Shown: positions 1 through 64,000 of the stretch, piece by piece
Position numbering within the stretch: the stretch's first letter is position 1
Layout of the letters: the number at the start of each line of letters is the position of its first letter
Origin: an uncultured cyanobacterium
GTDB taxonomy: Bacteria > Cyanobacteriota > Cyanobacteriia > PCC-9006 > JAAUQQ01
Direction of reading: 5' to 3'
DNA length: 64,000 nt
Assembly (NCBI GenBank): GCA_963718615.1
Contig: OY970368.1
Location: 64,001-128,000, forward strand
Notes under the pieces: model-generated
Database searches by the model: none
What the model saw: the letters and a program-made list of their open reading frames with translations, nothing else
What the model was told of the DNA's origin: nothing
Position numbers and translations under genes: made by a program

Positions 1-36
1 CGATTCTCGTCGAAGGTGGCGAGGGTGTGAATATTT

Positions 37-588
37 TTAACGAGCAGCGTTGTCATGGGAGTTGTCGTGGGAAATGTCCCTGGATGAATCGACCACAATA
101 GCCCTTAAACGCAGGGCTGCAATTTTTTCAATTTCTGCTAACGCCCTGTTCTTTTCCGTTGGAAGATCCTGTTGTAGGCGTTGTTCAAAGGCGCTGAGAA
201 TGCTGACTTTTGTATGATATTTGACGGCGACAATAAAGGGAAAACCAAACTTAGTTTTATAGGCCCGATTGAGTTCTTGAAACCGTTCAAATTCGGCGGC
301 AGATAATTGATCGAGTCCGAGGCTAGCCTGTTCCTGGATCGAAGCCTCGGCCATTTTGGCGCGACTGCCCAGATCGGGGTGGGCTAAAATCAGGGCCAGT
401 TTGTCAGCTTCGGGACGCGATCGCATCACCGCAATCATTGCCTGCAAGAGATCCTCCCGTGAGCCAAAGGGGCGTTGATTGTAAACCGCTTGGGCGATCG
501 CAGGCGTATGTTCAAAAATGTCTCCCAGAGCTTCGGTAAAAGCCGCCGGATTCATGTGATTGAGCGTAGCGAGGGAGTAGGGAGGCAT
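37..588 (-). CDS. uraD: OHCU decarboxylase
   Basis: Motifs LILAHPDLG, SIQEQASLGL and YKTKFGFPFIVAVK. Start taken at ATG 588 (MPPYSL) because the longer ORF overlaps uraH. Lies in a purine catabolism cluster. Confidence 0.93.
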   Translation of the reverse strand: MPPYSLATLNHMNPAAFTEALGDIFEHTPAIAQAVYNQRPFGSREDLLQAMIAVMRSRPEADKLALILAHPDLGSRAKMAEASIQEQASLGLDQLSAAEFERFQELNRAYKTKFGFPFIVAVKYHTKVSILSAFEQRLQQDLPTEKNRALAEIEKIAALRLRAIVVDSSRDISHDNSHDNAAR

Positions 589-613
589 GGCAAATAGAAA
601 CAGGGAACTCGCA

Positions 614-1012
614 TTAGCTGCCGCGATAGGTGCTGTAGGCCCAAGGGGAAACGAGAAGCGGCACATGATAATGATCACGGGCATCAGCAATGCCAAACTG
701 GAGCGGTACCCAAGTTAAAAAGGGCGGCTCGGGTAGGCTAAGTTCGGTTTTGGCAAAGTAGTGGCCCACATCAAAAACCAGTTCGTAAATTCCTGGTTGA
801 AACGCCGCATCCCTGAGCAAGGGTTCATCGGTCCGGCCATCGGCGTTGGTCTGGGTGCGCTTGAGGAGCGATCGCGTTTCCAATTGCGTTTCCGATTGCG
901 TTTCCAAATTTTGATCGGCACTACCCCGCTCAATTTGCCACAGTGTCAGCATCATTCCCACTGCCGGTGCGCCCCGCGCCGTGTCTAAAACATGTGTTGA
1001 TAACCAGCCCAT
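614..1012 (-). CDS. uraH: 5-hydroxyisourate hydrolase (transthyretin-like)
   Basis: N-terminal LSTHVLDTARG, TNADGR, HYHVPLLVSPWAYS and C-terminal YRGS; no signal peptide. Confidence 0.96.
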   Translation of the reverse strand: MGWLSTHVLDTARGAPAVGMMLTLWQIERGSADQNLETQSETQLETRSLLKRTQTNADGRTDEPLLRDAAFQPGIYELVFDVGHYFAKTELSLPEPPFLTWVPLQFGIADARDHYHVPLLVSPWAYSTYRGS

Positions 1013-2175
1013 CAGCCCAACGGTCCTCCCAAAATTGTCGTGGCTAGGGCATTAATAACATCCTCAGGGGACTCTTGTCTCAGTTGGTCGTACCACTGCT
1101 GCGTGGCTTCCGGCGTTTTGCCGTAGATTGTGTCCGTCCGCTTGCGGGCTTTGAGCACAAGCTGCGCCGTGCGGGCTTTGCGGGCTGCTTCATAGCGGCG
1201 CAGGGCATCGGCCACGCTGAGGTTCGTGGTCACCAGATATTGGGTGAGGATCAAAGCATCTTCGATGGCTTGACACCCCCCCTGGCCTAGGGTTGGTGTG
1301 GTGGCGTGGCCTGAATCACCGAGGAGAGCAACCCGATCGCGCACCAGCCGCTCAGGTGGATCGATATCATGGATTTCTAATCGATTGGCTTCCACCGGAT
1401 CCAGGGTCTGAATCAACGCTTGAACCGGCTCGGGCCAACCGCTAAAAATTTGGGCCAGCTCGGCAGCACGGTTCTCCGGGGCAACCTCCGTCCCTTTCTC
1501 CAGGGGGGCACCAAAAAAGTAATAGAAGCGATCGCCCCCCACAGGCATCATTGAAGCCCGCTTGCTCTCTCCCACATACAACACCCAGTTATCGGGTTCA
1601 CACAACTCCGGTTTAGCCGGAACCAGACCATTCCAGTTCACGTAGTCCGCATAACGCGGCAGGACTTCATGGCCCAGAACATACTGCCGCACCGTTGAGC
1701 GAATGCCATCGGCCCCAATCAGCACATCCCCCGTGGCGCGGCTACCATCTTCAAACACCGCTGTCACGCTGGCTGCATCCTGCTCCACAGCAATGCATTG
1801 CATTCCCAGATGCACTCGCTCTGCCCCCACTGCATCTAGAAGCATCTGCTGTAAATCCGTCCGCGCGACGGGATAAGGCCGTTGACCCACGCGCTCAAAC
1901 AAGGGCTGCAAATCAATTTGGCTGAGGGGTTCATTCTGATGGCTGCGATATTCCATCCGATTCATCTCGCCGCCGATTCCTGCAATTTCCTGACCCAGCC
2001 CCAGCCAGTTGAGTACCTTGATGCCATTAGACCAGAGGGAAATTCCAGCCCCTGCCGGACGCAATTGGGAGGTGCGATCGAAAATCTCCACTGCATATCC
2101 AGCTCGCTGGAAAGCGATACCGGTGGTGAGTCCACCAATCCCGGCACCAATCACAATCGCTTTGAGATTTTCCAT
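1012..2175 (-). CDS. hpxO: FAD-dependent urate hydroxylase
   Basis: GAGIGG Rossmann motif, ADGIRS, LLGDSGHATTPTLGQGGCQAIED, YVNWNGLV. TGATG coupling to uraH. Start at ATG 2175 (MENLKA). Confidence 0.88.
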   Translation of the reverse strand: MENLKAIVIGAGIGGLTTGIAFQRAGYAVEIFDRTSQLRPAGAGISLWSNGIKVLNWLGLGQEIAGIGGEMNRMEYRSHQNEPLSQIDLQPLFERVGQRPYPVARTDLQQMLLDAVGAERVHLGMQCIAVEQDAASVTAVFEDGSRATGDVLIGADGIRSTVRQYVLGHEVLPRYADYVNWNGLVPAKPELCEPDNWVLYVGESKRASMMPVGGDRFYYFFGAPLEKGTEVAPENRAAELAQIFSGWPEPVQALIQTLDPVEANRLEIHDIDPPERLVRDRVALLGDSGHATTPTLGQGGCQAIEDALILTQYLVTTNLSVADALRRYEAARKARTAQLVLKARKRTDTIYGKTPEATQQWYDQLRQESPEDVINALATTILGGPLG

Positions 2176-2209
2176 AGTTTCTGATTGATCTGAACGCCGT
2201 CTTGAGCCC

Positions 2210-3649
2210 CTATTGCCGAGGTCCTGGTAAGAAAATATTGAGCAGGAGGGCTGATAATCCACCGGTACTAATGCCCGATGAAAAAATGCTTTTGGCCAGG
2301 GGAGGCAGCTTCGCCAAAATATCTGGTGCAAAGGTGACGCCTAACCCCAACCCCAGAGATACGGCCAAAATAATCGAGGCTCGTTTTGTCAAGTTAACAC
2401 AGGAAATAATCTTAATGCCAGCCACCGCAACCGTCCCGAACATAATCAGCGTTGCCCCCCCCAAAACGGGCTGAGGAATTGCCTGGAAGATGCCGCCAAA
2501 AATCGGAACTAAACCGAGCAGTGCAAAGATACCCGCAATGTAGTAACCCACATACCGACTGCCAATTCCAGTCAACTGAATTACACCGTTATTTTGGCTA
2601 AATGTGGTGTTTGGAAATGTGTTGAAGCAAGCAGCAATGAGCGAGTTTAAACCATCGCCGAGGATGCCACCGCGAATGCGATCGAAATACAGTTTTCCTG
2701 TAATCGGCTGACCCGTCAGCAGTGAGGTCGCGGTCAAATCCCCAGTGGATTCAATGGTTGTAATCAAATACAAAAAGGCAAAGGGTAGAAAGGCGGCAAT
2801 GTCAAACCCAAAGCCGTAGCGAAATGGAATAGGAATCGCGATCAACGGCATACTTCCCAAGCGACTTAGGTCAACTAATCCCATCGGAATCGAAACCACA
2901 TAGCCCACGAGGAGACCAATGGCGATCGAAGACATGCGCAGCAAAGGACTACTCAAACTGTTGAGAATGACGATGATTGCTAGCACTAGACCAGCCAATA
3001 GCAAATATTCAGGATTGCCAAAAGTGTCATTTTGCTTGGCTGCAAAGCCACCGCCAATGCTGGTAATTCCAACATTCACTAAGGTTAAACCAATCAACGT
3101 TACGACAATACCGGTCACCAAGGGCGTAATCAGTCGTTGAGCCAATTGCATAAATCGGCTAAAGATCATCTCGATGAAAGCACCGAAAAAGCAAAGGCCG
3201 AAGATCAAACCTAGAGCTTCGGAGGGCGATCGCCCCGCGCCCACAGCCCCCGTTCCCGCTGCAATAATCGGTCCAATAAAGGCAAAGCTAGTGCCCTGAA
3301 TACTCAGCAACCCTGACCCCACGGGGCCAATTTTCTTGGCCTGGATAAACGTGGCAATCCCTGAAACAAAAAGGGACATGCTGATGAGATAAGAAGTATC
3401 CGTAGGGGGGAGGCCGAGGGCTCCGGAGACGACGAGCGAAGGCGTAATAATGCCAACAAATGAGGCAAAGACATGCTGCAAAGCCGCAAAAATGGATTCG
3501 CGCACGGGGGGGCGATCTTCGAGCCCATAGATTAAGTCAGACTCCAGTAATGCAGGGGATTCAGCCGGATCTGAAAGGGCTGTATCGGGGAGGGCGGCGA
3601 TCGCCTCCCCTGTCGCATACTCGGTTCCAAGGGGTTCACTGGTACTCAT
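2210..3649 (-). CDS. NCS2/NAT family xanthine/uric acid permease
   Basis: ALQH motif, NAT signature TTFSQNNGVIQLTG, many TM helices. Start at ATG 3649. Confidence 0.92.
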   Translation of the reverse strand: MSTSEPLGTEYATGEAIAALPDTALSDPAESPALLESDLIYGLEDRPPVRESIFAALQHVFASFVGIITPSLVVSGALGLPPTDTSYLISMSLFVSGIATFIQAKKIGPVGSGLLSIQGTSFAFIGPIIAAGTGAVGAGRSPSEALGLIFGLCFFGAFIEMIFSRFMQLAQRLITPLVTGIVVTLIGLTLVNVGITSIGGGFAAKQNDTFGNPEYLLLAGLVLAIIVILNSLSSPLLRMSSIAIGLLVGYVVSIPMGLVDLSRLGSMPLIAIPIPFRYGFGFDIAAFLPFAFLYLITTIESTGDLTATSLLTGQPITGKLYFDRIRGGILGDGLNSLIAACFNTFPNTTFSQNNGVIQLTGIGSRYVGYYIAGIFALLGLVPIFGGIFQAIPQPVLGGATLIMFGTVAVAGIKIISCVNLTKRASIILAVSLGLGLGVTFAPDILAKLPPLAKSIFSSGISTGGLSALLLNIFLPGPRQ

Positions 3650-3680
3650 ACAATATTTCCTAAAGTTAAAACGCAGTGGC

Positions 3681-5522
3681 TCAAAATCGAAACTGGGTTC
3701 GGACATTGCCCACCCAAAGGGTGGGGTTATCGCTAAAGTTGTTGGGGTTTTGAATCATATAGACCGCCGGAACCAAAGCCAGATTCTCCGTGAGCGGCCA
3801 GTAATAGGTCGCCTCCACTTCATATTGAATGCCGCCATCGCCGCCACCTGCTGCCAGGAATCGACGACCCTCTAAAATCGAAAAGGGCACCCCATAGGAA
3901 AGCGTTAGCAATGCACCCGGTCGGCCTAGGTCAGGAAAAGCAAGCCCCGCCTGAAACGCTTGGGCATTGACCTCTCCATCGGCTCGACCGGCGGTGGTGG
4001 GCTCAATTTGGGTACTGCCATAGAAGTAGCGACCAAAGACCCCTAAGCGCTTGCCCAAACGCCAATCAAAATTGACACCAAAGGTATCAGCCTTGGCCGT
4101 TTCAATGGACCCTCCAAAGCCATCATCGGCCACGCCGTAAATTGGTTCTCCGGTGGCTCCCCCAACCCCAAATCCAGTCAAGGCCCCGGTTTCACTAAAC
4201 AGCGGTACATTATTATCGAGATTAGAGCGGGTGTAGAGCAAACGCACATTAGTACTCTTTGTGGGTTTAAGGGTCAGCCCCGCCGTCAGTGTATTCGTAC
4301 CGCCGAATAAACCGCCCTTGCTCGCATCGGAAGAGGTATTAAAAAAGGCGCTGGGTAAAAACTCGGTATTCTCGCCCAAATAGCCCACACTCACATTGAG
4401 CCAATCCGCCGCATCCCAGCGCACCACGGCCCCAGAACCTCGATCGATGGCATTGACCAACGTACCGCCGCTGCTGTTGAAACTGCCTGCCCCGGTCAAG
4501 AAAAACGTATAGGCATTGCCATCAAAATAGCGATACCAGTTCAGCCGAGGCCCCACGGCTACACGCACATGGTCTCCCACTGGGAAATCGTAAAATAGCT
4601 CCCGTACGACCACCGTATTGGCTGTTGGAGTTCCAGTTTGATCGGTAAAGGGCACACCAAAGGTATTAAACAGCCCCGCAGAAGCGTAAAAGTTAGCGGA
4701 CGAGACGCTGTTACCCACGGCCAATTGTGTCACCAACTGATCTTTGCCGGTAAAGGAAGTATTGAGCGACAGCAGGGCATAGGCCCCTAGCGTTACCCCT
4801 GGATCATCCGTTTCCGTGGCCACCAACGGTTCTGCGGTCAGCGAATTTCGCCCAGCCCGACGCAAATTGAGCGGTGTGCTGAGGCTACTGGCTTCAATCT
4901 TGACATCATCCCCACCGAAGGCCCCCGTGAGGTTAAAGAATACATTGGCGCTGAGTTTAGTCGTCGTGGAAAACTGGTTCGCCTCTAGCTCAGCAGTTCG
5001 GGCCTCTAAGGCATCGACTCGTCCCCGCAGAGTCGCCAGCTCCGCTTGAAACTCCTCTTGCAATCGCTGCACTGTGGCTAAATCATCTGCTGAAACTAAA
5101 TCCGCAGTCGCGGAGGCAATTAACTCATTGACGCGATCGAGACAAGCATTCAATCCCGCTGCAAACTCATAGCGGGTCATGGCTCGGCTACCCCGATAGG
5201 TACCGTCTGGATAGCCCGCAATGCAGCCATAGCGCTCCACCAGCGATTGCAGGGCTTGAAATGCCCAATCAGTTGGTCGCACATCCCGTAGCTGATCGAC
5301 GCTGGTCACCTGATCCATGGCATCTTCGGATGATAGCCCCGCGTCAATTTGGGCAATCCCTTGGGCCATCTCTTGGGCCATCTCTTGTTGGGCAATCCCT
5401 TTGGCCATGCCTGCGCCCTGGCCCAAGACAACATTGAGCAATACAACTAGGACAAACGCCGGAAAATTCGATACTAAAAAAACTGCAGATGGTTCATTCA
5501 ACAACCCAACCCTCACTCCCAA
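3681..5522 (-). CDS. Cyanobacterial porin (SLH domain + coiled coil + OprB-like beta-barrel; 'iron uptake porin' family)
   Basis: DVRPTDWAFQALQSLVERYGCIAGYPDGTYRG and TRYEFAAGLNACL (SLH), FSTTTKL, C-terminal RTQFRF. Start uncertain (TTG 5522, 5504 or 5501). Confidence 0.92.
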   Translation of the reverse strand: MGVRVGLLNEPSAVFLVSNFPAFVLVVLLNVVLGQGAGMAKGIAQQEMAQEMAQGIAQIDAGLSSEDAMDQVTSVDQLRDVRPTDWAFQALQSLVERYGCIAGYPDGTYRGSRAMTRYEFAAGLNACLDRVNELIASATADLVSADDLATVQRLQEEFQAELATLRGRVDALEARTAELEANQFSTTTKLSANVFFNLTGAFGGDDVKIEASSLSTPLNLRRAGRNSLTAEPLVATETDDPGVTLGAYALLSLNTSFTGKDQLVTQLAVGNSVSSANFYASAGLFNTFGVPFTDQTGTPTANTVVVRELFYDFPVGDHVRVAVGPRLNWYRYFDGNAYTFFLTGAGSFNSSGGTLVNAIDRGSGAVVRWDAADWLNVSVGYLGENTEFLPSAFFNTSSDASKGGLFGGTNTLTAGLTLKPTKSTNVRLLYTRSNLDNNVPLFSETGALTGFGVGGATGEPIYGVADDGFGGSIETAKADTFGVNFDWRLGKRLGVFGRYFYGSTQIEPTTAGRADGEVNAQAFQAGLAFPDLGRPGALLTLSYGVPFSILEGRRFLAAGGGDGGIQYEVEATYYWPLTENLALVPAVYMIQNPNNFSDNPTLWVGNVRTQFRF

Positions 5523-5550
5523 TCACATCAACGAGAAGCACTTGCCCGTC

Positions 5551-5592
5551 AGTGTAGGGAGTCCTCAGGGATGGGGTTGTATCCGTCAAGAC
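5551..5592 (-). promoter_or_regulatory. Putative class II NtcA-activated promoter for the porin-permease-hpxO-uraH-uraD genes
   Basis: Minus strand reads GTC-ttgacgga-TAC (5592-5579; TGT-N10-ACA), then exactly 22 nt, then TACACT (5556-5551). This matches GTA-N8-TAC-N22-TAN3T with one mismatch. Confidence 0.7.
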
Positions 5593-5609
5593 AAATCCCA
5601 ATCTTCCGT

Positions 5610-7034
5610 TTAGATTCCGTTTTCTGCATTCTGATATAACGGATTGCCCATGACATAGGTGGCCTGTACTGCGCGATCGTCCCCTAGCATCAAGAGGGAG
5701 AAGAGGCGATCGCCCACCTGGGCCAAACCCATCGAATGCTCTCCTTTCGCATCCGTCCAATCCGTCAAATTACGGAAGGCCAATAGAGGCGTTGCCCGCG
5801 AATTGAGCACCACAAAATCAGCGTCTTTTCCCAAAGCAAAGCTACCCAACCTCGATTCTAGTCGCAGGGCCTGAGCCCCCCCTAAGGTCGCGAGAAACAA
5901 AGCCTGAAAGGGCGAAAGTTTTTGCCCCCGTAGCTGCGCAACCTTATAGGCTTCGTTACTGGTTTGTAGGAGTGAAAAGCTGGTACCTGCCCCGACATCG
6001 GTTCCAAGACCCAGCTTAACTGGATGTTGCGTAGATTTTGCTTGTTCGAGGCGAAATAAACCGCTACCCAAGAAAAGATTAGAGGTGGGGCAAAAGGCGA
6101 TCGCTGCCTCTGCCTCCGACAACCGTGCAAATTCACGATCGCTGAGATGTACACCATGGGCAAAAATCGAGCGATCGGTGACTAAGCCCGCCTGATCATA
6201 GACATCGAGATAGCCTTGGCGGTCCGGAAATAACTCCTTAACCCAGGCGATTTCATTCAGGCTTTCAGACAAATGGGTATGTAGATAAACATCAGGATAT
6301 TCTGATAATAAACGTCCTGCGATCGCTAATTGTTCATCGCTCGAAGTAATCGCAAATCGAGGCGTAACGGCATAGCGTAAGCGACCTTTATGATGCCATT
6401 TTTCAATGAGTGCTTTAGTTTCTATATAGGACGATTCTGCTGTATCGCAGAGAAAATCTGGCGCATTGCGATCCATCATCACCTTGCCCGCAATCATACA
6501 AAGATTGCGCTGTTCTGCCGCTTCAAAAAACGCATCAACGGATTCGGGATAGACCGCTGCAAACACCAATGCAGTTGTTGTTCCGTGGCGCAAAAGTTCC
6601 TCTAGAAAAAACGCGGCGACCTGCTGGGCATAGGTCCGATCCTGAAATTTGGCTTCCGTCGGGAAAGTATAGTTGCTCAGCCATTCCAAGAGCTGTTCCC
6701 CGTAGGAAGCAATCATCTCCGTTTGGGGATAGTGAACGTGGGTATCGATTAAGCCGGGGATAATCAGAAACTCGGAGGAGTAGGCCGTTGTGGGGAGATG
6801 ACTGTAGCGATCGCCCAACTCCGAAAACGGCCCAAACGCAACAATCTTGCCGCTTTCAAGCACTAACAAACCATCCGGCAGCCAGCGTACTGCCTCCGCT
6901 TCGGCTACAAAAAACGGATCCGCAATGCAGTCTAGAAAGGAACCGCGAATAGCGCTCAGGGAGCCAGCAGCGCTGCTCTCAGCGGTATGGGTCTCGGGAT
7001 CGACGTTATCAGCGGCATCATGGGAATAGGGCAT
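5610..7034 (-). CDS. guaD: Guanine deaminase
   Basis: PGLIDTHVHYPQ, YAVTPRFA, HTHLSE, GLGTDVGAGTS amidohydrolase motifs. Confidence 0.96.
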   Translation of the reverse strand: MPYSHDAADNVDPETHTAESSAAGSLSAIRGSFLDCIADPFFVAEAEAVRWLPDGLLVLESGKIVAFGPFSELGDRYSHLPTTAYSSEFLIIPGLIDTHVHYPQTEMIASYGEQLLEWLSNYTFPTEAKFQDRTYAQQVAAFFLEELLRHGTTTALVFAAVYPESVDAFFEAAEQRNLCMIAGKVMMDRNAPDFLCDTAESSYIETKALIEKWHHKGRLRYAVTPRFAITSSDEQLAIAGRLLSEYPDVYLHTHLSESLNEIAWVKELFPDRQGYLDVYDQAGLVTDRSIFAHGVHLSDREFARLSEAEAAIAFCPTSNLFLGSGLFRLEQAKSTQHPVKLGLGTDVGAGTSFSLLQTSNEAYKVAQLRGQKLSPFQALFLATLGGAQALRLESRLGSFALGKDADFVVLNSRATPLLAFRNLTDWTDAKGEHSMGLAQVGDRLFSLLMLGDDRAVQATYVMGNPLYQNAENGI

Positions 7035-7110
7035 GGGCTCAAGCGCAAAGGGCGATCGCACACAGGTCTCCTATGCTAGCTTAGCCTCCATCGAAGTTAG
7101 AAGATAGAGG

Positions 7111-7566
7111 TTAAAGGAGCCGAATTCCCCGCGCCAAGATTGCTGCAAACAACGGAATGAGTGCAAATCCCATCAACTCTCCTCGAATGAACCAGGTCAG
7201 GCGCTGAACCTGCCTTAAATCTAAGTGAGGTGGCTTGCCTTCCCGTAAGCCCTTCACCCAGGAAACAAAGGAAAAGGTGGGATAGAGAGACAACAAACTA
7301 ACCAGGATGAAGATACCAACTTTGAGATAAAAGACAGGGCTGCTGAGATAGTATTCAGAACCTTTGCCAAAATAGATCACTCTGAGAATTCCGGTCATCA
7401 AAATGGTGGTTGCAGATAACCCATAAATGGCATCTGCTATCATCACTTTCCAGGCTTCGGCTAGGCTGAGATCTGTTTTCAGCGTTTGATTTTCAACTAC
7501 CAACGCCCCAAAGGCCACCATAAACCCTAAATAGTGTAAATATGCTGTAATTGCACTTCCCCACAT
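7111..7566 (-). CDS. DUF2214 family membrane protein
   Basis: YLHYL, DAIYG, GILRVIYFGKG, LSLYPT and C-terminal ARGI pattern; 4 TM segments. Confidence 0.8.
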   Translation of the reverse strand: MWGSAITAYLHYLGFMVAFGALVVENQTLKTDLSLAEAWKVMIADAIYGLSATTILMTGILRVIYFGKGSEYYLSSPVFYLKVGIFILVSLLSLYPTFSFVSWVKGLREGKPPHLDLRQVQRLTWFIRGELMGFALIPLFAAILARGIRLL

Positions 7567-7621
7567 CACTTTTTCTGTCCTGACAGGTCTATTTTTCGCA
7601 GTTTTGCACGCTTTCTCGTAC

Positions 7622-8134
7622 TTAATAAATCCAAGGAATGAGTTTCTTGACTTGCGATTGATAACGATCGTAATCAGAAAATTTATCCTTCAGCCATGCT
7701 TCTTCTTTTCTAGCTTTAATATCGAAAAACAGTAATAATCCCAGGGCACCCATGCCGTGGATTAAACTCCATTGCCAGCAACTGTAGGCGATCGCCAAAA
7801 AGATGACGCCACTATAAATCGGATGTCTAACGATTCCATAAACACCACCCGTAACCAACTCCCCCTCATCCTTGGGATGGGGCAAGGGAGTAAGATTCTC
7901 GCCCAAGGCCATGACGCCCCAAAGTAAGAGCCCTGCGGCAATCAGGCTAAAAAGACCCGCAGCCCCCCAGCCGACCAGTTGCCCAATCGGCGACCCAGAC
8001 CCTAGCGTGGCTCCTGGATAGACCGGCAACAAAATAAACCCAAGGGAAAGCAGGCCTTGACCGAGCGCCCAGTATTCCCCCCGCTCTCCTCGCCACCATT
8101 GGGCTGAGAATCCCCACGCCTTCAGTTGATTCAT
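7622..8134 (-). CDS. Isoprenylcysteine carboxylmethyltransferase (ICMT/PEMT) family membrane protein
   Basis: LVTGGVYGIVRHPIYSG, EEAWL...Y..Y...V..LIP motifs. Confidence 0.85.
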   Translation of the reverse strand: MNQLKAWGFSAQWWRGERGEYWALGQGLLSLGFILLPVYPGATLGSGSPIGQLVGWGAAGLFSLIAAGLLLWGVMALGENLTPLPHPKDEGELVTGGVYGIVRHPIYSGVIFLAIAYSCWQWSLIHGMGALGLLLFFDIKARKEEAWLKDKFSDYDRYQSQVKKLIPWIY

Positions 8135-8187
8135 CTCGATTTGAGTTTCTCCGTAAAACAATAGTGCAACGGCGATCGCCTACCGAG

Positions 8188-9282
8188 CTAAGCCACGAAC
8201 TCTGCCATCAATTCAGCGACGGGTACAATTTTCTGCGCACGGCCAGCATTACTCCCCGCAAAAATCAGACCATTTTCGATGTCTCCCCGCGCCGCCTTAT
8301 CTAACACCTGAATAATGCAATAGTGTTTTCCCTCATCTCGGCATTGGCAGACGTGCAAACAGCTCGCCAGACAGCGTTTATCTAAATCCGGGGAATTGGC
8401 GATCGCCTTGTCCACAAAAGCATTGCGCAACGCCCGTCCCGGCATTCCCACTGGACTAGAAATAATGACTACATCTTCAGGTTTAGCCTGAAGATGAAAT
8501 TCCTTGTAGCGAATATCTGCATCACACTCGTCCGTTGTAATAAAACGCGTGCCAACCTGAACCCCCTGAGCCCCCAGAGACAACATTCGGTACAGGTCCG
8601 CTTGATCCCAAACCCCCCCGGCGGCAATCACCGGAATAGATTGACTGAATTCGTCTTGTAAATAGGCGACCAACTCGGGAATCACCTGTTCGGCATCTAA
8701 GGCGCGATCGCCCAGTTCCGTAACCTTCGCCCCCAAATGTCCCCCCGCCGAATTGGGATTTTCGACCACAAAGGCGTCGGGCAATCGTCCATACAAGCGT
8801 TGCCATTTACGGCAAATCACACGCGCGGCACGGGTACTAGAAACAATGGGAACCAACGCAACCTCTGGATGATCCGTCGTATATTCCGGCAATTGCAGGG
8901 GTAATCCTGCCCCCGAAATAATCAGATTAATTCCCTCTTCTACAGCGGTGTGCACTAGGGTTTCGTAATCCTGGGCAACCACCATGGCATTAATCCCTAA
9001 AACCCCCTCAGGGCTTAAGGCACGGGCCGTTTGGATTTCATCAATTAGAGCCAGCCGATTGGCTTCAAAAAACTGTTCTCGCCGTTTACGCAGATTCGGC
9101 TGGGTGATGTCGAAATAGGGTGAGTTTAAGCCTAACCCCACCGCAGAAATAATCCCGATTCCCCCCGCGTTGGCAACCGCAGCGGCAAGGTGTGCCCCAG
9201 AGATCCGAATCCCCATACCGCCCTGAATGATGGGATAGCGGGCAATATGTTGACCAATTTGGAGGGAAGGTAAGGTTGACAT
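8188..9282 (-). CDS. Nitronate monooxygenase / FabK-like FMN-dependent oxidoreductase
   Basis: PIIQGGMG, SGAGLP, AGGHLG, VIAAGG, GVQVGTRF, plus a C-terminal Cys cluster (CLASCLHVCQC...YCI). Confidence 0.88.
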   Translation of the reverse strand: MSTLPSLQIGQHIARYPIIQGGMGIRISGAHLAAAVANAGGIGIISAVGLGLNSPYFDITQPNLRKRREQFFEANRLALIDEIQTARALSPEGVLGINAMVVAQDYETLVHTAVEEGINLIISGAGLPLQLPEYTTDHPEVALVPIVSSTRAARVICRKWQRLYGRLPDAFVVENPNSAGGHLGAKVTELGDRALDAEQVIPELVAYLQDEFSQSIPVIAAGGVWDQADLYRMLSLGAQGVQVGTRFITTDECDADIRYKEFHLQAKPEDVVIISSPVGMPGRALRNAFVDKAIANSPDLDKRCLASCLHVCQCRDEGKHYCIIQVLDKAARGDIENGLIFAGSNAGRAQKIVPVAELMAEFVA

Positions 9283-9376
9283 AGCAGGATAGAAGTTCGG
9301 TACTCGAGTGTTCGGTCGTTCTGAATGACCTCAACTCCTCCAAGCATAGATCTATTTCTTCTATATAGCTATAAAG

Positions 9377-10321
9377 TTATTCGTCTAAACTATCCCTCCA
9401 CATGGCCGTGCTGAGGTAGCGCTCACCGGCACTGGGTTGAAGGATGACAATTCGTTGGTGGTGATGGTGCGATCGCCGACCGATCTGCAAACCAGCATAA
9501 ACCGCCGCTCCCGTTGAAATACCGCTGAGGATGCCCTCCGCTTGAGCCAACTGCCGTCCTGTCTCATAGGCCTGGGCTTCTGTAACCCTGACAATTTCAT
9601 CAATCAGGTCCATCCGCAAAACATCGGGAATAAATCCAGCACCAATCCCTTGTAAATCATGGAGACCTGCCGCTTCACCGCTCAGCACCGCACTCTTGTC
9701 TGGCTCGACCGCAACAATTTTAAGCTGAGGATTTTGCTGTTTTAAATAGCGTCCAGCGCCCGTGAGGGTTCCACCGGTTCCCACCCCCAGTACCAAGACA
9801 GCCAGTTGTCCATCGGTATCCTGCCAAATTTCAGGACCAGTTTTGTCGTAGTGAATTTTAGGATTAGCTGGGTTGCTAAATTGGTGGGGAGAAAAGGCGT
9901 GGGTTAGGGTTGCGACCAATTGGTTCGCCTGGGCGATCGCCCCCGCCATATCCGCTTCCGCAGGCGTCAGCATCACCTCTGCACCGTAGGCTCGCACAAT
10001 CTGCTGTCGCTCAGGGCTCATATTTTCGGGCATGGTCAGAATCAAACGATAGCCCTTGGCCGCACAGACCATGGCCAGCCCAATGCCGGTATTTCCCGAG
10101 GTTGCCTCCACAATGGTAGAGACCCCAGGTTGAATCAGCCCTACCTTTTCAGCCTCCAGCATCATGCTGACAGCAATGCGGTCTTTGACGGATTTGGCCG
10201 GATTCAGACCTTCCAATTTCAGGACAATCTCGGCAACACAGTTCCATCGTTGGGGGAGGCGTTGCAGTCGAACGAGCGGTGTATGGCCAATGACTTCGGT
10301 AATGCTCGCGTAGGTTTTCAT
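9377..10321 (-). CDS. cysK: Cysteine synthase A (O-acetylserine sulfhydrylase)
   Basis: KLEGLNPAKSVKDR (PLP lysine), EATSGNTGI, GVGTGGT, QGIGAGF, GERYLST. Confidence 0.93.
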   Translation of the reverse strand: MKTYASITEVIGHTPLVRLQRLPQRWNCVAEIVLKLEGLNPAKSVKDRIAVSMMLEAEKVGLIQPGVSTIVEATSGNTGIGLAMVCAAKGYRLILTMPENMSPERQQIVRAYGAEVMLTPAEADMAGAIAQANQLVATLTHAFSPHQFSNPANPKIHYDKTGPEIWQDTDGQLAVLVLGVGTGGTLTGAGRYLKQQNPQLKIVAVEPDKSAVLSGEAAGLHDLQGIGAGFIPDVLRMDLIDEIVRVTEAQAYETGRQLAQAEGILSGISTGAAVYAGLQIGRRSHHHHQRIVILQPSAGERYLSTAMWRDSLDE

Positions 10322-10352
10322 AGGATCACGTTTCAGGACAATGAAATCTTTC

Positions 10353-13067
10353 CTAAGCCAGGAGCCAGAAGCACATGCCCGTAAGCCCGCTCAATAAAAG
10401 TAAATGGGGCAAATTGCTGACCCAATTACGTTGGGTGATGCGCAGTAGGGGATAGAAGCTGAAGACAAGCGCCGATAAGAGCGTCAGACCCTGAAGAAAT
10501 TCGGCAACCTCCCCACTCCAGGTGAGGGTGGGTAAGCCAGCACCGCTATGGCCCAAAGTTCTCGCCAAAACAGGGAGAATCTGCCCCGCTTCCGTCATGG
10601 CCGCAGGGATGTAATGGGCTAAGTTTGCAGCCAAGGTGAAGGGCAAATAGGCGTAGATAACGGTGAGGTAATTCGGTTGCTGCGGATCGAGGGCACGGGC
10701 GATCCCATGGGTTGCATAGGTCAAGACTGCCGGAATACCGAGGAGCACCAGGGCGATGGGAACGCTAATTCGCCAGTGCTCGGCATCCAGAGGCAGTAAC
10801 CCAGATCCCCCGACCCTCTCAAGCATCCTTTGAGCATGATGCAGAAACACCCCGCCCAAAAGCAGCAACAATAACGCCACTTCGGCCCCAAAGCCCCGGT
10901 GATGGTCTAGCAAGTCCACGGTAGGAAACCGCAGATTAAGCTGCACTGAACGATGGGGACAGGCTTTCAGGCAGGTCATACAGAGCACACAGTCCCGGTT
11001 ATCTTGCAATTGGGCAGGATGGGAATACAGCGGACATCCGCCCGTGGCTTGTCCTTCCGTGGACAGCGCATCGTCAAAGGTGACAGGGGTTGCACCACTG
11101 CCTTTGTAACAGCCAAAGGTACTACACTGGCTCCCACATACTTGTTGGGTCGATCGCAATTCGATCATGGCGAGCTTGGCAAACATGCCATTCATGCCGC
11201 CAATGGGACAAAGATACCGACACCAAAGCCGTCGCTCATAGATCAGGCTACAAACCACTGCCCCAGCCGTAATGATCAAAAGTAACCAGGCGGAGAGAAC
11301 CGCATGATGGGGCAAATCCCACAACTTTTCCCACAGATAAATCGCCAGAAAACCAACGAACAAAATCCAGGCTCCCCAGCGATTCAACCCTTGTGTATTC
11401 CAAGCCAGTTGCTGGCGCGGAAATAACCGGAGGGACAGGCGGCGAATCCATTCTGCCGTGATCATAAAAGGACAAACCGCACACCAAAGCCGCCCCACAA
11501 ACACAAAGAGAAACAAATAACCAGGCCACCACCAGGCCCAAAATAAATTGAGCGTCACACTACTGTCTCGGGTTTGAGGTCCGAGGAAGCCTGCGATCGT
11601 AACCGGTACAAAAAACGCCATCATCGCAATCCAGATCCCCTCTGGATACCAGCGACTGAGTAACAGTTGCCGCAACCCAGGAATCTGGGTCAGCAGATCA
11701 ATCCGGAACGCATTTCTAGTGGACTGCACCGACCATAGCGCTTGTTCTGAGATGACAGATTGTTCCCGTGGGGTCATGATGACCGCTCGGTGAAGAATTT
11801 CTGCCAATTCTGTAAAGTTACCGGGGTAATCGTAGCTGAGCAATCGACGCAGATCAGCTTGATCAAGCTGCAACAGGGGACGATTCTGTTCTCGGCAAAA
11901 CCGGGTTAAGAAATAGCGGGAAAATTCTGGAATATCTCCCTTCCGTTGGGGTAAAGAAAAGAGCTTAATCGTCAGAGGATTCAGGCCAGCGAATTCTAGT
12001 TTTTTGGATGAAGCGAGAATCAGACGCACCCAGGATTGAATCGGCTGAGGGGGATCTGTCGCCAGCTCTGTTTTGCCCGCTAGAATGCCATGATTGGGCA
12101 AAATCCAGCCGGTTTTTAGGTAATGCATTAACCGAGTTCGGTCATTTTCACTCAGCACCTGCACATTATCGAGCAATAACGTACCCCGTTCTAAGAGTTC
12201 GAGAATCCCTGCCTGTTGACCGACTCGACCAAACAAGGCATCGGTATTCAATCGACCATCCTCGGCACGCGGTAAATTCGCACAGTTCATTTCGGCAAAG
12301 GGGTGGGAAGCCAGTCCAGAATGGGCATGGATTAAACCGGCCAAGAAGGTCTTCCCGCTACCAGACGGCCCTTGAAAAATAACGGCATTGAGCTGAGTTG
12401 AAGCCTGCTGAATCTGGGTTGCAAGTTTTTGTGCCGCCTTACTTCTACCCAGAATAGTTGTCTCACTGGGGATGGGCTGAATATAGGACTGCAATCCTTG
12501 AATCCGCACCTGCTCCCAGGCGATGCGGGCCATGTACTCATGTAAATCTTGCGAAAGCTGGGACTGAATGGTCTGCTGAAGCAAGGGGTATTCAGCAATT
12601 AACCTCTGAAATACAGCCCTGGGAAGAAACCAAATTTCACAAGGGGTTAGGGCGATCGCATTGGTTTGATAAGGACCCTCCATGGCACTTGCCACCAGCG
12701 TATAGCCAAACAAATCTCCGGCATTACGATAGCGAATAAGCAGTTGACCAATGGGCGATCGCCGAAAAATCTCCACCGTCCCCCATTTCAGTAGATACAG
12801 CCCAGTGGGGGTTTGTCCCTCTTGGTAAACCAAGGTTTGGGGGGGAACTCGAAAGTAATGCAAGGACTGGGCGATCGCCCGCAACACCTCTTCGGGTAAC
12901 TGTCCCCAGACTCGGTGAAAACTTAACCAATCTCGACTCTCATCTATTCCCTGATTTGGGTTGGTCTCGGGGGAAGCAACCGCTGGCATCAACGGTAAAG
13001 GCTGGTCTGCACCCGCCCCATTCGATGGAGCTTGCAGGGAAAGGGTGACATCCGTTGCGTCATTCAC
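10353..13067 (-). CDS. cNMP-binding + sigma54-activator-like AAA+ + membrane 4Fe-4S (NapH/NosR-like) domain protein
   Basis: cNMP domain (LVYQEG...GLYLLKWG...GDLFG), Walker A GPSGSGKT, YDYPGN, then TM region with CAVCP, CRYLCP and CVLCMTCLKACP. Start uncertain (GTG 13067 or ATG 12989). Confidence 0.85.
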   Translation of the reverse strand: MNDATDVTLSLQAPSNGAGADQPLPLMPAVASPETNPNQGIDESRDWLSFHRVWGQLPEEVLRAIAQSLHYFRVPPQTLVYQEGQTPTGLYLLKWGTVEIFRRSPIGQLLIRYRNAGDLFGYTLVASAMEGPYQTNAIALTPCEIWFLPRAVFQRLIAEYPLLQQTIQSQLSQDLHEYMARIAWEQVRIQGLQSYIQPIPSETTILGRSKAAQKLATQIQQASTQLNAVIFQGPSGSGKTFLAGLIHAHSGLASHPFAEMNCANLPRAEDGRLNTDALFGRVGQQAGILELLERGTLLLDNVQVLSENDRTRLMHYLKTGWILPNHGILAGKTELATDPPQPIQSWVRLILASSKKLEFAGLNPLTIKLFSLPQRKGDIPEFSRYFLTRFCREQNRPLLQLDQADLRRLLSYDYPGNFTELAEILHRAVIMTPREQSVISEQALWSVQSTRNAFRIDLLTQIPGLRQLLLSRWYPEGIWIAMMAFFVPVTIAGFLGPQTRDSSVTLNLFWAWWWPGYLFLFVFVGRLWCAVCPFMITAEWIRRLSLRLFPRQQLAWNTQGLNRWGAWILFVGFLAIYLWEKLWDLPHHAVLSAWLLLIITAGAVVCSLIYERRLWCRYLCPIGGMNGMFAKLAMIELRSTQQVCGSQCSTFGCYKGSGATPVTFDDALSTEGQATGGCPLYSHPAQLQDNRDCVLCMTCLKACPHRSVQLNLRFPTVDLLDHHRGFGAEVALLLLLLGGVFLHHAQRMLERVGGSGLLPLDAEHWRISVPIALVLLGIPAVLTYATHGIARALDPQQPNYLTVIYAYLPFTLAANLAHYIPAAMTEAGQILPVLARTLGHSGAGLPTLTWSGEVAEFLQGLTLLSALVFSFYPLLRITQRNWVSNLPHLLLLSGLTGMCFWLLA

Positions 13068-13108
13068 TGCGATAGAGTCCGTTTTGATACAGCCATAACG
13101 ATCGTGGC

Positions 13109-13711
13109 CTAAACTTCCTGCTGACGCGCCTGCAAAATTTTCCACAGCACCGCCGAAAAAATATTCGCCACAATATGCGCTACCACCGGGACCAGTAAAT
13201 TGCCGGTGAGCAGGGCGATCGCCCCAAATCCACATCCCACCACAGTTGCCCAAACCGCATAGGGCCACTGACTACGGCCACTCATATGCAAAACCCCAAA
13301 GCTCATCCCCGACAGGACCACGGCCCAGCCATTGTTGCCAAAACTCGGCAGCATAATCCCTCGAAATAGCAGCTCCTCGCTCAGCCCAGGCAACAACCCC
13401 AGCCAGAGCAAATCCAGCCACTGTAACGGTTGAAGCACCAAACTCAAGTAGGTTTTTGCACTCGTACGATAGGCAGGCCAAGCGTAATACAGCAACAGAC
13501 TCAGGCAGCTAATCCCCACTCCCAGTAGACTGCCCAACAGCAGCGCGCCGGCGCTCAGAGACCAATTAAACAAGGGCATATTTGCCCACCACTGCCAGCC
13601 TTTCGCAATGACCAACAAAAGCAGCGCTGTAATCGCCATGCCAACGAGAATTTGAGCACGGCTGAGGGGAGAGGGATCAGAATTAGAGGGTCTAAGGTCG
13701 GGATCGGTCAC
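13109..13711 (-). CDS. CPBP (Abi/CAAX) family intramembrane metalloprotease
   Basis: EELLFRG, FGVLH and H..AN motifs; GTG start overlaps the stop of the upstream gene. Confidence 0.88.
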   Translation of the reverse strand: MTDPDLRPSNSDPSPLSRAQILVGMAITALLLLVIAKGWQWWANMPLFNWSLSAGALLLGSLLGVGISCLSLLLYYAWPAYRTSAKTYLSLVLQPLQWLDLLWLGLLPGLSEELLFRGIMLPSFGNNGWAVVLSGMSFGVLHMSGRSQWPYAVWATVVGCGFGAIALLTGNLLVPVVAHIVANIFSAVLWKILQARQQEV

Positions 13712-14790
13712 AGGATTGGAGGAGGAGGAGAGCTGCAGGACAGGGGTCGGCTTTGAATTGCGTGGGTAGAAAGGGCCATGGGATTGACCCCGGCGCGATC
13801 GCTCACGATCACACCAATGGCCTCCCAATAGGAGCGTACCCGCAGCACCTGCAAACCCAGCGGTTCCGGCGGAACGTCCAGGGTTGTCCGATTGTCTTCA
13901 ACGGCGATGATGCGAGTGGGGCGATCGCCCCAGCTCAGGACCGCACTTCCCCCACAGGCACTCGCAGGCACCACCAAAGCATCCACTTGATCGGCCTTGA
14001 TTCCAGCATTGGCAGTGGCCGAACCATAACGCGGCGCTTGGCTCAACCCCACCAACACACAGGGCAAAAAGGTATAACCCAATTCCTCTGCCGCAGCCCG
14101 TGGCGACAGTTGGGAATCTAGGGGCAAGGGTTGGAGCGCTGGCGCATGGGCACAGGGGATTTGAAATCGCTGAACCACCAAATGGCTAATCACAGCTTCG
14201 GCCCCGGCCAGGGCATCGACACCTTGGCCTTGACGATACTGCTGGAGGGCTTCACTCTCGGGATCATCGGGGAAGCGAGCGACGATGGCGATCGCCTCCG
14301 CCCCTGCCTGCTGGATCAAGGTATCCACCGCCCGCAGTAAACTATCCGGTCGTTCAATCGTTCCCCAGGAAGCCCCTGTGGTCGAGCGTTTGAGCGTCAC
14401 GCCCAGGGGTTGATCCGTCACCACATAATCCGCGATTTCTAAACCCAGCGTGGCTCGGGCAGCATCCACCGATTGCAGCTGACGCAGCCGGAGATCGGCT
14501 TCGATGCCTTGATCCAGCACCAAACCAATGCGATTGCGATGAACCGGCTGCAACGACCAATGGCCCGCAGCAAATTGATCTAGGGCGTACCCCTCAACAT
14601 AGAAAATTTTGGGATCAGGCCAATAAAGCTGTGCACCATTGAGCACATTAGGATGGGTAATGAGGCAGTCCACCGCAGCGGCCAGCGCTCGTGCGACCGG
14701 CAGCGCATCCCCCGCATAGCCACCGATCGCACAACCAATACCAGTTGGCACGATCAAAGCTGCACAATAGGGACGCCGCGATACACCCAC
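13708..14790 (-). CDS. DUF3326 domain protein
   Basis: IVPTGIGCAIGGYAGDA, LITHPNVLNGA, GAEAVISH, AAAEELGYTFLPCVL. Confidence 0.85.
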   Translation of the reverse strand: MGVSRRPYCAALIVPTGIGCAIGGYAGDALPVARALAAAVDCLITHPNVLNGAQLYWPDPKIFYVEGYALDQFAAGHWSLQPVHRNRIGLVLDQGIEADLRLRQLQSVDAARATLGLEIADYVVTDQPLGVTLKRSTTGASWGTIERPDSLLRAVDTLIQQAGAEAIAIVARFPDDPESEALQQYRQGQGVDALAGAEAVISHLVVQRFQIPCAHAPALQPLPLDSQLSPRAAAEELGYTFLPCVLVGLSQAPRYGSATANAGIKADQVDALVVPASACGGSAVLSWGDRPTRIIAVEDNRTTLDVPPEPLGLQVLRVRSYWEAIGVIVSDRAGVNPMALSTHAIQSRPLSCSSPPPPIL

Positions 14791-15132
14791 AATTCAATCG
14801 ACTGAATTTAATTCTTCATGACAAAAGTCATGAATTCTGCTTCAGTTTATCTCTAATTTTCAAAGATTGTCAGGAGTTGATAAAACTCCTTAAAGTCGTC
14901 AGGTTGAAACTGTCACGATCGCTTCAACTTCGATCTGATTAACATCGGGCTGAATTCGCGTAATTGCCCATCGCAAGGGTGATCCCCACTGAGACAGAGC
15001 CTGCTCGATCGCCCGTCGAGTGGCAGCGGGAGAGGACTGAATCGGGATCGAGAGGCTCACAAATTGAGTTTTTAGCATTTTGCATCGCCTGAAATCTGGC
15101 TTTCACCTTGACCAGCCCACTCATCAAAATCT

Positions 15133-15456
15133 CTAATTTTGAAATTGGCCAAACTGCAATTCATAGAGCCGATCCTCTTGGCCCGCTTCAATCTTCAAAT
15201 CGGAACGGGGATAGGACACACACAACAGGGCAAATCCCTGCTGCTGCAACTCAGGACTCACGCCCATGGCATCCGGTTGTGCCAATTCCCCTGAGATAAT
15301 CTTGGCCGCACAAGTTGTACAAACCCCTGCCATGCAAGAGTTAGGAAGCTCAAGCCCCGCTTCGCCAGCCGCCGCCAAAATCGTTTGATCCTCACGGGCC
15401 GAAAAGACTTGAGACGTCCCCTGGTAGGACACTTCGACAGAATAGGTGTTTGCCAT
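15133..15456 (-). CDS. 2Fe-2S ferredoxin (plant-type, minor)
   Basis: SCMAGVCTTCAA ... LLCVSYPRSD, C-terminal YELQFG. Confidence 0.92.
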   Translation of the reverse strand: MANTYSVEVSYQGTSQVFSAREDQTILAAAGEAGLELPNSCMAGVCTTCAAKIISGELAQPDAMGVSPELQQQGFALLCVSYPRSDLKIEAGQEDRLYELQFGQFQN

Positions 15457-15515
15457 GATTGAATGTTAAGAAAGCAACGAGATACTAAACGGACTAAACA
15501 AAAGCTTAAACGCAT

Positions 15516-15543
15516 AAAACCCGTCCTAGAGAACGGGTTTTTT
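15516..15543. terminator. Rho-independent terminator after the atp operon
   Basis: AAAACCCGT-cctagaga-ACGGGTTTT hairpin flanked by A and T runs. Confidence 0.75.
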
Positions 15544-15580
15544 ATACAAAAACTCAGGAAACAAGCTAGGGCTTTAGACC

Positions 15581-16534
15581 CTAACCCGCCAAGGCTTCTG
15601 CACCAGCAACCACTTCTAAGAGTTCTTGGGTAATGGCAGCCTGACGGGCTTTGTTGTAAACCAAGGTCAGGGTTTTGAGCAGTTCGCTAGCATTATCGCT
15701 AGCGTTGTTCATGGCCGTCATCCGAGCCGCAAGTTCACTGGCCGCCGATTCTTGCAACGCCCGTAAAATTTGGTTGTTGAGATAGAGCGGCAGTAGCGCA
15801 TTCAGAATCTGTTCGGGATCCTGTTCAAAAATCATGTCGCGGGGAAGTTCAGAGAATTCCGCTGGAGCAGCTTGCGATCGCTCCACCGCAAAGTTTCCCC
15901 CACGGGTCGTCAACCGAAAGATCTCGTCATCCTGGGCTTCCAAACCTTGGCGATCCAGAGGCAAAAGCGTTTGCACTACCGGACGAGAGGCTACAAGGGA
16001 AACAAACTTGGTGTAAACCAACTCGACCCGATCGACCTTCTCTGAAAGAAACAAAGACAGTAGCTCGTCGGCAATCATCGAGGCTTCTGAGGCAATTGGC
16101 ACCTGTTCCAAACCAACATAGTCGGCTGAAATCGGTTGCTCCCGGCGCTTAAAATACTGACCGGCTTTACGACCCACTAAAACGTAGGTGTAATCTAGGC
16201 CAGTGGCTTTTAGCTCTTTGGCACGGTTTTCAGCGCGACGGATGACGTTGGTGTTGTAGGCTCCGCAGAGACCGCGATCGCCCGAAATCACCAACAAACC
16301 GACGGTTTTGACCTCACGCTGCTGCATCAGCGGCGCATCAACACTTTCAAATTTCAATCGACTTTGCAGGCCATGCAAGACCTGGGCCAGACGATCGGCG
16401 AAGGGACGGGTATTTAGCACCTGCTCCTGGGCGCGGCGAACCTTTGCCGCAGCAACCAGACGCATGGCTTCTGTAATTTTCCGAGTATTTTTGACCGACT
16501 TAATACGGTCACGAATGGCTTTGAGGTTAGGCAT
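15581..16534 (-). CDS. atpG: ATP synthase F1 gamma subunit (cyanobacterial name atpC)
   Basis: [45 protein letters not shown]. Confidence 0.98.
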
Positions 16535-16607
16535 GGCTGCTCGACCAATTCAGGGTGTAGAAGTGCATTTTAGTGCCCCCCTAAGAACGGGGGGCTAAGG
16601 GACTGGA

Positions 16608-18137
<1,530 letters not shown>

Positions 18138-18202
18138 CTAGAGGTTTACTGGAGGTTTACTGAGGAATCGTGGCTTTTAAAGAACTAGGGGGCAGGCCAA
18201 CG

Positions 18203-18757
18203 CTACGCGCGACTCAAATCAACGGCAAGGCGACGGAGCTGACCGCGCAGGCTCGCATCTACCACCTGAGAACCCACTTTGATAACGACGCCGCCGATGA
18301 GCTCTGGATCAACGCGGGTTTCTAGCTCAACCGCTTCGACGTTCATCATGGCTTTGACGCGATTAACCACCGACTGCCGCTGCTCATCATTGAGCTCAAC
18401 CGCCGATGTGACCTCTGCTAAGGCAATCTGCTTGAGCGTCCGCAACAGCTCGCGGTATCGCTTACAGATGCCAGACAGGAAAGGAATGCGCTGGCGATCG
18501 ACAAGCAGCATCAGGAAGTTCATCACATAGCTGTGAACCTCATTGCCAAAGATCTGATTCAAAACCGCCTTTTTCTGAGCCCCTGCATGGATGGGACTTC
18601 CCAAAAAGGCAGATAGCTCCGGCGATGCTTCCAGCGTCGAAAGCACACCCGCCGCATCTTGACCAAACCGATCGGCTAAATCATGGGCTTGAGCCAGAGA
18701 CATGAGCGCCTCTGCATAGGGCTCAACGACCTCAGCCATTGCCGCACTTCCTTTCAT
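18203..18757 (-). CDS. atpH: ATP synthase F1 delta subunit (cyanobacterial name atpD)
   Basis: PYAEAL, DPELIGG...VVDASLRGQL; position in operon. Confidence 0.96.
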   Translation of the reverse strand: MKGSAAMAEVVEPYAEALMSLAQAHDLADRFGQDAAGVLSTLEASPELSAFLGSPIHAGAQKKAVLNQIFGNEVHSYVMNFLMLLVDRQRIPFLSGICKRYRELLRTLKQIALAEVTSAVELNDEQRQSVVNRVKAMMNVEAVELETRVDPELIGGVVIKVGSQVVDASLRGQLRRLAVDLSRA

Positions 18758-18759
18758 CC

Positions 18760-19290
18760 TTATCCTCCTAAAACCGCGATCGAGCGATCAATAAGCGTTT
18801 TCTGGGTCGCTTCATCAAGACGGCCTGAGAGCTCCGAACGAACCTTGTCCAGCGCTTGGTTGACCACCCGCTGACGCAGCTCAGCGATCACCCGCTCCTG
18901 CTCAGCACCCAAATCCGCAGCGGCTGAAGCTTTCATCCGCTCTACGTCTTTTTCGGCCTGGACTAAAATGGCCTGCCGTGAGGCCTTGGAGCGCTCCTGG
19001 GCCTCAGCCAAAATGCGTTCGGCTTCAGCCTTCGCATCTGCAACCTTCTGCTTCTGCTCCCCTAAAGCCATTTCAGCCTTAGACAGCCGAGCTTCCACAT
19101 CCTTAATTTCACTTTCAATACCAGTCCTACGCTCAGCCAAATTGGCTTTCAAAACCTTTGACAAGGCGTAGTAAACCACACCAATCACAACCGCAAGGTT
19201 GATAATGTTGGTTTCTAAAAGATTGAAATTAAAAGCAATACCGCCCTCGCCATGGCTAGCTTCCGTCGCCAGCAATATCAACGTTCCCAT
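18760..19290 (-). CDS. atpF: ATP synthase F0 subunit b
   Basis: FNFNLLETNIINL TM segment followed by coiled coil; start at ATG 19290. Confidence 0.95.
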   Translation of the reverse strand: MGTLILLATEASHGEGGIAFNFNLLETNIINLAVVIGVVYYALSKVLKANLAERRTGIESEIKDVEARLSKAEMALGEQKQKVADAKAEAERILAEAQERSKASRQAILVQAEKDVERMKASAAADLGAEQERVIAELRQRVVNQALDKVRSELSGRLDEATQKTLIDRSIAVLGG

Positions 19291-19328
19291 GATGGTGTTC
19301 CCAAAACCTGCGCACATTCGATGATGGC

Positions 19329-19754
19329 TCAGCCTGCCGTACTCAGAAGCTTTTCAACAATCTGATTACTTAGCTGATCAACCTGTTGCTCTAACACAGC
19401 CATTGCAGACTGTTTTTGCTGATCGATCTCCTGTTGGGCAGCCTCACGCTGACGCTGGGCTTCCTGCTGGGCTTCGGCCAACTGCGATGCAGCCAGCTTT
19501 TGAGCTTCAGCCTGGGCCTCAGCGACAATGCTCTGGGCCTGCTTACGAGTCTCGGTTAACTCAGCCTCATATTCAGCTGCCATTTGCTTTGACCGGTCTA
19601 AACGCTCTTGGGCACCCAAACGAGTGGAGCGCACATACTCACTGCGGTCATCAAGGGTTTTACCCAAAGGCTGATAAAAGACTTTATCAAGCACGAAAAC
19701 CAACAGCAAAAATTGGACCGCCATCAAAGGAAGCGTGGCATCAAAATCAAACAT
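19329..19754 (-). CDS. atpF2: ATP synthase F0 subunit b' (cyanobacterial name atpG)
   Basis: [15 protein letters not shown]; AGGAGG RBS 6 nt upstream of ATG 19754. Confidence 0.95.
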
Positions 19755-19900
19755 TTCAAGCCTCCTCGATTCAGGGTCTGATGGAGGCGTGCAGACAGAA
19801 ATTAATAAGCTTTGCATCAATAACAATTGAGTTATTAGCAGCTTCAGTTACACTTCTGCGCACACCTCATTGCATTAAATAGGTAACCGATGCAAACAGC

Positions 19901-20185
<285 letters not shown>

Positions 20186-20234
20186 TTACACAAGCGTGAA
20201 TCCATCTAAAACTCACGCAGTTTGAAGCAAGACT

Positions 20235-20987
20235 CTAGTGGTCTTCTTCCCCATGGCCCTCTAGGGCTTCGTGGATGTAGGCACCGGCTAGGGTGGCAAA
20301 CACAAGGGCCTGAATTGCACTGGTAAAGAGACCCAGCATCATCACAGGCACGGGCACAAAGAGAGGCACCAGCAAGACGAGAACCGCAACTACGAGTTCG
20401 TCTGCCAGAATGTTTCCGAATAAACGGAAGCTCAGGGAAAGAGGTTTGGTAAAGTCCTCAAGGATTGCGATGGGCAATAGGATTGGGGTCGGCTCAATAT
20501 ACTTAGAGAAGTATCCCAGTCCCCGCTTTTTGAACCCGGCATAAAAATAAGCCAGGGACGTCAGCAGCGCCAACGCAACGGTGGTATTGATGTCGCCTGT
20601 GGGAGCCGCCAATTCACCCTCGGGAAGCTCGATGACCTTCCAGGGGAGTAGAGCGCCAGACCAGTTCGAGACAAAGATAAACAAAAACAAGGTACCAATA
20701 AACGGGACCCAGGGGCGATATTCTTTCTCGCCCAGTTGGTTCTTTGCCAGATTCCGAATGAACTCCAAAACATACTCCATGAAGTTTTGGAGGCCACTGG
20801 GAACGAGTTGGCGATCGCGACTAGCCAACAACGAAGCAATCAGTAACAGCCCAATCACAAACCAAGAGGTTAAAAACACCTGGCCGTGAACTTTGAGGTT
20901 ACCGATATTCCAGTAGAAGTGGTGACCGACCTCTAGCTCAGCTAGAGGCAAAAATCCAGAAAAAGTCAAGAGATTTGGCATCATCAT
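20235..20987 (-). CDS. atpB: ATP synthase F0 subunit a (cyanobacterial name atpI)
   Basis: [24 protein letters not shown]. Confidence 0.98.
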
Positions 20988-21053
20988 AGTCGCATTTGCG
21001 CCGCGGCAATGAAGACATGAAATCGCAAACCGGAAAGCGAATTTGCGCGCAAT

Positions 21054-21503
21054 CTAACGCAAAAGCGTGATTCGGAAGGTGTAGTAGAGGATGGCCAGTT
21101 TATAGGTCAAAAATCCGAGAAACACGGGCAACAACTGAAGTTGATCCCAGCGCGCCGCGATCACAATTAAGACCACAAAGAGTGCTAAATGAGATTTTCC
21201 CAGTTGTTGACCGGGACCTAGCTCTTCAACGCCCTTGGCAAGCCTCCTAAAATAGAGCATCCCGCCGACCGCCCCAAACAGGTAGCTCAGGGCAACATTG
21301 AGGTCGTAAAACCACCAAACGGAGCCAAATACAACCCCAGAAATCACAAGGGTTGCCAGCAAGAGTTCTTGCCGCAACTGATAGAAATCGTCCATGGCAC
21401 TGCTAGATTCTGAAGAATCTGGTAAGTCAGACGCAAGATCTGCTTGCAAAGCCTCGGATTCATTCGCCGCAGCTGATGGCAGAGAATTCTCGGGGGAAGT
21501 CAC
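21054..21503 (-). CDS. atpI: ATP synthase protein I (Atp1)
   Basis: First gene of the operon; 4 TM segments; FLGFLTYK motif. Confidence 0.88.
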   Translation of the reverse strand: MTSPENSLPSAAANESEALQADLASDLPDSSESSSAMDDFYQLRQELLLATLVISGVVFGSVWWFYDLNVALSYLFGAVGGMLYFRRLAKGVEELGPGQQLGKSHLALFVVLIVIAARWDQLQLLPVFLGFLTYKLAILYYTFRITLLR

Positions 21504-21674
21504 AACTGCTCCAAAACCCTAGTCATGGACTAGGTAGATATGCATATTCAGGCCATGGGCAATGATATCACGCGAGGGTAACAATCCTTCATGAAAACTC
21601 AGCAGGGGAAAAGTCTGACGGGGGAACGGTTTTACCCCTAGTTTTACGGCAGTGGGGAATGCTCGCAGGGATGG

Positions 21675-22967
21675 CTAAGGAGCAAGGAAAATCATCCGTT
21701 GCATCCAGAGCGATCGCACCGCTGTCAAGCCCAATTTTGGGCCATCCGCATTTGACGCAGCCGTCGTTTGGGATTGGAGCAGAGCGCCGATGGACGTTTC
21801 CGGAGCGGCGTTGTCGATCGCCTCCAACAGTTCAAACTCGGATTCCGACAACTGGGCTGGGCGATAGTCCTGGTTGAGCAAACTAGGGCTGGGCCAACCA
21901 TGCATGCAGGGATTGCGCCGAGCCTTGGCCTGGAGGAGTTCGTCGTCGTTCTGCCAGGTCGAGCGCTGGAGGGGTGATTTCGCCAGGAAAAATTCGTAGT
22001 GGGGCACGTTCGGATCGAGCAGTTCGATCAGGCGATAGCGTTCTCGCTCGGGCAGGGTTTGTGCCCGCTCCATCAGCGCCGGAGCCACACCAATCAGCCG
22101 TTCCAGGGACCAAAAATCTGGATTGGAAAAACCGACGAATTCTAAGCCCGAGGCATCAATGAGGTCAAAGAGCGTCTTGACATTGTAGTCAATTTCCTGG
22201 GGATGGACATACATATCGGCGAAGCATTCGTCCCGCTGATTTTCCATGGCCCAGCGTTCTTTCTCATATTTCACCAGGCGGTTATTGTCTGGCAGCGTCG
22301 CGAAAAGCTGGCGGCCAATCTGGACCCCATCGGTGTAGTCGCCCCGCTGGTCGCCTTGGAGGAGGGCGATCGCCTGCTGCATCAGTTGAATCTCCCAACG
22401 GCCCAACTCTCCGTAGACAAAAATATGGAGAAGGCCACCGGGAGCTAACTTGTGAGCCAAGGCCTGCATACCTCGCACCGGGTCCGGCAGGTGGTGCAGC
22501 ACCCCCACACAATTAATCAGATCAAATTCACCGGGAATCTGATCGAGGTCATAGAGGCTGAGGGTATGGAAATGGACGCGATCGCCCCCAGATCGCTGCA
22601 ATCGTTCGGTGGCCACGGCGATCGCCCCCGGACTCAAATCCACCGCCACCACTTCAGCTTCAGGATTGAGATGAACCAAATAATCAGTACCCACCCCCGT
22701 CCCACAGCCCGCGTCGAGAATGCGCACCGAATGGCGATCGGGCGATCGCCCCGCACAGAAGCTATAGGCCGCAGGCCAGTACCAGCGCCAGTTGTAGCCC
22801 GGCGGCGGCTCATCCAGCAGCGGATCAGGCGGGAAAGGATAGGCATTGTAAAGTTTCTCAACAGCCGCACTCACCGCAGCCGGACCTTGGGCCGCCGGAA
22901 TTGTGGGTGCCGGTGAACGATTGACTTCCGTAGACGAATCAGAAAACCCAGACGGAGAGGGGACCAT
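21675..22967 (-). CDS. Class I SAM-dependent methyltransferase
   Basis: ILDAGCGTG, FDLINCVGVLHH, FADMYVHPQE; sits between the atp and apc operons. Confidence 0.88.
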   Translation of the reverse strand: MVPSPSGFSDSSTEVNRSPAPTIPAAQGPAAVSAAVEKLYNAYPFPPDPLLDEPPPGYNWRWYWPAAYSFCAGRSPDRHSVRILDAGCGTGVGTDYLVHLNPEAEVVAVDLSPGAIAVATERLQRSGGDRVHFHTLSLYDLDQIPGEFDLINCVGVLHHLPDPVRGMQALAHKLAPGGLLHIFVYGELGRWEIQLMQQAIALLQGDQRGDYTDGVQIGRQLFATLPDNNRLVKYEKERWAMENQRDECFADMYVHPQEIDYNVKTLFDLIDASGLEFVGFSNPDFWSLERLIGVAPALMERAQTLPERERYRLIELLDPNVPHYEFFLAKSPLQRSTWQNDDELLQAKARRNPCMHGWPSPSLLNQDYRPAQLSESEFELLEAIDNAAPETSIGALLQSQTTAASNADGPKLGLTAVRSLWMQRMIFLAP

Positions 22968-22996
22968 GGCAAAAAATCCTGGACTTGCGATTGTTC

Positions 22997-23014
22997 AATA
23001 CATTTTTTAACAAA
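22997..23014 (+). promoter_or_regulatory. HLR1-like (RpaB) direct repeat upstream of apcE
   Basis: AATACATT-tt-TTAACAAA compared with consensus (G/T)TTACA(T/A)(T/A)-N2-repeat; imperfect match. Confidence 0.35.
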
Positions 23015-23226
23015 GGTCTTAGAGCATCCCGAAACGCTCTAATCTAAAGGCTGATACCTGGCTAACCCCAGGCAATCTCTTTCGTTGACAGACGGGTGAA
23101 TCAAGCTGATCTGCCCCAAGCCAACCAAAGGATTGCTCCGGTGCCTCAAGTTTTTCGAAGCTTCCTCATAATTCCATAGGAAGCCCTCGGAGGCCGCAAC
23201 AGGCATTTGGACAAGCATTTTGATGA

Positions 23227-25293
<2,067 letters not shown>

Positions 25294-25337
25294 GGACGAC
25301 CATCGTCTGTCTCCCTGGCGATCGCCCCTTCCTCAAC

Positions 25338-25377
25338 CATCCCCAAAACATCCCCAAAACATCCCCAAAACATCCCC
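25338..25377. repeat. 11-bp tandem repeat (CATCCCCAAAA) x3.6
   Basis: Directly visible after the apcE stop. Confidence 0.9.
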
Positions 25378-25650
25378 CAGAACCAAACTCAGCAAGGTCA
25401 GGTGCTTCTGCCTTTCTGAGTAGACCTTCGGGGTTTGAATAGGGTGGGCTTCGTTGTCCGGTTGGGCTGGCTGGGCTCTCCATTGGGGGCGATCGACCAA
25501 CCCTCTTCCTTTAAATTTCACTGCTGTCCAGCGGTGAGCGTTCCGCGCTACCTTCACCCCAAAAGCCTAATAAAAAAGCCACTAACAAAAGGGTTTTATC
25601 GCCCATCGTTTTGCTTTTTCACAGAGATTCGAGCAAGAATGAGATGCGAT

Positions 25651-25668
25651 ATTACAAACTGTTACGCG
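25651..25668 (+). promoter_or_regulatory. HLR1-like (RpaB) site upstream of apcABC
   Basis: ATTACAAA-ct-GTTACGCG, a 10-bp-period direct repeat about 320 bp upstream of apcA. Confidence 0.45.
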
Positions 25669-25986
25669 GGTTCTAAAAGGGCAATCCAAATGAAGCACAA
25701 TAAAATCCCGAAGGTAGCTGGGTCTAGTCCCTTAAGGGCGAAAGCCTTTTTGAACGGCCCATTCGGGTTTGAGCTCTGGAAGGGGCAGCGACATTTAAGG
25801 GATTTTGTTTGCAATTTTTTGCATATATAGGTTTGAACCGTGTCTAAGTCTGGCTCAGAAGTCTGGTAAGGTCGAATTTGGCGCTGTCGTTGTTTGCCGA
25901 TAAGGTCCAACGAAAGCCTCATGCGATCGCTAGCGCTAAGCCCAGCCTAGACCCATTCTCATAAAACTGCTTGGAGGAATCCGTTA

Positions 25987-26472
25987 ATGAGTATCGTCTC
26001 AAAATCCATCGTGAATGCTGACGCTGAGGCTCGCTATCTCAGCCCTGGTGAGCTAGATCGGATTAAGTCTTTCGTAACCGACGGCGATCGTCGCCTGCGC
26101 ATCGCAGAAACCCTAACCGGCTCCCGTGAGCGCATCGTCAAGGAAGCTGGCACCCAGTTGTTCCAAAAGCGTCCTGATCTCGTTTCTCCCGGTGGCAACG
26201 CCTATGGTGAAGAAATGCTCGCGTCTTGCCTACGCGACATGGACTATTACCTGCGCTTGGTCACCTACGGCATCGTTTCTGGCGACGCCACCCCCATCGA
26301 AGAAATTGGTCTAGTCGGTGCACGGGAAATGTACAAATCCCTGGGTACCCCGATTGACGGCGTAATCGAAGCAGTCCGCGCGATGAAGGCAGTCAGCACC
26401 GGTCTTCTTTCGGGCGCTGATGCGGATGAAGCAGGTTCTTACTTTGACTACGTCATCGCTGGCATGTCGTAG
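25987..26472 (+). CDS. apcA: Allophycocyanin alpha subunit
   Basis: [34 protein letters not shown]...CLRD. Confidence 0.98.
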
Positions 26473-26533
26473 GCCTAGATAATCATCTTTTCTTTAGTCC
26501 CTTCAACTTCGAAATTTTTTAAGGAACACAACG

Positions 26534-27019
26534 ATGCAAGACGCTATTACCTCCGTCATTAATGCTTCCGATGTTCAGGGTCAGTACCTGGACGCTAGCT
26601 CCATGGGCAAGCTGAAGGCTTACTTTCAGACCGGTGAGCTGCGCGTTCGTGCTGCAACCTCCATCAGCGCCAATGCTGCAACCATCGTCAAGGAAGCTGT
26701 AGCAAAGTCACTGCTGTACTCTGACATCACCCGCCCCGGTGGAAACATGTACACCACCCGTCGCTATGCTGCTTGCATCCGCGACCTCGATTACTACCTC
26801 CGCTACGCCACCTACGCCATGCTGGCTGGTGACACCTCGATCCTCGACGAGCGCGTCCTCAACGGTTTGAAAGAAACCTACAACTCCCTAGGCGTTCCCG
26901 TGGGTGCAACGGTTCAAACCATCCAAGCCATGAAAGAAGTCACCGCTAGCCTGGTGGGTCCTGACGCTGGCCGCGAAATGGGTGTGTATTTCGACTACAT
27001 CTGCTCTGGTTTGAACTAG
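26534..27019 (+). CDS. apcB: Allophycocyanin beta subunit
   Basis: [28 protein letters not shown]. Confidence 0.99.
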
Positions 27020-27200
27020 GTCATAACCTGGGCTGGATCTTAAAGGGATAAAACCCTGGGATTTAGTGCTAGGCCCAGGCAGTGCGAACGCTAAGTTTTC
27101 ACGGCCTGGGCCTTTGGTTTAGGACAGTTTGGATTTGAACCGCTGGAGACCTACGGGTTTCCCATTCTGTTTTTAAGTTTTCATTGGGAGAACGGTTGCG

Positions 27201-27404
27201 ATGCGGATGTTTAAAATTACCGCCTGTGTGCCGAGCCCGGATAAGGTTCGCACCCAGCGTGAGCTGCAAAATACCTACTTCACCAAGCTTGTTGCCTACG
27301 ACAACTGGTTCAAAGAGCAACAACGGATCCAAAAGCTGGGTGGCAAGATTATTAAGGTTGAACTGGCAACGGGCAAAGCTGGAACCAATACCGGTATTGC
27401 CTAA
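27201..27404 (+). CDS. apcC: Allophycocyanin core linker (Lc 7.8)
   Basis: MRMFKITACVPS...RTQRELQNTYFTKLV...KVELATG. Confidence 0.97.
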   Translation: MRMFKITACVPSPDKVRTQRELQNTYFTKLVAYDNWFKEQQRIQKLGGKIIKVELATGKAGTNTGIA

Positions 27405-27429
27405 GCCTCAAGAAGGCTGCTGAATTTTT

Positions 27430-27466
27430 AGACACCGAGTGTTGGTTTGACATTCGGTGTCTTTTT
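27430..27466 (+). terminator. Terminator of apcABC
   Basis: AGACACCGAGTG...CATTCGGTGTCT followed by a T run. Confidence 0.75.
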
Positions 27467-27474
27467 AGCTTGTC

Positions 27475-27515
27475 GTCTTTTGGGTCGGTGTCTTTTGGGT
27501 CGGTGTCTTTTGGGT
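27475..27515. repeat. 15-bp tandem repeat GTCTTTTGGGTCGGT x2.7
   Basis: Directly visible; the unit resembles the 3' arm of the preceding terminator. Confidence 0.85.
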
Positions 27516-27677
27516 AAGGCAAGGGGGATGCTGCCCCCAGAAGAATTTTGAGGTCGTCCATCTTTCGTCAGGGTCAAAGGGTTCGCTACACTGGGCAGCA
27601 CGAAACAGACTGGATAGGGTCTTGTTCGTTCTGGTCCTGTTTATTGGTCTTGTTGACGTTGAGGACATACGCCCGCC

Positions 27678-28883
27678 GTGCAACTGCGCTATATTTTCCC
27701 CTGGTTTGATTCCTCTGCGGCCCAGTGGTCCATGGACGCCCGCGTTCTCCGCTGGATGACCCTGCTGTGGCTTTTGGTGGGACTGGTTGTCATGTGTTCT
27801 GCCTCCTATGCAACGGCGGTGTCGGACAATGGCGATGGATTCTACTATCTCAAACGCCAATTTGCCTGGGCTTGGTTAGGCCTGAGCCTCTTCAATTTGG
27901 TGATTCATACTCCCATTCGCTACATTCTGGGGATGGCGCACTGGTTTTTGCTAGTGTGTCTAGGGTTAATTTTTCTGACGCTTGTACCAGGATTGGGAAC
28001 CACGGTGAATGGTGCAACCCGGTGGCTGGTGCTCGGCCCGGTACCGATGCAGCCTTCGGAGCTCATCAAACCTTTTCTGGTCTTACAAGGCGCAAGGATT
28101 TTTAGTCAGTGGGACCGACTGCCGTGGAACGTTCGCTGGCGTTGGCTCGGGATTTTTGGTGTGGTGCTGGCAGCGATTCTACTGCAGCCGAACCTCAGTA
28201 CGGCTGCACTTTGCGGTATGTTGCTGTGGCTGATTGCGCTGTCGGCAGGGCTGCCCTACAAACATTTAGGGATTACGGTAGTGGCAGGGTTAACGCTGGC
28301 GACCATTAGCGTCAGTCGGAACGAGTACCAGCTCAAACGGATTTTGTCGTTTATGAATCCTTGGGCCGATGCCCAAGGCGATGGCTATCAGTTGGTCCAA
28401 AGTCTTTTGGCGATCGGCTCAGGAGGATGGACCGGAACGGGCTTTGGCATGTCGCAGCAAAAGCTGTTCTATCTACCGATTCAATACACGGATTTTATTT
28501 TTTCGGTTTTTGCTGAGGAATTTGGCTTGATTGGCTGCGTTGCCATTTTGTTAATGCTGGTGGCCTATGCCACGCTGGGGCTGCGCGTGGCGCTTAAGGC
28601 GAACCGGAATGTTCATCAACTGGTGGCGATCGGCGCGATTATTTTGCTGATTGGCCAGTCGATTTTGAATGTGGCGGTGGCGACGGGGTCGATGCCCACC
28701 ACGGGATTACCATTTCCATTATTTAGTTATGGCGGAAATTCAGTCTTGGCGAGCTTGATGGCAGCGGGGCTGTTGATTCGGGTGGCGCGGGAGAGTAGCG
28801 ATCGCAACGTCATTGATCCCAGCAAGCGCCCAGGCCGTAAGTTTGGCGATCCGCTCCGGCGTCAAGAGAAAGTTTTAAGATAG
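27678..28883 (+). CDS. ftsW: SEDS family peptidoglycan polymerase FtsW/RodA
   Basis: NGATRW, QPSELIK, LLQPNLST, GYQLVQSLLAIGSGG, TDFIFSV, SYGG. Confidence 0.9.
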   Translation: MQLRYIFPWFDSSAAQWSMDARVLRWMTLLWLLVGLVVMCSASYATAVSDNGDGFYYLKRQFAWAWLGLSLFNLVIHTPIRYILGMAHWFLLVCLGLIFLTLVPGLGTTVNGATRWLVLGPVPMQPSELIKPFLVLQGARIFSQWDRLPWNVRWRWLGIFGVVLAAILLQPNLSTAALCGMLLWLIALSAGLPYKHLGITVVAGLTLATISVSRNEYQLKRILSFMNPWADAQGDGYQLVQSLLAIGSGGWTGTGFGMSQQKLFYLPIQYTDFIFSVFAEEFGLIGCVAILLMLVAYATLGLRVALKANRNVHQLVAIGAIILLIGQSILNVAVATGSMPTTGLPFPLFSYGGNSVLASLMAAGLLIRVARESSDRNVIDPSKRPGRKFGDPLRRQEKVLR

Positions 28884-28968
28884 ATTACCGGGATCTGGCT
28901 AACTGTCTGAAAACAACGCCCAGTCCCGGTGAAATTTCTCTCTGCAAGTCTCTCTGCAAGCGTTGCCA

Positions 28969-29703
28969 GTGCTGGAAACCTTTCAACTTGAGCTTTATCA
29001 CCTTGAAGACTGGGTCAACCACCAGGTTTTGGCCCAGTTAGATCATCTCTCCCCCTGGAGCATGGGCATCCTGCTGGGGGCGGGACTGCTAACCAGCTTG
29101 ACCCCCTGCATGCTGTCGATGCTGCCGATTACGCTGGGCTATATCGGGGGATATAGCGATGGCTCGCGATCGCGCGCAGTTTTCCAGTCTTTGTTTTTTG
29201 CTGCGGGCTTGGCTACGACGCTGACGCTCCTAGGCATTGGGGCGGCGTTGCTGGGCCGCGTCTATGGCCAAATTGGCCTAGGGTTGCCTCTGGTGGTGAG
29301 CGCGATCGCCATCCTCATGGGGCTCAATCTCCTCGAAGTTTTACCCCTGCGTCTCCCTGGTCTGGGGAATTTAGAAATTCCTGCGGGCTGGCCCATGGGC
29401 ATACGTTCCTACGCTCTAGGCGTCACCTTTGGCTTGATTGCCTCACCCTGTAGCACCCCGGTCTTAGCAACGCTGCTGGCCTGGATCGCCAGTGCGGGTC
29501 AGCCCCTGCTAGGAGGCGTGTTGTTGCTGTGTTATGCCCTGGGTTACGTGCTGCCCATTGTTTTAGCCGGTAGTTTCATCGGCAGTCTCAAGCGCCTGCT
29601 AACGCTGCGACAATGGTCCGGTTGGATTAATCCGGTGAGTGGCGTGTTGTTGATTGGTTTTGGCGTTTTTTCGCTGCTGACGCGGCTGGTTCCGGCGGTT
29701 TAA
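28969..29703 (+). CDS. ccdA: Cytochrome c biogenesis thiol-disulfide transporter CcdA
   Basis: SLTPCMLSMLP and ASPCSTPVL Cys motifs; 6 TM segments; GTG start. Confidence 0.92.
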   Translation: MLETFQLELYHLEDWVNHQVLAQLDHLSPWSMGILLGAGLLTSLTPCMLSMLPITLGYIGGYSDGSRSRAVFQSLFFAAGLATTLTLLGIGAALLGRVYGQIGLGLPLVVSAIAILMGLNLLEVLPLRLPGLGNLEIPAGWPMGIRSYALGVTFGLIASPCSTPVLATLLAWIASAGQPLLGGVLLLCYALGYVLPIVLAGSFIGSLKRLLTLRQWSGWINPVSGVLLIGFGVFSLLTRLVPAV

Positions 29704-29727
29704 TCAGCGCTTTCATCACAGGTACCC

Positions 29728-31140
29728 ATGACTTCTAATCTTCCAACTCCTAATCCCCCCAACCAGAATCCCCCTATCCCTGGGATTACCCCCCCCAGCA
29801 AACCCTTCTCATTCAAGGTCCTCAAACGAGATGTTTTAGGACTCCTGTCCAATTTGAAGCTGGCGATCGCCCTCCTCCTCACCATCGCCAGCCTCAGCAT
29901 CCTCGGCACCGTGATCGAACAGGGCCAAGGTCTCGCTTTTTATCAAGCCAACTACCCAGAGAGCCCGGCGCTATTTGGCTTTTTGAGCTGGAAAGTGATT
30001 TTGACCATTGGTCTGGACCACGTCTATCGCACCCCTTGGTTTTATGCGCTGCTGATTCTCTTTGGCAGCAGCCTCACCGCCTGCACCTTCACCCACCAAA
30101 TTCCGGCCCTCCAAGTCGCCCAAAACTGGAAATATTACCGCAAACCGCGCCAGTTCCAAAAGCTAGCCCTCAGCACCGATTTGACGAGCGATGTCTTTGA
30201 ACAACTGCCAACGCTCCTGCAAAACCGTCGTTACCAGCTCTACCAAGAAGGAGATGTGCTCTATGCCCGTCGCGGCCTTTTGGGACGGATTGGTCCAATC
30301 ATCGTCCATGTCAGCATGCTGATCATCTTAGCTGGGGCCATCTGGGGCTCCCTTAGCGGTTTCTTTGCCCAGGAAATGATTCCCAGCGGTCAGGCGTTCA
30401 AGGTCACAAACCTGTTTGACCGAGGCCCCCTCGCCGAAGCCCAAATTCCCAAGGATTGGGGTGTTAAGGTCAATCGCTTTTGGATCGACTACAGCCCCGA
30501 TGGCCGCATTGATCAGTTTTACTCGGATCTGTCGGTGATTGACGACGAGGGCCACGAACTCGATCGCCAAACCATCCATGTCAACCAACCCCTGCGACAC
30601 AAGGGCGTGACATTCTATCAGGCGGATTGGGCGATCGCCGGCGTCAAAGTCCAACTCAACAACAGTCCCATTCTGCAATTTCCCATGGCGGAGCTCAACA
30701 CCGAGGGACAAGGCCGTCTTTGGGGAACCTGGGTCCCCCTCAAACCGGACCTAAGCGAAGGCGTTTCGCTGATCGCCAAGGATTTGCAGGGCACTGTCTT
30801 GATCTATGGCAACGATGGCAAACTCATCGGCACCGTGCGCCAGGGCATGGCTACAGAAATCCCCACGGGCAACCAACCGGGTGACAAACCCCTACGGCTC
30901 AGCCTCAAGGAAGTCGTCGGCAGCACGGGACTCCAGATCAAAGCCGATCCAGGAATTCCCCTGGTCTATCTGGGTTTTGGTCTGTTAATGGTCAGCACGC
31001 TGATGAGCTATCTCTCCCATTCCCAGGTGTGGGCGTTGCGGGAGGGCGATCGCTGCTACATCGGTGGACGCACCAACCGCGCCCAGGTCAGCTTTGAACG
31101 GGAACTGCTGGAAATCCTCGACCAAGCCAAACCATCCTAG
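29728..31140 (+). CDS. ccsB: Cytochrome c biogenesis protein Ccs1/CcsB (ResB-like)
   Basis: [40 protein letters not shown]. Confidence 0.93.
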
Positions 31141-31144
31141 GGGA

Positions 31145-31579
31145 TTATTTTTTGTGGGTGACGGTGATGATCGTGTGGACATTCCCACGCGGCGAAAAAT
31201 CCCCCTTCACGGTAATTTCCAGGGGATCGCAGGCTTCTACCAAATCATCCAGGATTTGGTTAATCACCTCCTCGTGGGAAATGTAGCGATCGCGAAAGCT
31301 ATTGATATAAAGCTTTAGCGCCTTAAGCTCCACCACCCGCTGGTCCGGTACATAGGTCAGGGCGATCGTCGCAAAATCCGGGTAACCCGAAAACGGACAT
31401 TTGCAGGTAAACTCGGGCAACGCAATCTCAATATCAAACCGTCTGCCGGGACGGGGATTGGGAAACGTAATCAGCTTGCCTTCTCGGATCTCGCGTTCGC
31501 CGTACTTGATTTCCGGCCCATTCGCAATCCCTGATTTAGACTCAATAACTTCCCGCGTAGAAACCGATGAAACTTCCAT
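31145..31579 (-). CDS. queF: NADPH-dependent 7-cyano-7-deazaguanine reductase
   Basis: [33 protein letters not shown]. Confidence 0.95.
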
Positions 31580-31884
31580 GGAGTTGACTGTTAAGGTACC
31601 ACTGACATCTGGGTCAAATCGATCACCAGTTTATCGAAAAAAACGTCGACTGTAATAGTTCGAGATACGTAAATCTGTTGCCCTGAATTCTGTATCAATT
31701 TTTTCTTTTGTTCAATTCAGGCCCATTCAAACAGTCTCTAGAGGGCTTTGATCAGGGTCATTTTTCCTTGAATTGATAAAGGTTTCAGATTTTTTGAGGG
31801 AAAGGGTGTCAGATTGGAGAATTTGCATTATTCTTGGGCTGGAATTCGACCATCCTGCTCTTTTCCACTAAACGGCTGAGGCGA

Positions 31885-32595
31885 ATGAACTTTGATTTGA
31901 ATGCTAAGCGTAAGGCCAATCATGGCCAAGCGCCTTCGACTGCGGGATATGCTTCTACCCCTTCTGTTCCCATCTCGGTGTATCGAGAGCTGGCTGCGGA
32001 GCTCCAGGCCACTCAAACCCTGCTGGATTCGGCCCATTCGCAGAATCAATATCTGCATAAGGCCAACCGACGGATGCAGGTTGAGCTCGACCAAATTACG
32101 GAGTCGGCCCATAAACTGCAACAAATTGCGGGCAAGGTGGCAGGTCTAAACAGCCCGCCCCAGGATGCCGCTGCGGCTCCATCTCCCGCCCAGCCCCTAT
32201 CCAAGGAAGCCCCCGCCGTTCGTCGCCCGCCCCAATCGCAATCGGCCCGTCCACCGATGCCCCAGGGGCGCAAAGCCGCTGTGGAGTCGCTCAATCAACT
32301 GTTACGCGATCGCCCAGCCCGCCCTCGCCCCCTGCTATCGACCGGGCAATCGGGCGAGATCAGCACCTGGTGGCTGATGGCAATGATTATCTTCATTGTG
32401 GTCACGGCCTTTGGCACCGGCTTTATTCTGGTGCGTCCTTTCCTCAATCCGTCGAGTTCCACCCCGGTCCAGCCTGGACCTGAGCCCAATCCCACGTTTG
32501 AGCCGAATCCGGGGGGGAGTTCCACGTTATCCAATCCCACCCCTGCTCGGTCGTCGGGCAGCCGTGAGGAGGGCGACGGGGATGTTGAGCGATAG
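31885..32595 (+). CDS. Hypothetical single-pass membrane protein (coiled coil, Pro-rich, C-terminal TM)
   Basis: SVPISVYRELAAELQAT coiled coil; TM segment IIFIVVTAFGTGFILVRP. Confidence 0.75.
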   Translation: MNFDLNAKRKANHGQAPSTAGYASTPSVPISVYRELAAELQATQTLLDSAHSQNQYLHKANRRMQVELDQITESAHKLQQIAGKVAGLNSPPQDAAAAPSPAQPLSKEAPAVRRPPQSQSARPPMPQGRKAAVESLNQLLRDRPARPRPLLSTGQSGEISTWWLMAMIIFIVVTAFGTGFILVRPFLNPSSSTPVQPGPEPNPTFEPNPGGSSTLSNPTPARSSGSREEGDGDVER

Positions 32596-32631
32596 CCAGT
32601 CACGCTCCCCCGGTTTTAGGTGAAAACGGTC

Positions 32632-32645
32632 GTAATGTTTATTAC
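32632..32645 (+). promoter_or_regulatory. NtcA box 1 upstream of glnB
   Basis: GTA-atgtttat-TAC, exact GTA-N8-TAC. Confidence 0.65.
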
Positions 32646-32756
32646 AAATTCTCGCGCGATCGCCCGATTGCCAAAAGGGAGTTTTACACTGAGTGGGGTT
32701 CTATTTCGGCTGATAGAGACGCTAATCTCGATTTTGTTCAATGGAATTCTGCAAAG

Positions 32757-32801
32757 TGTATCTTCTCGTACATCAAACCCCCTTTTAACTCCGCTTACTG
32801 T
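32757..32801 (+). promoter_or_regulatory. NtcA box 2 and putative -10 element of glnB
   Basis: TGTA-tcttctcg-TACA (32757-32772); TACTGT at 32796-32801, 24 nt after TAC (slightly long spacing). Confidence 0.7.
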
Positions 32802-32828
32802 TAAGAAACGAAATCGCGACGCATTTAA

Positions 32829-33179
<351 letters not shown>

Positions 33180-33218
33180 GCTTGAAGCCCTAAACCTGCT
33201 CTCATTTCATCAACTTCT

Positions 33219-33290
33219 GTAGGGACATGGCATTGCCATGTCCCTACGGTTTTAATGCCATGTTCCTAGGGTTTTGATGCCATGTCCCTC
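33219..33290. repeat. GTAG-type REP-like perfect palindrome plus two degenerate copies of its 3' arm
   Basis: GTAGGGACATGGCA-T-TGCCATGTCCCTAC (33219-33247), then TGCCATGTTCCTAG and TGCCATGTCCCTC; lies between convergent glnB and miaB. Confidence 0.8.
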
Positions 33291-33298
33291 CTTGGGTT

Positions 33299-34672
33299 TT
33301 AGACACAGATGGGGGATTCGAGGCGATCGCCCGTCAAGCTAAAGGGTCGCACCTGGGTAATCTTCACCGGCACGATCTGTCCCTTGAGTCGCTCAAAGTC
33401 GCCACTAAAAAACGTCAGTCGGTTGGTGCGGGTGCGGCCCATGACTTGGTTTGGAGCTTTGGGATTGATGCCCTCGACGAGAATTTCTTCAATGCGGTTT
33501 TGGTAGCGCTGCGATCGCTCTGCCGCTTTCGTTCCCACCAAATGATTGAGCCGTTGGAGGCGATCAACTTTGATTTCTTCCGCAAGCTGCTTCTCCCAGG
33601 TCGCCGCAGGGGTTCCAGGCCGAGGAGAATAAGCAGCAGTGTTGAGCTGATCAAAGCCAATGTCGGCGACGAGCTGGAGCGTATCCTGGAACTGTGCTTC
33701 GGTTTCACCAGGAAAAGCCACGATGGCATCGGCGCTAATGGCAGCATCGGGCAGAACTTGGCGAATTTTGTCGATGATGCGGCGATATTTCTCTTGGGTG
33801 TAGCCCCGCGCCATGGCCTTGAGGATCTCGTTATTGCCCGACTGGAAGGGAATATGAAAGTGCTCGCAGACCTTGGGCAATTCGGCACAGGCCCGAATCA
33901 ACCGCTCGGTGAAGTAGCGGGGATGGCTGGTGGCAAAGCGAATCCGCTCAATGCCGGGGACATCGTGGACAAAATAGAGCAAATCCGTCAGGTTATTTTG
34001 GTGACGGCCTTCGGCGGTGGTACCGGGCAGGTCCCGGCCATAGGCGTCGATGTTTTGGCCCAAGAGCGTCACTTCTTTAATCCCCTGGCGACCCAGATCT
34101 TCCATCTCCGCCCGAATCGCTTCCGGAGCGCGGGACTGCTCGATACCGCGCACACCAGGGACAACACAGTAGGTACAGCGCTCGTTGCAGCCGTAGATCA
34201 CATTCACCCAAGCGGTGATCTCGCTGTCGCGACGAGGTTTGGTGATGTCTTCAAGGATATGGACGGGTTCCGTGGCGACGACCTGGTTGCCCTGAAAGAC
34301 ATCTTCGAGCAAATCTTGCAGCCGATTGGCATGCTGGGGTCCCATAACTAAATCCAGCTCGGGCACCCGACGCAGCAGGGCTTCCCCTTCCTGCTGGGCG
34401 ACGCATCCCGCGACCACAAGGGTGAGGTTGGGGTCGTGCTGTTTGCGTTTGGCCTGTCGCCCCAGGTAGGAATACACCTTTTGCTCGGCGTTGTCGCGAA
34501 TGGTGCAGGTGTTGTAAAGGATCAGATCGGCTTGAAACGGGTCTTCTTCCCAAGTCATACCCATGGCATCGAGAATACCGGCCATGCGTTCGGAGTCGGC
34601 TTTATTCATCTGGCAGCCGAAGGTGGTGATGTGGTAGCGACGGGGAGAGGGAAGCATGGGCGAAGAGGGCAT
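33299..34672 (-). CDS. miaB: tRNA-2-methylthio-N6-dimethylallyladenosine synthase
   Basis: [24 protein letters not shown], radical [12 protein letters not shown]-terminal TRAM domain. Confidence 0.96.
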
Positions 34673-34895
34673 GGGCGATCGCGCATCCAAAAACTAGCAA
34701 ACTCCATCCTAGCTCAGGAGTCCCGCTCTAGAAAATGTCAGTTATGATGCCGGATAGAGTGACAGGAAGCGCAAAGAACGCGGACTTGTTAGTGCTGATC
34801 GGTTCGAATCGCGTTTATCCGACTTTGCATATGGCGATCGCCGCCTTTCAGTCCCGTCATGCAGGCAAGAGGAATGAGGCTTAAATTTGCGGTGG

Positions 34896-35501
34896 TCATG
34901 CTGTCTCGGGTGTGGTCGGTTCAACGGTAACTTCTGAAAAGTCGATCCCGCGATAGGCTTGCTCAATGGGGAAACTCAAATTTACGGATTGCAATTCCAC
35001 TACGTCTCCAGCCCGATAATTGATGATCTCCCATCGCCCGTTTTCGTTTTTACGATAAAGATCGATCGCGATTTCCTGCGAACTGACCAATACATAATCT
35101 TGTAATTGCGGATTCTGACGATAGCGAAAAAACTTGTTGCCACGGTCATAGGCTTCTGTACTGTCGGACAACACTTCAACGATTAAGCAAGGATAGGTAA
35201 TGTACTGCGCTGAGGTTTTATCTCTGCGATCGCAGCTCACACTAGCATCGGGGTAGGTGTAATCATGACTGCCCACAAGGTTGACTCGACAATCAGAGTT
35301 AAATACCCGACAACTGCCATTGGATAAGTGATTATCCAGTAAAGCCGCTACCTTCAGACTAATCCGGCTATGATTTTGGGTGCCCCCGCTCATAGCGTAG
35401 ACTTGGCCATTGATATACTCGTGACGACATAGCTGTTCCTCTTCCCACGCAAAATACTCAACGGGGGTTAACTGGGGTGACTGACTCGGAACTGCAAACA
35501 T
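34896..35501 (-). CDS. Uma2 family (DUF820) putative endonuclease
   Basis: RHEYING..YAMSGG, YPDASVSC, PCLIVEVLS.STEAYDRG.KF. Confidence 0.9.
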   Translation of the reverse strand: MFAVPSQSPQLTPVEYFAWEEEQLCRHEYINGQVYAMSGGTQNHSRISLKVAALLDNHLSNGSCRVFNSDCRVNLVGSHDYTYPDASVSCDRRDKTSAQYITYPCLIVEVLSDSTEAYDRGNKFFRYRQNPQLQDYVLVSSQEIAIDLYRKNENGRWEIINYRAGDVVELQSVNLSFPIEQAYRGIDFSEVTVEPTTPETA

Positions 35502-35640
35502 GGTTCTATTCTCCAAGAACGAGAATTTTCACGGGCAGGCTTATTGATATTTTTAGGGTGAGACGGTAGCGCGAGCAGACGATGTGATCACAGTTGCAAG
35601 AGCAAATGAAGGAACAAAAATTCTCAAGTGATATCTCAGA

Positions 35641-35675
35641 AAAAATAACGCTGCTGCGGTACGAGCAGCAGCGTT
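35641..35675 (-). terminator. Terminator after argD
   Basis: AACGCTGCTGC...GCAGCAGCGTT stem followed by a U tract on the minus strand. Confidence 0.75.
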
Positions 35676-35719
35676 GGCCTCTCCATCAGACGTTTGGCTT
35701 AGCGGATAGCTGACGAGGC

Positions 35720-36991
35720 TTAGCCAAAAACCGTAGCCAAGGCTCGCTCCGTTGCGGCGAGCGCTTCGTCGATTTCTTCCGCTGAGACAATCAGCGGCGG
35801 CACATAGCGAACCGCACGGGCACCGGCAGGCACGAGGAGCAAGCCTTCGCCCATGGCCGCTTTCACAACCTCAATTGGCGCTTTGGGCTCTTCGTCCTTG
35901 AGAATCAAACCGTTAATCAGACCCCAGCCCCTGGCTCCGGCGAGATGCTCGGGGTATTGCTGGGCGATCGCCCCCAATCCCGCCCGCAACTGCTCACCCC
36001 GCGCCTGGACATTGGCCAAAATGCCTTCCCGCTCAATAAACTGCGTAATCGTCAGACCAATCCGACAAACAAAAGGATTCCCCCCAAACGTACTGGCATG
36101 GTCCCCCGGCTCAAACACCGCACAGAATGCTTTGCTCAGCAAAGCCCCAATGGGAAAACCGCCACCTAATCCCTTCGCCAACGTAAAGGCATCCGGCTCG
36201 ATCCCCAAATGCTCATAGCCCCACATCCTGCCGGAACGGCCCATCCCCACCTGGACTTCATCGAGAATCAGCAAAATGCCCAGTTGATCACAGAGCTGAC
36301 GCACCCGCTGGAAGTACGCGACGTCGCCAGGATTGACGCCACCTTCGCCCTGGAGGGGTTCGAGCAAAATCGCTGCGACGCGGGGACCCTTGGCATTGAG
36401 CTGGGCGATCGCCCCTTCCATCGCCTCAATGTCGTTATAGGTCACATAATGAAACCCCTGAACCATCGGGGCAAAGCCCTTGTGATACTTAGGCTGTCCC
36501 GTCGCAGTCACCGTCGCCAGCGTTCGTCCATGAAAACTGGCTTGCGCCGTAATAATCACGGGTTCGTCAATCCCCAGCTTGGTGTGGGCGTATTTACGGG
36601 CCAGCTTGATGGCACTTTCGTTGGCCTCTGCACCGGAGTTACAGAAAAAGACGCGATCGGCACAGGAATGGGTGGTTAGCCACTGCGCTAGCTCGCCCTG
36701 AACGGGGATGTAATAAAGATTCGAAACATGCTGTAACTTTTGCACCTGATCCGTTACCGCTTCAACAATCGCCGGATGGGAATGGCCTAGGGTACAGGTG
36801 GCAATCCCCGCAACAAAATCCAGATACTCTCGACCCTCCGTATCCCAAACCCGACAGCCCCGACCTCGTTCCAGGGCAATCGGGAAGCGTCCATAGGTTC
36901 GCATGACACTTTGGTCAAAGGCTTCGGCGCTAAAGGCCGGGGCAGTTACATCAAGGACGCTGGATTGCTGGACGAGGGTATCTGGACTCAC
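35720..36991 (-). CDS. argD: Acetylornithine aminotransferase
   Basis: FFCNSGAEANE, FHGRT, EPLQGEGG, DEVQVGMGR, TLAKGLGGG, HASTFGGNP; GTG start with GAGG RBS. Confidence 0.93.
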   Translation of the reverse strand: MSPDTLVQQSSVLDVTAPAFSAEAFDQSVMRTYGRFPIALERGRGCRVWDTEGREYLDFVAGIATCTLGHSHPAIVEAVTDQVQKLQHVSNLYYIPVQGELAQWLTTHSCADRVFFCNSGAEANESAIKLARKYAHTKLGIDEPVIITAQASFHGRTLATVTATGQPKYHKGFAPMVQGFHYVTYNDIEAMEGAIAQLNAKGPRVAAILLEPLQGEGGVNPGDVAYFQRVRQLCDQLGILLILDEVQVGMGRSGRMWGYEHLGIEPDAFTLAKGLGGGFPIGALLSKAFCAVFEPGDHASTFGGNPFVCRIGLTITQFIEREGILANVQARGEQLRAGLGAIAQQYPEHLAGARGWGLINGLILKDEEPKAPIEVVKAAMGEGLLLVPAGARAVRYVPPLIVSAEEIDEALAATERALATVFG

Positions 36992-37164
36992 AGTGGTTTC
37001 CTCAAAAGAGAACAAGCAGAGAAAAAACTTTAAGAATTAGTATTTCCCGAATTCCTGGGAGATTAGCAATCATTCTAAAGTTTTTTTAAGCACTGTGGGG
37101 ACCCCTTGGCAATTCCGCGAGCATTGAGGCTGGGTATTCCGTGAGTATAAATACCATAATAAAG

Positions 37165-37240
37165 ACAATAAAAACCCCAGCAAGCCGAAGGATTGTGGGG
37201 CTGAAGACGCAGTTAGGAGGTATCTTATGGTTCAAATTTA
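37165..37240 (-). ncRNA. Candidate small RNA (orphan intrinsic terminator with CCUCCU motif); 5' end unknown
   Basis: Minus strand ...GAUACCUCCUAAC...CCCCACAAUCCUUCGGCUUGCUGGGG-UUUUUAUUG; no credible minus-strand CDS upstream for this terminator to end. Confidence 0.4.
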
Positions 37241-37398
37241 ACGGATCCTTTGCAGATCAACAGATCTCTTAATGAGTTCTTAAGTTTCTCGCTTTAAAGT
37301 TGTTTTTTCTTTAAGTTTCTTGCAGACTCAACGCAATTCATCCGTCGAAACACAGCCCAGTTAAGGTTACAAATGTAAGAAACGGGAATTTTGTCTTT

Positions 37399-38421
37399 AT
37401 GCCTCGACCTCAAGCCTTGCCGCCAAATTTGATCATTCAACTGGGTCGCTGGGGTTGGGAAACCGTTTGGCGGGTGATGATGTCCCAAATGGCCCCGCGT
37501 AGCAAAGACGGCAGCTATGTGCGTCCAGAAAGTGCCTTTCGGCAGATCGTCAGTGCAGATGCTCAGGCAACCTATCCGGCAGAGAACCAACGCTATCGCT
37601 TGTTTGTGGGGATGAGCTGTCCCTGGGCCCACCGCACGCTCGTGGTTCGGGCGCTCAAGGGGCTAGAAACGGTGATTCCGGTGACCGTGGTGTCGCCGTC
37701 TCCGGAGGCTGGCGGTTGGATTTTTGAGCAGCCCTTTCAGCCGACTGCAGCCCAGTCCTGTTTGTCGTTGGCGCAGTTCTATGCCCAGGCGCAGCCCGGT
37801 TATCGAGGACGCAATACGGTGCCGGTGCTCTGGGATAGCCAGACAAATACCATTGTTAACAACGAAAGTTCAGAGATTATTGTCATCCTCAATGGAGCTT
37901 TTGATACCTGGGCCAAGCATCCGGAACTGGATTTATACCCCGAGGAGTTGCGCGATTCCATCGAAACCTGGAATGGCAAAATCTACTCCGCCATCAATAA
38001 TGGTGTCTATCGCTGCGGCTTTGCCCAAACCCAAGTGGCCTATGATCTCGTGGTCAATGAACTCTTTAGTACCCTGGACGAAATCGAGACCGTGTTGGCG
38101 CAGCAACTTTATCTTTGTGGCGATCGCCTCACCCTCGCCGATGTGCGGTTATTTACAACGCTGATTCGGTTTGATGTGGCCTATCACGGGATTTTTAAGT
38201 GCGATCGCAAACGCATTATCGATTATCCTCATCTGAGTGGTTATTTGCGGGAGATTTATCAGCTTCCAGGCGTAGCTGAAACCTGCGATTTGGACGCCGT
38301 TAAACGGGATTATTACGGCAATCTCTTTCCCCTCAATCCTGGCGGCATTATTCCAACCGGACCCGATTTGAGCTATTTGAGCCAGGATCCCGGTCGATCG
38401 CACCAGGGAACCCCCGCTTAA
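37399..38421 (+). CDS. Glutathione S-transferase family, glutathionyl-hydroquinone reductase (YqjG-like)
   Basis: CPWAHR, TVPVLWD, IVNNESSEI, INNGVYRCGFA. Confidence 0.92.
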   Translation: MPRPQALPPNLIIQLGRWGWETVWRVMMSQMAPRSKDGSYVRPESAFRQIVSADAQATYPAENQRYRLFVGMSCPWAHRTLVVRALKGLETVIPVTVVSPSPEAGGWIFEQPFQPTAAQSCLSLAQFYAQAQPGYRGRNTVPVLWDSQTNTIVNNESSEIIVILNGAFDTWAKHPELDLYPEELRDSIETWNGKIYSAINNGVYRCGFAQTQVAYDLVVNELFSTLDEIETVLAQQLYLCGDRLTLADVRLFTTLIRFDVAYHGIFKCDRKRIIDYPHLSGYLREIYQLPGVAETCDLDAVKRDYYGNLFPLNPGGIIPTGPDLSYLSQDPGRSHQGTPA

Positions 38422-38538
38422 AACGCTCAATTGCCCATCAATTGCCCAGGAAAATGGCACAATAGGATCGTAATAGTACAAGTGTTGTTAGAACCCCACT
38501 GCCGGATGCCGTTGCATCCTCCTCCCTTTCCAATCGCT

Positions 38539-39474
38539 ATGGCTACTGCTCCAGCCCATTTGCTGCTGATTCTGGATACCGAAACCACGGGCATCGACGA
38601 GGGCAAAGACGAGGTCCTTGAAGTTGCTGCGATTTTATATTCCCTGGAGCATCACTGCACGCTGCAGCAAATCAGCACGCTATTGCCCACGGATCGGGAG
38701 CAGAATCCAGCGGAAGCGATTAATCAAATTCCGATCGCGGCAGCCAATGCGACGCCGCCGGAGCTTGCCGAATATCTCTGTCAAACGATTAATTATTGGG
38801 GACAAATCGCCGAATATATCGTTGCCCACAATGCCGAATTTGATCGCAAATGGTTTAAAAATCACCCCATTTTCCATCGCTTGTACGATCGCCCCTGGCT
38901 CTGTTCCTGCCACGACATCACCTGGCCCAAACAGCACAAATCCGGCCAGAAACTGATTGAGCTGGCCTTGGCCCATGGGGTAGGGGTGAGCAGTGCCCAC
39001 CGCGCCCTCACGGACTGCCAGCTTTTGGCAGCATTATTTGATCGGATGGAGAATTTGCCAGAATTAATTTCCCAGGCGACCCGTCCGAAGCTGTGGGTCA
39101 AGGCGGAGGTGTCCTATGGCGATCGCCAATTGGCCAAGGATGCCGGGTTCCGCTGGGACGGCAGCAGCAAACAGTGGATTGGCAAACTCAGCGAGTCAGA
39201 ATTGGCGGCTTTGCCTTTTCCCTACAGAATTCTCGATGCTGGGGAGCCAAGTCCAGAACCAAGCCCAAAACCGAGCCCAAAACCGAGCCCAGCTCAGACC
39301 CAACCCCAAAAAACACAAACCCTTGTTCAAACCCAGACAATATCCGTTCAACCCTCCGAAAAGCGAACCCCTTTGCCTGTAGATCATCAGCGGGATAGGA
39401 GATTCAGCCCAGCCCAGCCCGTGGCCACCGCACCAGCGGCTCACCCCGCCGAAGATGACGTAGTTCCCTTTTGA
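38539..39474 (+). CDS. DEDDh 3'-5' exonuclease (DnaQ-like) with DUF5710-like domain and acidic C-terminal tail
   Basis: LDTETTG, VAHNAEFD, AHRALTD; VSYGDRQLAKDAGFRWD...KQW; ends EDDVVPF. Confidence 0.88.
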   Translation: MATAPAHLLLILDTETTGIDEGKDEVLEVAAILYSLEHHCTLQQISTLLPTDREQNPAEAINQIPIAAANATPPELAEYLCQTINYWGQIAEYIVAHNAEFDRKWFKNHPIFHRLYDRPWLCSCHDITWPKQHKSGQKLIELALAHGVGVSSAHRALTDCQLLAALFDRMENLPELISQATRPKLWVKAEVSYGDRQLAKDAGFRWDGSSKQWIGKLSESELAALPFPYRILDAGEPSPEPSPKPSPKPSPAQTQPQKTQTLVQTQTISVQPSEKRTPLPVDHQRDRRFSPAQPVATAPAAHPAEDDVVPF

Positions 39475-39652
39475 CCCCGTTATGGGTGCACGTTATTTTG
39501 GACTGGTTTTGGACCAACGGCCTTAAAGTTCCCTAAAGTGCTCCGTAAATCTCCAAAATCGCCAAAGAACATAACAGTTTGATAACTTTCGGATGCTGGC
39601 TTTGGAACTCTCCTATACCATGGGATCAACTCAAAAAAATTAAAAAAAACTT

Positions 39653-40942
39653 ATGTCCTTGGCCCTCGTCAACTCGGTTGCTCCTCGCCTCAACAACCCC
39701 GTTATCCATTCCTTGCCGAACGGCCTCCAGATTATTGCAGAGCAAATGCCCGTTGAAGTTATGGCCCTAGATATTTGGGCGAGGGTAGGCTCTGCAATTG
39801 AGCCAGAGCCAATCAACGGCATGGCCCATTTTCTTGAGCACATGGTCTTTAAGGGGACGGATCGACTGCGGGCGGGAGAATTTGAGCGCCGGGTCGAAGA
39901 ACGAGGCGCAGTGATGAACGCCTCTACCAGTCAGGATTACACGCATTTTTATATCACAACCGCTCCCCAGGATTTTGCCACGTTGGCTCCGCTACAGCTT
40001 GATCTAGTGTTTAACCCAGCGATTCCGGACAGCGAATTTGAATCGGAGCGACAGGTGGTTTTAGAAGAGATTCGTCGATCGGAAGACAGTCCCCAACGGC
40101 GCACCTATTCCCGCATGATTGAGAGTACGTTTGAACGGTTGCCCTATCGTCGCTCCGTGCTGGGGCCGCAGTCCGTTATCGAGCAGGTAACCCCTGACCA
40201 AATGCGATCGTTTTATCAGAACTGGTATACCCCGCAAAATTTGACGATTGTGGCAGTGGGCAATTTGCCCGTGGAAGCGATTATCGAAACAGTTATAGAA
40301 AATATTCCTCAAGGTTTGAGCGATCGCCGCTCCCATCCCCAAACGCCCCTTGCCCACGCCATTCCTGAACCCAAATTCACCCAAATCCATCGTCACGAAT
40401 TTGTCGATCCAACGTTGCAGCAGGCCCGTTTACTCATGACTTGGCGGGTGCCCGGTCTTCAACATCTGGACGATACCTATCCGCTGGATATCCTGTCTTC
40501 GATTTTGTCCCACGGGCGCACCTCTCGACTGGTGCAGGATCTGCGGGAGACGCGATCGCTCGTCACCAGTATCTCCGCTGGCAACACCGACTATTGGACC
40601 CAGGGCATTTTTACGATCTCGGCGCGATTGCCTGAAGAAAATCTAGCGGCAGCGGAAGCGGCGATTTTGGAGCATATTCGTGCTTTGCAAACTACGCCTG
40701 TGCGCGAGGCTGAGCTAGAGCGGGTCCGGACGCAGGTGGCCAATCGGTTTGTCTTTGGCAATGAACGCCCGAGCGATCGCACGGGGCTCTATGGGTTCTA
40801 CCAAACCTTGGTGGGCGACCTAGAACCAGCGTTTCATTATCCTCAAATTATTCGCAAGATCACAGCGGAAACCGTCCAGGCTGCGGTTCAGGAGTATTTG
40901 TCTCCGGAAGCTTGTTGTATTGTCACAATTCGTCCAGAGTAA
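39653..40942 (+). CDS. M16 family (pitrilysin/MPP-like) metallopeptidase
   Basis: GMAHFLEHMVFKGT inverted zinc motif, NASTSQDYT, ERQVVLEE. Confidence 0.93.
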   Translation: MSLALVNSVAPRLNNPVIHSLPNGLQIIAEQMPVEVMALDIWARVGSAIEPEPINGMAHFLEHMVFKGTDRLRAGEFERRVEERGAVMNASTSQDYTHFYITTAPQDFATLAPLQLDLVFNPAIPDSEFESERQVVLEEIRRSEDSPQRRTYSRMIESTFERLPYRRSVLGPQSVIEQVTPDQMRSFYQNWYTPQNLTIVAVGNLPVEAIIETVIENIPQGLSDRRSHPQTPLAHAIPEPKFTQIHRHEFVDPTLQQARLLMTWRVPGLQHLDDTYPLDILSSILSHGRTSRLVQDLRETRSLVTSISAGNTDYWTQGIFTISARLPEENLAAAEAAILEHIRALQTTPVREAELERVRTQVANRFVFGNERPSDRTGLYGFYQTLVGDLEPAFHYPQIIRKITAETVQAAVQEYLSPEACCIVTIRPE

Positions 40943-40943
40943 G

Positions 40944-41564
40944 ATGAAAGTTTCTTCCTCGGGCATCCTGCTCGCCCACCAAACTCAAATCAGCGGCACC
41001 GTCGGCGGCACCCATCACTTTGAACCCAATGATACTCCCCGTGCGGGCGAACCCAACTTGGCTTGGTTTGCCCTCACCCAAGCGGGGGGTGAAACGATTC
41101 CCTTAGGGGATTGCGACTGTGAATTAGCGGTCTACCCAGGCATTGATCCCTCTCCCAATGCTACCCCGATTGCCACGCCAGCACTTAAAGCCATTTCCGC
41201 TGAAGGACTACAAAACATTCCCGCCGCTGAGATTTTATTTCCTAAGGTTGGAGCCTATGAGCTAGTCTTGCGCGGACGCCCCCAGGGGACAGCGACGTTT
41301 GAGCCTTTTGAGCTACAGTTTTCTGTGACCGTTGCAGCGGGTAAAGTGACGGATACGGTGACAGATAAAAAAGTGGTAGATAAAGATGTAGCGTCAACTT
41401 CAGCGCCAACTACCTCATTGCCAACCACCTCAGCGCCAACCCCTTCAAACCCTTCAACCACAAATTCCTTTCCCCCTCGAATCGGCATTGTGAGTGGGGT
41501 AGGACTAGCCGCCCTTGTAGCACTGGGACTGGTGCTGTGGAAAACGCTGCAAAGGTCTGTCTAG
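40944..41564 (+). CDS. Hypothetical membrane-anchored protein
   Basis: HHFEPNDTPRAGEP, WFALT, CDC motif, Thr/Ser/Pro linker and C-terminal TM segment; starts 1 nt after the peptidase stop. Confidence 0.72.
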   Translation: MKVSSSGILLAHQTQISGTVGGTHHFEPNDTPRAGEPNLAWFALTQAGGETIPLGDCDCELAVYPGIDPSPNATPIATPALKAISAEGLQNIPAAEILFPKVGAYELVLRGRPQGTATFEPFELQFSVTVAAGKVTDTVTDKKVVDKDVASTSAPTTSLPTTSAPTPSNPSTTNSFPPRIGIVSGVGLAALVALGLVLWKTLQRSV

Positions 41565-42907
41565 GGTTGGGTTGGAATCAACGATAAACTATGTTGTACC
41601 ACCGACTGTAACTGACTCAGACTCTCCCAGTCTGGCGTAAGTGCCGGTAAAGCTTGGACCATAGCGCGAAGCTGAAAAAGTTGCTGCTGCAAGCATTCTG
41701 CGGTGGCGATCGCCTCCCGTTCCAACGCTTCCAATCGCTGCTGCTCATGGGCAATCAATTGGCTCCCCCGCAAAATCTCAAGCTGCACCTTCTCTCCACG
41801 GGCCTGCCCACTGGCAGGAGCTGCGCTCATCGGCTCAAAACTGAGCTTCAGCATTACAGGCTGGCCCTGGAACGATCGCATCAAAATCCGGCGGGTTCCT
41901 GGCTGCACCGGCTCTAGGGCTAGTCCGGCCAACTGCTTCAACTCCGCGACCAAACCTTGAAACGCTTCCGGTTCCACTGGATCTAGGGCAATTTGAGCAA
42001 CGCCTTTAGGGTCCCAGGCAATGCGTCCACAGCCCCCATTGGATCCCAGCAGGAGCCGTCGGCTACCGCTGGAGAGGGCTCGACCTAGGAGTTCTGCTAG
42101 AAATTGGGGTGGGGGCAGGGTGGCGATCGCCTCCATCGGCTCCAGCAGATGCTGAACCGCCACCGGCAGCTCCGGCAGATCAAGCACACCAGGGCTGGGA
42201 GCACGTTCCGTTGCAGCCTTTAGATTGCCGCCAAAGGGTTCCAGGGGAAACTGCGTTGCATCCAGCAAAAGCGTTGCCCGCTGGTCCACAATCCCCAGAG
42301 CCTCTACCTGAGCAAACCGATGGTCCCGCAAGGCCGCAATCTGCTGTTCTGCTTGATCGGGTTCTTGATCTGGCTTTTCTGCCGTTAGGGTCGTCTGGGC
42401 CGCCGCACCCACTGCGGGCTTGAGTTCAGCTTCAGGAAAATCCTGTTCAATGGCTTCGAAGCAAATCTCAGCATTCCCCTCAGCGTTCGGCTCAAGGGCG
42501 GGTTGGCTTACACGATTGAGATAGGCCGACAGCAGCGTTTGGTGAACCGCGCCCGCTAAGGCTTGAACATTGACCGGGTAATGGTGGTAAGAGGCCATGC
42601 GAGTGGCGTACTCCAGCGCAATCTCATCGGCGGAATCAACCATCCCTAAAATCAACGTACCACTTTCCACATAGAGCGGCAAAACCCGGTGGTAGAGACA
42701 AACTTCCAGGGGCAAAATCCGGTCGATCAGCAAAAAGACCTCTTCCGGCTCAATTCCTAAGGGAATCATGATGCCCTCAGCGGTATAAACCGCTTCACCC
42801 TCTGAGTCCGTCCTAGAGAGCGAGGCAGACTGCATCGGCACTGAGGATACTGAGGATACAGCGGGGGATAAAGGGGAAGGAATGCGATCGCGAGACTCAA
42901 GTACCAT
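41561..42907 (-). CDS. PilB/GspE N-terminal-domain protein lacking an ATPase domain
   Basis: LPLEVCLYHRVLPL...LILGMVD resembles the GSPII_E N-terminal domain; no Walker A motif seen. Confidence 0.55.
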   Translation of the reverse strand: MVLESRDRIPSPLSPAVSSVSSVPMQSASLSRTDSEGEAVYTAEGIMIPLGIEPEEVFLLIDRILPLEVCLYHRVLPLYVESGTLILGMVDSADEIALEYATRMASYHHYPVNVQALAGAVHQTLLSAYLNRVSQPALEPNAEGNAEICFEAIEQDFPEAELKPAVGAAAQTTLTAEKPDQEPDQAEQQIAALRDHRFAQVEALGIVDQRATLLLDATQFPLEPFGGNLKAATERAPSPGVLDLPELPVAVQHLLEPMEAIATLPPPQFLAELLGRALSSGSRRLLLGSNGGCGRIAWDPKGVAQIALDPVEPEAFQGLVAELKQLAGLALEPVQPGTRRILMRSFQGQPVMLKLSFEPMSAAPASGQARGEKVQLEILRGSQLIAHEQQRLEALEREAIATAECLQQQLFQLRAMVQALPALTPDWESLSQLQSVVQHSLSLIPTQP

Positions 42908-43364
42908 AATGCTTTCTACCTTTCACAGATGCAGCTCACCGATGAAGTTCACAGATAAAGGCCACAGGTGCAGCAGAGGTCCTCGGCTCAACCCCGCTGG
43001 CCTGTCGATCAAAAATGCTTAGAACCTTTAATCCCAAGGCTTCTCTAGCTGAGACAGTACCGGGGGTTACTCGGTTTCACAAGTAAGGGAACTTACCTGT
43101 AGTATACCGATTTGCACGGAGGCAGTCCGGATCTACATACAACCCTTATAGTCGTTACGGATTTTCTATTGGGACTAAAAAATTTTCTGTGAAGCGGCAG
43201 GTCAATCCCCATCAGGGATTGGCGAAAGGGCAAGGGGAGGGCGAGGCCACAGAGAGAGGGGAAAGGCGATCGCCTCCATTTCAGTTTGTTAGACTGGGAA
43301 TCAATGTGTATGCTTCACGAATCTTTTTAATTCACTCCCCACAGACCGCTTCACGAGGCTATTT

Positions 43365-44834
43365 ATGGTAGTTGCTGCTCCTATTTTTCACCACACCGAA
43401 ACGAAATCCACAACGCCGTCGAAAGCGCGGCTAGATGGGGCCTGGGAAGGAACCCTTTCAACGCTGTTAGGGTTAGGGCGCGCGGCGGGCGCGGATTTTG
43501 TCGAATTTTTTCTGGAGCGGGTCAACTATATTAGCTGTCTAGCGGAAGACGACGCCATCACCAGCATTTCGCCCAGCATTTCGACGGGGGCCGGGGTACG
43601 GGTGTTTCTGGGCAAAGCCGACTGCTATGTCAGCACCAATGATTTGTCGTTCAATGGCCTAAAACTGGCGCTGGAAAAAGCCCTCTCGATTATGGGGCTG
43701 CAATTACCAGGATCCAATGCCTTCGTGCCTGAGGTTTATCTCGAACCCCTACGGGACTACGCGGTCCTGCGGGGCAAGGAAGACTGGCTGAGCACCTGTA
43801 GCTCCATGCAGGAAATGGGTGATGTGCTCCTAGGGGCCAATGGCAAACTCAACCAAAAAGCCAACCATGTGCAATCCCGCCGAGCGGCCTATTTCCGCGA
43901 TTGGCAGGAAGTCCTTGTGGCCGCCAGCGATGGCGTGTTTGCGCGGGATATTCGACTCACCCAGTCCGTGGGCTATAACCTGCTCTGCGCCGACGGTGAA
44001 CACCGCTCCTCCATTGGGCAGCGCATCGGCAGTACAGGGGAACCGGGCTTTTTGCGCAACTGGAACTATGAGCACACCGCCGAAGAGGTGGCAGAGTCGG
44101 CGGGCAAGATGCTCTACGCGGATTTTGTCGAGTCGGGCAACTACCCCATCGTCATGGCCAACGAGTTTGGCGGCGTGATTTTCCACGAAGCCTGTGGTCA
44201 CCTGTTGGAAACGACCCAGATTGAGCGCAAGACGACGCCGTTTATGGACAAAAAGGGTGAAAAAATTGCCCACGAAAACCTAACCGCCTGGGACGAAGGC
44301 ATTTCCCCGAGTGCCTTTGGCACAATCGATATGGACGACGAAGGCATGCCCGCCCAGCGGACGCTGCTGATTGAGAATGGGATTTTGAAGAATTTCATTA
44401 GCGATCGCGCCGGATCCATGCGCACAGGCCATCCCCGCACGGGTAGCGGTCGTCGCCAAGGCTACACCTACGCCGCCGCTTCGCGCATGCGCAACACCTA
44501 CATCGCACCGGGCGAATATTCCCTAGACGACCTGTTTGGCTCCATCGAGAAGGGCATTTACTGCAAGAAAATGGGCGGCGGCAGCGTCGGTCCCACGGGC
44601 GAATTTAACTTTGCTGTAGATGAAGCCTACCTGATCGAAAACGGCAAAGTCACCAAGCCCCTCAAGGGCGCAACGCTGATTGGCGAAGCCACTGAAATCA
44701 TGCAACGCATTTCCATGTGTTCCCAGGACTTGGGCCTCGCAGCCGGGTTCTGCGGGTCGGTGAGCGGCAGCATTTATGTCACCGTCGGTCAGCCCCACCT
44801 CAAGGTCGATTCGATTACCGTCGGCGGTCGCTAG
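43365..44834 (+). CDS. tldD: TldD metalloprotease subunit
   Basis: HEACGHLLE zinc motif, DDEG, RMRNTYI, FCGS..G...V.VGQP. Confidence 0.93.
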
Positions 44835-44929
44835 AGGCCAGGATTCACCCTACTCGCCCGATCTCTGACCTACCGCTTGCCGTTCAAAACCCGCCCCCAC
44901 CGTTATTTTTCGAGAGTTTCGGAACCTTT

Positions 44930-46264
44930 ATGTTGAATATCGATACCATCGCCGGTCAAGCCCAGGACATCGCCAAACGCTTAGGCATCGCCAAATACGA
45001 TGTTTCCGGCTCTTCCGTCGATGAAACCAATGTCCAGGTCGATCACGGCGACCCCAAACAGGTGAAAGCGTCCCAGCGATCCAGCGTCACCGTGCGCGTT
45101 TGGAACGACCAGGGTACCGTTGGCATTACTTCCACCTCAGACGTGGATGCAGCGGGTCTGGAACTAGCCCTAAAAACCGCCCATGAGGCCAGTGCCTTTG
45201 GAGCCAAGGAGCATATTCCCGATTTTAGCCCTGAGGCTACGGCTCCTTTGGCCGACATCCATCACGAAAAACACGCCCAGGCATCGGTCTCCAGGTTGAT
45301 CGAGCGCTTGGCCGCTGCGGAAAAAGAGCTCTTGGCCGCCCATGAGGCGATCGAGAGCGTTCCTTACAATGGCCTCTCCCAGCGAGATATCGAACGGTTC
45401 TACCTCAACAGCCAAGGAGCGGTTCGGGCAGAAGGCGGTTCCTACGCCTCCACCTATCTCTATACCAAAACTGCCCAAGAAGGTCGACGTCCCCGCAGCG
45501 CCGGGGCCTTCCGCGTCGCCTATGGCCTCGACCAACTGGATATCCCCGGCTGTATCCAAGAAACCGCTGAAAAAACCATCAGCCACCTCAACTACGAAAA
45601 GGTCAAAAGCGGCAAATACCTGGTTGTCTTTTCCCCTGAAGCCTTTCTCTCGCTTCTCGGTGCGTTTTCTAATCTGTTTAATGCCCAGAGCATTCTCGAT
45701 AATCGCAGTTTATCTAAGGCCGATTCCTTGGGACAGGCGATCGCCACCCCCCGGCTTTCGGTTTACGACGATGCCCTCCATCCAGCCAATATTGGTTCCA
45801 CAGCCTTTGATGACGAAGGCACCCCGACTCGCCGCGTGGCGCTGATCGAAAATGGCGTTCTCAGCAACTTCCTGCACAGCGCAGGCACCGCCAAGCGCAT
45901 GAATGCCCAACCCACGGGCCACGCCAATATGGGCGCGAAGGTGACCGTTAGCCCGCACTTTTACCACATCGCCGGTCACGAAGGCGGCAGCCTCAGCCTC
46001 GAAACCGCTGAAAACGTAATTTACGTTGATGAACTCTCCGCCCTCCATGCTGGCGTTCAGTCCCTACAAGGCTCTTTCTCCTTACCCTTTGATGGTTGGG
46101 TGGTGAATCAGGGGGAAAAAGTGAGCGTAGAATCGGCGACTGTCGCGGGGGATTTCCGGGAGGTGCTGAAGGCGATCGCCCAAGTCGATCGGGAGGAAAA
46201 GCTGACTCCGGGTGGGGTTGCCCCTCATATTTGGGTCGATGGACTATCGGTAACGGGAGAATAA
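44930..46264 (+). CDS. pmbA: TldE/PmbA subunit
   Basis: FDDEGTPT, GSFSLP, TVAGDF; no HExxxH motif; follows tldD. Start at ATG 44930. Confidence 0.9.
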   Translation: MLNIDTIAGQAQDIAKRLGIAKYDVSGSSVDETNVQVDHGDPKQVKASQRSSVTVRVWNDQGTVGITSTSDVDAAGLELALKTAHEASAFGAKEHIPDFSPEATAPLADIHHEKHAQASVSRLIERLAAAEKELLAAHEAIESVPYNGLSQRDIERFYLNSQGAVRAEGGSYASTYLYTKTAQEGRRPRSAGAFRVAYGLDQLDIPGCIQETAEKTISHLNYEKVKSGKYLVVFSPEAFLSLLGAFSNLFNAQSILDNRSLSKADSLGQAIATPRLSVYDDALHPANIGSTAFDDEGTPTRRVALIENGVLSNFLHSAGTAKRMNAQPTGHANMGAKVTVSPHFYHIAGHEGGSLSLETAENVIYVDELSALHAGVQSLQGSFSLPFDGWVVNQGEKVSVESATVAGDFREVLKAIAQVDREEKLTPGGVAPHIWVDGLSVTGE

Positions 46265-46296
46265 AGCGAGAGAATCAAGCAGGAGAATCAAAAACA

Positions 46297-46518
46297 ATGG
46301 GCCGGGAAAGCGACGGAGAATCCAGCTCGGAAGCATGGGTGAGTGAGGAGAGCGATCGCCAGCTCTTTCGCCAAGTCGTCCGGGATATCAGTCGGAACAA
46401 TATCTTCTGTCATTGCCGCCAATGCCAGGAAGAATGGGTGACCTCCCAACCCGAACCTTGTCGCTGTGGGTCGCGATCGGTTGAATGGATTTTCTGCTGG
46501 CAGTTTCCAGATGGCTAA
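46297..46518 (+). CDS. Small Cys-rich (zinc-ribbon-like) hypothetical protein
   Basis: AGGAG RBS; CHCRQC..EW.....PCRCGS......CWQFPD. Confidence 0.7.
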   Translation: MGRESDGESSSEAWVSEESDRQLFRQVVRDISRNNIFCHCRQCQEEWVTSQPEPCRCGSRSVEWIFCWQFPDG

Positions 46519-46559
46519 TGCTCACATTTAGCCCATAGTTTTTCTCAGATGGCACCGAC

Positions 46560-47006
46560 ATGGCACCTATTTTCCACCTTGCCTTTCCCACCACTGATAT
46601 TGAACAGACCAAGGCTTACTACGTCCAAGGATTGGGCTGTGAACTCGGGCGAGAAAATCGCAGCTCAGTGATCTTGAACCTCCAGGGCCATCAACTGGTG
46701 GCCCACCTCACGCGGGAGGCTTTGCCCTCGCAAACAGGTGTTTATCCCCGCCACTTTGGCTTAGTCTTTGACACTGAAGCCGAATGGGAAGCCCTTTTGC
46801 AACGGGCGCGTCAGCAGGGCTTATTCTTCTACGAGGAACCCAAACGTCGATTCGTTGGATCCGTGCTCGAACACGTCACCTTTTTCCTAGAGGATCCCTG
46901 CCACAACTTGATGGAATTTAAGTACTATTGCCATCCCGAAGCCATTTTTGGAGCTCAGGGACTCCAATCCATCGGCGATACCCATGCAGAAACCGTCTCT
47001 TCTTGA
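46560..47006 (+). CDS. VOC/glyoxalase superfamily protein
   Basis: IFHLAFP, GHQLVAH, PRHFG, FLEDP..N.MEFK. Confidence 0.88.
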   Translation: MAPIFHLAFPTTDIEQTKAYYVQGLGCELGRENRSSVILNLQGHQLVAHLTREALPSQTGVYPRHFGLVFDTEAEWEALLQRARQQGLFFYEEPKRRFVGSVLEHVTFFLEDPCHNLMEFKYYCHPEAIFGAQGLQSIGDTHAETVSS

Positions 47007-47157
47007 TGAACTTTTATGAACAGGCCGGGACGAGCCTTGATGGAGGGGTGGGCGTAATTTGATAATGGCAGAGCGATTATGGTAAAGCGTCTTCGCACAT
47101 CAAAATCTAAACTTCAGAAACTCACCTTTAAGACCACACAATAGGAGCACTGCGCCC

Positions 47158-47577
47158 ATGGGCATCATCAAAAAAATTCTTGGAGCTCTTCTCGGCATCG
47201 TTGCGGCCATTGGCGGCTTGGTTGGCCTTGGCAAAAAAGGCGGCGGTGACTACTACCTAGATTTGAGCGGCGAGGACGCAAAAGCCGCGAAGCCTGCTCA
47301 AGTTGCTTCGGCAGCCCCCGCTCCTGCCGCTAAGACTGCTCCGGTTGCTCCGGCTGCCGCTCCTGCCTCAGCATCTGCTGAAGCAGCACCGACGACGGCG
47401 GAAGCCACGGCTGAAAATCCTGAACCTGCTGGTGCCGAGGTGGCGGCTGAGCCTGCGCCTGAACCGACCTTTGCAGAACTCATGCAAACGCCCATGGTAA
47501 CCCTGCGAACCCGTCGTCCGGGTCCAAGTTTGGCTGGGTTTCAGGATATGGCTAAGGGAATGAGAATCCGAGCCTAG
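47158..47577 (+). CDS. Hypothetical Ala/Pro-rich protein with N-terminal hydrophobic anchor
   Basis: AGGAG RBS; C-terminal RRPGPSL..F.DMA; followed by a terminator. Confidence 0.72.
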   Translation: MGIIKKILGALLGIVAAIGGLVGLGKKGGGDYYLDLSGEDAKAAKPAQVASAAPAPAAKTAPVAPAAAPASASAEAAPTTAEATAENPEPAGAEVAAEPAPEPTFAELMQTPMVTLRTRRPGPSLAGFQDMAKGMRIRA

Positions 47578-47597
47578 TAAATAACGCACAAAACCTG

Positions 47598-47637
47598 AGG
47601 CCGAGACCAACGCTTGCGCGAGTCTCGGCCTTTTTTT
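47598..47637 (+). terminator. Rho-independent terminator
   Basis: AGGCCGAGAC...GTCTCGGCCT followed by a T run. Confidence 0.8.
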
Positions 47638-47652
47638 CGGCATTTTCGCTGC

Positions 47653-48318
47653 TCAGTCTGCAACCGCTTGAGCACGGGCCGCTGCGGCCACCTGTTCCAT
47701 TGGATCCTGCGCCAAGATCTCCAAAGCTGCTCGTGCCTCAGGGGTTTTAAAGTAACTCAGCGATTGAGCGACTCGACAACGTACCTGCCAGTCCTCATCG
47801 CTAACCAGGGGCAACAGCAGGGGGATCGCCCGCTCATCGCCCAGCTCCCCAAAGGCTGTAATGGCGGCAGTACGCACGAGTTCCGTCGATGAGGTGAGGG
47901 CCGTTTGCAAGAGCTCAAACCCAGCAGGATGGCCCAGAACACCTAGAACCGCAATAATACTGAGCTGCAAGAGCCAATCATCGTTGCTGTGATACATCGC
48001 TTCCAGGTCTTCAAACGCTTCTTGGAAACGCAGGGCTCCCAAGGCATCGGCGGCGGCAGCTTTGACATCAATTTCTGAATCGTTGTGAAGGCGATCGCGC
48101 AAAATCTCCAGGGCCAATGACCGATCCTGTTCTCCCAGGGTTGCCAACTGACTCACCGCTGCATAGCGAATCCGCGTGTGGGGATCTGAGATGGCGGGTT
48201 GGATGAGCTGAAACGCCACCGCAGGGTCTAGTTGACGCAATTGATTAAGGGCCGTGAGGCGATCGCGATATTCCTCCGAAGCCAGCAAAGCTTGTACGCT
48301 CTCGGGTGTAATACTCAT
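47653..48318 (-). CDS. nblB: HEAT-repeat phycobilisome degradation protein NblB-like
   Basis: MSITPESV..LL.S start, PBS-lyase HEAT repeats; ATGA overlap with the CBS gene. Confidence 0.75.
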   Translation of the reverse strand: MSITPESVQALLASEEYRDRLTALNQLRQLDPAVAFQLIQPAISDPHTRIRYAAVSQLATLGEQDRSLALEILRDRLHNDSEIDVKAAAADALGALRFQEAFEDLEAMYHSNDDWLLQLSIIAVLGVLGHPAGFELLQTALTSSTELVRTAAITAFGELGDERAIPLLLPLVSDEDWQVRCRVAQSLSYFKTPEARAALEILAQDPMEQVAAAARAQAVAD

Positions 48319-48785
48319 GAATCCTGAAGTTCCTCCGCCATAGCCCGCACAATATCGCCTCGGGTTAATACCCCAATCAGGATTTGCTCATCATCGACAA
48401 CCAACAATCGATGGATTTTGTGCTCATTCATTTGCCGAGCCGCTTCCGCCAAGGAAAGGGACTGCTTGATGGTGAGCGGTTTTCCTGTCATCACTTCCCC
48501 TACGGTTTGCCCCAGCGCTTTATGGAGATCCCGCTCGTAGGTGGCTGGATTTTGTAGATAAATCACGCTGTCCAGCAGCAAAATGTGGGGCGGCGGCGTC
48601 ACCCCTGTGGCTTGCCACATCAAATCAGTTTCTGAAATCACCCCCACGGCCTTGTCTTGATCATCAATCACAGGCAAACCGCTGATCCGATGTTGAGCCA
48701 TCAGCTGAACCGCTTGCTTAAGCGGAGAGTCAGCTTTCAAGCAAATGGGCTCCCGCGTCATGTAGTCCGCCACAACTTTGACCAT
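48315..48785 (-). CDS. CBS domain pair protein
   Basis: ISGLPV, GVISETDL, GQTVGEVMT, GVLTRGDIVR. Confidence 0.9.
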   Translation of the reverse strand: MVKVVADYMTREPICLKADSPLKQAVQLMAQHRISGLPVIDDQDKAVGVISETDLMWQATGVTPPPHILLLDSVIYLQNPATYERDLHKALGQTVGEVMTGKPLTIKQSLSLAEAARQMNEHKIHRLLVVDDEQILIGVLTRGDIVRAMAEELQDS

Positions 48786-49155
48786 AGCTCACCCACAAAA
48801 TGATTCTTTCCTTACTGCTTTTCATTCTAAGGGGAAGCTCAAGGGTTACCGCGCGGATTTCCGAGCACCTCTCCCGATCGCCATCAGCCAAGTGAACTGA
48901 GTCTCCGTAGTTTTTGGTGATCCGGATTTTTTCTGAGTAACAACTAATGCTGCAACTTTACAGAACCCAGAGCTGTCGTAAAGATTCAGAAAACCCCGAT
49001 TCAATCCATTGGTGAAGCTTCGATGCCGCTCGTACTATAGGGCATAAGCAGACAGGGATTGAGGCCATTTTCTACAGGTCATTTCAATATCTGTTCTTCG
49101 GCTGGGGTGCCTGAGAAAAGCTTTAGAAGTCTTTGTAAAAAAGGTAGCGTTCGCT

Positions 49156-49851
49156 GTGTCAATGATTTGGAGTTCTCGACCCAAAACTCACTCCCAGTCT
49201 GAGGCTCAGATTGTTTTGAGGACACCGTTCCGCTCGGCAACGGTTCATGCCTCAGCCGAGAGTGTTGCCAAACGATTCTTAGACATTGTCGGCGCTTGTG
49301 CCGGTTTGTTGCTGACGATTTTGCTGTTTCCGGCGATCGCTCTAGCCATCCAAATCGAATCGCCAGGTCCAGTGCTCTATAGCCAAATTCGCTGTGGGCT
49401 GAATGGTCATCCCTTCCGCATTTGGAAATTTCGCTCGATGATTCCCGAGGCCGATCGCTTACAGCATATGGTGAGCAACCAAGCCAAGGGCAATATCTTT
49501 AAAAATGAACATGATCCACGGGTCACCCGCGTTGGGCGTTTTCTGCGGAAAAGCAGTTTGGATGAACTGCCCCAGTTTTGGAATGTCCTCCAGGGCGATA
49601 TGAGCCTCGTCGGGACCCGACCTCCGACCGTGAGCGAAGTTTTGAAGTACGATCGCCACCACTGGGAGCGTCTACGGGTCAAGCCCGGTATCACGGGCGA
49701 ATGGCAGGTCAATGGTCGCTCTTCGGTTTCAGACTTTGAGACGATTGTGGCCTTTGATCGGGCCTATCAGCACAAGTGGTCGTTGCGATATGACATGCTG
49801 TTAATTATCAAGACGTTCGCAGTAGTTCTTAGTCGCCGTGGCGCTTACTGA
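49156..49851 (+). CDS. Bacterial sugar transferase (priming phosphoglycosyl transferase)
   Basis: KRFLDI, KFRSM, DPRVTRVG.FLRK.SLDELPQ, MSLVG.RP, KPGITG.WQV.GR. Confidence 0.92.
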   Translation: MSMIWSSRPKTHSQSEAQIVLRTPFRSATVHASAESVAKRFLDIVGACAGLLLTILLFPAIALAIQIESPGPVLYSQIRCGLNGHPFRIWKFRSMIPEADRLQHMVSNQAKGNIFKNEHDPRVTRVGRFLRKSSLDELPQFWNVLQGDMSLVGTRPPTVSEVLKYDRHHWERLRVKPGITGEWQVNGRSSVSDFETIVAFDRAYQHKWSLRYDMLLIIKTFAVVLSRRGAY

Positions 49852-50404
49852 TTCTAGTACTGAAACCCGTACTCAAACTATTACGATTCCCACCTGGGTG
49901 ACCCTGTCTCGCCTGGTGGGTATTCCGTTTATTATCTATGGCCTCCAGCCAGGGATTGAATTCTCCCGCTGGTGGTCTGTTGGTATTTTTATCGCGATCG
50001 CAGCCACAGACTGGCTCGATGGTTATTTGGCTCGACGCCTCAATCAGGTGACTGATTTGGGTAAATTTTTAGACCCTCTGGTCGATAAGCTGATGATTAT
50101 GGGTCCGCTCCTGAGTTTATTGGTCCTAGGGCAGGTGAACGTTTGGGGCGTCTTTTTGATTTTGAGCCGAGAGATTGCGATCGCCGGTTGGCGGGTCAGT
50201 CAACCCAAAATTTCCGGAGCCAATGTCTGGGGCAAGCTGAAGACCGTCAGTCAGATTGGGGCGATCGCGGTTCTGATCGCCCCTTTGCCACCGGCTTGGC
50301 AAGGAATGGGTCCAGTGCTGTTTTGGGTCGCCGTTGCCCTAACGCTGATTTCAGGGGCCATTTATCTCAAGCCTGACCCCGTCGCCCAAACACCAACATC
50401 TTGA
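49838..50404 (+). CDS. pgsA: CDP-diacylglycerol--glycerol-3-phosphate 3-phosphatidyltransferase
   Basis: TDWLDGYLARR.NQVTDLGKFLDPLVDK, GKLKTVSQ. Confidence 0.92.
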   Translation: MALTDSSTETRTQTITIPTWVTLSRLVGIPFIIYGLQPGIEFSRWWSVGIFIAIAATDWLDGYLARRLNQVTDLGKFLDPLVDKLMIMGPLLSLLVLGQVNVWGVFLILSREIAIAGWRVSQPKISGANVWGKLKTVSQIGAIAVLIAPLPPAWQGMGPVLFWVAVALTLISGAIYLKPDPVAQTPTS

Positions 50405-50414
50405 ATGGGGTTTC

Positions 50415-52988
50415 CTAATGCAGGGTCCGCAGCAGGTTGCGAATTTTAGGCCGCTGCTGTTCCATCACCTGTTCAGGGAAGCTTAGTTCAATCGTGGTGT
50501 TGCTGCCCAGCGGGTCGATCACCTGCTCCACCTGAATCACCTGGGCTAACAGACGACTGGGCAACGGCTCTGTGGCATCTTGGCTGAGCAGCAGCCCCAC
50601 CAGGGCACCGGACTCCCCAAGCCGCTGAAGGTTCTGGGTATTGGCCGGTAGCTCAATCCGCAAACTGCGGCTATTAATCTCCCGTGCCACACCACTGTAA
50701 AACTGCCCTTCCCAATAGAGCTGCACCGCCGCTTCGATTTTCTTGCGCATACGCTGTCCCCGAGCCGGTCGAGCCGGTTGGAAACTGCGCAGTAGACTGG
50801 TAGCAATAAAGCGGAAGGAGTCCAGCGGGCGATCGATCTCCTGACGATTTTGGGCGTACCATTCCCCGACATCGGAATAGATCACAATACAGAGCGCATC
50901 CTGCTGGGCGCGACTGAGATCGATATAGTCGATCGCCAGCACCACTTGGTTGTCGCTGGTCGGAATTGCCCGCACAATCCGGCCATTAACAAAGGCCCGA
51001 GCGCCAAAATCTCCCAAAATTTCGAGCTCAACTTCATCGGGCAGATTAGGCCAATTGTCTAGAACCAGCCGACAGCCCCGTTCGCTGATGTCCAGGGTTT
51101 TGCCTTCGAGGGTTTGACCAGGACTATAGAGCGTCACCGGCAGCTTGCGCTCCAGCCGATGGGCAATGCGCAGTTGGGGTTGCTCGAAGGCTACAAGCAG
51201 CGCCGAAACCAACAGCACCAGATTAAAACAGCTCCAGAAGGCATTGATCAAAGCTGCCTCCGTGGCCTCAGGCCGATAGATCAGCCACAGGGGCACAGCC
51301 GCCAGGGAAGCTGCGACCAACACCGCTACGATGACCAAGGCCTGAGAAGATTCCCAGTCAAAGGTTCGTTTGGTAATGGAGGAGCCTTTGTCGGTGACGT
51401 TAAAATTGCCGAGGCGAGGATTAATCAAGGCCAAAAAGGTCACAATTCCCGCCTGGAAAGACATCGCAAATTCGTAGATTTCATTCCAGAACGAAAAGCG
51501 AACGTTTTTGTAGGGGATAAAGTTGGCGTAGGTCGAGAGAATGATGTGCGGTAGAGCGTAAGCCAGGGTTTCTAAGCCTAAACCGCGAATGGGGTTGATG
51601 CCAAACAGGAGGAAAAGAGTGGGGGCGATCGCATACATCAAGCGCGGAAACCCATAGAAAAAGTGAGAGGTCGCGCTGAAGTAGCAAAGCCGTTGGGACA
51701 GCGAGAGTTTGAGCTTGAGATTTAAGAGCGGATTCTCCAGCCGCAAAATCTGCGCCATTCCCCTCGCCCAACGGACCTGTTGCCCCACATAGGACGAGAA
51801 TTTTTCGGGCGCAAGGCCCGCAATCATAATTTTGTCGTAATAGACCGATTCGTATCCCCGCGAATGGAGTCGAAACGAGGTGTGACAATCTTCGGTCACG
51901 GTTTCCACGGCGATGCCGCCTACCTCTAGGACATGGCTTTTGCGAATGACAGCAGCAGACCCGCAGAAAAAGGCAGAGTTCCAGAAATCATTGCCTTTCT
52001 GGAGCACTTTGTAAAACAGCTCGTTGCCAACCGGCACTCGCCCTCCCGTCAGCAGGTTGCGCTCAAAGGGATCCGGGTTGTAAAACCAGTGGGGCGTCTG
52101 CACCAAGGACACCTTGGGATTAAAGAAAAAGCCGACGGTGTGCTGAAGAAATTGGCGAGAGGGAATATGGTCACAATCGAGGATCATAATCAAATCCCCG
52201 GAAGTCCTGTGCATGGCGGTATTGATATTCCCCGCCTTGGCATGGTCGTTGTTGTCCCGCGTCAGCATCTCGCAGCCCAACTCTTCGCACATGCGGCGAA
52301 GTTCCTGGCGTCGCTCGGGATACTTGCGACCATCGTCTAGGATATAGACCCGCTTTTTATCCTCAGGATAATCCACGGCTAAGGCTCCTAAGGCCGTTTT
52401 GCGGACGATCTCGACATCTTCGTTGTAGGTCGGAATATAGATATCGACCGAGAACCACTGCTCCTGGGGAAAGTTGGCGAGGTCAACGGGTTGGCGATCG
52501 CGCAGTTTCAACGTCTGAAAATAAGACAAAAACAGCGTCATGATCGCATAGAGTTCTGCCATGTACAGCAGCACACTAAAAATGCCGTCCACCCAGTTGT
52601 CGAGCTTGAGTGTATAGGAGGTTCGATAGTGCAGATAGCGCAGCGTGGTCAAGGCGCTGACCCAAATAATCAGCAAGTGCAAATATTCACTGGCCTTGCG
52701 ATCGTCGCGGGACTGCTCTAACTGCACAATGCCCCAGCCAAAGAGCACCAACACCAGGGCGACTAGCGCCTGCTGTCCCAGGGTAATCGGCGTCACAATC
52801 AGCGGCAATGACAGGATCATCAACAGACCCATCAATCCCCACAACAACGCCGGGGGAAGTTTCCCCACTAGCACTTCGAGGCTGTTAGGTAACCAATCGA
52901 CCAATACAGCAACCAGCCCGGAACGGTGAGGTTTCTGGGGGAGTTTCTGGGGGGACTTCTGGGGGGGCTCAGAGTAGGAATGGGTCAC
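50415..52988 (-). CDS. bcsA: Cellulose synthase catalytic subunit (GT2) with PilZ domain(s)
   Basis: PTYNE, DDG, HAKAGN, DCD, QTPH, FFCGS, TED, QQVRW, FNVTDK; PilZ motifs RIAHR and DISERG. Confidence 0.93.
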   Translation of the reverse strand: MTHSYSEPPQKSPQKLPQKPHRSGLVAVLVDWLPNSLEVLVGKLPPALLWGLMGLLMILSLPLIVTPITLGQQALVALVLVLFGWGIVQLEQSRDDRKASEYLHLLIIWVSALTTLRYLHYRTSYTLKLDNWVDGIFSVLLYMAELYAIMTLFLSYFQTLKLRDRQPVDLANFPQEQWFSVDIYIPTYNEDVEIVRKTALGALAVDYPEDKKRVYILDDGRKYPERRQELRRMCEELGCEMLTRDNNDHAKAGNINTAMHRTSGDLIMILDCDHIPSRQFLQHTVGFFFNPKVSLVQTPHWFYNPDPFERNLLTGGRVPVGNELFYKVLQKGNDFWNSAFFCGSAAVIRKSHVLEVGGIAVETVTEDCHTSFRLHSRGYESVYYDKIMIAGLAPEKFSSYVGQQVRWARGMAQILRLENPLLNLKLKLSLSQRLCYFSATSHFFYGFPRLMYAIAPTLFLLFGINPIRGLGLETLAYALPHIILSTYANFIPYKNVRFSFWNEIYEFAMSFQAGIVTFLALINPRLGNFNVTDKGSSITKRTFDWESSQALVIVAVLVAASLAAVPLWLIYRPEATEAALINAFWSCFNLVLLVSALLVAFEQPQLRIAHRLERKLPVTLYSPGQTLEGKTLDISERGCRLVLDNWPNLPDEVELEILGDFGARAFVNGRIVRAIPTSDNQVVLAIDYIDLSRAQQDALCIVIYSDVGEWYAQNRQEIDRPLDSFRFIATSLLRSFQPARPARGQRMRKKIEAAVQLYWEGQFYSGVAREINSRSLRIELPANTQNLQRLGESGALVGLLLSQDATEPLPSRLLAQVIQVEQVIDPLGSNTTIELSFPEQVMEQQRPKIRNLLRTLH

Positions 52989-55690
52989 GAGTCTTCTCCA
53001 TCAACGCGCTTGAGGGAAATCTGCGAAATGCCGTACATCAACAAACAGAGGGAGAATACGGCAGTGGGTAGAATGAACCAGCGTTCCTGAATAAACCGCG
53101 AGGAGCGGCTCAAGAGGCTAGCCGTCGCAATCCGGCGGGTCTGACTTTCCCGCAGAACTTTGAACTCGTAGGCTCTCGGATCGTAGGGCAGAGGATTCTC
53201 GGCGTTGGCACTGATGAGGACTGTATCCCCATCCAATTGGAAAAACCAAATGTCGTTTTCCAGGAACTGTTGCAGGGTGTTGAGCCCCGTCTCTCCCTGG
53301 GCCGCCAGGGCCAGAACCACGCGATCGCGATTCCAAGGGGAAAGAATTTGTTTGATAATGCCCTGCCGATCCGCCAGGGTTTGGATTTGGGTTCCTGGGT
53401 TTGTAGCTGGGTTTGTAGCTGGGTCGGGGGTTGAATCGGCTTTGATTTGGCGACTGGAAGCAGGGCCGAGGGCTAAAGTTCCGCCGCTGAGGGCTTCCTG
53501 GAGGGGGAAGCGATCGCGCGGTCCAATGGCAATCAAATTGTCCTCCTGCTTGGCCGTTTCTGAAAGATCCGCCACGGGCACAGCTTCGATTTCAATGGCC
53601 TGGGAAGCACTCAAACGTCCTAAGCGTTCGCTCATCTCCAGCAACGTCAGCAGCGTGCCCGCACTGGGGTCATCGGGAACCACCAGCGTCGTCGCCGACA
53701 GATCCTGCGGAGCCGCAAAGGGATACCCCACCTGGAGCAGTTTCAGGTTGGGCAAATCGACAGATTGCTCACGTTTGAGGTCAAAGCGGGTGTCGCTGTG
53801 CAAGGTGGCCCAGAGCTGGCGATCGGCCATGATGCCGCAGTCACCACCGCCATTGGGACTGAGCTGGAAGGAGATTCGCAGTTTGGAGTCAGGTTTGATC
53901 AGGTTTTCCGGCAGGGTGACATTGAGTTTCTCCCGCGTTGCCCCTTGGGGTTTGGTCAGCCGTTTCCCGGCGATCGCCACATCATCCAGGGTCACCTCCA
54001 CCGTCGAGCGACGGGGATCTAGCTGGGGACCATAGCTATATTCCAACTGCATGGTATTGCCCCGCAGAAAATGATCATCGGGCAGCGCCCGAAAATCGAT
54101 TTCAATCGGTGGCGTCGCCGAGGTGCGCACGGTCGTGTCTTGGAAAGCCTCGCCATTGGCCTGCTTCAGGTTACTTAGGCGAAACTCGTCCGTTTGGGGC
54201 AAATGCTGGGGCCAATCCCGTGGCGCGGGGGCGGTGGGTGTAGACACCGATTCCACCAAGATCCCTTGACCTGAGCCAATGGCAGCACTATCTTGTGTCT
54301 GCAACAGCTGCACCGCTTTCAATACCCCTTCATCCCCATTGCCCGTAGCGACCAAAACCGGTGTTTTGCCATCGTTTGTGGTGGTCAGCATCAACACACC
54401 CACATCCCCCGGCAGCAGCTTACCTTTGCCGTCTAACACCTGACCCTTATTGAGCTTGAAGGGCAGTTTCAGACTCTCCAGCAGGGGTTGAGAGGCAGGG
54501 GTTCCCAAAACAACTAGGCTCTCGTTCCAAGCTAGCTTCGCGGTCTCCTTTGCCGAGGACAAAGACAAGACTCGCGTTTTTAGAGGACGGTAAGCCGCTT
54601 GACGCCCCATTCCTGCTTGAAAACGGCTGGCGGCGGTCAACCAAGTCTTGTCCACCTGCTTCGGCTGGGCATAGACCATGGAACTGGGGTCGAGGGCAAG
54701 TCGGTCAAAGAAGGGATAGGGGAAATTTTCAAAGGCTAAAGGAACCGACTGGGTTTGGTAACCCAAAATCAGTTTTGAGTCCGGTAAAATCTCCGTCCAC
54801 AGGGCCGGGTCCGCTGGATTAGAGCAGGCTTTGTCGTTGTTTTGCTGGGCAACCAGCACAATCTCGTTGTAGTCCTGGATGAGTTCCACCGGAATATCGA
54901 CTAGAACTTCTCCAATTTCAGACTTTTTCTGCTGGAGCGGCACACTGCCAATACTCGTTCCATTGACCCGAATGGTGAGATTGGAGCGATCGGGCAGCAG
55001 GTCCGGAGAATTCTGATAGCGAATCAGGGCTTGAGCGGTCTTGACCTTCCAGGACGTGGGACGGTTGAATCCCAGTCGGCGCTCTGCATACACCCCTTGC
55101 AGTCTCAGGCTATTGCCCACGATCGGACTGCGGTTGAATTCTAAAACATAACGACTGAGAGGACCGACATTGGCCTCCTTAGCGTCCCCGGAAGCCGCTT
55201 GATTGGAATCTGATTGAGCAGTGGCCGCCGCCGGTTCAGCGATCTGTTCTGGAAGAGGATCGCGATCGCCCCCAGGCACTGGCTCCACTGGGGCCATATC
55301 CGGTGCATACGCTGGCTGCGGATCTTCAGAGTCTGGATAGACCGGCTGTGGCTCCTCATACACCGGCTGCGGATCATAGGCAGGCTGCGGCTCCTCATAC
55401 ACTGGCCCTGGATCATAAACGGGCGGAGCTGGGGCGGGTTGGTAGACCGGGGCGGGCGCTGGGTCGCTGGGAAGCGCGTAGCGTTCGATCAGACTATTTT
55501 CCTGGGCCTCAACCTCCCCTTCTTGGGCGATCGCCCTAGGCCCAGAGGACGCTCCTAGCAGCCAGCCGGGCATCAAGAGCAAACCACCAACGGTTCCTAA
55601 CACCAGGGTTTTACGGAGCAAGACGACTCCCCGCCCCAGTGGATGACAGCGAACCATGGGCATTCGGGGGCGATACGGAAGGCGCTTCAT
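52985..55690 (-). CDS. bcsB: Cellulose synthase periplasmic subunit BcsB
   Basis: Signal peptide, two carbohydrate-binding/flavodoxin-like repeats (LWTEILPDS...FPYPF; LWATLHSDT...LPNL....YPF), C-terminal TM; stop overlaps the bcsA start. Confidence 0.85.
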   Translation of the reverse strand: MKRLPYRPRMPMVRCHPLGRGVVLLRKTLVLGTVGGLLLMPGWLLGASSGPRAIAQEGEVEAQENSLIERYALPSDPAPAPVYQPAPAPPVYDPGPVYEEPQPAYDPQPVYEEPQPVYPDSEDPQPAYAPDMAPVEPVPGGDRDPLPEQIAEPAAATAQSDSNQAASGDAKEANVGPLSRYVLEFNRSPIVGNSLRLQGVYAERRLGFNRPTSWKVKTAQALIRYQNSPDLLPDRSNLTIRVNGTSIGSVPLQQKKSEIGEVLVDIPVELIQDYNEIVLVAQQNNDKACSNPADPALWTEILPDSKLILGYQTQSVPLAFENFPYPFFDRLALDPSSMVYAQPKQVDKTWLTAASRFQAGMGRQAAYRPLKTRVLSLSSAKETAKLAWNESLVVLGTPASQPLLESLKLPFKLNKGQVLDGKGKLLPGDVGVLMLTTTNDGKTPVLVATGNGDEGVLKAVQLLQTQDSAAIGSGQGILVESVSTPTAPAPRDWPQHLPQTDEFRLSNLKQANGEAFQDTTVRTSATPPIEIDFRALPDDHFLRGNTMQLEYSYGPQLDPRRSTVEVTLDDVAIAGKRLTKPQGATREKLNVTLPENLIKPDSKLRISFQLSPNGGGDCGIMADRQLWATLHSDTRFDLKREQSVDLPNLKLLQVGYPFAAPQDLSATTLVVPDDPSAGTLLTLLEMSERLGRLSASQAIEIEAVPVADLSETAKQEDNLIAIGPRDRFPLQEALSGGTLALGPASSRQIKADSTPDPATNPATNPGTQIQTLADRQGIIKQILSPWNRDRVVLALAAQGETGLNTLQQFLENDIWFFQLDGDTVLISANAENPLPYDPRAYEFKVLRESQTRRIATASLLSRSSRFIQERWFILPTAVFSLCLLMYGISQISLKRVDGEDS

Positions 55691-55891
55691 AAGGCGTTCA
55701 AAATCCCAGAGATCAGCATTAAAGGAGATGCAAAGCAGGAAATACAGCACCCCCAAACAGGGGTTATAGAATCAGACTGCCCAAATTTGTATAAAGATGT
55801 GTCTAAAACCCTAATCACTTCGGTGAAAAAAAACAATCACAGGAACGCCTCAAGCCGCCTCAAGTCGGTGTTCGTCGGTGTTGTCATCGCC

Positions 55892-57397
55892 CTAGGGAGG
55901 CGAGACTTGGAGGAGCGGCGAGCTGGGCGTCAGGGGCGGGAAAAGACCTAACCAGGCAAGATTTTGACTGTAATAAGCCGAGGCATCATCCCATAATCCC
56001 GCTTGATAGGTCGTCCACAGCTTCTGCTGAAATAACCGCGCAGCGAGGTCCGGGTCAGTCCATTGCAGGGCGCTGTAGAGCATGCCATATTGCGACGTGG
56101 CTTCGTAGGTTGCGATCGCCTTCCCTCGCAGATCAATTTGGGCCGGGATAAACTGTTGCGATCGCAACCGATCAACCAAATAAACCAAATGCTCTTGCAA
56201 AAAGCGTTTGGCTTCCGCAGCATCAGCCCCCGAAGCGTCAACCCCCGCCAAATCCCAGGCCACGCGCCACCAAACCCGGTAGGCATCAAAGCTGTATTGG
56301 GTGAGTAAATCTCCTGAGGCATCCAAGGGAGCAAACCGCTGGGAGGGACGGTCCCAGGCCACCCAGTCGCTGGGCAGACCCACCGCTGAGAGCTGGGCAG
56401 ATTGATTCAACACAAAGTAACTGGACTCCACGAGACTCAGCCAGTCGCGATCGCGATCCACCGTGGCAAACAGGCGAAAGGCAAAGGGCGCAAGGTAGGA
56501 GGGATTGAGGATGAGGCGATCGCCCCGAACAAAGGCCTCTCGGGGACCGGGCAACAGGTAGCGACGTTGGGGAGGACTAGAGGTTGCGGTTGGGGCAGCC
56601 TTTTCTGCAACACCTTCTGAAACTGAAACAGCATCTGGAACAGCCGTGTCTGGAACAGTCGTGTCTGGAACAGCCGTGCCCAAAGTCCAGAGGTCTTGGA
56701 GCTTGGTTTGAGCAAGGGCCAAATAGTCCGGGCGATTCCAGCGGCGCGAGGCCAGAATCAGCGCCGTGGCGGCGTCGATATCGGCATCCGTGGCAAAGTT
56801 ACCATCGACAATGCCCCAAGCGGTGTCACCGGGTTCGCGCCCCCATTTCCAAGCCCACAGACTATCGAGGGGCAGACCGTTGCGCTGACGGCGCAGGTTG
56901 TTTTCCCCCCACTTCAGCGTGCGGGCAAAGGTGTCTGGGTCATCGATCAAGACGGCCCGGAGCATGGCGTAGGCTTGACTCTCGGAGGTAGAGCGCCCCT
57001 CGGCCTCCCAATCGATCACCCGGCCATCCGCTTGAATAAACCGGTTTCGATAGGTTTCCCAGCTTTCCTGAAGCAGCTCGGGGCTGGCGGCACGGGGCTG
57101 ATTAAGATCTAAAGGGGGCAAACCCGTCGAGCTTGGAGACGTCGAGCTTTGAGGCGTCGAGCTTTGAGGAGAGGTTGTCCCAGAGGGCGAGGCCGTGGGA
57201 GAGAGCACCGGAGAGGGCTCGGGCAACCGTTCTAGCCAGCGGCAGCCCGAAATTGCCATGCTGCTGAGGAAACCCAGCAAAACACTGAGCAAGATTTTAG
57301 ACAAAATTCTGGGCAAGATTCTGGACCAGCCACAAAGGACAATCCTGCCCCTTGCTCGATAGTGTTTCCCAGGACCCAGCTTTGGCATATTCAACAC
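55892..57397 (-). CDS. bcsZ: Glycoside hydrolase family 8 endoglucanase (BcsZ-like), probable lipoprotein
   Basis: DGRVID, TSESQAYAM, ATDADI, LNPSY, GLPSDW, FDAYR, YYSQNL; lipobox-like ISGC. Confidence 0.88.
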   Translation of the reverse strand: MLNMPKLGPGKHYRARGRIVLCGWSRILPRILSKILLSVLLGFLSSMAISGCRWLERLPEPSPVLSPTASPSGTTSPQSSTPQSSTSPSSTGLPPLDLNQPRAASPELLQESWETYRNRFIQADGRVIDWEAEGRSTSESQAYAMLRAVLIDDPDTFARTLKWGENNLRRQRNGLPLDSLWAWKWGREPGDTAWGIVDGNFATDADIDAATALILASRRWNRPDYLALAQTKLQDLWTLGTAVPDTTVPDTAVPDAVSVSEGVAEKAAPTATSSPPQRRYLLPGPREAFVRGDRLILNPSYLAPFAFRLFATVDRDRDWLSLVESSYFVLNQSAQLSAVGLPSDWVAWDRPSQRFAPLDASGDLLTQYSFDAYRVWWRVAWDLAGVDASGADAAEAKRFLQEHLVYLVDRLRSQQFIPAQIDLRGKAIATYEATSQYGMLYSALQWTDPDLAARLFQQKLWTTYQAGLWDDASAYYSQNLAWLGLFPPLTPSSPLLQVSPP

Positions 57398-57414
57398 CCC
57401 TTATGGCGATCGCC

Positions 57415-59715
57415 CTAAAACCGCTCCCAAGCAGGCTGAAAACCGCGCTGACGCAGAAAATCCTCTTGAATTTGCCGCATCCGTAACGCCGAACTGCCTG
57501 AACCAACCCCCGCCCGTCGCAAATCCCGAAATTGATCGAGCGCGTCTAGTTTGCGCCCCTGGACAACGAGGAGCTCCGCGAGGGATTGTTGGGCCAAGCG
57601 ATCATTAGGACTATAGGTAAGGATTTGCCCATAGAGACGAGCTGCTTCATCATAACGCCGCTGCTGAAACCTGAGTCCGGCTAAGCCCGCGAGGGCTTCT
57701 GGCTGGTAGGGCTCGCGCTGAAGCACGATGTCATAGGCTTGTCCCGCGCGATCGAGGTCCTTGAGGGCTTGAGCGAGCTGGGCTTCGAGCAGATAGGACG
57801 TAGCACTGTTGGGCTGGAGGGCACGGGACTGGTTGACCAGGCGATCCACTTGGGCTCGGGCTTGGTACTCGTTGCGCAGGGCGATCGCCTCCACCCAGCG
57901 CACCTGGACGGGAATATACGTCGGGTCCGCCGCCGCCAGTGCCCCATATAGCGCTTCTCGATCCTGACGGGCTGGCAGCGTTCCCGCTAGGGTATAGAGC
58001 TCAGGGCTGGTCTCGCCGGGGCGACTTTGCAACCAGCGATTGAGGACACCAGCGGCTTCGTCTTCGGACATCAAATCCGCTTGGTAGGCGATCGCCGCCC
58101 GAGACAGTTGCAACGGCAAATCTCCGGGATTGGCAGCCAGGAGCCGATCGTAAAGGGCGATCGCATCCCGAGGACGGTCCTGGGCCAGACGAATACCAGC
58201 CAACCCTTGGATGGCAGCGGAGCGAATATCGGCATCGCTCGTCCCGGTATTGAGAATCGCAATGTAGCGCGTGGCACTGTCTTCGAGACGACCCTGACGA
58301 CGTTCAATTTCAGCGTAGAGCAGTTGGGGGGCTAAGTCCTGGGCTCCGCTGGGAGTGCGCTGATAGGCGGTCAAGGCGGCCAAGGCACCGACAAAGTCAT
58401 TAGCCTGGATCAGGAGCTGAGCAATCCGAAAATTGAGGAAGGGCACATCTACCTGGGCGGCCAAGAACTGCTGATAGACGGGCAGCAGCTCAGGTAAAGG
58501 TTCAATGGGAACGAGGGCCTGGGCGATCGCCCGTTGCTCTGTTGGACTGGTGGGAAAGGGCTGGAGCAGTCCGGCCAGACGCTGACGGATTTGGCTGTCG
58601 TTGACTTGACCAAGCTGACTTTCGAGGGCCAAGAGCTTGAGACCCAGGACGCGATCGTTCGGGTTCTGGCCAATCAGTCGACGATACAACTCTAGCGCGT
58701 AGGGTCGTTCCGCCGGAATACCGCTCAGCACATCCGCCGCTTCTAGGATCAGCGTCGAGGCAGGAGAGGCCGTTGCTTGCAGCTCAGCCCGATACAGCGC
58801 AGCGGCTTCATTCAGCAGATCGGGAATTTTTTGGGCTTGGCCAATTTCGTTTAAGGCCCGCGCCAAGGGTAAGCGAGCCTCGGGCCGTCCCCGCAGTACT
58901 TCCAGCACCGCTAGGGCATCGGCGGGGCGATTGGCGTCGAGATAGGCTTGGGCCAACTCCGAGCGGATCTGGATGGCGGCGTCATCGGTTCGGTTCGACA
59001 CCAACCCTTCCAGCAGCGAGATCGCCTGGGTGGGATTGCCCGTGCCGCGCAGGGCTCGGGCGTAGGCGATCGCCGCATTTTGTTCCAGCGCCTGCCCCGT
59101 ACTGCGATAGCGATTAAACAGCTCTAATCCCCGCGCATAATCCCCGCTATAGGTATAAATCTGAGCGGCCCCAACCAACACCTCCGGCGAGGCATTGCCT
59201 TTGCTGAGCACTTGCTCGTAATCCGCCAGGGCTTCTGCAAACCGACCCTGATAGCCATAGAGCAACGCCCGCTGCGCCCGCGCTTCGTCATCCTGGGGGG
59301 TGCGATTGAGCAAACGGGTCAGGGCCTCAATCCCGGCGGGCTGCCACTCAGGCCGAAAGCCCCCTAGCAACCCCAGGGTCTTGAGCGCCAGGGTATTATC
59401 TGGGTCCTGTTGCAGGACCGCCTGGTAGGTTTGCCAAGCATCCCCATCGCGACCGGCTCGACGATAGGCGATCGCCAACCCCAGTTTCGCCTCTAGAACG
59501 GTAGGATATTGCCGAATCGCCCGTTGAAAGATTTCAATGGCCCCATCCACCTGCCCTTCCCCTAAACGGGTATAGCCCTCCCGCACAACGGACGGAACCG
59601 ATTCTTGGGCCTGTACCCTCGCGCCTTCAAACCCTCCCAAGGCTGGGGCAGCGGCAAGCATGACCCCCAGGCTCAAACTCAGAACAAACTGGGATGTCCA
59701 GTGACGCGGAACCAT
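57415..59715 (-). CDS. Secreted TPR-repeat protein (BcsC N-terminal-like)
   Basis: Signal peptide then TPR-like helices to the end (QPAWERF); no beta-barrel seen. Confidence 0.85.
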   Translation of the reverse strand: MVPRHWTSQFVLSLSLGVMLAAAPALGGFEGARVQAQESVPSVVREGYTRLGEGQVDGAIEIFQRAIRQYPTVLEAKLGLAIAYRRAGRDGDAWQTYQAVLQQDPDNTLALKTLGLLGGFRPEWQPAGIEALTRLLNRTPQDDEARAQRALLYGYQGRFAEALADYEQVLSKGNASPEVLVGAAQIYTYSGDYARGLELFNRYRSTGQALEQNAAIAYARALRGTGNPTQAISLLEGLVSNRTDDAAIQIRSELAQAYLDANRPADALAVLEVLRGRPEARLPLARALNEIGQAQKIPDLLNEAAALYRAELQATASPASTLILEAADVLSGIPAERPYALELYRRLIGQNPNDRVLGLKLLALESQLGQVNDSQIRQRLAGLLQPFPTSPTEQRAIAQALVPIEPLPELLPVYQQFLAAQVDVPFLNFRIAQLLIQANDFVGALAALTAYQRTPSGAQDLAPQLLYAEIERRQGRLEDSATRYIAILNTGTSDADIRSAAIQGLAGIRLAQDRPRDAIALYDRLLAANPGDLPLQLSRAAIAYQADLMSEDEAAGVLNRWLQSRPGETSPELYTLAGTLPARQDREALYGALAAADPTYIPVQVRWVEAIALRNEYQARAQVDRLVNQSRALQPNSATSYLLEAQLAQALKDLDRAGQAYDIVLQREPYQPEALAGLAGLRFQQRRYDEAARLYGQILTYSPNDRLAQQSLAELLVVQGRKLDALDQFRDLRRAGVGSGSSALRMRQIQEDFLRQRGFQPAWERF

Positions 59716-59822
59716 GAGCTGCTCTATAAAGTAAAAAATAATTCGATCAATCGTAACCATGCGCCGATTCGGTGGGGCCTTCCATTGGGCGAGCGGCCCA
59801 TCGGCAAACAGCAGAGCAAGCC

Positions 59823-62630
59823 CTATTGCTTCAGGCTACCCAGGGGCAGGGTATCAAACTCTGCCTTGAGACGAAAACCCGCCACAATCTCCGAGAATTC
59901 ATTGCGCTCTTGGAGTGAAAAACCCAGGCGCAAGTTGGGCAAAAAGCGAAAATCGTAAAAGAGCTCCAGCACATCCGGCGCGGACTCGGTGCCAAATTGT
60001 CGCCGCAGGCTCTCGTTGGAGAGGGTTCGACCGTAGGCAAGGCCAATGCGATCGTCTGCACTAAAGACATCCTGGAAATTAAATCCTAGGCCAAAGCTAT
60101 CTCCCCCTTCGTTGAGATCCCGATTTTCATAGCGGCCATAGCGGGCAAACAAGCCCATCCGCAGATTGGGAATGTAGTATTCCGCATTGACCCCATAGGC
60201 TTGTTCGCGATCGCCACTCCGCAATCCGGACCCACCATCGGATCGGGGCACCGAAAAAATTTCCTGGAAGCCATCTCTATTGCCCGAATCCTTATCGGTG
60301 ACATAGGAGCCCCGCACAATCGCGTTACCGTAACGCAGGCCAATTTCCCCCGCAAAGCCATCCAGGGCAAATCCACCTAGGTTGCGATCGGAGGAAAACG
60401 CCGCCGCTTTGAGTTCGATATTATCCGTGGCGGTCCAGTTGAGCAGGAGCCCCGGACGGGATCCTAGCCCCGCCGCACTTAGGGCTGGGTTGGTCTGAAA
60501 GGCTTCGTTAAAGAAATGGGTCGCAGAATCCTTGGCAAAACTATTGCGGTCAAAGTAGGACGTCAGGTCCATTTGGCCCACCACAAACCGAAGATTAGGC
60601 AACTGTTCCAGCGACGCAGAGGCATAAAGCTCATTGACGCTAAAACCGGAGGTATTGCCACTGGAAAAGGAATCACCACTGGACACATCCAACGACCCAC
60701 CAAACAGCAAATTTGGCGTGAGTGGATAGACCGTATTCAAACGGGCACGGGCCGAAGTATTACTCCCTTCCGTGAGGAAAACACCCTGTAGACGATACTC
60801 CGGTTTGCCTAGGGCACTGGTCCGCAGCAACTGTCCATCGCGATACTCCGGCAGGCGATCGCCCATCTGCGTCCCTAAGGCTGTGGCGTTGGCCTCAGCG
60901 GGCAGCGGGCCGCCAAGGGCTTCGGAGGTTTCGATGGGGATCGGCGTCGTCGGCGTCGGGAGAATTCCGGGGGGATAAAGGCTGGGGGGAGACGGCAGCA
61001 CTGGCGCTCCTCCAAGGGATCCGCCCCCTAAGGTCCCGTTTAACGCTCCCGTTAATGGCGGTGCGGGCAAGGACAGGGTAGGCAAAGTGGCGAGATTGCC
61101 AGTAGCGAGATTGCCAGTAGCGAGATTGCCGTTGGGAACAGGTGTGGCCGGGTTATTAGCGTAGGGATTGGGATAGGCAGTGGCGTAGGGATTGAGGTAA
61201 GGGTTGGGGTAGGCAGTAGCGTAGGGATTGGGATAAGGGTTGGGATAGGCGGTGGCGTAGGGATTGGCGTAGGGGTTAGGGTACGAACCAGGATAAACAC
61301 CGTAGGCGCTGGGATAGGGCTGAGGGTATCCCGGATAAACCGGATAGGGCATTTGAGCGGCTATCGGATACATCGGCATTCCCTGGGGCATCATTCCCTG
61401 GGGCATTCCCTGAGTCATGCCCATGGGAGCCGGTACAGGCACGAGGTAGATGGGCATACCCATCGGCATTCCCTGGGGCATCATTCCCTGGGGCATCATT
61501 CCTTGGGGCATTCCAGGCGGTAGGGGAGCAGGGTAGGCCAGGTAATAGGTCGGTTGTGGCAGGGGCTGTGGGGCTGGATAGCCGGTCATCATGCCATAGC
61601 CATAGGGCGCAGGGCTGGGATAACCGGGCTGGACATAACCCTGTTGAGGATAACTGGGCATTGCTTGACTGACCTGAGCTGCTGGTGCTTCGTACCCCGG
61701 AAAGGGCATTGCCGGAGTCAGCACAGGCAAGCCATTGGCCTCTCCCGTCAGGGGTTGTAGCGCAACGGGTAGAGGAACAGATGACGAAATCGGCGAAGCG
61801 GAACGTAGTCCTAAGTTTCCCTGTGAATCTCGATTGGCAATCAGCGCTGATCCAGGCCGTGGCGGTGGGGGTAGTGTTGGTGCTGTTAGGGTCGCGGCTA
61901 AATTAGGAGCAGCAGGAGCGGCAACCGGCAATTCTGGCTTAAGTCCAGTTTTGGAACGGGGCAGAACCGAACGATAACGCTGGGCCGGAACCGATACCGC
62001 TGCGATCGCCCCCGCAAATTGACGAACCTCTTGATCAACCGTTGGATCAACCTCTTGAGCAACTTGATCAACCCTTGGACCAACTTCTGAAGCAACCGCT
62101 GGACTAGTTTCTTCTGCGGCAACCGCTGAACTCATCCCTGTTTCCAGTCCCGCTTGGGCCACTTCGACAGTTTCTTGAGACGGTTTGGGAGTGAGCTTAT
62201 CAAGACGATTAGGGGGTTTACTCAAATAATCCGTTGCCGTGGCCGCCGCTAGATTTCCGGCGATCGCCGCCATCCCATCCACCCCCCAGTTTTCTTCCTC
62301 CGCAGGACGCCCACCGACCCAGGCACCTGACTCCCCTTGCCCTGGATCTTCTCGAACAGGCTCCCCTTGCACGCGCGGCAAGGGCTCCGCATGGACCATA
62401 CTGGTTGCGAGCAGAACCGAGAGGGTACCCATGGACCCCATCCGTCGCAGTTGTCGTCTCAGTGGCGATGGGCAGGAAAACCGGGCGAACTGCCCAATGC
62501 TGAAACTCAGCGGGCTGCAACGCAAAATCGGCGAGATCACTGCGAATAAACGGATAAACTGACTAGCCATGCCTCTCACACCAGGGGATAAACGCTCGGA
62601 ACGGTGCTCTCTGCAATCCTGACTCACCAT
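59823..62630 (-). CDS. Putative carbohydrate-porin-like outer-membrane protein with a long low-complexity N-terminal region
   Basis: C-terminal ~320 aa has alternating beta-strand pattern with GQMDLTSYFDRNSFA, LFARYG and LELFYDF (OprB-like). Start may be ATG 62570. Confidence 0.72.
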   Translation of the reverse strand: MVSQDCREHRSERLSPGVRGMASQFIRLFAVISPILRCSPLSFSIGQFARFSCPSPLRRQLRRMGSMGTLSVLLATSMVHAEPLPRVQGEPVREDPGQGESGAWVGGRPAEEENWGVDGMAAIAGNLAAATATDYLSKPPNRLDKLTPKPSQETVEVAQAGLETGMSSAVAAEETSPAVASEVGPRVDQVAQEVDPTVDQEVRQFAGAIAAVSVPAQRYRSVLPRSKTGLKPELPVAAPAAPNLAATLTAPTLPPPPRPGSALIANRDSQGNLGLRSASPISSSVPLPVALQPLTGEANGLPVLTPAMPFPGYEAPAAQVSQAMPSYPQQGYVQPGYPSPAPYGYGMMTGYPAPQPLPQPTYYLAYPAPLPPGMPQGMMPQGMMPQGMPMGMPIYLVPVPAPMGMTQGMPQGMMPQGMPMYPIAAQMPYPVYPGYPQPYPSAYGVYPGSYPNPYANPYATAYPNPYPNPYATAYPNPYLNPYATAYPNPYANNPATPVPNGNLATGNLATGNLATLPTLSLPAPPLTGALNGTLGGGSLGGAPVLPSPPSLYPPGILPTPTTPIPIETSEALGGPLPAEANATALGTQMGDRLPEYRDGQLLRTSALGKPEYRLQGVFLTEGSNTSARARLNTVYPLTPNLLFGGSLDVSSGDSFSSGNTSGFSVNELYASASLEQLPNLRFVVGQMDLTSYFDRNSFAKDSATHFFNEAFQTNPALSAAGLGSRPGLLLNWTATDNIELKAAAFSSDRNLGGFALDGFAGEIGLRYGNAIVRGSYVTDKDSGNRDGFQEIFSVPRSDGGSGLRSGDREQAYGVNAEYYIPNLRMGLFARYGRYENRDLNEGGDSFGLGFNFQDVFSADDRIGLAYGRTLSNESLRRQFGTESAPDVLELFYDFRFLPNLRLGFSLQERNEFSEIVAGFRLKAEFDTLPLGSLKQ
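61090..61515 (-). repeat. Intragenic tandem repeats encoding (GNLAT)n, (YPNPYxNPYATA)n and (MPQGM)n
   Basis: 15-bp and about 36-bp units visible in both DNA and translation. Confidence 0.88.
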
Positions 62631-62861
62631 GACAAGGATCTCAATTGCGACTTTCTAGCAACTGGATCAATACGGAAACGGATGTGTTCATTTAGACAAA
62701 TTATTCCCAGGCTAGAGGATTTAGCCGGAATTGCCAACCCATTGTCTATCAATTATTAGACGGTGAGAAAATAATAAAGATTTTGATGATTTTGGGAACC
62801 TTAAAAGCGAGTCGAGGGCTAATCTATAGCAGCCCACTGGGGCAACCCATAGGCAATACTC

Positions 62862-63611
62862 ATGAAATTTAGAGGGAGTCCAAGAGCTGTGTCCCGTTCT
62901 CTCACCTATGCATTTGCGTTACTCACCCTTGGCTTGGGAGGATTGATGGGCGGTTGTGAAATTCGCCAGGTGCCACTCACAACCTTGTCGCTTGAGGTTA
63001 AGCCCAGCAGTCAAGCCGGAAGCTATCGCCTCTCCGGACGCAGCAATCTGCCCGATGGCACATCACTAACGGTTCAGGGGCTGCGTCAGCTGGGAGCCAC
63101 TAGCGCCCAACAGACACCGGATCAGCCGGAACATTATGCGATTTTGGACCGCAAAGTCGTTGTGGTGAATCAGGGCCAGTGGGAAACAACGCTGCAACTC
63201 TGGCAGGCGGGACCGGCGGGAAACCCTGCGGAAACTTGGCAAATTCGGGTACCTGGGGGCGATCGCAGGTTTCAACCCGACCGCGAGGTCATTTTTACAG
63301 CGAAGACTCCACCCTCCCGCGATGACAAAATCCTGGAGCGTCAGTGGGAGGCCAGTAAGCAAAATCCAGCCGGGGAACAGGTGGAATTTTTGGAAGGTGG
63401 GCAGTGGTCTCTCCAGGTAGAGCAGCGGCTGACGGTAACCCCGCCCCCGGTCAGTCAACAGGACGCAAAGGCAGGCGTGGAGGCGATCGCCCTCCACCGT
63501 CCCCCAGCAACGGAAACCACCGCGACACCACCGGACACCCAGATTTCAGCCCCGCCCCTCGACCCTCCTGTGAGCACAGCGCCCCCCAATCCCGAGGAGC
63601 AATTGCGGTGA
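62862..63611 (+). CDS. Hypothetical lipoprotein divergent from the bcs operon
   Basis: Hydrophobic stretch ending LMGGC; GRSNLPDG beta-rich domain; Pro-rich tail. Confidence 0.72.
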   Translation: MKFRGSPRAVSRSLTYAFALLTLGLGGLMGGCEIRQVPLTTLSLEVKPSSQAGSYRLSGRSNLPDGTSLTVQGLRQLGATSAQQTPDQPEHYAILDRKVVVVNQGQWETTLQLWQAGPAGNPAETWQIRVPGGDRRFQPDREVIFTAKTPPSRDDKILERQWEASKQNPAGEQVEFLEGGQWSLQVEQRLTVTPPPVSQQDAKAGVEAIALHRPPATETTATPPDTQISAPPLDPPVSTAPPNPEEQLR

Positions 63612-63668
63612 GGACGGAACTGTGGCAGAGACAGAGGGCAGGACTGGGGACCAAAGCCTCTAGCCCCT

Positions 63669-64000
63669 CTAGCGTTGGCGCAACTCCAGCGTGGTCGCTC
63701 GACTGGATTGATTATTGAGCCTCGCCGTCAGCTCGATCCGGTAGCGGGTGTCTCGCTGCAAGATTGTGGGACGGGGCACTTGCAACTCAAAACGGCCATT
63801 GGTATCAGCGGTAACCTCCGTATTGAGCAATTCATCTCCGCCAATTTGAAAAACGCCAAAGACTGAGGTGATCGCCGTTACCCGCGCCTGAACCGTCGCA
63901 TTGGGGCTGGTTTCGCCCACTAGGGTAAAGCCTTCGGTTTGGATGCGATCGCCACTGCGATGACTGGTCACCACGGGCGCGAGCGGTGCTGTTCCTGCGG
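63669..64000 (-). CDS. 3' end of a gene extending beyond the window; Ig-like beta-sandwich C-terminus
   Basis: Frame is open to the window edge; GETSPNATV...ADTNGRF pattern resembles bacterial Ig-like domains. Confidence 0.6.
   Translation of the reverse strand, partial: AGTAPLAPVVTSHRSGDRIQTEGFTLVGETSPNATVQARVTAITSVFGVFQIGGDELLNTEVTADTNGRFELQVPRPTILQRDTRYRIELTARLNNQSSRATTLELRQR

Follow-up and report, generated by a model that had tools for sequence, protein, structure and literature searches.

To our knowledge, almost no substrates have been assigned to the outer-membrane porins of cyanobacteria. The closest described relatives of the porin reported here are the SLH/OprB (OmpM-type) por_somb porins, for example Slr1841 of Synechocystis and All7614 of Anabaena, which share its plan of leader, SLH domain, coiled coil, OprB-type barrel and C-terminal phenylalanine. 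None of the characterised members has been reported beside purine genes, and the substrates proposed for them are inorganic ions or iron. By ChIP, both Slr1841 and All7614 are targets of NtcA, and passages of two papers place slr1841 in the NtcA regulon of Synechocystis and all7614, as an OprB-type porin, among the NtcA-bound genes (PMC5714215; PMC3898017). According to a section of another paper, the OmpM-type porins of Synechocystis have been claimed to be too narrow for most nutrients, and the best-studied cyanobacterial porins too narrow for most organic ones (PMC10628300). The arrangement of a porin gene beside, and under common control with, the inner-membrane transporter for a single class of nutrient is also seen with Pseudomonas OprB (4gey), the PhoE-type porins and Prochlorococcus PMM0709, the last presented in an excerpt of PMC5451487 as a porin encoded with an uptake operon. 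OprB, however, has no SLH tether, and OprB and PhoE-type porins carry sugars or phosphate under different regulators. The same gene set as around the porin clade described here is found with a Tsx channel, which part of PMC7373994 assigns to the xanthine/urate (NMT1-motif) riboswitch regulon together with NMT1-type ABC transporters, dioxygenases (Rieske or other) and guanine/8-hydroxyguanine deaminase-like amidohydrolases. Tsx belongs to an unrelated channel family, however, and is controlled by a product-sensing riboswitch, in contrast to the apparent control by the global nitrogen regulator at our locus, which yielded no Rfam match. The Klebsiella-type hpx pathway, finally, has HpxO, hydroxyisourate hydrolase and OHCU decarboxylase in common with our locus, whereas no HpxDE-like or Xdh step was found in the present genome, and the operon here adds a porin and an 8-oxoguanine deaminase; we know of no porin in the Klebsiella hpx cluster.

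The window, the whole stretch of 64,000 nucleotides from an uncultured cyanobacterium that was analysed, contains a cluster encoded entirely on the minus strand in the order guaD, an 87-nt gap, porin, pbuX, hpxO, uraH, uraD and 8-oxoguanine deaminase (Table 1). Gene identities were derived from HMM scans against curated cut-offs, and every cluster gene scored above its own. This bears out the initial annotation, which had described an SLH/OprB-type porin between guaD and permease-hpxO-uraH-uraD. Upstream on the same strand, guaD is preceded by DUF2214, ICMT-like, NMO and cysK genes. At the other end, the 8-oxoguanine deaminase ORF (genome positions 62695-64098) extends beyond the left edge of the window and closes the series of genes on this strand. 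From the junction sequence, the likely ATG of pbuX is at 3649, 31 nt past the porin stop; hpxO and uraH overlap, and the true start of hpxO is probably near 2163, because the HMM match begins at ORF residue 57. A scan of the intergenic gaps revealed no terminator-like site in any of them. We consider it fairly probable that porin-pbuX-hpxO-uraH-uraD-(8-oxoguanine deaminase) forms one operon that begins with the porin, and that a class II NtcA-activated promoter in the gap after guaD drives its expression.

Table 1. Genes and promoter elements of the cluster (positions within the window)
Feature	Position	Strand	Evidence
8-oxoguanine deaminase, 5' end	1..98	-	NF006055, 690 bits vs cut-off 532
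UraD, OHCU decarboxylase	37..696	-	TIGR03164, 179 bits vs cut-off 96
UraH, 5-hydroxyisourate hydrolase	614..1012	-	TIGR02962, 120 bits vs cut-off 87
HpxO, FAD-dependent urate hydroxylase	1012..2331	-	NF033623, 598 bits vs cut-off 500
PbuX, NCS2 xanthine/urate-type permease	2210..3649 (longest ORF to 3706)	-	TIGR03173, 440 bits vs cut-off 414
SLH/OprB outer-membrane porin, 613-aa ORF	3681..5522	-	NF033921, 404 bits vs cut-off 100
-10 hexamer TACACT (TAN3T)	5551..5556	-	exactly 22 nt downstream of the box
NtcA-type box tGTCTTGACGGATACa (GTCTTGACGGATAC)	5579..5592	-	one mismatch to GTAN8TAC
GuaD, guanine deaminase	5610..7061	-	TIGR02967, 579 bits vs cut-off 375

The porin contains an OprB domain (PF04966, 112.8 vs cut-off 22.9) and an SLH domain (PF00395, 29.8 vs 20.8). 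A hydrophobic N-terminal leader and the SLH domain are followed by a long coiled-coil helix and a barrel of some 16 strands, and the C-terminal residue is F. In its AlphaFold model (pLDDT 73.8), residues 85-182 contain helices and residues 187-612 about 16 main strands, and the top Foldseek matches are VhChiP, OprB 4gey and OmpM1 8bym with E values of 1e-12 to 1e-14. Of these, OprB 4gey is a related barrel (E 1e-13, TM 0.61 normalised to the target, 13% sequence identity). The predicted structure thus corresponds to a beta-barrel with a periplasmic SLH domain and a coiled-coil stalk. The host genome carries 8 full-length por_somb porins; the closest full-length paralogue is 39% identical, and orthologues from other cyanobacterial families share 46-74% identity. 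In a tree of 86 porins, these orthologues form a clade on a long branch (SH-aLRT 90 and 92) that sequence comparison marks as distinct, also from Slr1841 and All7614; All7614 is regarded as a paralogue, because its match covers only the N-terminal 42% of our porin. Members of the family are called 'iron uptake porin' after NF033921, and this RefSeq product name is also found, with an iron-import GO term, on an orthologue from Pseudanabaena. Together with an SLH domain and coiled coil typical of OmpM-type tethers, as portrayed in a section of PMC10628300, such labels would fit a porin that takes up iron or is a purely structural outer-membrane tether, its location being incidental. We regard this as very improbable, since the name is that of the whole family and not of this clade, no iron-related gene is conserved beside the porins in the neighbourhoods of the clade loci, and neither recurrent linkage to purine genes nor NtcA-type promoters (see below) would be expected at an incidental location.

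The comparison of porin phylogeny with gene neighbourhood that the initial annotation had proposed came out in its favour: the porin belongs to a distinct clade recurrently linked to purine genes. In a sample of 401 genomes of the phylum, 32 encode HpxO above cut-off and 48 a porin of the clade. A clade porin is present in 26 of the 32 HpxO genomes versus 22 of the 369 others. Around hpxO (+/-9.4 kb), 13 of 31 loci contain a porin, every match belonging to this clade and none to another paralogue. Conversely, purine or ureide genes were found within 6 kb of the porin at 22 of 50 clade loci, in about ten gene orders, with immediate neighbours varying among guaD, 8-oxoguanine deaminase, uraH, uraD, pbuX, hpxO, an M20 amidohydrolase and a PuuE-like gene (labels derive from BLAST clusters, one representative of each having been scanned against Pfam). 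The sampled genomes are related, and the counts therefore overstate independence. At 24 of the 50 loci no recognised purine, ureide or nucleoside-transport gene is nearby, and 4 more are ambiguous; the unlinked copies include a conserved second copy in one genus (g3) and RTX-linked copies. Since, moreover, HpxO is absent from 22 of the 48 clade-porin genomes, the clade is not strictly purine-bound. The purine/urate selectivity put forward in the initial annotation is a hypothesis, and about half of the clade members examined lack a purine gene in their vicinity. These loci could be explained by an NtcA-induced, non-selective channel for small organic or inorganic nitrogen compounds, that is, a general nitrogen-stress porin which often lies beside purine genes. 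Such a function would agree with the predicted fold, which resembles that of general trimeric porins, with the nutrient-stress-induced OprB-type porins known in cyanobacteria according to parts of PMC5451487 and PMC5714215, and with the purine-unlinked g3 copies (L070, L072, L100), which keep a conserved one-mismatch promoter motif. It appears unlikely to us, however, as the purine linkage has been kept through the various gene orders and even on a plasmid, and as the porins at the hpxO loci were drawn exclusively from this clade despite 5-10 paralogues per genome. A functional tie between the porin and purine catabolism thus has strong comparative support, and the recurrence of the pairing in many cyanobacteria suggests a purine entry pore that is mislabelled as an iron porin.

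The promoter candidate, GTCTTGACGGATAC-N22-TACACT, lies within the gap between the guaD stop at 5610 and the start of the longest porin ORF at 5522. It had been noted before as a near-perfect class II NtcA promoter, GTC-N8-TAC-N22-TACACT at 5592-5551, and both statements hold: the position is exactly as claimed, and the wording is fair for a site with a single mismatch (GTC for GTA, five of six defining bases matched), the right spacing and the right -10 box. A T and an A flank the box GTCTTGACGGATAC, whose plus-strand reading is GTA-N8-GAC. The 22-nt spacing, the TAN3T hexamer and the lack of a -35 box agree with canonical NtcA class II promoters (glnA, nirA, urtA), as does the type of box, although its distal half-site is GTC here and GTA there, and the site is a putative one, known from sequence. 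The canonical geometry is defined in a passage of PMC3898017, which also lists one-mismatch boxes of the types GTG..TAC and GTT..TAC as NtcA-bound in vivo. The porin start codon is uncertain (TTG 5522, GTG 5516, or TTG 5504/5501), and the -10 box is 29-47 nt from these candidates. Transcription is predicted to start near 5544, with the box centre at -41.5. A sigma-70 scan of the gap (5523-5609) detected neither a -35/-10 promoter nor a terminator. The genome encodes NtcA (TIGR03697, 381 bits vs cut-off 245), and perfect GTAN8TAC-N22-TAN3T sites stand ahead of its nirA, urtA and glnA genes, which account for three of the 11 perfect sites that lie in non-coding DNA and have a downstream ORF.

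The motif of the window alone would be weak evidence; only its location and its recurrence ahead of orthologous porins make it convincing. By chance, 64 kb should contain the exact pattern 0.15 times, and it turned up at least once in 13 of 100 shuffles. Genome-wide, 22 perfect sites with N22-TAN3T, 93 with one mismatch and 12 of the form GTC..TAC were counted. In non-coding DNA, 46 one-mismatch sites have a spacing of 22, versus 24-36 for any other spacing between 16 and 28; judged by sequence alone, about a third of them would therefore be genuine. The abundance of sites of equal quality would be consistent with a chance match, the porin and the downstream genes then being expressed by read-through from guaD, which has the same orientation and is not separated from the porin by a terminator, or from a promoter that escaped recognition, whether or not a regulator specific to the pathway takes part. 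GntR/FCD regulators are indeed part of the cluster in many other genomes, and NtcA may therefore share control with another regulator or play the lesser part in it. Nevertheless, we hold a chance match to be improbable: the box is correctly placed relative to the candidate start codons, no orthologue of the GntR regulator was found in the host genome (tblastn, E<=1e-8), and the same promoter type is far commoner ahead of orthologues than in the background. With at most one mismatch at N22, the motif precedes 12 of 47 clade porins (shuffle mean 0.44; none of 500 shuffles reached 12), and 6 of the 47 have it in perfect form (shuffle mean 0.04). When spacings of 14-31 were scanned, the 12 matches at 22 formed a sharp peak, with at most 2 at any other spacing. 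In wider upstream regions, 18 of 50 clade porins have a motif with at most one mismatch, versus 9 of 526 unrelated neighbouring genes; the other 32 regions are without it, and some of the porins concerned are operon-internal. The 50 loci hold 20 perfect motifs, of which 14 are ahead of cluster genes. At three loci, one palindromic box is flanked on either side by a -10 box; in two of these loci the -10 boxes would serve the divergent pbuX and porin genes. Among 7 new loci the motif was found ahead of the porin in 3, once in perfect form; it is absent from the divergent hpxO/porin loci L148 and L150. The class II NtcA-type promoter proposed at the porin is thus strongly backed by comparison.

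We infer from these data that NtcA binds and induces this promoter, that the genes are transcribed as an operon, and that the porin, induced by NtcA, likely serves as a channel through which oxidised purines enter across the outer membrane. When combined nitrogen is short, 2-oxoglutarate-bound NtcA would occupy the box about 41.5 nt upstream of the predicted start and recruit RNA polymerase to the TACACT hexamer. The porin, with its SLH domain as the anchor in the cell wall, would pass oxidised purines (urate, 8-oxoguanine, xanthine or guanine) through its barrel and thus across the poorly permeable cyanobacterial outer membrane, and PbuX would move them over the inner membrane. Subsequently, the deaminases would free ammonium, and HpxO, UraH and UraD would convert urate to allantoin.

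The enzyme set for this last conversion is present in full, all three proteins exceeding the equivalog cut-offs. Matches to XdhB (TIGR02965) and MoCoBD_1 (PF02738), the markers used for a xanthine-oxidising enzyme, numbered 0 in the complete genome, which also has no close HpxD-like Rieske oxygenase (best match to the cluster-type enzyme, 31% identical). Guanine-derived xanthine is therefore without an assigned route to urate. Of the complete outer-membrane-to-allantoin route envisaged in the initial annotation, the part for urate and 8-oxoguanine is retained, and that for xanthine and guanine is not. No allantoinase above cut-off was detected in the genome either, and therefore no enzyme could be assigned to the release of the ring nitrogen.

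In full-text literature largely from outside the subscription journals, we found no paper tying porins to purine catabolism in cyanobacteria and none tying NtcA to urate, xanthine or allantoin genes. Our reading extends the predicted NtcA regulon by the uptake and catabolism of purines. It might also account for how cyanobacteria with a tight outer membrane use purines from lysis or excretion as a nitrogen source. A porin clade whose context and promoters indicate one nutrient class offers a concrete, testable substrate hypothesis, and it flags the 'iron uptake porin' name with its iron-import GO term as a systematic misannotation that is spreading in RefSeq. More tentatively, and with somewhat less confidence than doubt, the whole clade may consist of dedicated channels for oxidised purines and nucleosides which, with interchangeable importers (NCS2 PbuX, NMT1-type or Bmp-type ABC transporters) and the HpxO pathway, would constitute a shuffled, sometimes plasmid-borne purine-nitrogen scavenging module under direct NtcA control. 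Were this correct, a cyanobacterial porin would have its first organic-nitrogen substrate, no urate/xanthine-type outer-membrane channel would have been described earlier in any bacterium, and purine catabolism would join the NtcA regulon. ABC transporters of two kinds, an NMT1-type one and a Bmp-type one for nucleosides, are further immediate neighbours of the clade porins, and among the 7 new loci, 3 have purine genes within 1.5 kb of the porin and a fourth has a Bmp gene. The linkage is found on a plasmid in Pseudanabaena sp. ABRG5-3 (NZ_AP017563.1).

The host genome is a complete cyanobacterial sequence of 6.1 Mb in a single contig, of which the window covers bases 64001–128000. Window positions 1–7061 are occupied by a single minus-strand gene run, in which every gene exceeds its curated Pfam or NCBIfam cut-off (see the table of the gene run). 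The run continues across the left window edge, outside the view of the initial annotation, into a gene for 8-oxoguanine deaminase, whose orthologues (71–73% identical) also adjoin the porin in two other loci, L063 and L080. The porin stop codon lies 31 nt from the likely ATG of pbuX (3649), hpxO and uraH overlap, and consensus scans detected neither terminator-like sites in any intergenic gap of the run nor a sigma-70 −35/−10 promoter in the guaD–porin gap. No riboswitch matched Rfam at the gathering score in the whole window and four cluster loci, and none was found in 5400–5700 at E ≤ 1. The genes on the same strand 5′ of guaD (DUF2214, an ICMT-like methyltransferase, NMO, and cysK) look unrelated to the purine run. 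We consider it probable that the porin gene occupies the first position in an NtcA-activated operon that provides oxidized purines with entry through the outer membrane under nitrogen limitation. NtcA would then bind upstream of the porin gene and induce the operon headed by it, which would be transcribed as a unit; the porin would admit oxidized purines through the outer membrane, PbuX would mediate the inner-membrane step, and the deaminases together with the HpxO pathway would serve as a sink for the imported purines.

Genes of the minus-strand purine run, with bit scores against curated cut-offs
Gene	Position	Strand	Family match (bits vs. cut-off)	Remark
guaD	5610–7061	−	TIGR02967 (579 vs. 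375)	
SLH/OprB porin	3681–5522	−	NF033921 (404 vs. 100)	Also PF00395 and PF04966
pbuX	2210–3706	−	TIGR03173 (440 vs. 414)	
hpxO	1012–2331	−	NF033623 (598 vs. 500)	
uraH	614–1012	−	TIGR02962 (120 vs. 87)	
uraD	37–696	−	TIGR03164 (179 vs. 96)	
8-oxoguanine deaminase	1–98 (genome 62695–64098; L062:16695–18098)	−	NF006055 (690 vs. 532)	Last gene of run, cut by left window edge

The canonical NtcA promoter pairs a GTAN8TAC box centered at −41.5 with TAN3T as its −10 box; NtcA-bound boxes with one mismatch have also been described (passages in PMC3898017). The GTC-N8-TAC-N22-TACACT element that the initial annotation had placed upstream of the porin was recovered at exactly 5592–5551 on the minus strand, with GTCTTGACGGATAC at 5592–5579, the N22 spacer, and TACACT at 5556–5551. 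The box begins 18 nt past the guaD stop codon, and 29–47 nt separate the end of the −10 box from the candidate porin start codons. On its own this motif is weak evidence, because 0.15 copies of the exact pattern are expected per window (at least one copy arose in 13 of 100 shuffles), the whole genome contains 93 one-mismatch instances with N22-TAN3T besides 22 perfect and 12 GTC..TAC ones, and the excess at this spacing is modest: non-coding DNA holds 46 one-mismatch sites at N22 vs. 24–36 at any one of the other spacings between 16 and 28, and 14 perfect sites vs. 2–10. Judged by sequence alone, perhaps about a third of the one-mismatch N22 sites are functional. NtcA is encoded in the genome and calibration of the motif on this genome is good, with three of the 11 perfect non-coding sites that have a downstream ORF preceding nirA, urtA, and glnA.

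A chance match in the window is improbable in our judgment, and less likely than either the entry-channel operon or a non-selective stress porin (see below), when the regions upstream of orthologues are considered. For 47 clade porins (those grouping with the window's porin), the 500 nt 5′ of the residue-65 anchor were scanned; the perfect GTAN8TAC-N22-TAN3T motif was present in six (shuffle mean 0.04) and the motif with at most one mismatch in 12 (shuffle mean 0.44), and none of 500 dinucleotide shuffles equaled the observed count in either class. A comparison of spacings 14–31, an internal control independent of composition, yielded 12 matches at 22 and at most two at any other. In a second scan, which used upstream regions bounded by ORFs, uptake genes were the main position of the motif, with enzyme genes coming later within the operons (see the table of motif counts). 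The 50 loci scanned contain 20 perfect motifs when both strands are counted, and 14 of these precede cluster genes; one of the loci, L055, has a perfect motif 5′ of a Rieske-pbuX-hpxO-...-uraH-uraD-porin run. In L033 and L045 one palindromic NtcA-type box with TAN3T 22 nt off on each side lies between divergent pbuX and porin genes, and L088 repeats this two-sided arrangement, with guaD and an unnamed ORF as the flanking genes; predicted starts in these three loci are 83 nt apart, and the box looks like a bidirectional NtcA promoter.

Occurrence of the NtcA-type promoter motif in ORF-bounded upstream regions
Downstream gene	Motif (at most one mismatch)	Perfect motif
Porin	18/50	6
NMT1-type SBP (first gene of SBP-porin operons)	4/6	1
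pbuX	3/8	2
guaD/oxoGD	2/8	1
hpxO	1/11	1
Rieske	1/6	1
Bmp	1/3	1
GntR	1/9	0
Unrelated neighbors	9/526	4

The porin belongs to a distinct clade. The genome encodes eight full-length por_somb porins, the nearest full-length paralogue being 39% identical to the window's porin; the other paralogues match it over the SLH/coiled-coil part only. Clade porins (E ≤ 1e-100, 43–65% identity) occur at 59 places in 48 of 401 genomes of the phylum, and the porin of a same-family relative is 74% identical. Among 86 porins placed in a maximum-likelihood tree (quick search, LG+G4; 52 clade members, seven paralogues from the same genome, and 27 from five other genomes) the clade forms a long branch with SH-aLRT values of 90 and 92. 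An AlphaFold model built from a 25-sequence clade alignment (pLDDT 73.8, pTM 0.66) predicts a disordered leader region, the SLH domain, a 38-residue helix, and a barrel of approximately 16 main strands ending in Phe. Its best solved folds in Foldseek were the chitoporin VhChiP, P. putida OprB (4gey), and Veillonella OmpM1 (8bym), with E-values of 1e-12 to 1e-14 and TM-scores, normalized to the target, of 0.61–0.67. The modeled features and these matches therefore indicate an ordinary OmpM-type tethered architecture, and the model is silent on cargo. One clade porin near hpxO (L037:421–1514, minus strand, genome G318) matches only residues 69–160 and 326–613 in contiguous DNA; approximately 165 barrel residues are apparently deleted and this gene is possibly decayed.

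The initial annotation had proposed a comparison of porin phylogeny with gene neighborhood, which bore out the association with purine genes. HpxO exceeded its cut-off in 32 of the 401 genomes. Within ±9.4 kb of 31 non-self hpxO copies a porin was found in 13 loci, 11 of them with a full-length gene (52–60% identity), one with the two-piece match in L037, and one with an edge-cut gene (L057/L098). All porin matches in the 31 loci (E ≤ 1e-10, any coverage) are clade members, which is beyond chance expectation because each genome holds 5–10 por_somb paralogues. Clade porins occur in 26 of the 32 genomes with HpxO vs. 22 of the 369 without, a comparison in which relatedness of the genomes overstates independence. 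A porin-centered survey covered 50 of the 59 places, the others being G214, G354, G338, G386, G394, G186, G328, and G250:C157 (all genus g3) and G288:C76:26568. At least one purine or ureide gene (hpxO, uraH, uraD, pbuX, guaD or 8-oxoguanine deaminase, PuuE-like deacetylase, M20 amidohydrolase, AH_C, or Rieske/VanA_C oxygenase) lies within 6 kb in 22 of these 50 loci; two further loci contain only a Bmp-type nucleoside ABC transporter, and two are ambiguous, one having only a GntR regulator and the other only a paralogous FAD monooxygenase. The immediate porin neighbor varies by lineage (guaD, 8-oxoguanine deaminase, uraH, uraD, pbuX, hpxO, M20, PuuE-like, NMT1-type SBP, Bmp, or GntR), and the linkage has therefore been maintained despite repeated rearrangement. 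Purine-linked porins are distributed among most sub-clades of the tree.

The remaining 24 loci lack any listed gene; they include a conserved second copy in g3, next to a gene for sucrose-phosphatase, as well as RTX-linked copies of family f7. That half of the clade is without purine neighbors would fit a non-selective nitrogen-stress porin, the main rival, which we regard as unlikely. A second sample of 41 relatives provided seven porin loci new to the survey (±1.5 kb flank only), and purine genes adjoin the porin in three of them: L146, from the window's family, has hpxO-uraH-porin-pbuX, and L148 and L150 have a divergent hpxO. A Bmp gene lies beside the porin in a fourth, L154. The motif precedes the porin in L146, L147 (one mismatch), and L157 (perfect), and was absent upstream of it in L148, L150, and L160.

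The operon enzymes can convert urate and 8-oxoguanine to (S)-allantoin, and guanine to xanthine and ammonium. XdhB (TIGR02965) and the molybdopterin-binding domain PF02738 gave no match in the complete genome, and its closest counterpart of the cluster-type Rieske oxygenase seen in other genomes reaches 31% identity; the step from xanthine to urate is therefore without an assigned enzyme here. The complete outer-membrane-to-allantoin route claimed in the initial annotation thus holds for urate and 8-oxoguanine, as far as allantoin, and not for xanthine and guanine. Further downstream, no PuuE exceeded the cut-off, two AllB-like matches (281 and 253 bits) fell below theirs (358), and a gene of the allantoate amidohydrolase subfamily (NF006771, 431 vs. 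399 bits) is encoded with a small AH_C protein 2.2 Mb from the cluster. Orthologues of GntR, PuuE, the HpxD-like Rieske protein, NMT1 SBP, Bmp, and the ring-opening amidohydrolase were not detected in this genome (tblastn, E ≤ 1e-8). A whole purine module including a clade porin (58% identical) is located on the 135-kb plasmid NZ_AP017563.1 of Pseudanabaena sp. ABRG5-3 (L131, 12286–33884). It comprises hpxO, uraD, puuE, the ring-opening amidohydrolase, a GGCT-like gene, uraH, and the porin, followed by three ABC transporter genes (NMT1-type), 8-oxoguanine deaminase, a Zn hydrolase, and the GntR regulator.

In RefSeq this plasmid-borne porin carries the name "iron uptake porin" and has been assigned a GO term for iron import. 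An iron-related or structural role of the window's porin is nevertheless highly improbable in view of the recurrent purine linkage, and less likely than both the entry-channel operon and the main rival; our finding corrects this annotation. It is a variant of two known kinds, nutrient-linked porins and the NtcA regulon. According to passages in the respective papers, OmpM acts as tether and nutrient channel, its Synechocystis homologues having been claimed too narrow for most nutrients (as relayed by PMC10628300), OprB-type porins are raised under nitrogen limitation and PMM0709 is a phosphate-starvation porin (PMC5451487), the phenotypes of Anabaena porin mutants concern metals and envelope integrity (PMC9705863), and the Synechocystis NtcA regulon includes the porin slr1841 (PMC5714215). 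The OprB-type porin all7614 of Anabaena is an NtcA ChIP target (in part of PMC3898017). We rejected it as an orthologue, the match being limited to residues 64–322 as in a paralogue, and its ChIP signal therefore provides no direct experimental support for the window's porin. Full-text searches found no paper tying a porin to cyanobacterial purine catabolism, or connecting genes of urate, xanthine, or allantoin metabolism with NtcA. The nearest functional analogue of the porin–purine module is found in other bacteria, where NMT1-type transporters, dioxygenases, amidohydrolases resembling guanine/8-hydroxyguanine deaminase, and tsx, a nucleoside channel, are all under the control of a xanthine/urate riboswitch (sections of PMC7373994).

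The second clade copies of genus g3 (L070–L073 and L100) lie in a conserved context that lacks purine genes, where they follow genes for a phytochrome-type kinase, RR, DUF1830, ComFB, DUF6464, and sucrose-phosphatase, with a Ser/Thr kinase after the porin; L099 shares part of this context. A conserved one-mismatch box, GTTAAACC(A/C)ACTAC-N22-TAN3T, is retained in L070, L072, and L100. Elsewhere in the window, perfect GTAN8TAC boxes at 32632–32645 and 32758–32771 (plus strand) lie 5′ of a P-II (glnB-like) gene at 32841–33179 (plus strand), which matches NF008111 over its full length with 154.7 bits, below the cut-off of 202; a TACTGT −10-like hexamer follows the second box after 24 rather than 22 nt. 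Two further perfect boxes at 43057–43070 and 43083–43096 (plus strand), with starts 26 nt apart, are located in a 458-nt gap between divergent ORFs, one without a family match (41561–42907, minus strand) and the other encoding a TldD-like metalloprotease (43365–44834, plus strand). Outside the window, at genome positions 162692–163834, a HetZ-family gene (NF037963, 625 vs. 550 bits) lies behind a perfect NtcA-type promoter motif.

Follow-up and report, generated by a model that had tools for sequence, protein, structure and literature searches.

A six-part cyanobacterial cellulose locus with a probable split BcsC-like export module on an OprB-type barrel

We describe a gene cluster from an uncultured cyanobacterium that is probably a six-part locus for cellulose synthesis and secretion, in which outer-membrane export would be served by a split BcsC-like module built on an OprB-type barrel. 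The window, that is, the whole stretch of 64,000 nucleotides that was analysed, holds the synthase genes, a 16-strand barrel whose fold and family are those of OprB porins, and a separate TPR protein with a conserved C-terminal tail; linkage of these genes is conserved among cyanobacteria, and they are co-inherited. That transport is outward and that the product is cellulose are what we infer.

Gene content and conservation of the cluster

Five co-oriented genes lie on the minus strand between 62630 and 50415 in the order porin > TPR > GH8 > bcsB > bcsA, and the open reading frames together with their Pfam and NCBIfam families confirm this arrangement as it was given in the preliminary description. 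The first, a porin-like gene (P0001; 59823..62630, minus strand), encodes 935 residues comprising a leader, a low-complexity linker and a C-terminal OprB-type barrel. It is followed by the gene of a 781-residue TPR protein (P0002; 57415..59760, minus strand), assigned from its reading frame, Pfam and NCBIfam, and by those of a BcsZ-like GH8 endoglucanase (55892..57397, minus strand; 501 residues; PF01270, 2.8e-33), BcsB (52985..55756, minus strand; 923 residues; PF03170, 1.6e-104) and a BcsA with a PilZ domain (50415..52988, minus strand; 857 residues). Spacers of 62, 17 and 135 nt separate porin from TPR, TPR from GH8 and GH8 from bcsB, respectively, and the beginning of bcsA shares 4 nt with the end of bcsB. 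Since the open reading frames are long and the family matches very strong, the five-gene pattern is not due to chance.

BcsA exceeds the NCBIfam cut-off for the cellulose synthase catalytic subunit (TIGR03030, 1.1e-213), and it carries a PilZ domain (Pfam, 2.5e-12) and is therefore presumably activated by c-di-GMP. The GH8 protein matches the NCBIfam BcsZ model at 2.7e-40, which is under the cut-off of that model; its identity with E. coli BcsZ is 28%, the segments TSE.Q.Y and S.DA.RV being aligned between the two proteins.

The flanking genes, encoding a sugar transferase, a CDP-alcohol phosphatidyltransferase, and CBS and HEAT proteins, are unrelated. No riboswitch or leader RNA was found by Rfam at E<=1 in positions 49000-64000. 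Scans for promoters (4 sites, 5.8 expected from shuffled sequence) and terminators (11 sites, 14.4 expected) gave no excess over shuffled sequence, and the operon boundaries are therefore drawn solely from gene spacing. The region between the porin gene and a divergent gene upstream (62631..62861) is the presumed promoter region; it contains one sigma-70-like site on the minus strand (62798..62771), from a scan that overall performed no better than on shuffled sequence.

The divergent gene (P0260; 62862..63611, plus strand) encodes a putative lipoprotein of 249 residues, a candidate accessory part. Its homologue is present in 51 of the 67 loci that have room upstream, and also beside the bcs-less porin of locus L058. 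Cys32 is invariant and is preceded by a hydrophobic segment. The protein has no Pfam match; its AF2 model has a beta-sandwich core (pLDDT 76), for which Foldseek returned no PDB match at E<=1e-3, and an Atlas search retrieved only cyanobacterial clusters without names. This gene, the TPR docking tail and the 500-residue proline-rich linker between signal peptide and barrel were absent from the preliminary description.

Synteny was assessed in the 80 loci most similar to the query among 430 genome loci, the counts covering genes on the same strand in loci with enough downstream DNA. Within these best 80, the TPR gene follows the porin gene in 71 of 72 loci, a GH8 gene is present in 60 of 66 and BcsA lies downstream in 59 of 60; BcsB was found in 59 of 61 by tblastn and in 60 of 61 after a Pfam check of locus L018. 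That locus had been considered as one without BcsB and was rejected as a tblastn artefact, its protein matching BcsB in Pfam at 3e-102. Homologous clusters, which had been expected in other cyanobacteria, are thus widespread. A plasmid search gave a single match, which was cyanobacterial. On the Allocoleopsis plasmid the porin-TPR pair is intact and bcsB and bcsA are divergent from it. In the trees of porin (quick IQ-TREE), TPR and BcsA (both FastTree) alike, three second-copy clusters (L044, L060 and L077) group as a clade on a long stem, with 100% support. Fused porin-TPR forms were not encountered, none of the 12 longest members of the porin family having TPR domains.

The barrel and its predicted TPR partner

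Neither the whole porin-like protein nor either of its halves matched Pfam, even at E<=10, or NCBIfam, and a PDB sequence search was also without a match. The designation porin-like is therefore not readable from domain libraries, and it took family alignment and structure prediction to arrive at the barrel fold. Members of this family share 60-81% identity among cyanobacteria, Leptolyngbya boryana and Leptolyngbya sp. NIES-3755 being among the sources of close homologues. Public records name the gene 'hypothetical protein' or 'carbohydrate porin', names that we flag as mis-annotation.

The protein begins with an extended N-terminal leader (residues 1-81; 62388..62630, minus strand) that has a conserved D-C-[HR] motif close to its beginning and then a hydrophobic segment ending in ...SMVHA before EP. 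Homologues share a [DN]C[HR][KR]F-like motif at the start and, behind it, a hydrophobic segment with an AxA-type end, and the signal cleavage site is probably located after the hydrophobic segment. Residues ~82-590 (60861..62387, minus strand) form a low-complexity linker rich in Pro, Ala, Gln, Tyr and Met, with short in-frame tandem repeats of periods 12, 15, 21, 33 and 36. In homologues the linker is likewise P-rich and 150-700 residues long. It has no Pfam match at E<=10; with no domain recognisable by Pfam, it has no SLH domain.

The C-terminal part (residues 591-935; 59823..60860, minus strand) is an OprB-type beta-barrel. The AF2 model of these 345 residues has 16 strands (pLDDT 91.5, pTM 0.88), and its best Foldseek match is P. 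putida OprB (4gey; E 3.8e-15, TMq 0.66); AlgE was absent among the 50 matches listed. PF04966 (OprB) is matched by 32 of 60 aligned family members at E<=0.01 (best 2e-10), and many homologues carry precomputed PF04966 labels, while the barrel of the window itself gives no match even at E<=10. These results bear out the suggestion that the upstream gene ends in a barrel like that of carbohydrate porins.

Residues G95, D98, L99, T100, F103, D104 and N106 are invariant across the barrel subfamily and four bona fide OprB proteins, with which the barrel has the OprB L3 signature G-x-x-DLT-x-YFD-x-N in common. Seven of the eight nearest outgroup proteins tested are bona fide OprB. The subfamily comprises 129 representatives at E<=1e-30, followed by a gap to OprB proteins at E ~1e-8. 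These comparisons indicate that the barrel defines a compact, dedicated cyanobacterial subfamily within the OprB carbohydrate-porin lineage. The barrel motif DLTSYFDRNSFAKD was considered as a marker of the bcs-linked subfamily and rejected, as its core also occurs in classical OprB proteins.

The TPR protein matches many TPR families in Pfam (such as TPR_19, 1.1e-31). As had been noted, it has no barrel: Pfam and NCBIfam show no BcsC_C, and its score with the NCBIfam BcsC model is 27 bits, where 858 would be required. Among solved structures (PDB sequence search) its matches are limited to generic and designed TPR proteins, and alignment with E. coli BcsC by hhalign yields a local TPR match alone, at a probability of 43%. 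Its N-terminus resembles a signal peptide without a lipobox Cys, and the protein is probably periplasmic. The C-terminal tail (residues 762-781, ...QIQEDFLRQRGFQPAWERF; 57418..57477, minus strand) is a predicted docking peptide. Each of the 70 loci in which the end of the TPR protein was read has the RGFQPxWE tail, and R772, G773, F774, Q775, P776, W778 and E779 are invariant in the family alignment.

Co-folding of barrel and TPR protein, which had been put forward as a check, gave a complex with an ipSAE of 0.82 (runs 0.81, 0.83 and 0.82), against 0.01 for the best of three controls; this score is the model's own confidence. The ipSAE mark is reached by 116 of 157 solved complexes and by 2 of 215 mismatched pairs, counts that apply only approximately here because our own alignments were supplied. 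At least 55% of the contacts agree between runs, and the partner pLDDT is at least 83. In the predicted interface, TPR residues 735-739 and 762-780 face L3 residues 101-107 and barrel strands 2-12 at their periplasmic ends, which would seat the tail in the periplasmic mouth of the barrel. The contacts reach the inner L3 loop and, if they are real, the tail might occlude the pore instead of feeding it.

Possible routes of the glucan across the outer membrane

In the mechanism that we propose, BcsA (GT2 and PilZ) and BcsB would make beta-1,4-glucan and move it across the inner membrane, and the GH8 enzyme would trim it. The job of BcsC would be split over two adjacent genes, one for a secreted all-TPR protein and the other for a dedicated 16-strand barrel, which would derive from the OprB carbohydrate-porin lineage and not from the exporter barrels of BcsC, AlgE or PgaA. 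The TPR protein would span the periplasm from the synthase, its RGFQPxWE tail docking in the periplasmic mouth of the barrel, through which the glucan would exit. The proline-rich linker of the porin and the divergent lipoprotein may be further conserved parts of the module.

A more specific version can be offered tentatively. An import-type OprB porin may have been recruited as a dedicated exporter, such that the RGFQPxWE tail of a free TPR protein enters the barrel on its periplasmic side and touches the constriction loop, where it would either gate the pore or make up part of the glucan path; the long linker, the long leader and the beta-sandwich lipoprotein would then complete a module without counterpart in BcsC, AlgKE, PgaA or PelBC.

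An unlikely alternative is that the barrel does no more than tether the TPR scaffold to the outer membrane, the tail being a plug or anchor, and that the glucan is deposited within the envelope or exits via a different channel. The predicted tail contacts line much of the periplasmic rim and reach L3, and the lumen may be filled, as such an anchor would have it. A cellulose layer between peptidoglycan and outer membrane, made by a different type of synthase, is also described for Synechococcus PCC 7002 in passages of a review (PMC12430437). However, a 16-strand sugar-porin fold with a conserved OprB constriction motif exceeds the needs of an anchor, and the cluster conserves no other candidate channel gene. 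BcsC, moreover, likewise has a barrel of 16 strands.

Export by the barrel must also be weighed against uptake, as the characterized OprB proteins are known as uptake channels. The barrel, which is of the OprB carbohydrate-porin fold and family, could take up or recycle cello-oligosaccharides released by GH8, or external glucans, with cellulose exiting elsewhere or staying in the envelope. GH8 is usual in the cluster, and the solitary porin of L058, which is followed over 10 kb by neither a TPR nor a bcs gene and is adjoined by a GH5 cellulase, would also fit cellodextrin uptake. Yet among the best 80 of 430 loci the porin is tied more tightly to TPR than to GH8, and it persists in the clusters without GH8 (L044, L048, L055, L060 and L077). 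Sugar transporter and kinase genes were not seen in the conserved cluster, and the predicted docking of an invariant TPR tail would not be needed for uptake, so that we regard the uptake reading as improbable.

It is very unlikely that the polymer is a modified or mixed glucan and that the unusual outer-membrane module reflects this different cargo: the genes for a UDP-glucose dehydrogenase and an NAD-epimerase/dehydratase that immediately precede the porin in the same orientation in Coleofasciculaceae-type loci, the WecB/TagA/CpsF glycosyltransferase of the Allocoleopsis plasmid cluster, and the Bac_transf and CDP-alcohol phosphatidyltransferase genes convergent with bcsA in the window would suit it, but BcsA exceeds the curated cut-off of the cellulose synthase model, a BcsZ-like GH8 enzyme is present, and extra sugar-nucleotide genes are missing from the window and from most loci. 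Such a polymer would alter the cargo and leave the architecture unchanged.

Relation to known export systems

The passage of cellulose through the outer membrane, where a bcs system lacks BcsC, is an acknowledged open question, for which the locus supplies a concrete and testable candidate. In the relevant passages of a 2021 review (PMC8892547), BcsK is without a porin domain, nearby genes are held unlikely to supply the porin function, the actors are still to be determined, and the outer-membrane route of cellulose in BcsK-type systems is called unknown. In excerpts of a phylum-wide survey, the BcsC_C domain is reported in none of the cyanobacteria analysed (PMC4594306). Our literature search found no description of such a cellulose module of porin and TPR protein. 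If the reading of a recruited OprB exporter is true, the 'as-yet uncharacterized BcsK partner' in the export of cellulose across the outer membrane would thereby be named, at least for cyanobacteria, and export barrels for polysaccharides would have arisen a second time, independently. The locus provides targets for knockout and tail deletion, and the porin is a part to include when cyanobacterial cellulose secretion is engineered.

With the BcsC systems of E. coli and Komagataeibacter the locus shares a bcsA-bcsB-GH8 cluster and the pairing of an extended array of periplasmic TPRs with an outer-membrane barrel of 16 strands. In both, the array adjoins the barrel with its C-terminal end, here according to the predicted complex. 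BcsC is a single polypeptide, whereas here there are two, with a predicted non-covalent join through the tail, and the gene order is reversed relative to proteobacterial bcsABZC. The barrel comes from the OprB lineage and is not homologous to BcsC_C (PF05420), which Pfam found in neither the porin-like nor the TPR protein; hhalign of the barrel with E. coli BcsC gave a probability of 0.4%. As profile comparison shows no relation of the barrel to BcsC, the earlier statement that BcsC is 'replaced' was fair wording.

The alginate system is also synthase-dependent and has separate scaffold and barrel genes, AlgK and AlgE, as do the two genes here, 62 nt apart. AlgK is a lipoprotein, in contrast to the present TPR protein with no lipobox Cys, and AlgE is an 18-strand Alginate_exp barrel, in contrast to the 16-strand barrel here, which has no match to Alginate_exp (PF13372). 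The Xcs system of Thermosynechococcus (XcsA, HlyD-like XcsB and TolC) is another case of cyanobacterial cellulose secretion without BcsC; it is described in passages of two papers (PMC8892547, PMC12430437) as having no BcsB and an efflux-pump-like HlyD/TolC route. The present locus, in contrast, encodes BcsB together with a TPR protein and a porin, and the cluster gives no HlyD family match.

By gene content, under the definition given in part of PMC8892547, the locus belongs with the type III bcs clusters of some alpha-proteobacteria and cyanobacteria, where BcsK is periplasmic and rich in TPRs and has no porin domain (PMC8892547, citing Romling and Galperin 2015). The locus has bcsA, bcsB, bcsZ and a porin-less TPR protein, and has no BcsC, BcsD, BcsE or BcsG. 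BcsK had no model in Pfam or NCBIfam as scanned, and the TPR protein may be called BcsK-like by role, a likeness drawn from gene content and domain make-up. The locus differs in the OprB-type barrel gene immediately upstream of the TPR gene, a pairing kept in nearly all of the best 80 of 430 loci. To OprB itself (PF04966; P. putida 4gey) the barrel is linked by its best structural match, the signature motif and the Pfam matches of its subfamily. It is nevertheless a separate subfamily, with 22-25% identity to the four OprB proteins aligned, and is set apart from classical OprB by its proline-rich N-terminal linker, its bcs neighbours and its predicted TPR partner.

Gene content of the cluster and its surroundings

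The preliminary description placed five co-oriented genes at 50415..62630, and the ORF listing agrees with it exactly and puts them on the minus strand. A porin-like gene (62630..59823, 935 aa) is followed by genes for a TPR protein (59760..57415, 781 aa), a GH8 enzyme (57397..55892, 501 aa), BcsB (55756..52985, 923 aa) and BcsA (52988..50415, 857 aa). Gaps of 62, 17 and 135 nt separate the first four genes, bcsB and bcsA overlap by 4 nt, and the spacing is that of an operon. The second product consists of TPRs throughout (TPR_19 at 1.1e-31 and many further TPR models in Pfam and NCBIfam); neither collection detects a BcsC_C domain in it, and the BcsC equivalog model of NCBIfam gives it only 27 bits, its cut-off being 858. 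The third is a GH8 enzyme (Pfam, 2.8e-33) with 28% identity to E. coli BcsZ, in an alignment that includes the segments TSE.Q.Y and S.DA.RV, which we take to be the site of the catalytic Glu and Asp. The fourth is BcsB (Pfam, 1.6e-104), and the fifth is the cellulose synthase catalytic subunit (TIGR03030, 1.1e-213, above cut-off) with a PilZ domain. No RNA family matched in the cluster region, and promoter and terminator scans of it were uninformative.

Both flanks carry unrelated genes. Downstream of and convergent with bcsA are genes for a Bac_transf sugar transferase and a CDP-alcohol phosphatidyltransferase (49156-50404, plus strand), a pair shared with one of the related loci, L007, where it lies ~9 kb upstream of the porin match. 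Two neighbouring genes of TldD/PmbA-family metallopeptidases with overlapping ORFs (43365-46264, plus strand) are unrelated to the cellulose cluster.

Linkage of the porin gene to the bcs genes

One genome per species was scanned for 185,579 species, which gave 430 loci with a porin relative, and linkage was counted in the 80 most similar to the query. Their titles are mostly cyanobacterial, with a few labelled 'uncultured bacterium' and one Sericytochromatia-labelled MAG. By tblastn with the proteins of the window, on the same strand and only in loci with sufficient downstream DNA, a TPR gene lies downstream of the porin in 71/72 loci (at least 2.5 kb required), GH8 in 60/66 (at least 5 kb), BcsB in 59/61 (at least 7.5 kb) and BcsA in 59/60 (at least 9 kb). 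The apparent loss of BcsB from one locus, L018, is a tblastn artefact; Pfam detects the domain there at 3e-102, and the true count is 60/61. The survey of synteny called for in the preliminary description therefore finds the porin gene linked near-invariantly to TPR, BcsB and BcsA among these best 80 of 430 loci.

The six GH8 misses include five loci with the variant order porin-TPR-BcsB-BcsA (L044, L048, L055, L060, L077); all but one of the five are second copies, in genomes that have a full cluster as well (Stenomitos frigidus, S. rutilans, Lyngbya sp. HA4199 and Leptolyngbya ES-bin-22). Trees built on 56 shared rows place L044, L060 and L077 in one clade with 100% support for porin, TPR and BcsA alike, on long stems (0.59, 0.51 and 0.44, respectively) and with identical inner topology. 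The cluster has been duplicated and has since diverged as a unit.

The sole real exception to linkage is locus L058 (1046-5689): its porin homologue (62% identity) stands alone, and the 10 kb downstream of it contain neither a TPR nor a bcs gene. Its neighbours are a divergent GH5 cellulase gene and a lipoprotein homologue, then pentapeptide-repeat and chemotaxis-type (MCP, CheA-like) genes. With the TPR protein as query, 72,556 plasmids yielded a single record, pMIC7113.02 of Allocoleopsis franciscana PCC 7113 (L081, NC_019760.1), where a porin homologue annotated 'hypothetical protein' and 56% identical to the barrel of the window is followed by a TPR gene. This pair is intact although BcsB and a GT2 gene, ~5 kb off, are oriented divergently to it, and porin and TPR are therefore the most stable unit. 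A WecB/TagA/CpsF glycosyltransferase gene lies between the pair and BcsB/GT2, with toxin-antitoxin modules and a psbA copy nearby.

A putative lipoprotein gene (62862..63611, plus strand, 249 aa) lies upstream of and divergent from the porin gene, and its product has a lipoprotein-like start, ...LMGGC, with an invariant Cys32. Homologues with the invariant Cys occupy the same divergent position in 51/67 loci whose porin ORF is complete and whose upstream DNA spans at least 1 kb; a profile search over all six-frame ORFs added none. In L058 the homologue (4961-5686) is directly downstream of the porin, so that the porin-lipoprotein pair also survives without bcs genes. The lipoprotein is modeled as a beta-sandwich (pLDDT 76); it has no Pfam match and no significant PDB match, and its only relatives are unnamed cyanobacterial proteins. 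The 16 loci without a homologue include Coleofasciculaceae-type clusters (L011, 4112-8043; L016, L021, L030, L070, L079), which have NAD-epimerase/dehydratase and UDP-glucose dehydrogenase genes and a ~270-316-aa ORF co-oriented upstream of the porin; this ORF is a third family in L011, L037, L041, L074 and L079. The sugar-nucleotide genes hint that the polymer may be modified in these loci.

The porin barrel and its predicted TPR partner

The porin-like protein has three parts, a long leader, a low-complexity stretch of ~500 residues and a C-terminal domain of 345 residues. The leader (62388-62630, minus strand) terminates in a hydrophobic segment (...LSVLLATSMVHA) followed by EP, and the ~65 residues preceding this segment are an unusual length. 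Shortly after the start, many homologues have a [DN]C[HR][KR]F-like motif, which in the window copy (MVSQDCREHR) reads D-C-[HR]; the common motif speaks for the upstream start at 62630 and hence for the long leader, which may be an extended signal peptide. The linker (60861-62387, minus strand; ~500 aa rich in Pro, Ala, Gln, Tyr and Met) is specified by short repeats, in tandem and in frame, with periods of 12-36, and a local GC-skew peak of 0.25 (61000-61999) falls within its region. The N-terminal region is P-rich in all homologues and ranges from 150 to 700 aa; the linker in the window has no SLH or other Pfam-recognisable domain.

The protein has no Pfam or NCBIfam match, even at E<=10, and none among PDB sequences. 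The family defined by its C-terminal domain is compact: 892 matches came from a word-indexed search, and among the 120 listed, the query itself aside, identities were 60-81%, all named proteins were cyanobacterial and several were labelled 'carbohydrate porin'. An exhaustive search of 1.84 billion representatives returned only 177 matches at E<=1e-3, 129 of them at E<=1e-30, and beyond a gap came proteins of ~400-470 aa at about E 1e-8, of which 7 of the 8 tested are bona fide OprB (PF04966, 1e-12 to 1e-38). PF04966 is matched at E<=0.01 by 32/60 aligned family members and not by the barrel of the window itself, and an invariant G..DLT..FD.N..A signature is common to the family and four classical OprB proteins. 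From the family alignment, AlphaFold2 predicted a 16-strand barrel with confidence (pLDDT 91.5, pTM 0.88). The top Foldseek match was P. putida OprB (4gey, E 3.8e-15, TMq 0.66), then OmpF/OmpC-type 16-strand porins; BcsC, AlgE and PgaA were absent from the 50 matches listed, and at profile level E. coli K-12 BcsC gave no match (probability 0.4%). The OprB-like barrel first read from the sequence is thus borne out. Though divergent, it belongs to the OprB lineage and is no relative of known exopolysaccharide export barrels.

No fused TPR-barrel form was seen in the family from the exhaustive search, in which the barrel is always C-terminal, and none of the 12 longest members has a TPR domain. 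At the N-terminus of the TPR protein is a signal-peptide-like segment lacking Cys, so that the protein is presumably a periplasmic non-lipoprotein. Its most conserved part is the extreme C-terminus: RGFQPxWE is present there in all 70 loci with a readable end, usually with just RY or RF after it, or in Nostocales an extension that is short and basic, and R772, G773, F774, Q775, P776, W778 and E779 are invariant in a 67-row alignment. Co-folding, another check proposed at the outset, combined the barrel alignment with TPR residues 400-781 and scored 0.82 (runs 0.81, 0.83 and 0.82), against 0.01 for the best of three controls. The mark for such scores, reached by 116/157 solved complexes and 2/215 mismatched pairs, is a rough guide only, since custom alignments were used. 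The runs share at least 55% of contacts, with partner pLDDT of at least 83. The confident interface comprises TPR residues 702, 735-739 and 762-780, the last being the invariant tail, and on the barrel the periplasmic ends of strands 2-12 and residues 101-107, an inward-folded loop with the OprB signature. To our knowledge no such complex has been solved, which makes recall by the model an improbable source of the score. The model supports binding, without showing it.

A candidate export route and known systems

How might glucan leave such a cell? The genes present, the fold and lineage of the barrel, its near-invariant linkage, the joint divergence of the cluster and the invariance of the tail are established, and the tail is predicted by modeling to dock in the barrel. 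We favor, as the probable reading, a split export module: c-di-GMP would control the synthesis and translocation of glucan by BcsA-BcsB, the TPR protein would span the periplasm, and the OprB-type barrel would provide the exit. The same predicted interface would also suit a barrel that is a mere anchor, its lumen filled by the TPR tail, which we consider unlikely. An uptake or recycling porin would agree with the OprB lineage and is improbable, the porin being linked more tightly to TPR than to GH8 in the loci counted. A modified glucan as cargo, hinted at by the Coleofasciculaceae-type loci, is very improbable here and would leave the architecture unchanged.

A phylum-wide survey of cyanobacteria reports BcsC_C as absent from all strains analysed and does not follow export further (PMC4594306). 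An operon-classification study reads the loss of BcsC in alpha-proteobacteria as pointing to a novel export mechanism (PMC7112194). In a 2025 review on cellulose in cyanobacteria, the only clusters described for this phylum lack BcsB, and the words 'porin' and 'BcsK' do not occur (PMC12430437). Full-text search found no paper linking an OprB-type porin to a bcs cluster, and Romling and Galperin (2015), the original BcsK paper, or supplements might mention the gene. The acknowledged gap in the outer-membrane route of cellulose becomes a set of direct experiments.

The cluster agrees with type III bcs clusters that have a BcsK-like TPR protein, as these are described in the literature. As in BcsC, the C-terminal end of the TPR array is predicted to contact the barrel; unlike the covalent link in BcsC, the join would here be a docking peptide, and neither protein has a BcsC_C domain. 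The division into scaffold and barrel would make the pair a functional analogue of AlgK/AlgE, with a barrel of 16 strands, not the 18 of AlgE, that lacks an Alginate_exp domain, and with a TPR protein that, in contrast to AlgK, is presumably a non-lipoprotein. By analogy with AlgK/AlgE, porin and TPR protein may be described as a functionally split BcsC that belongs to neither family.
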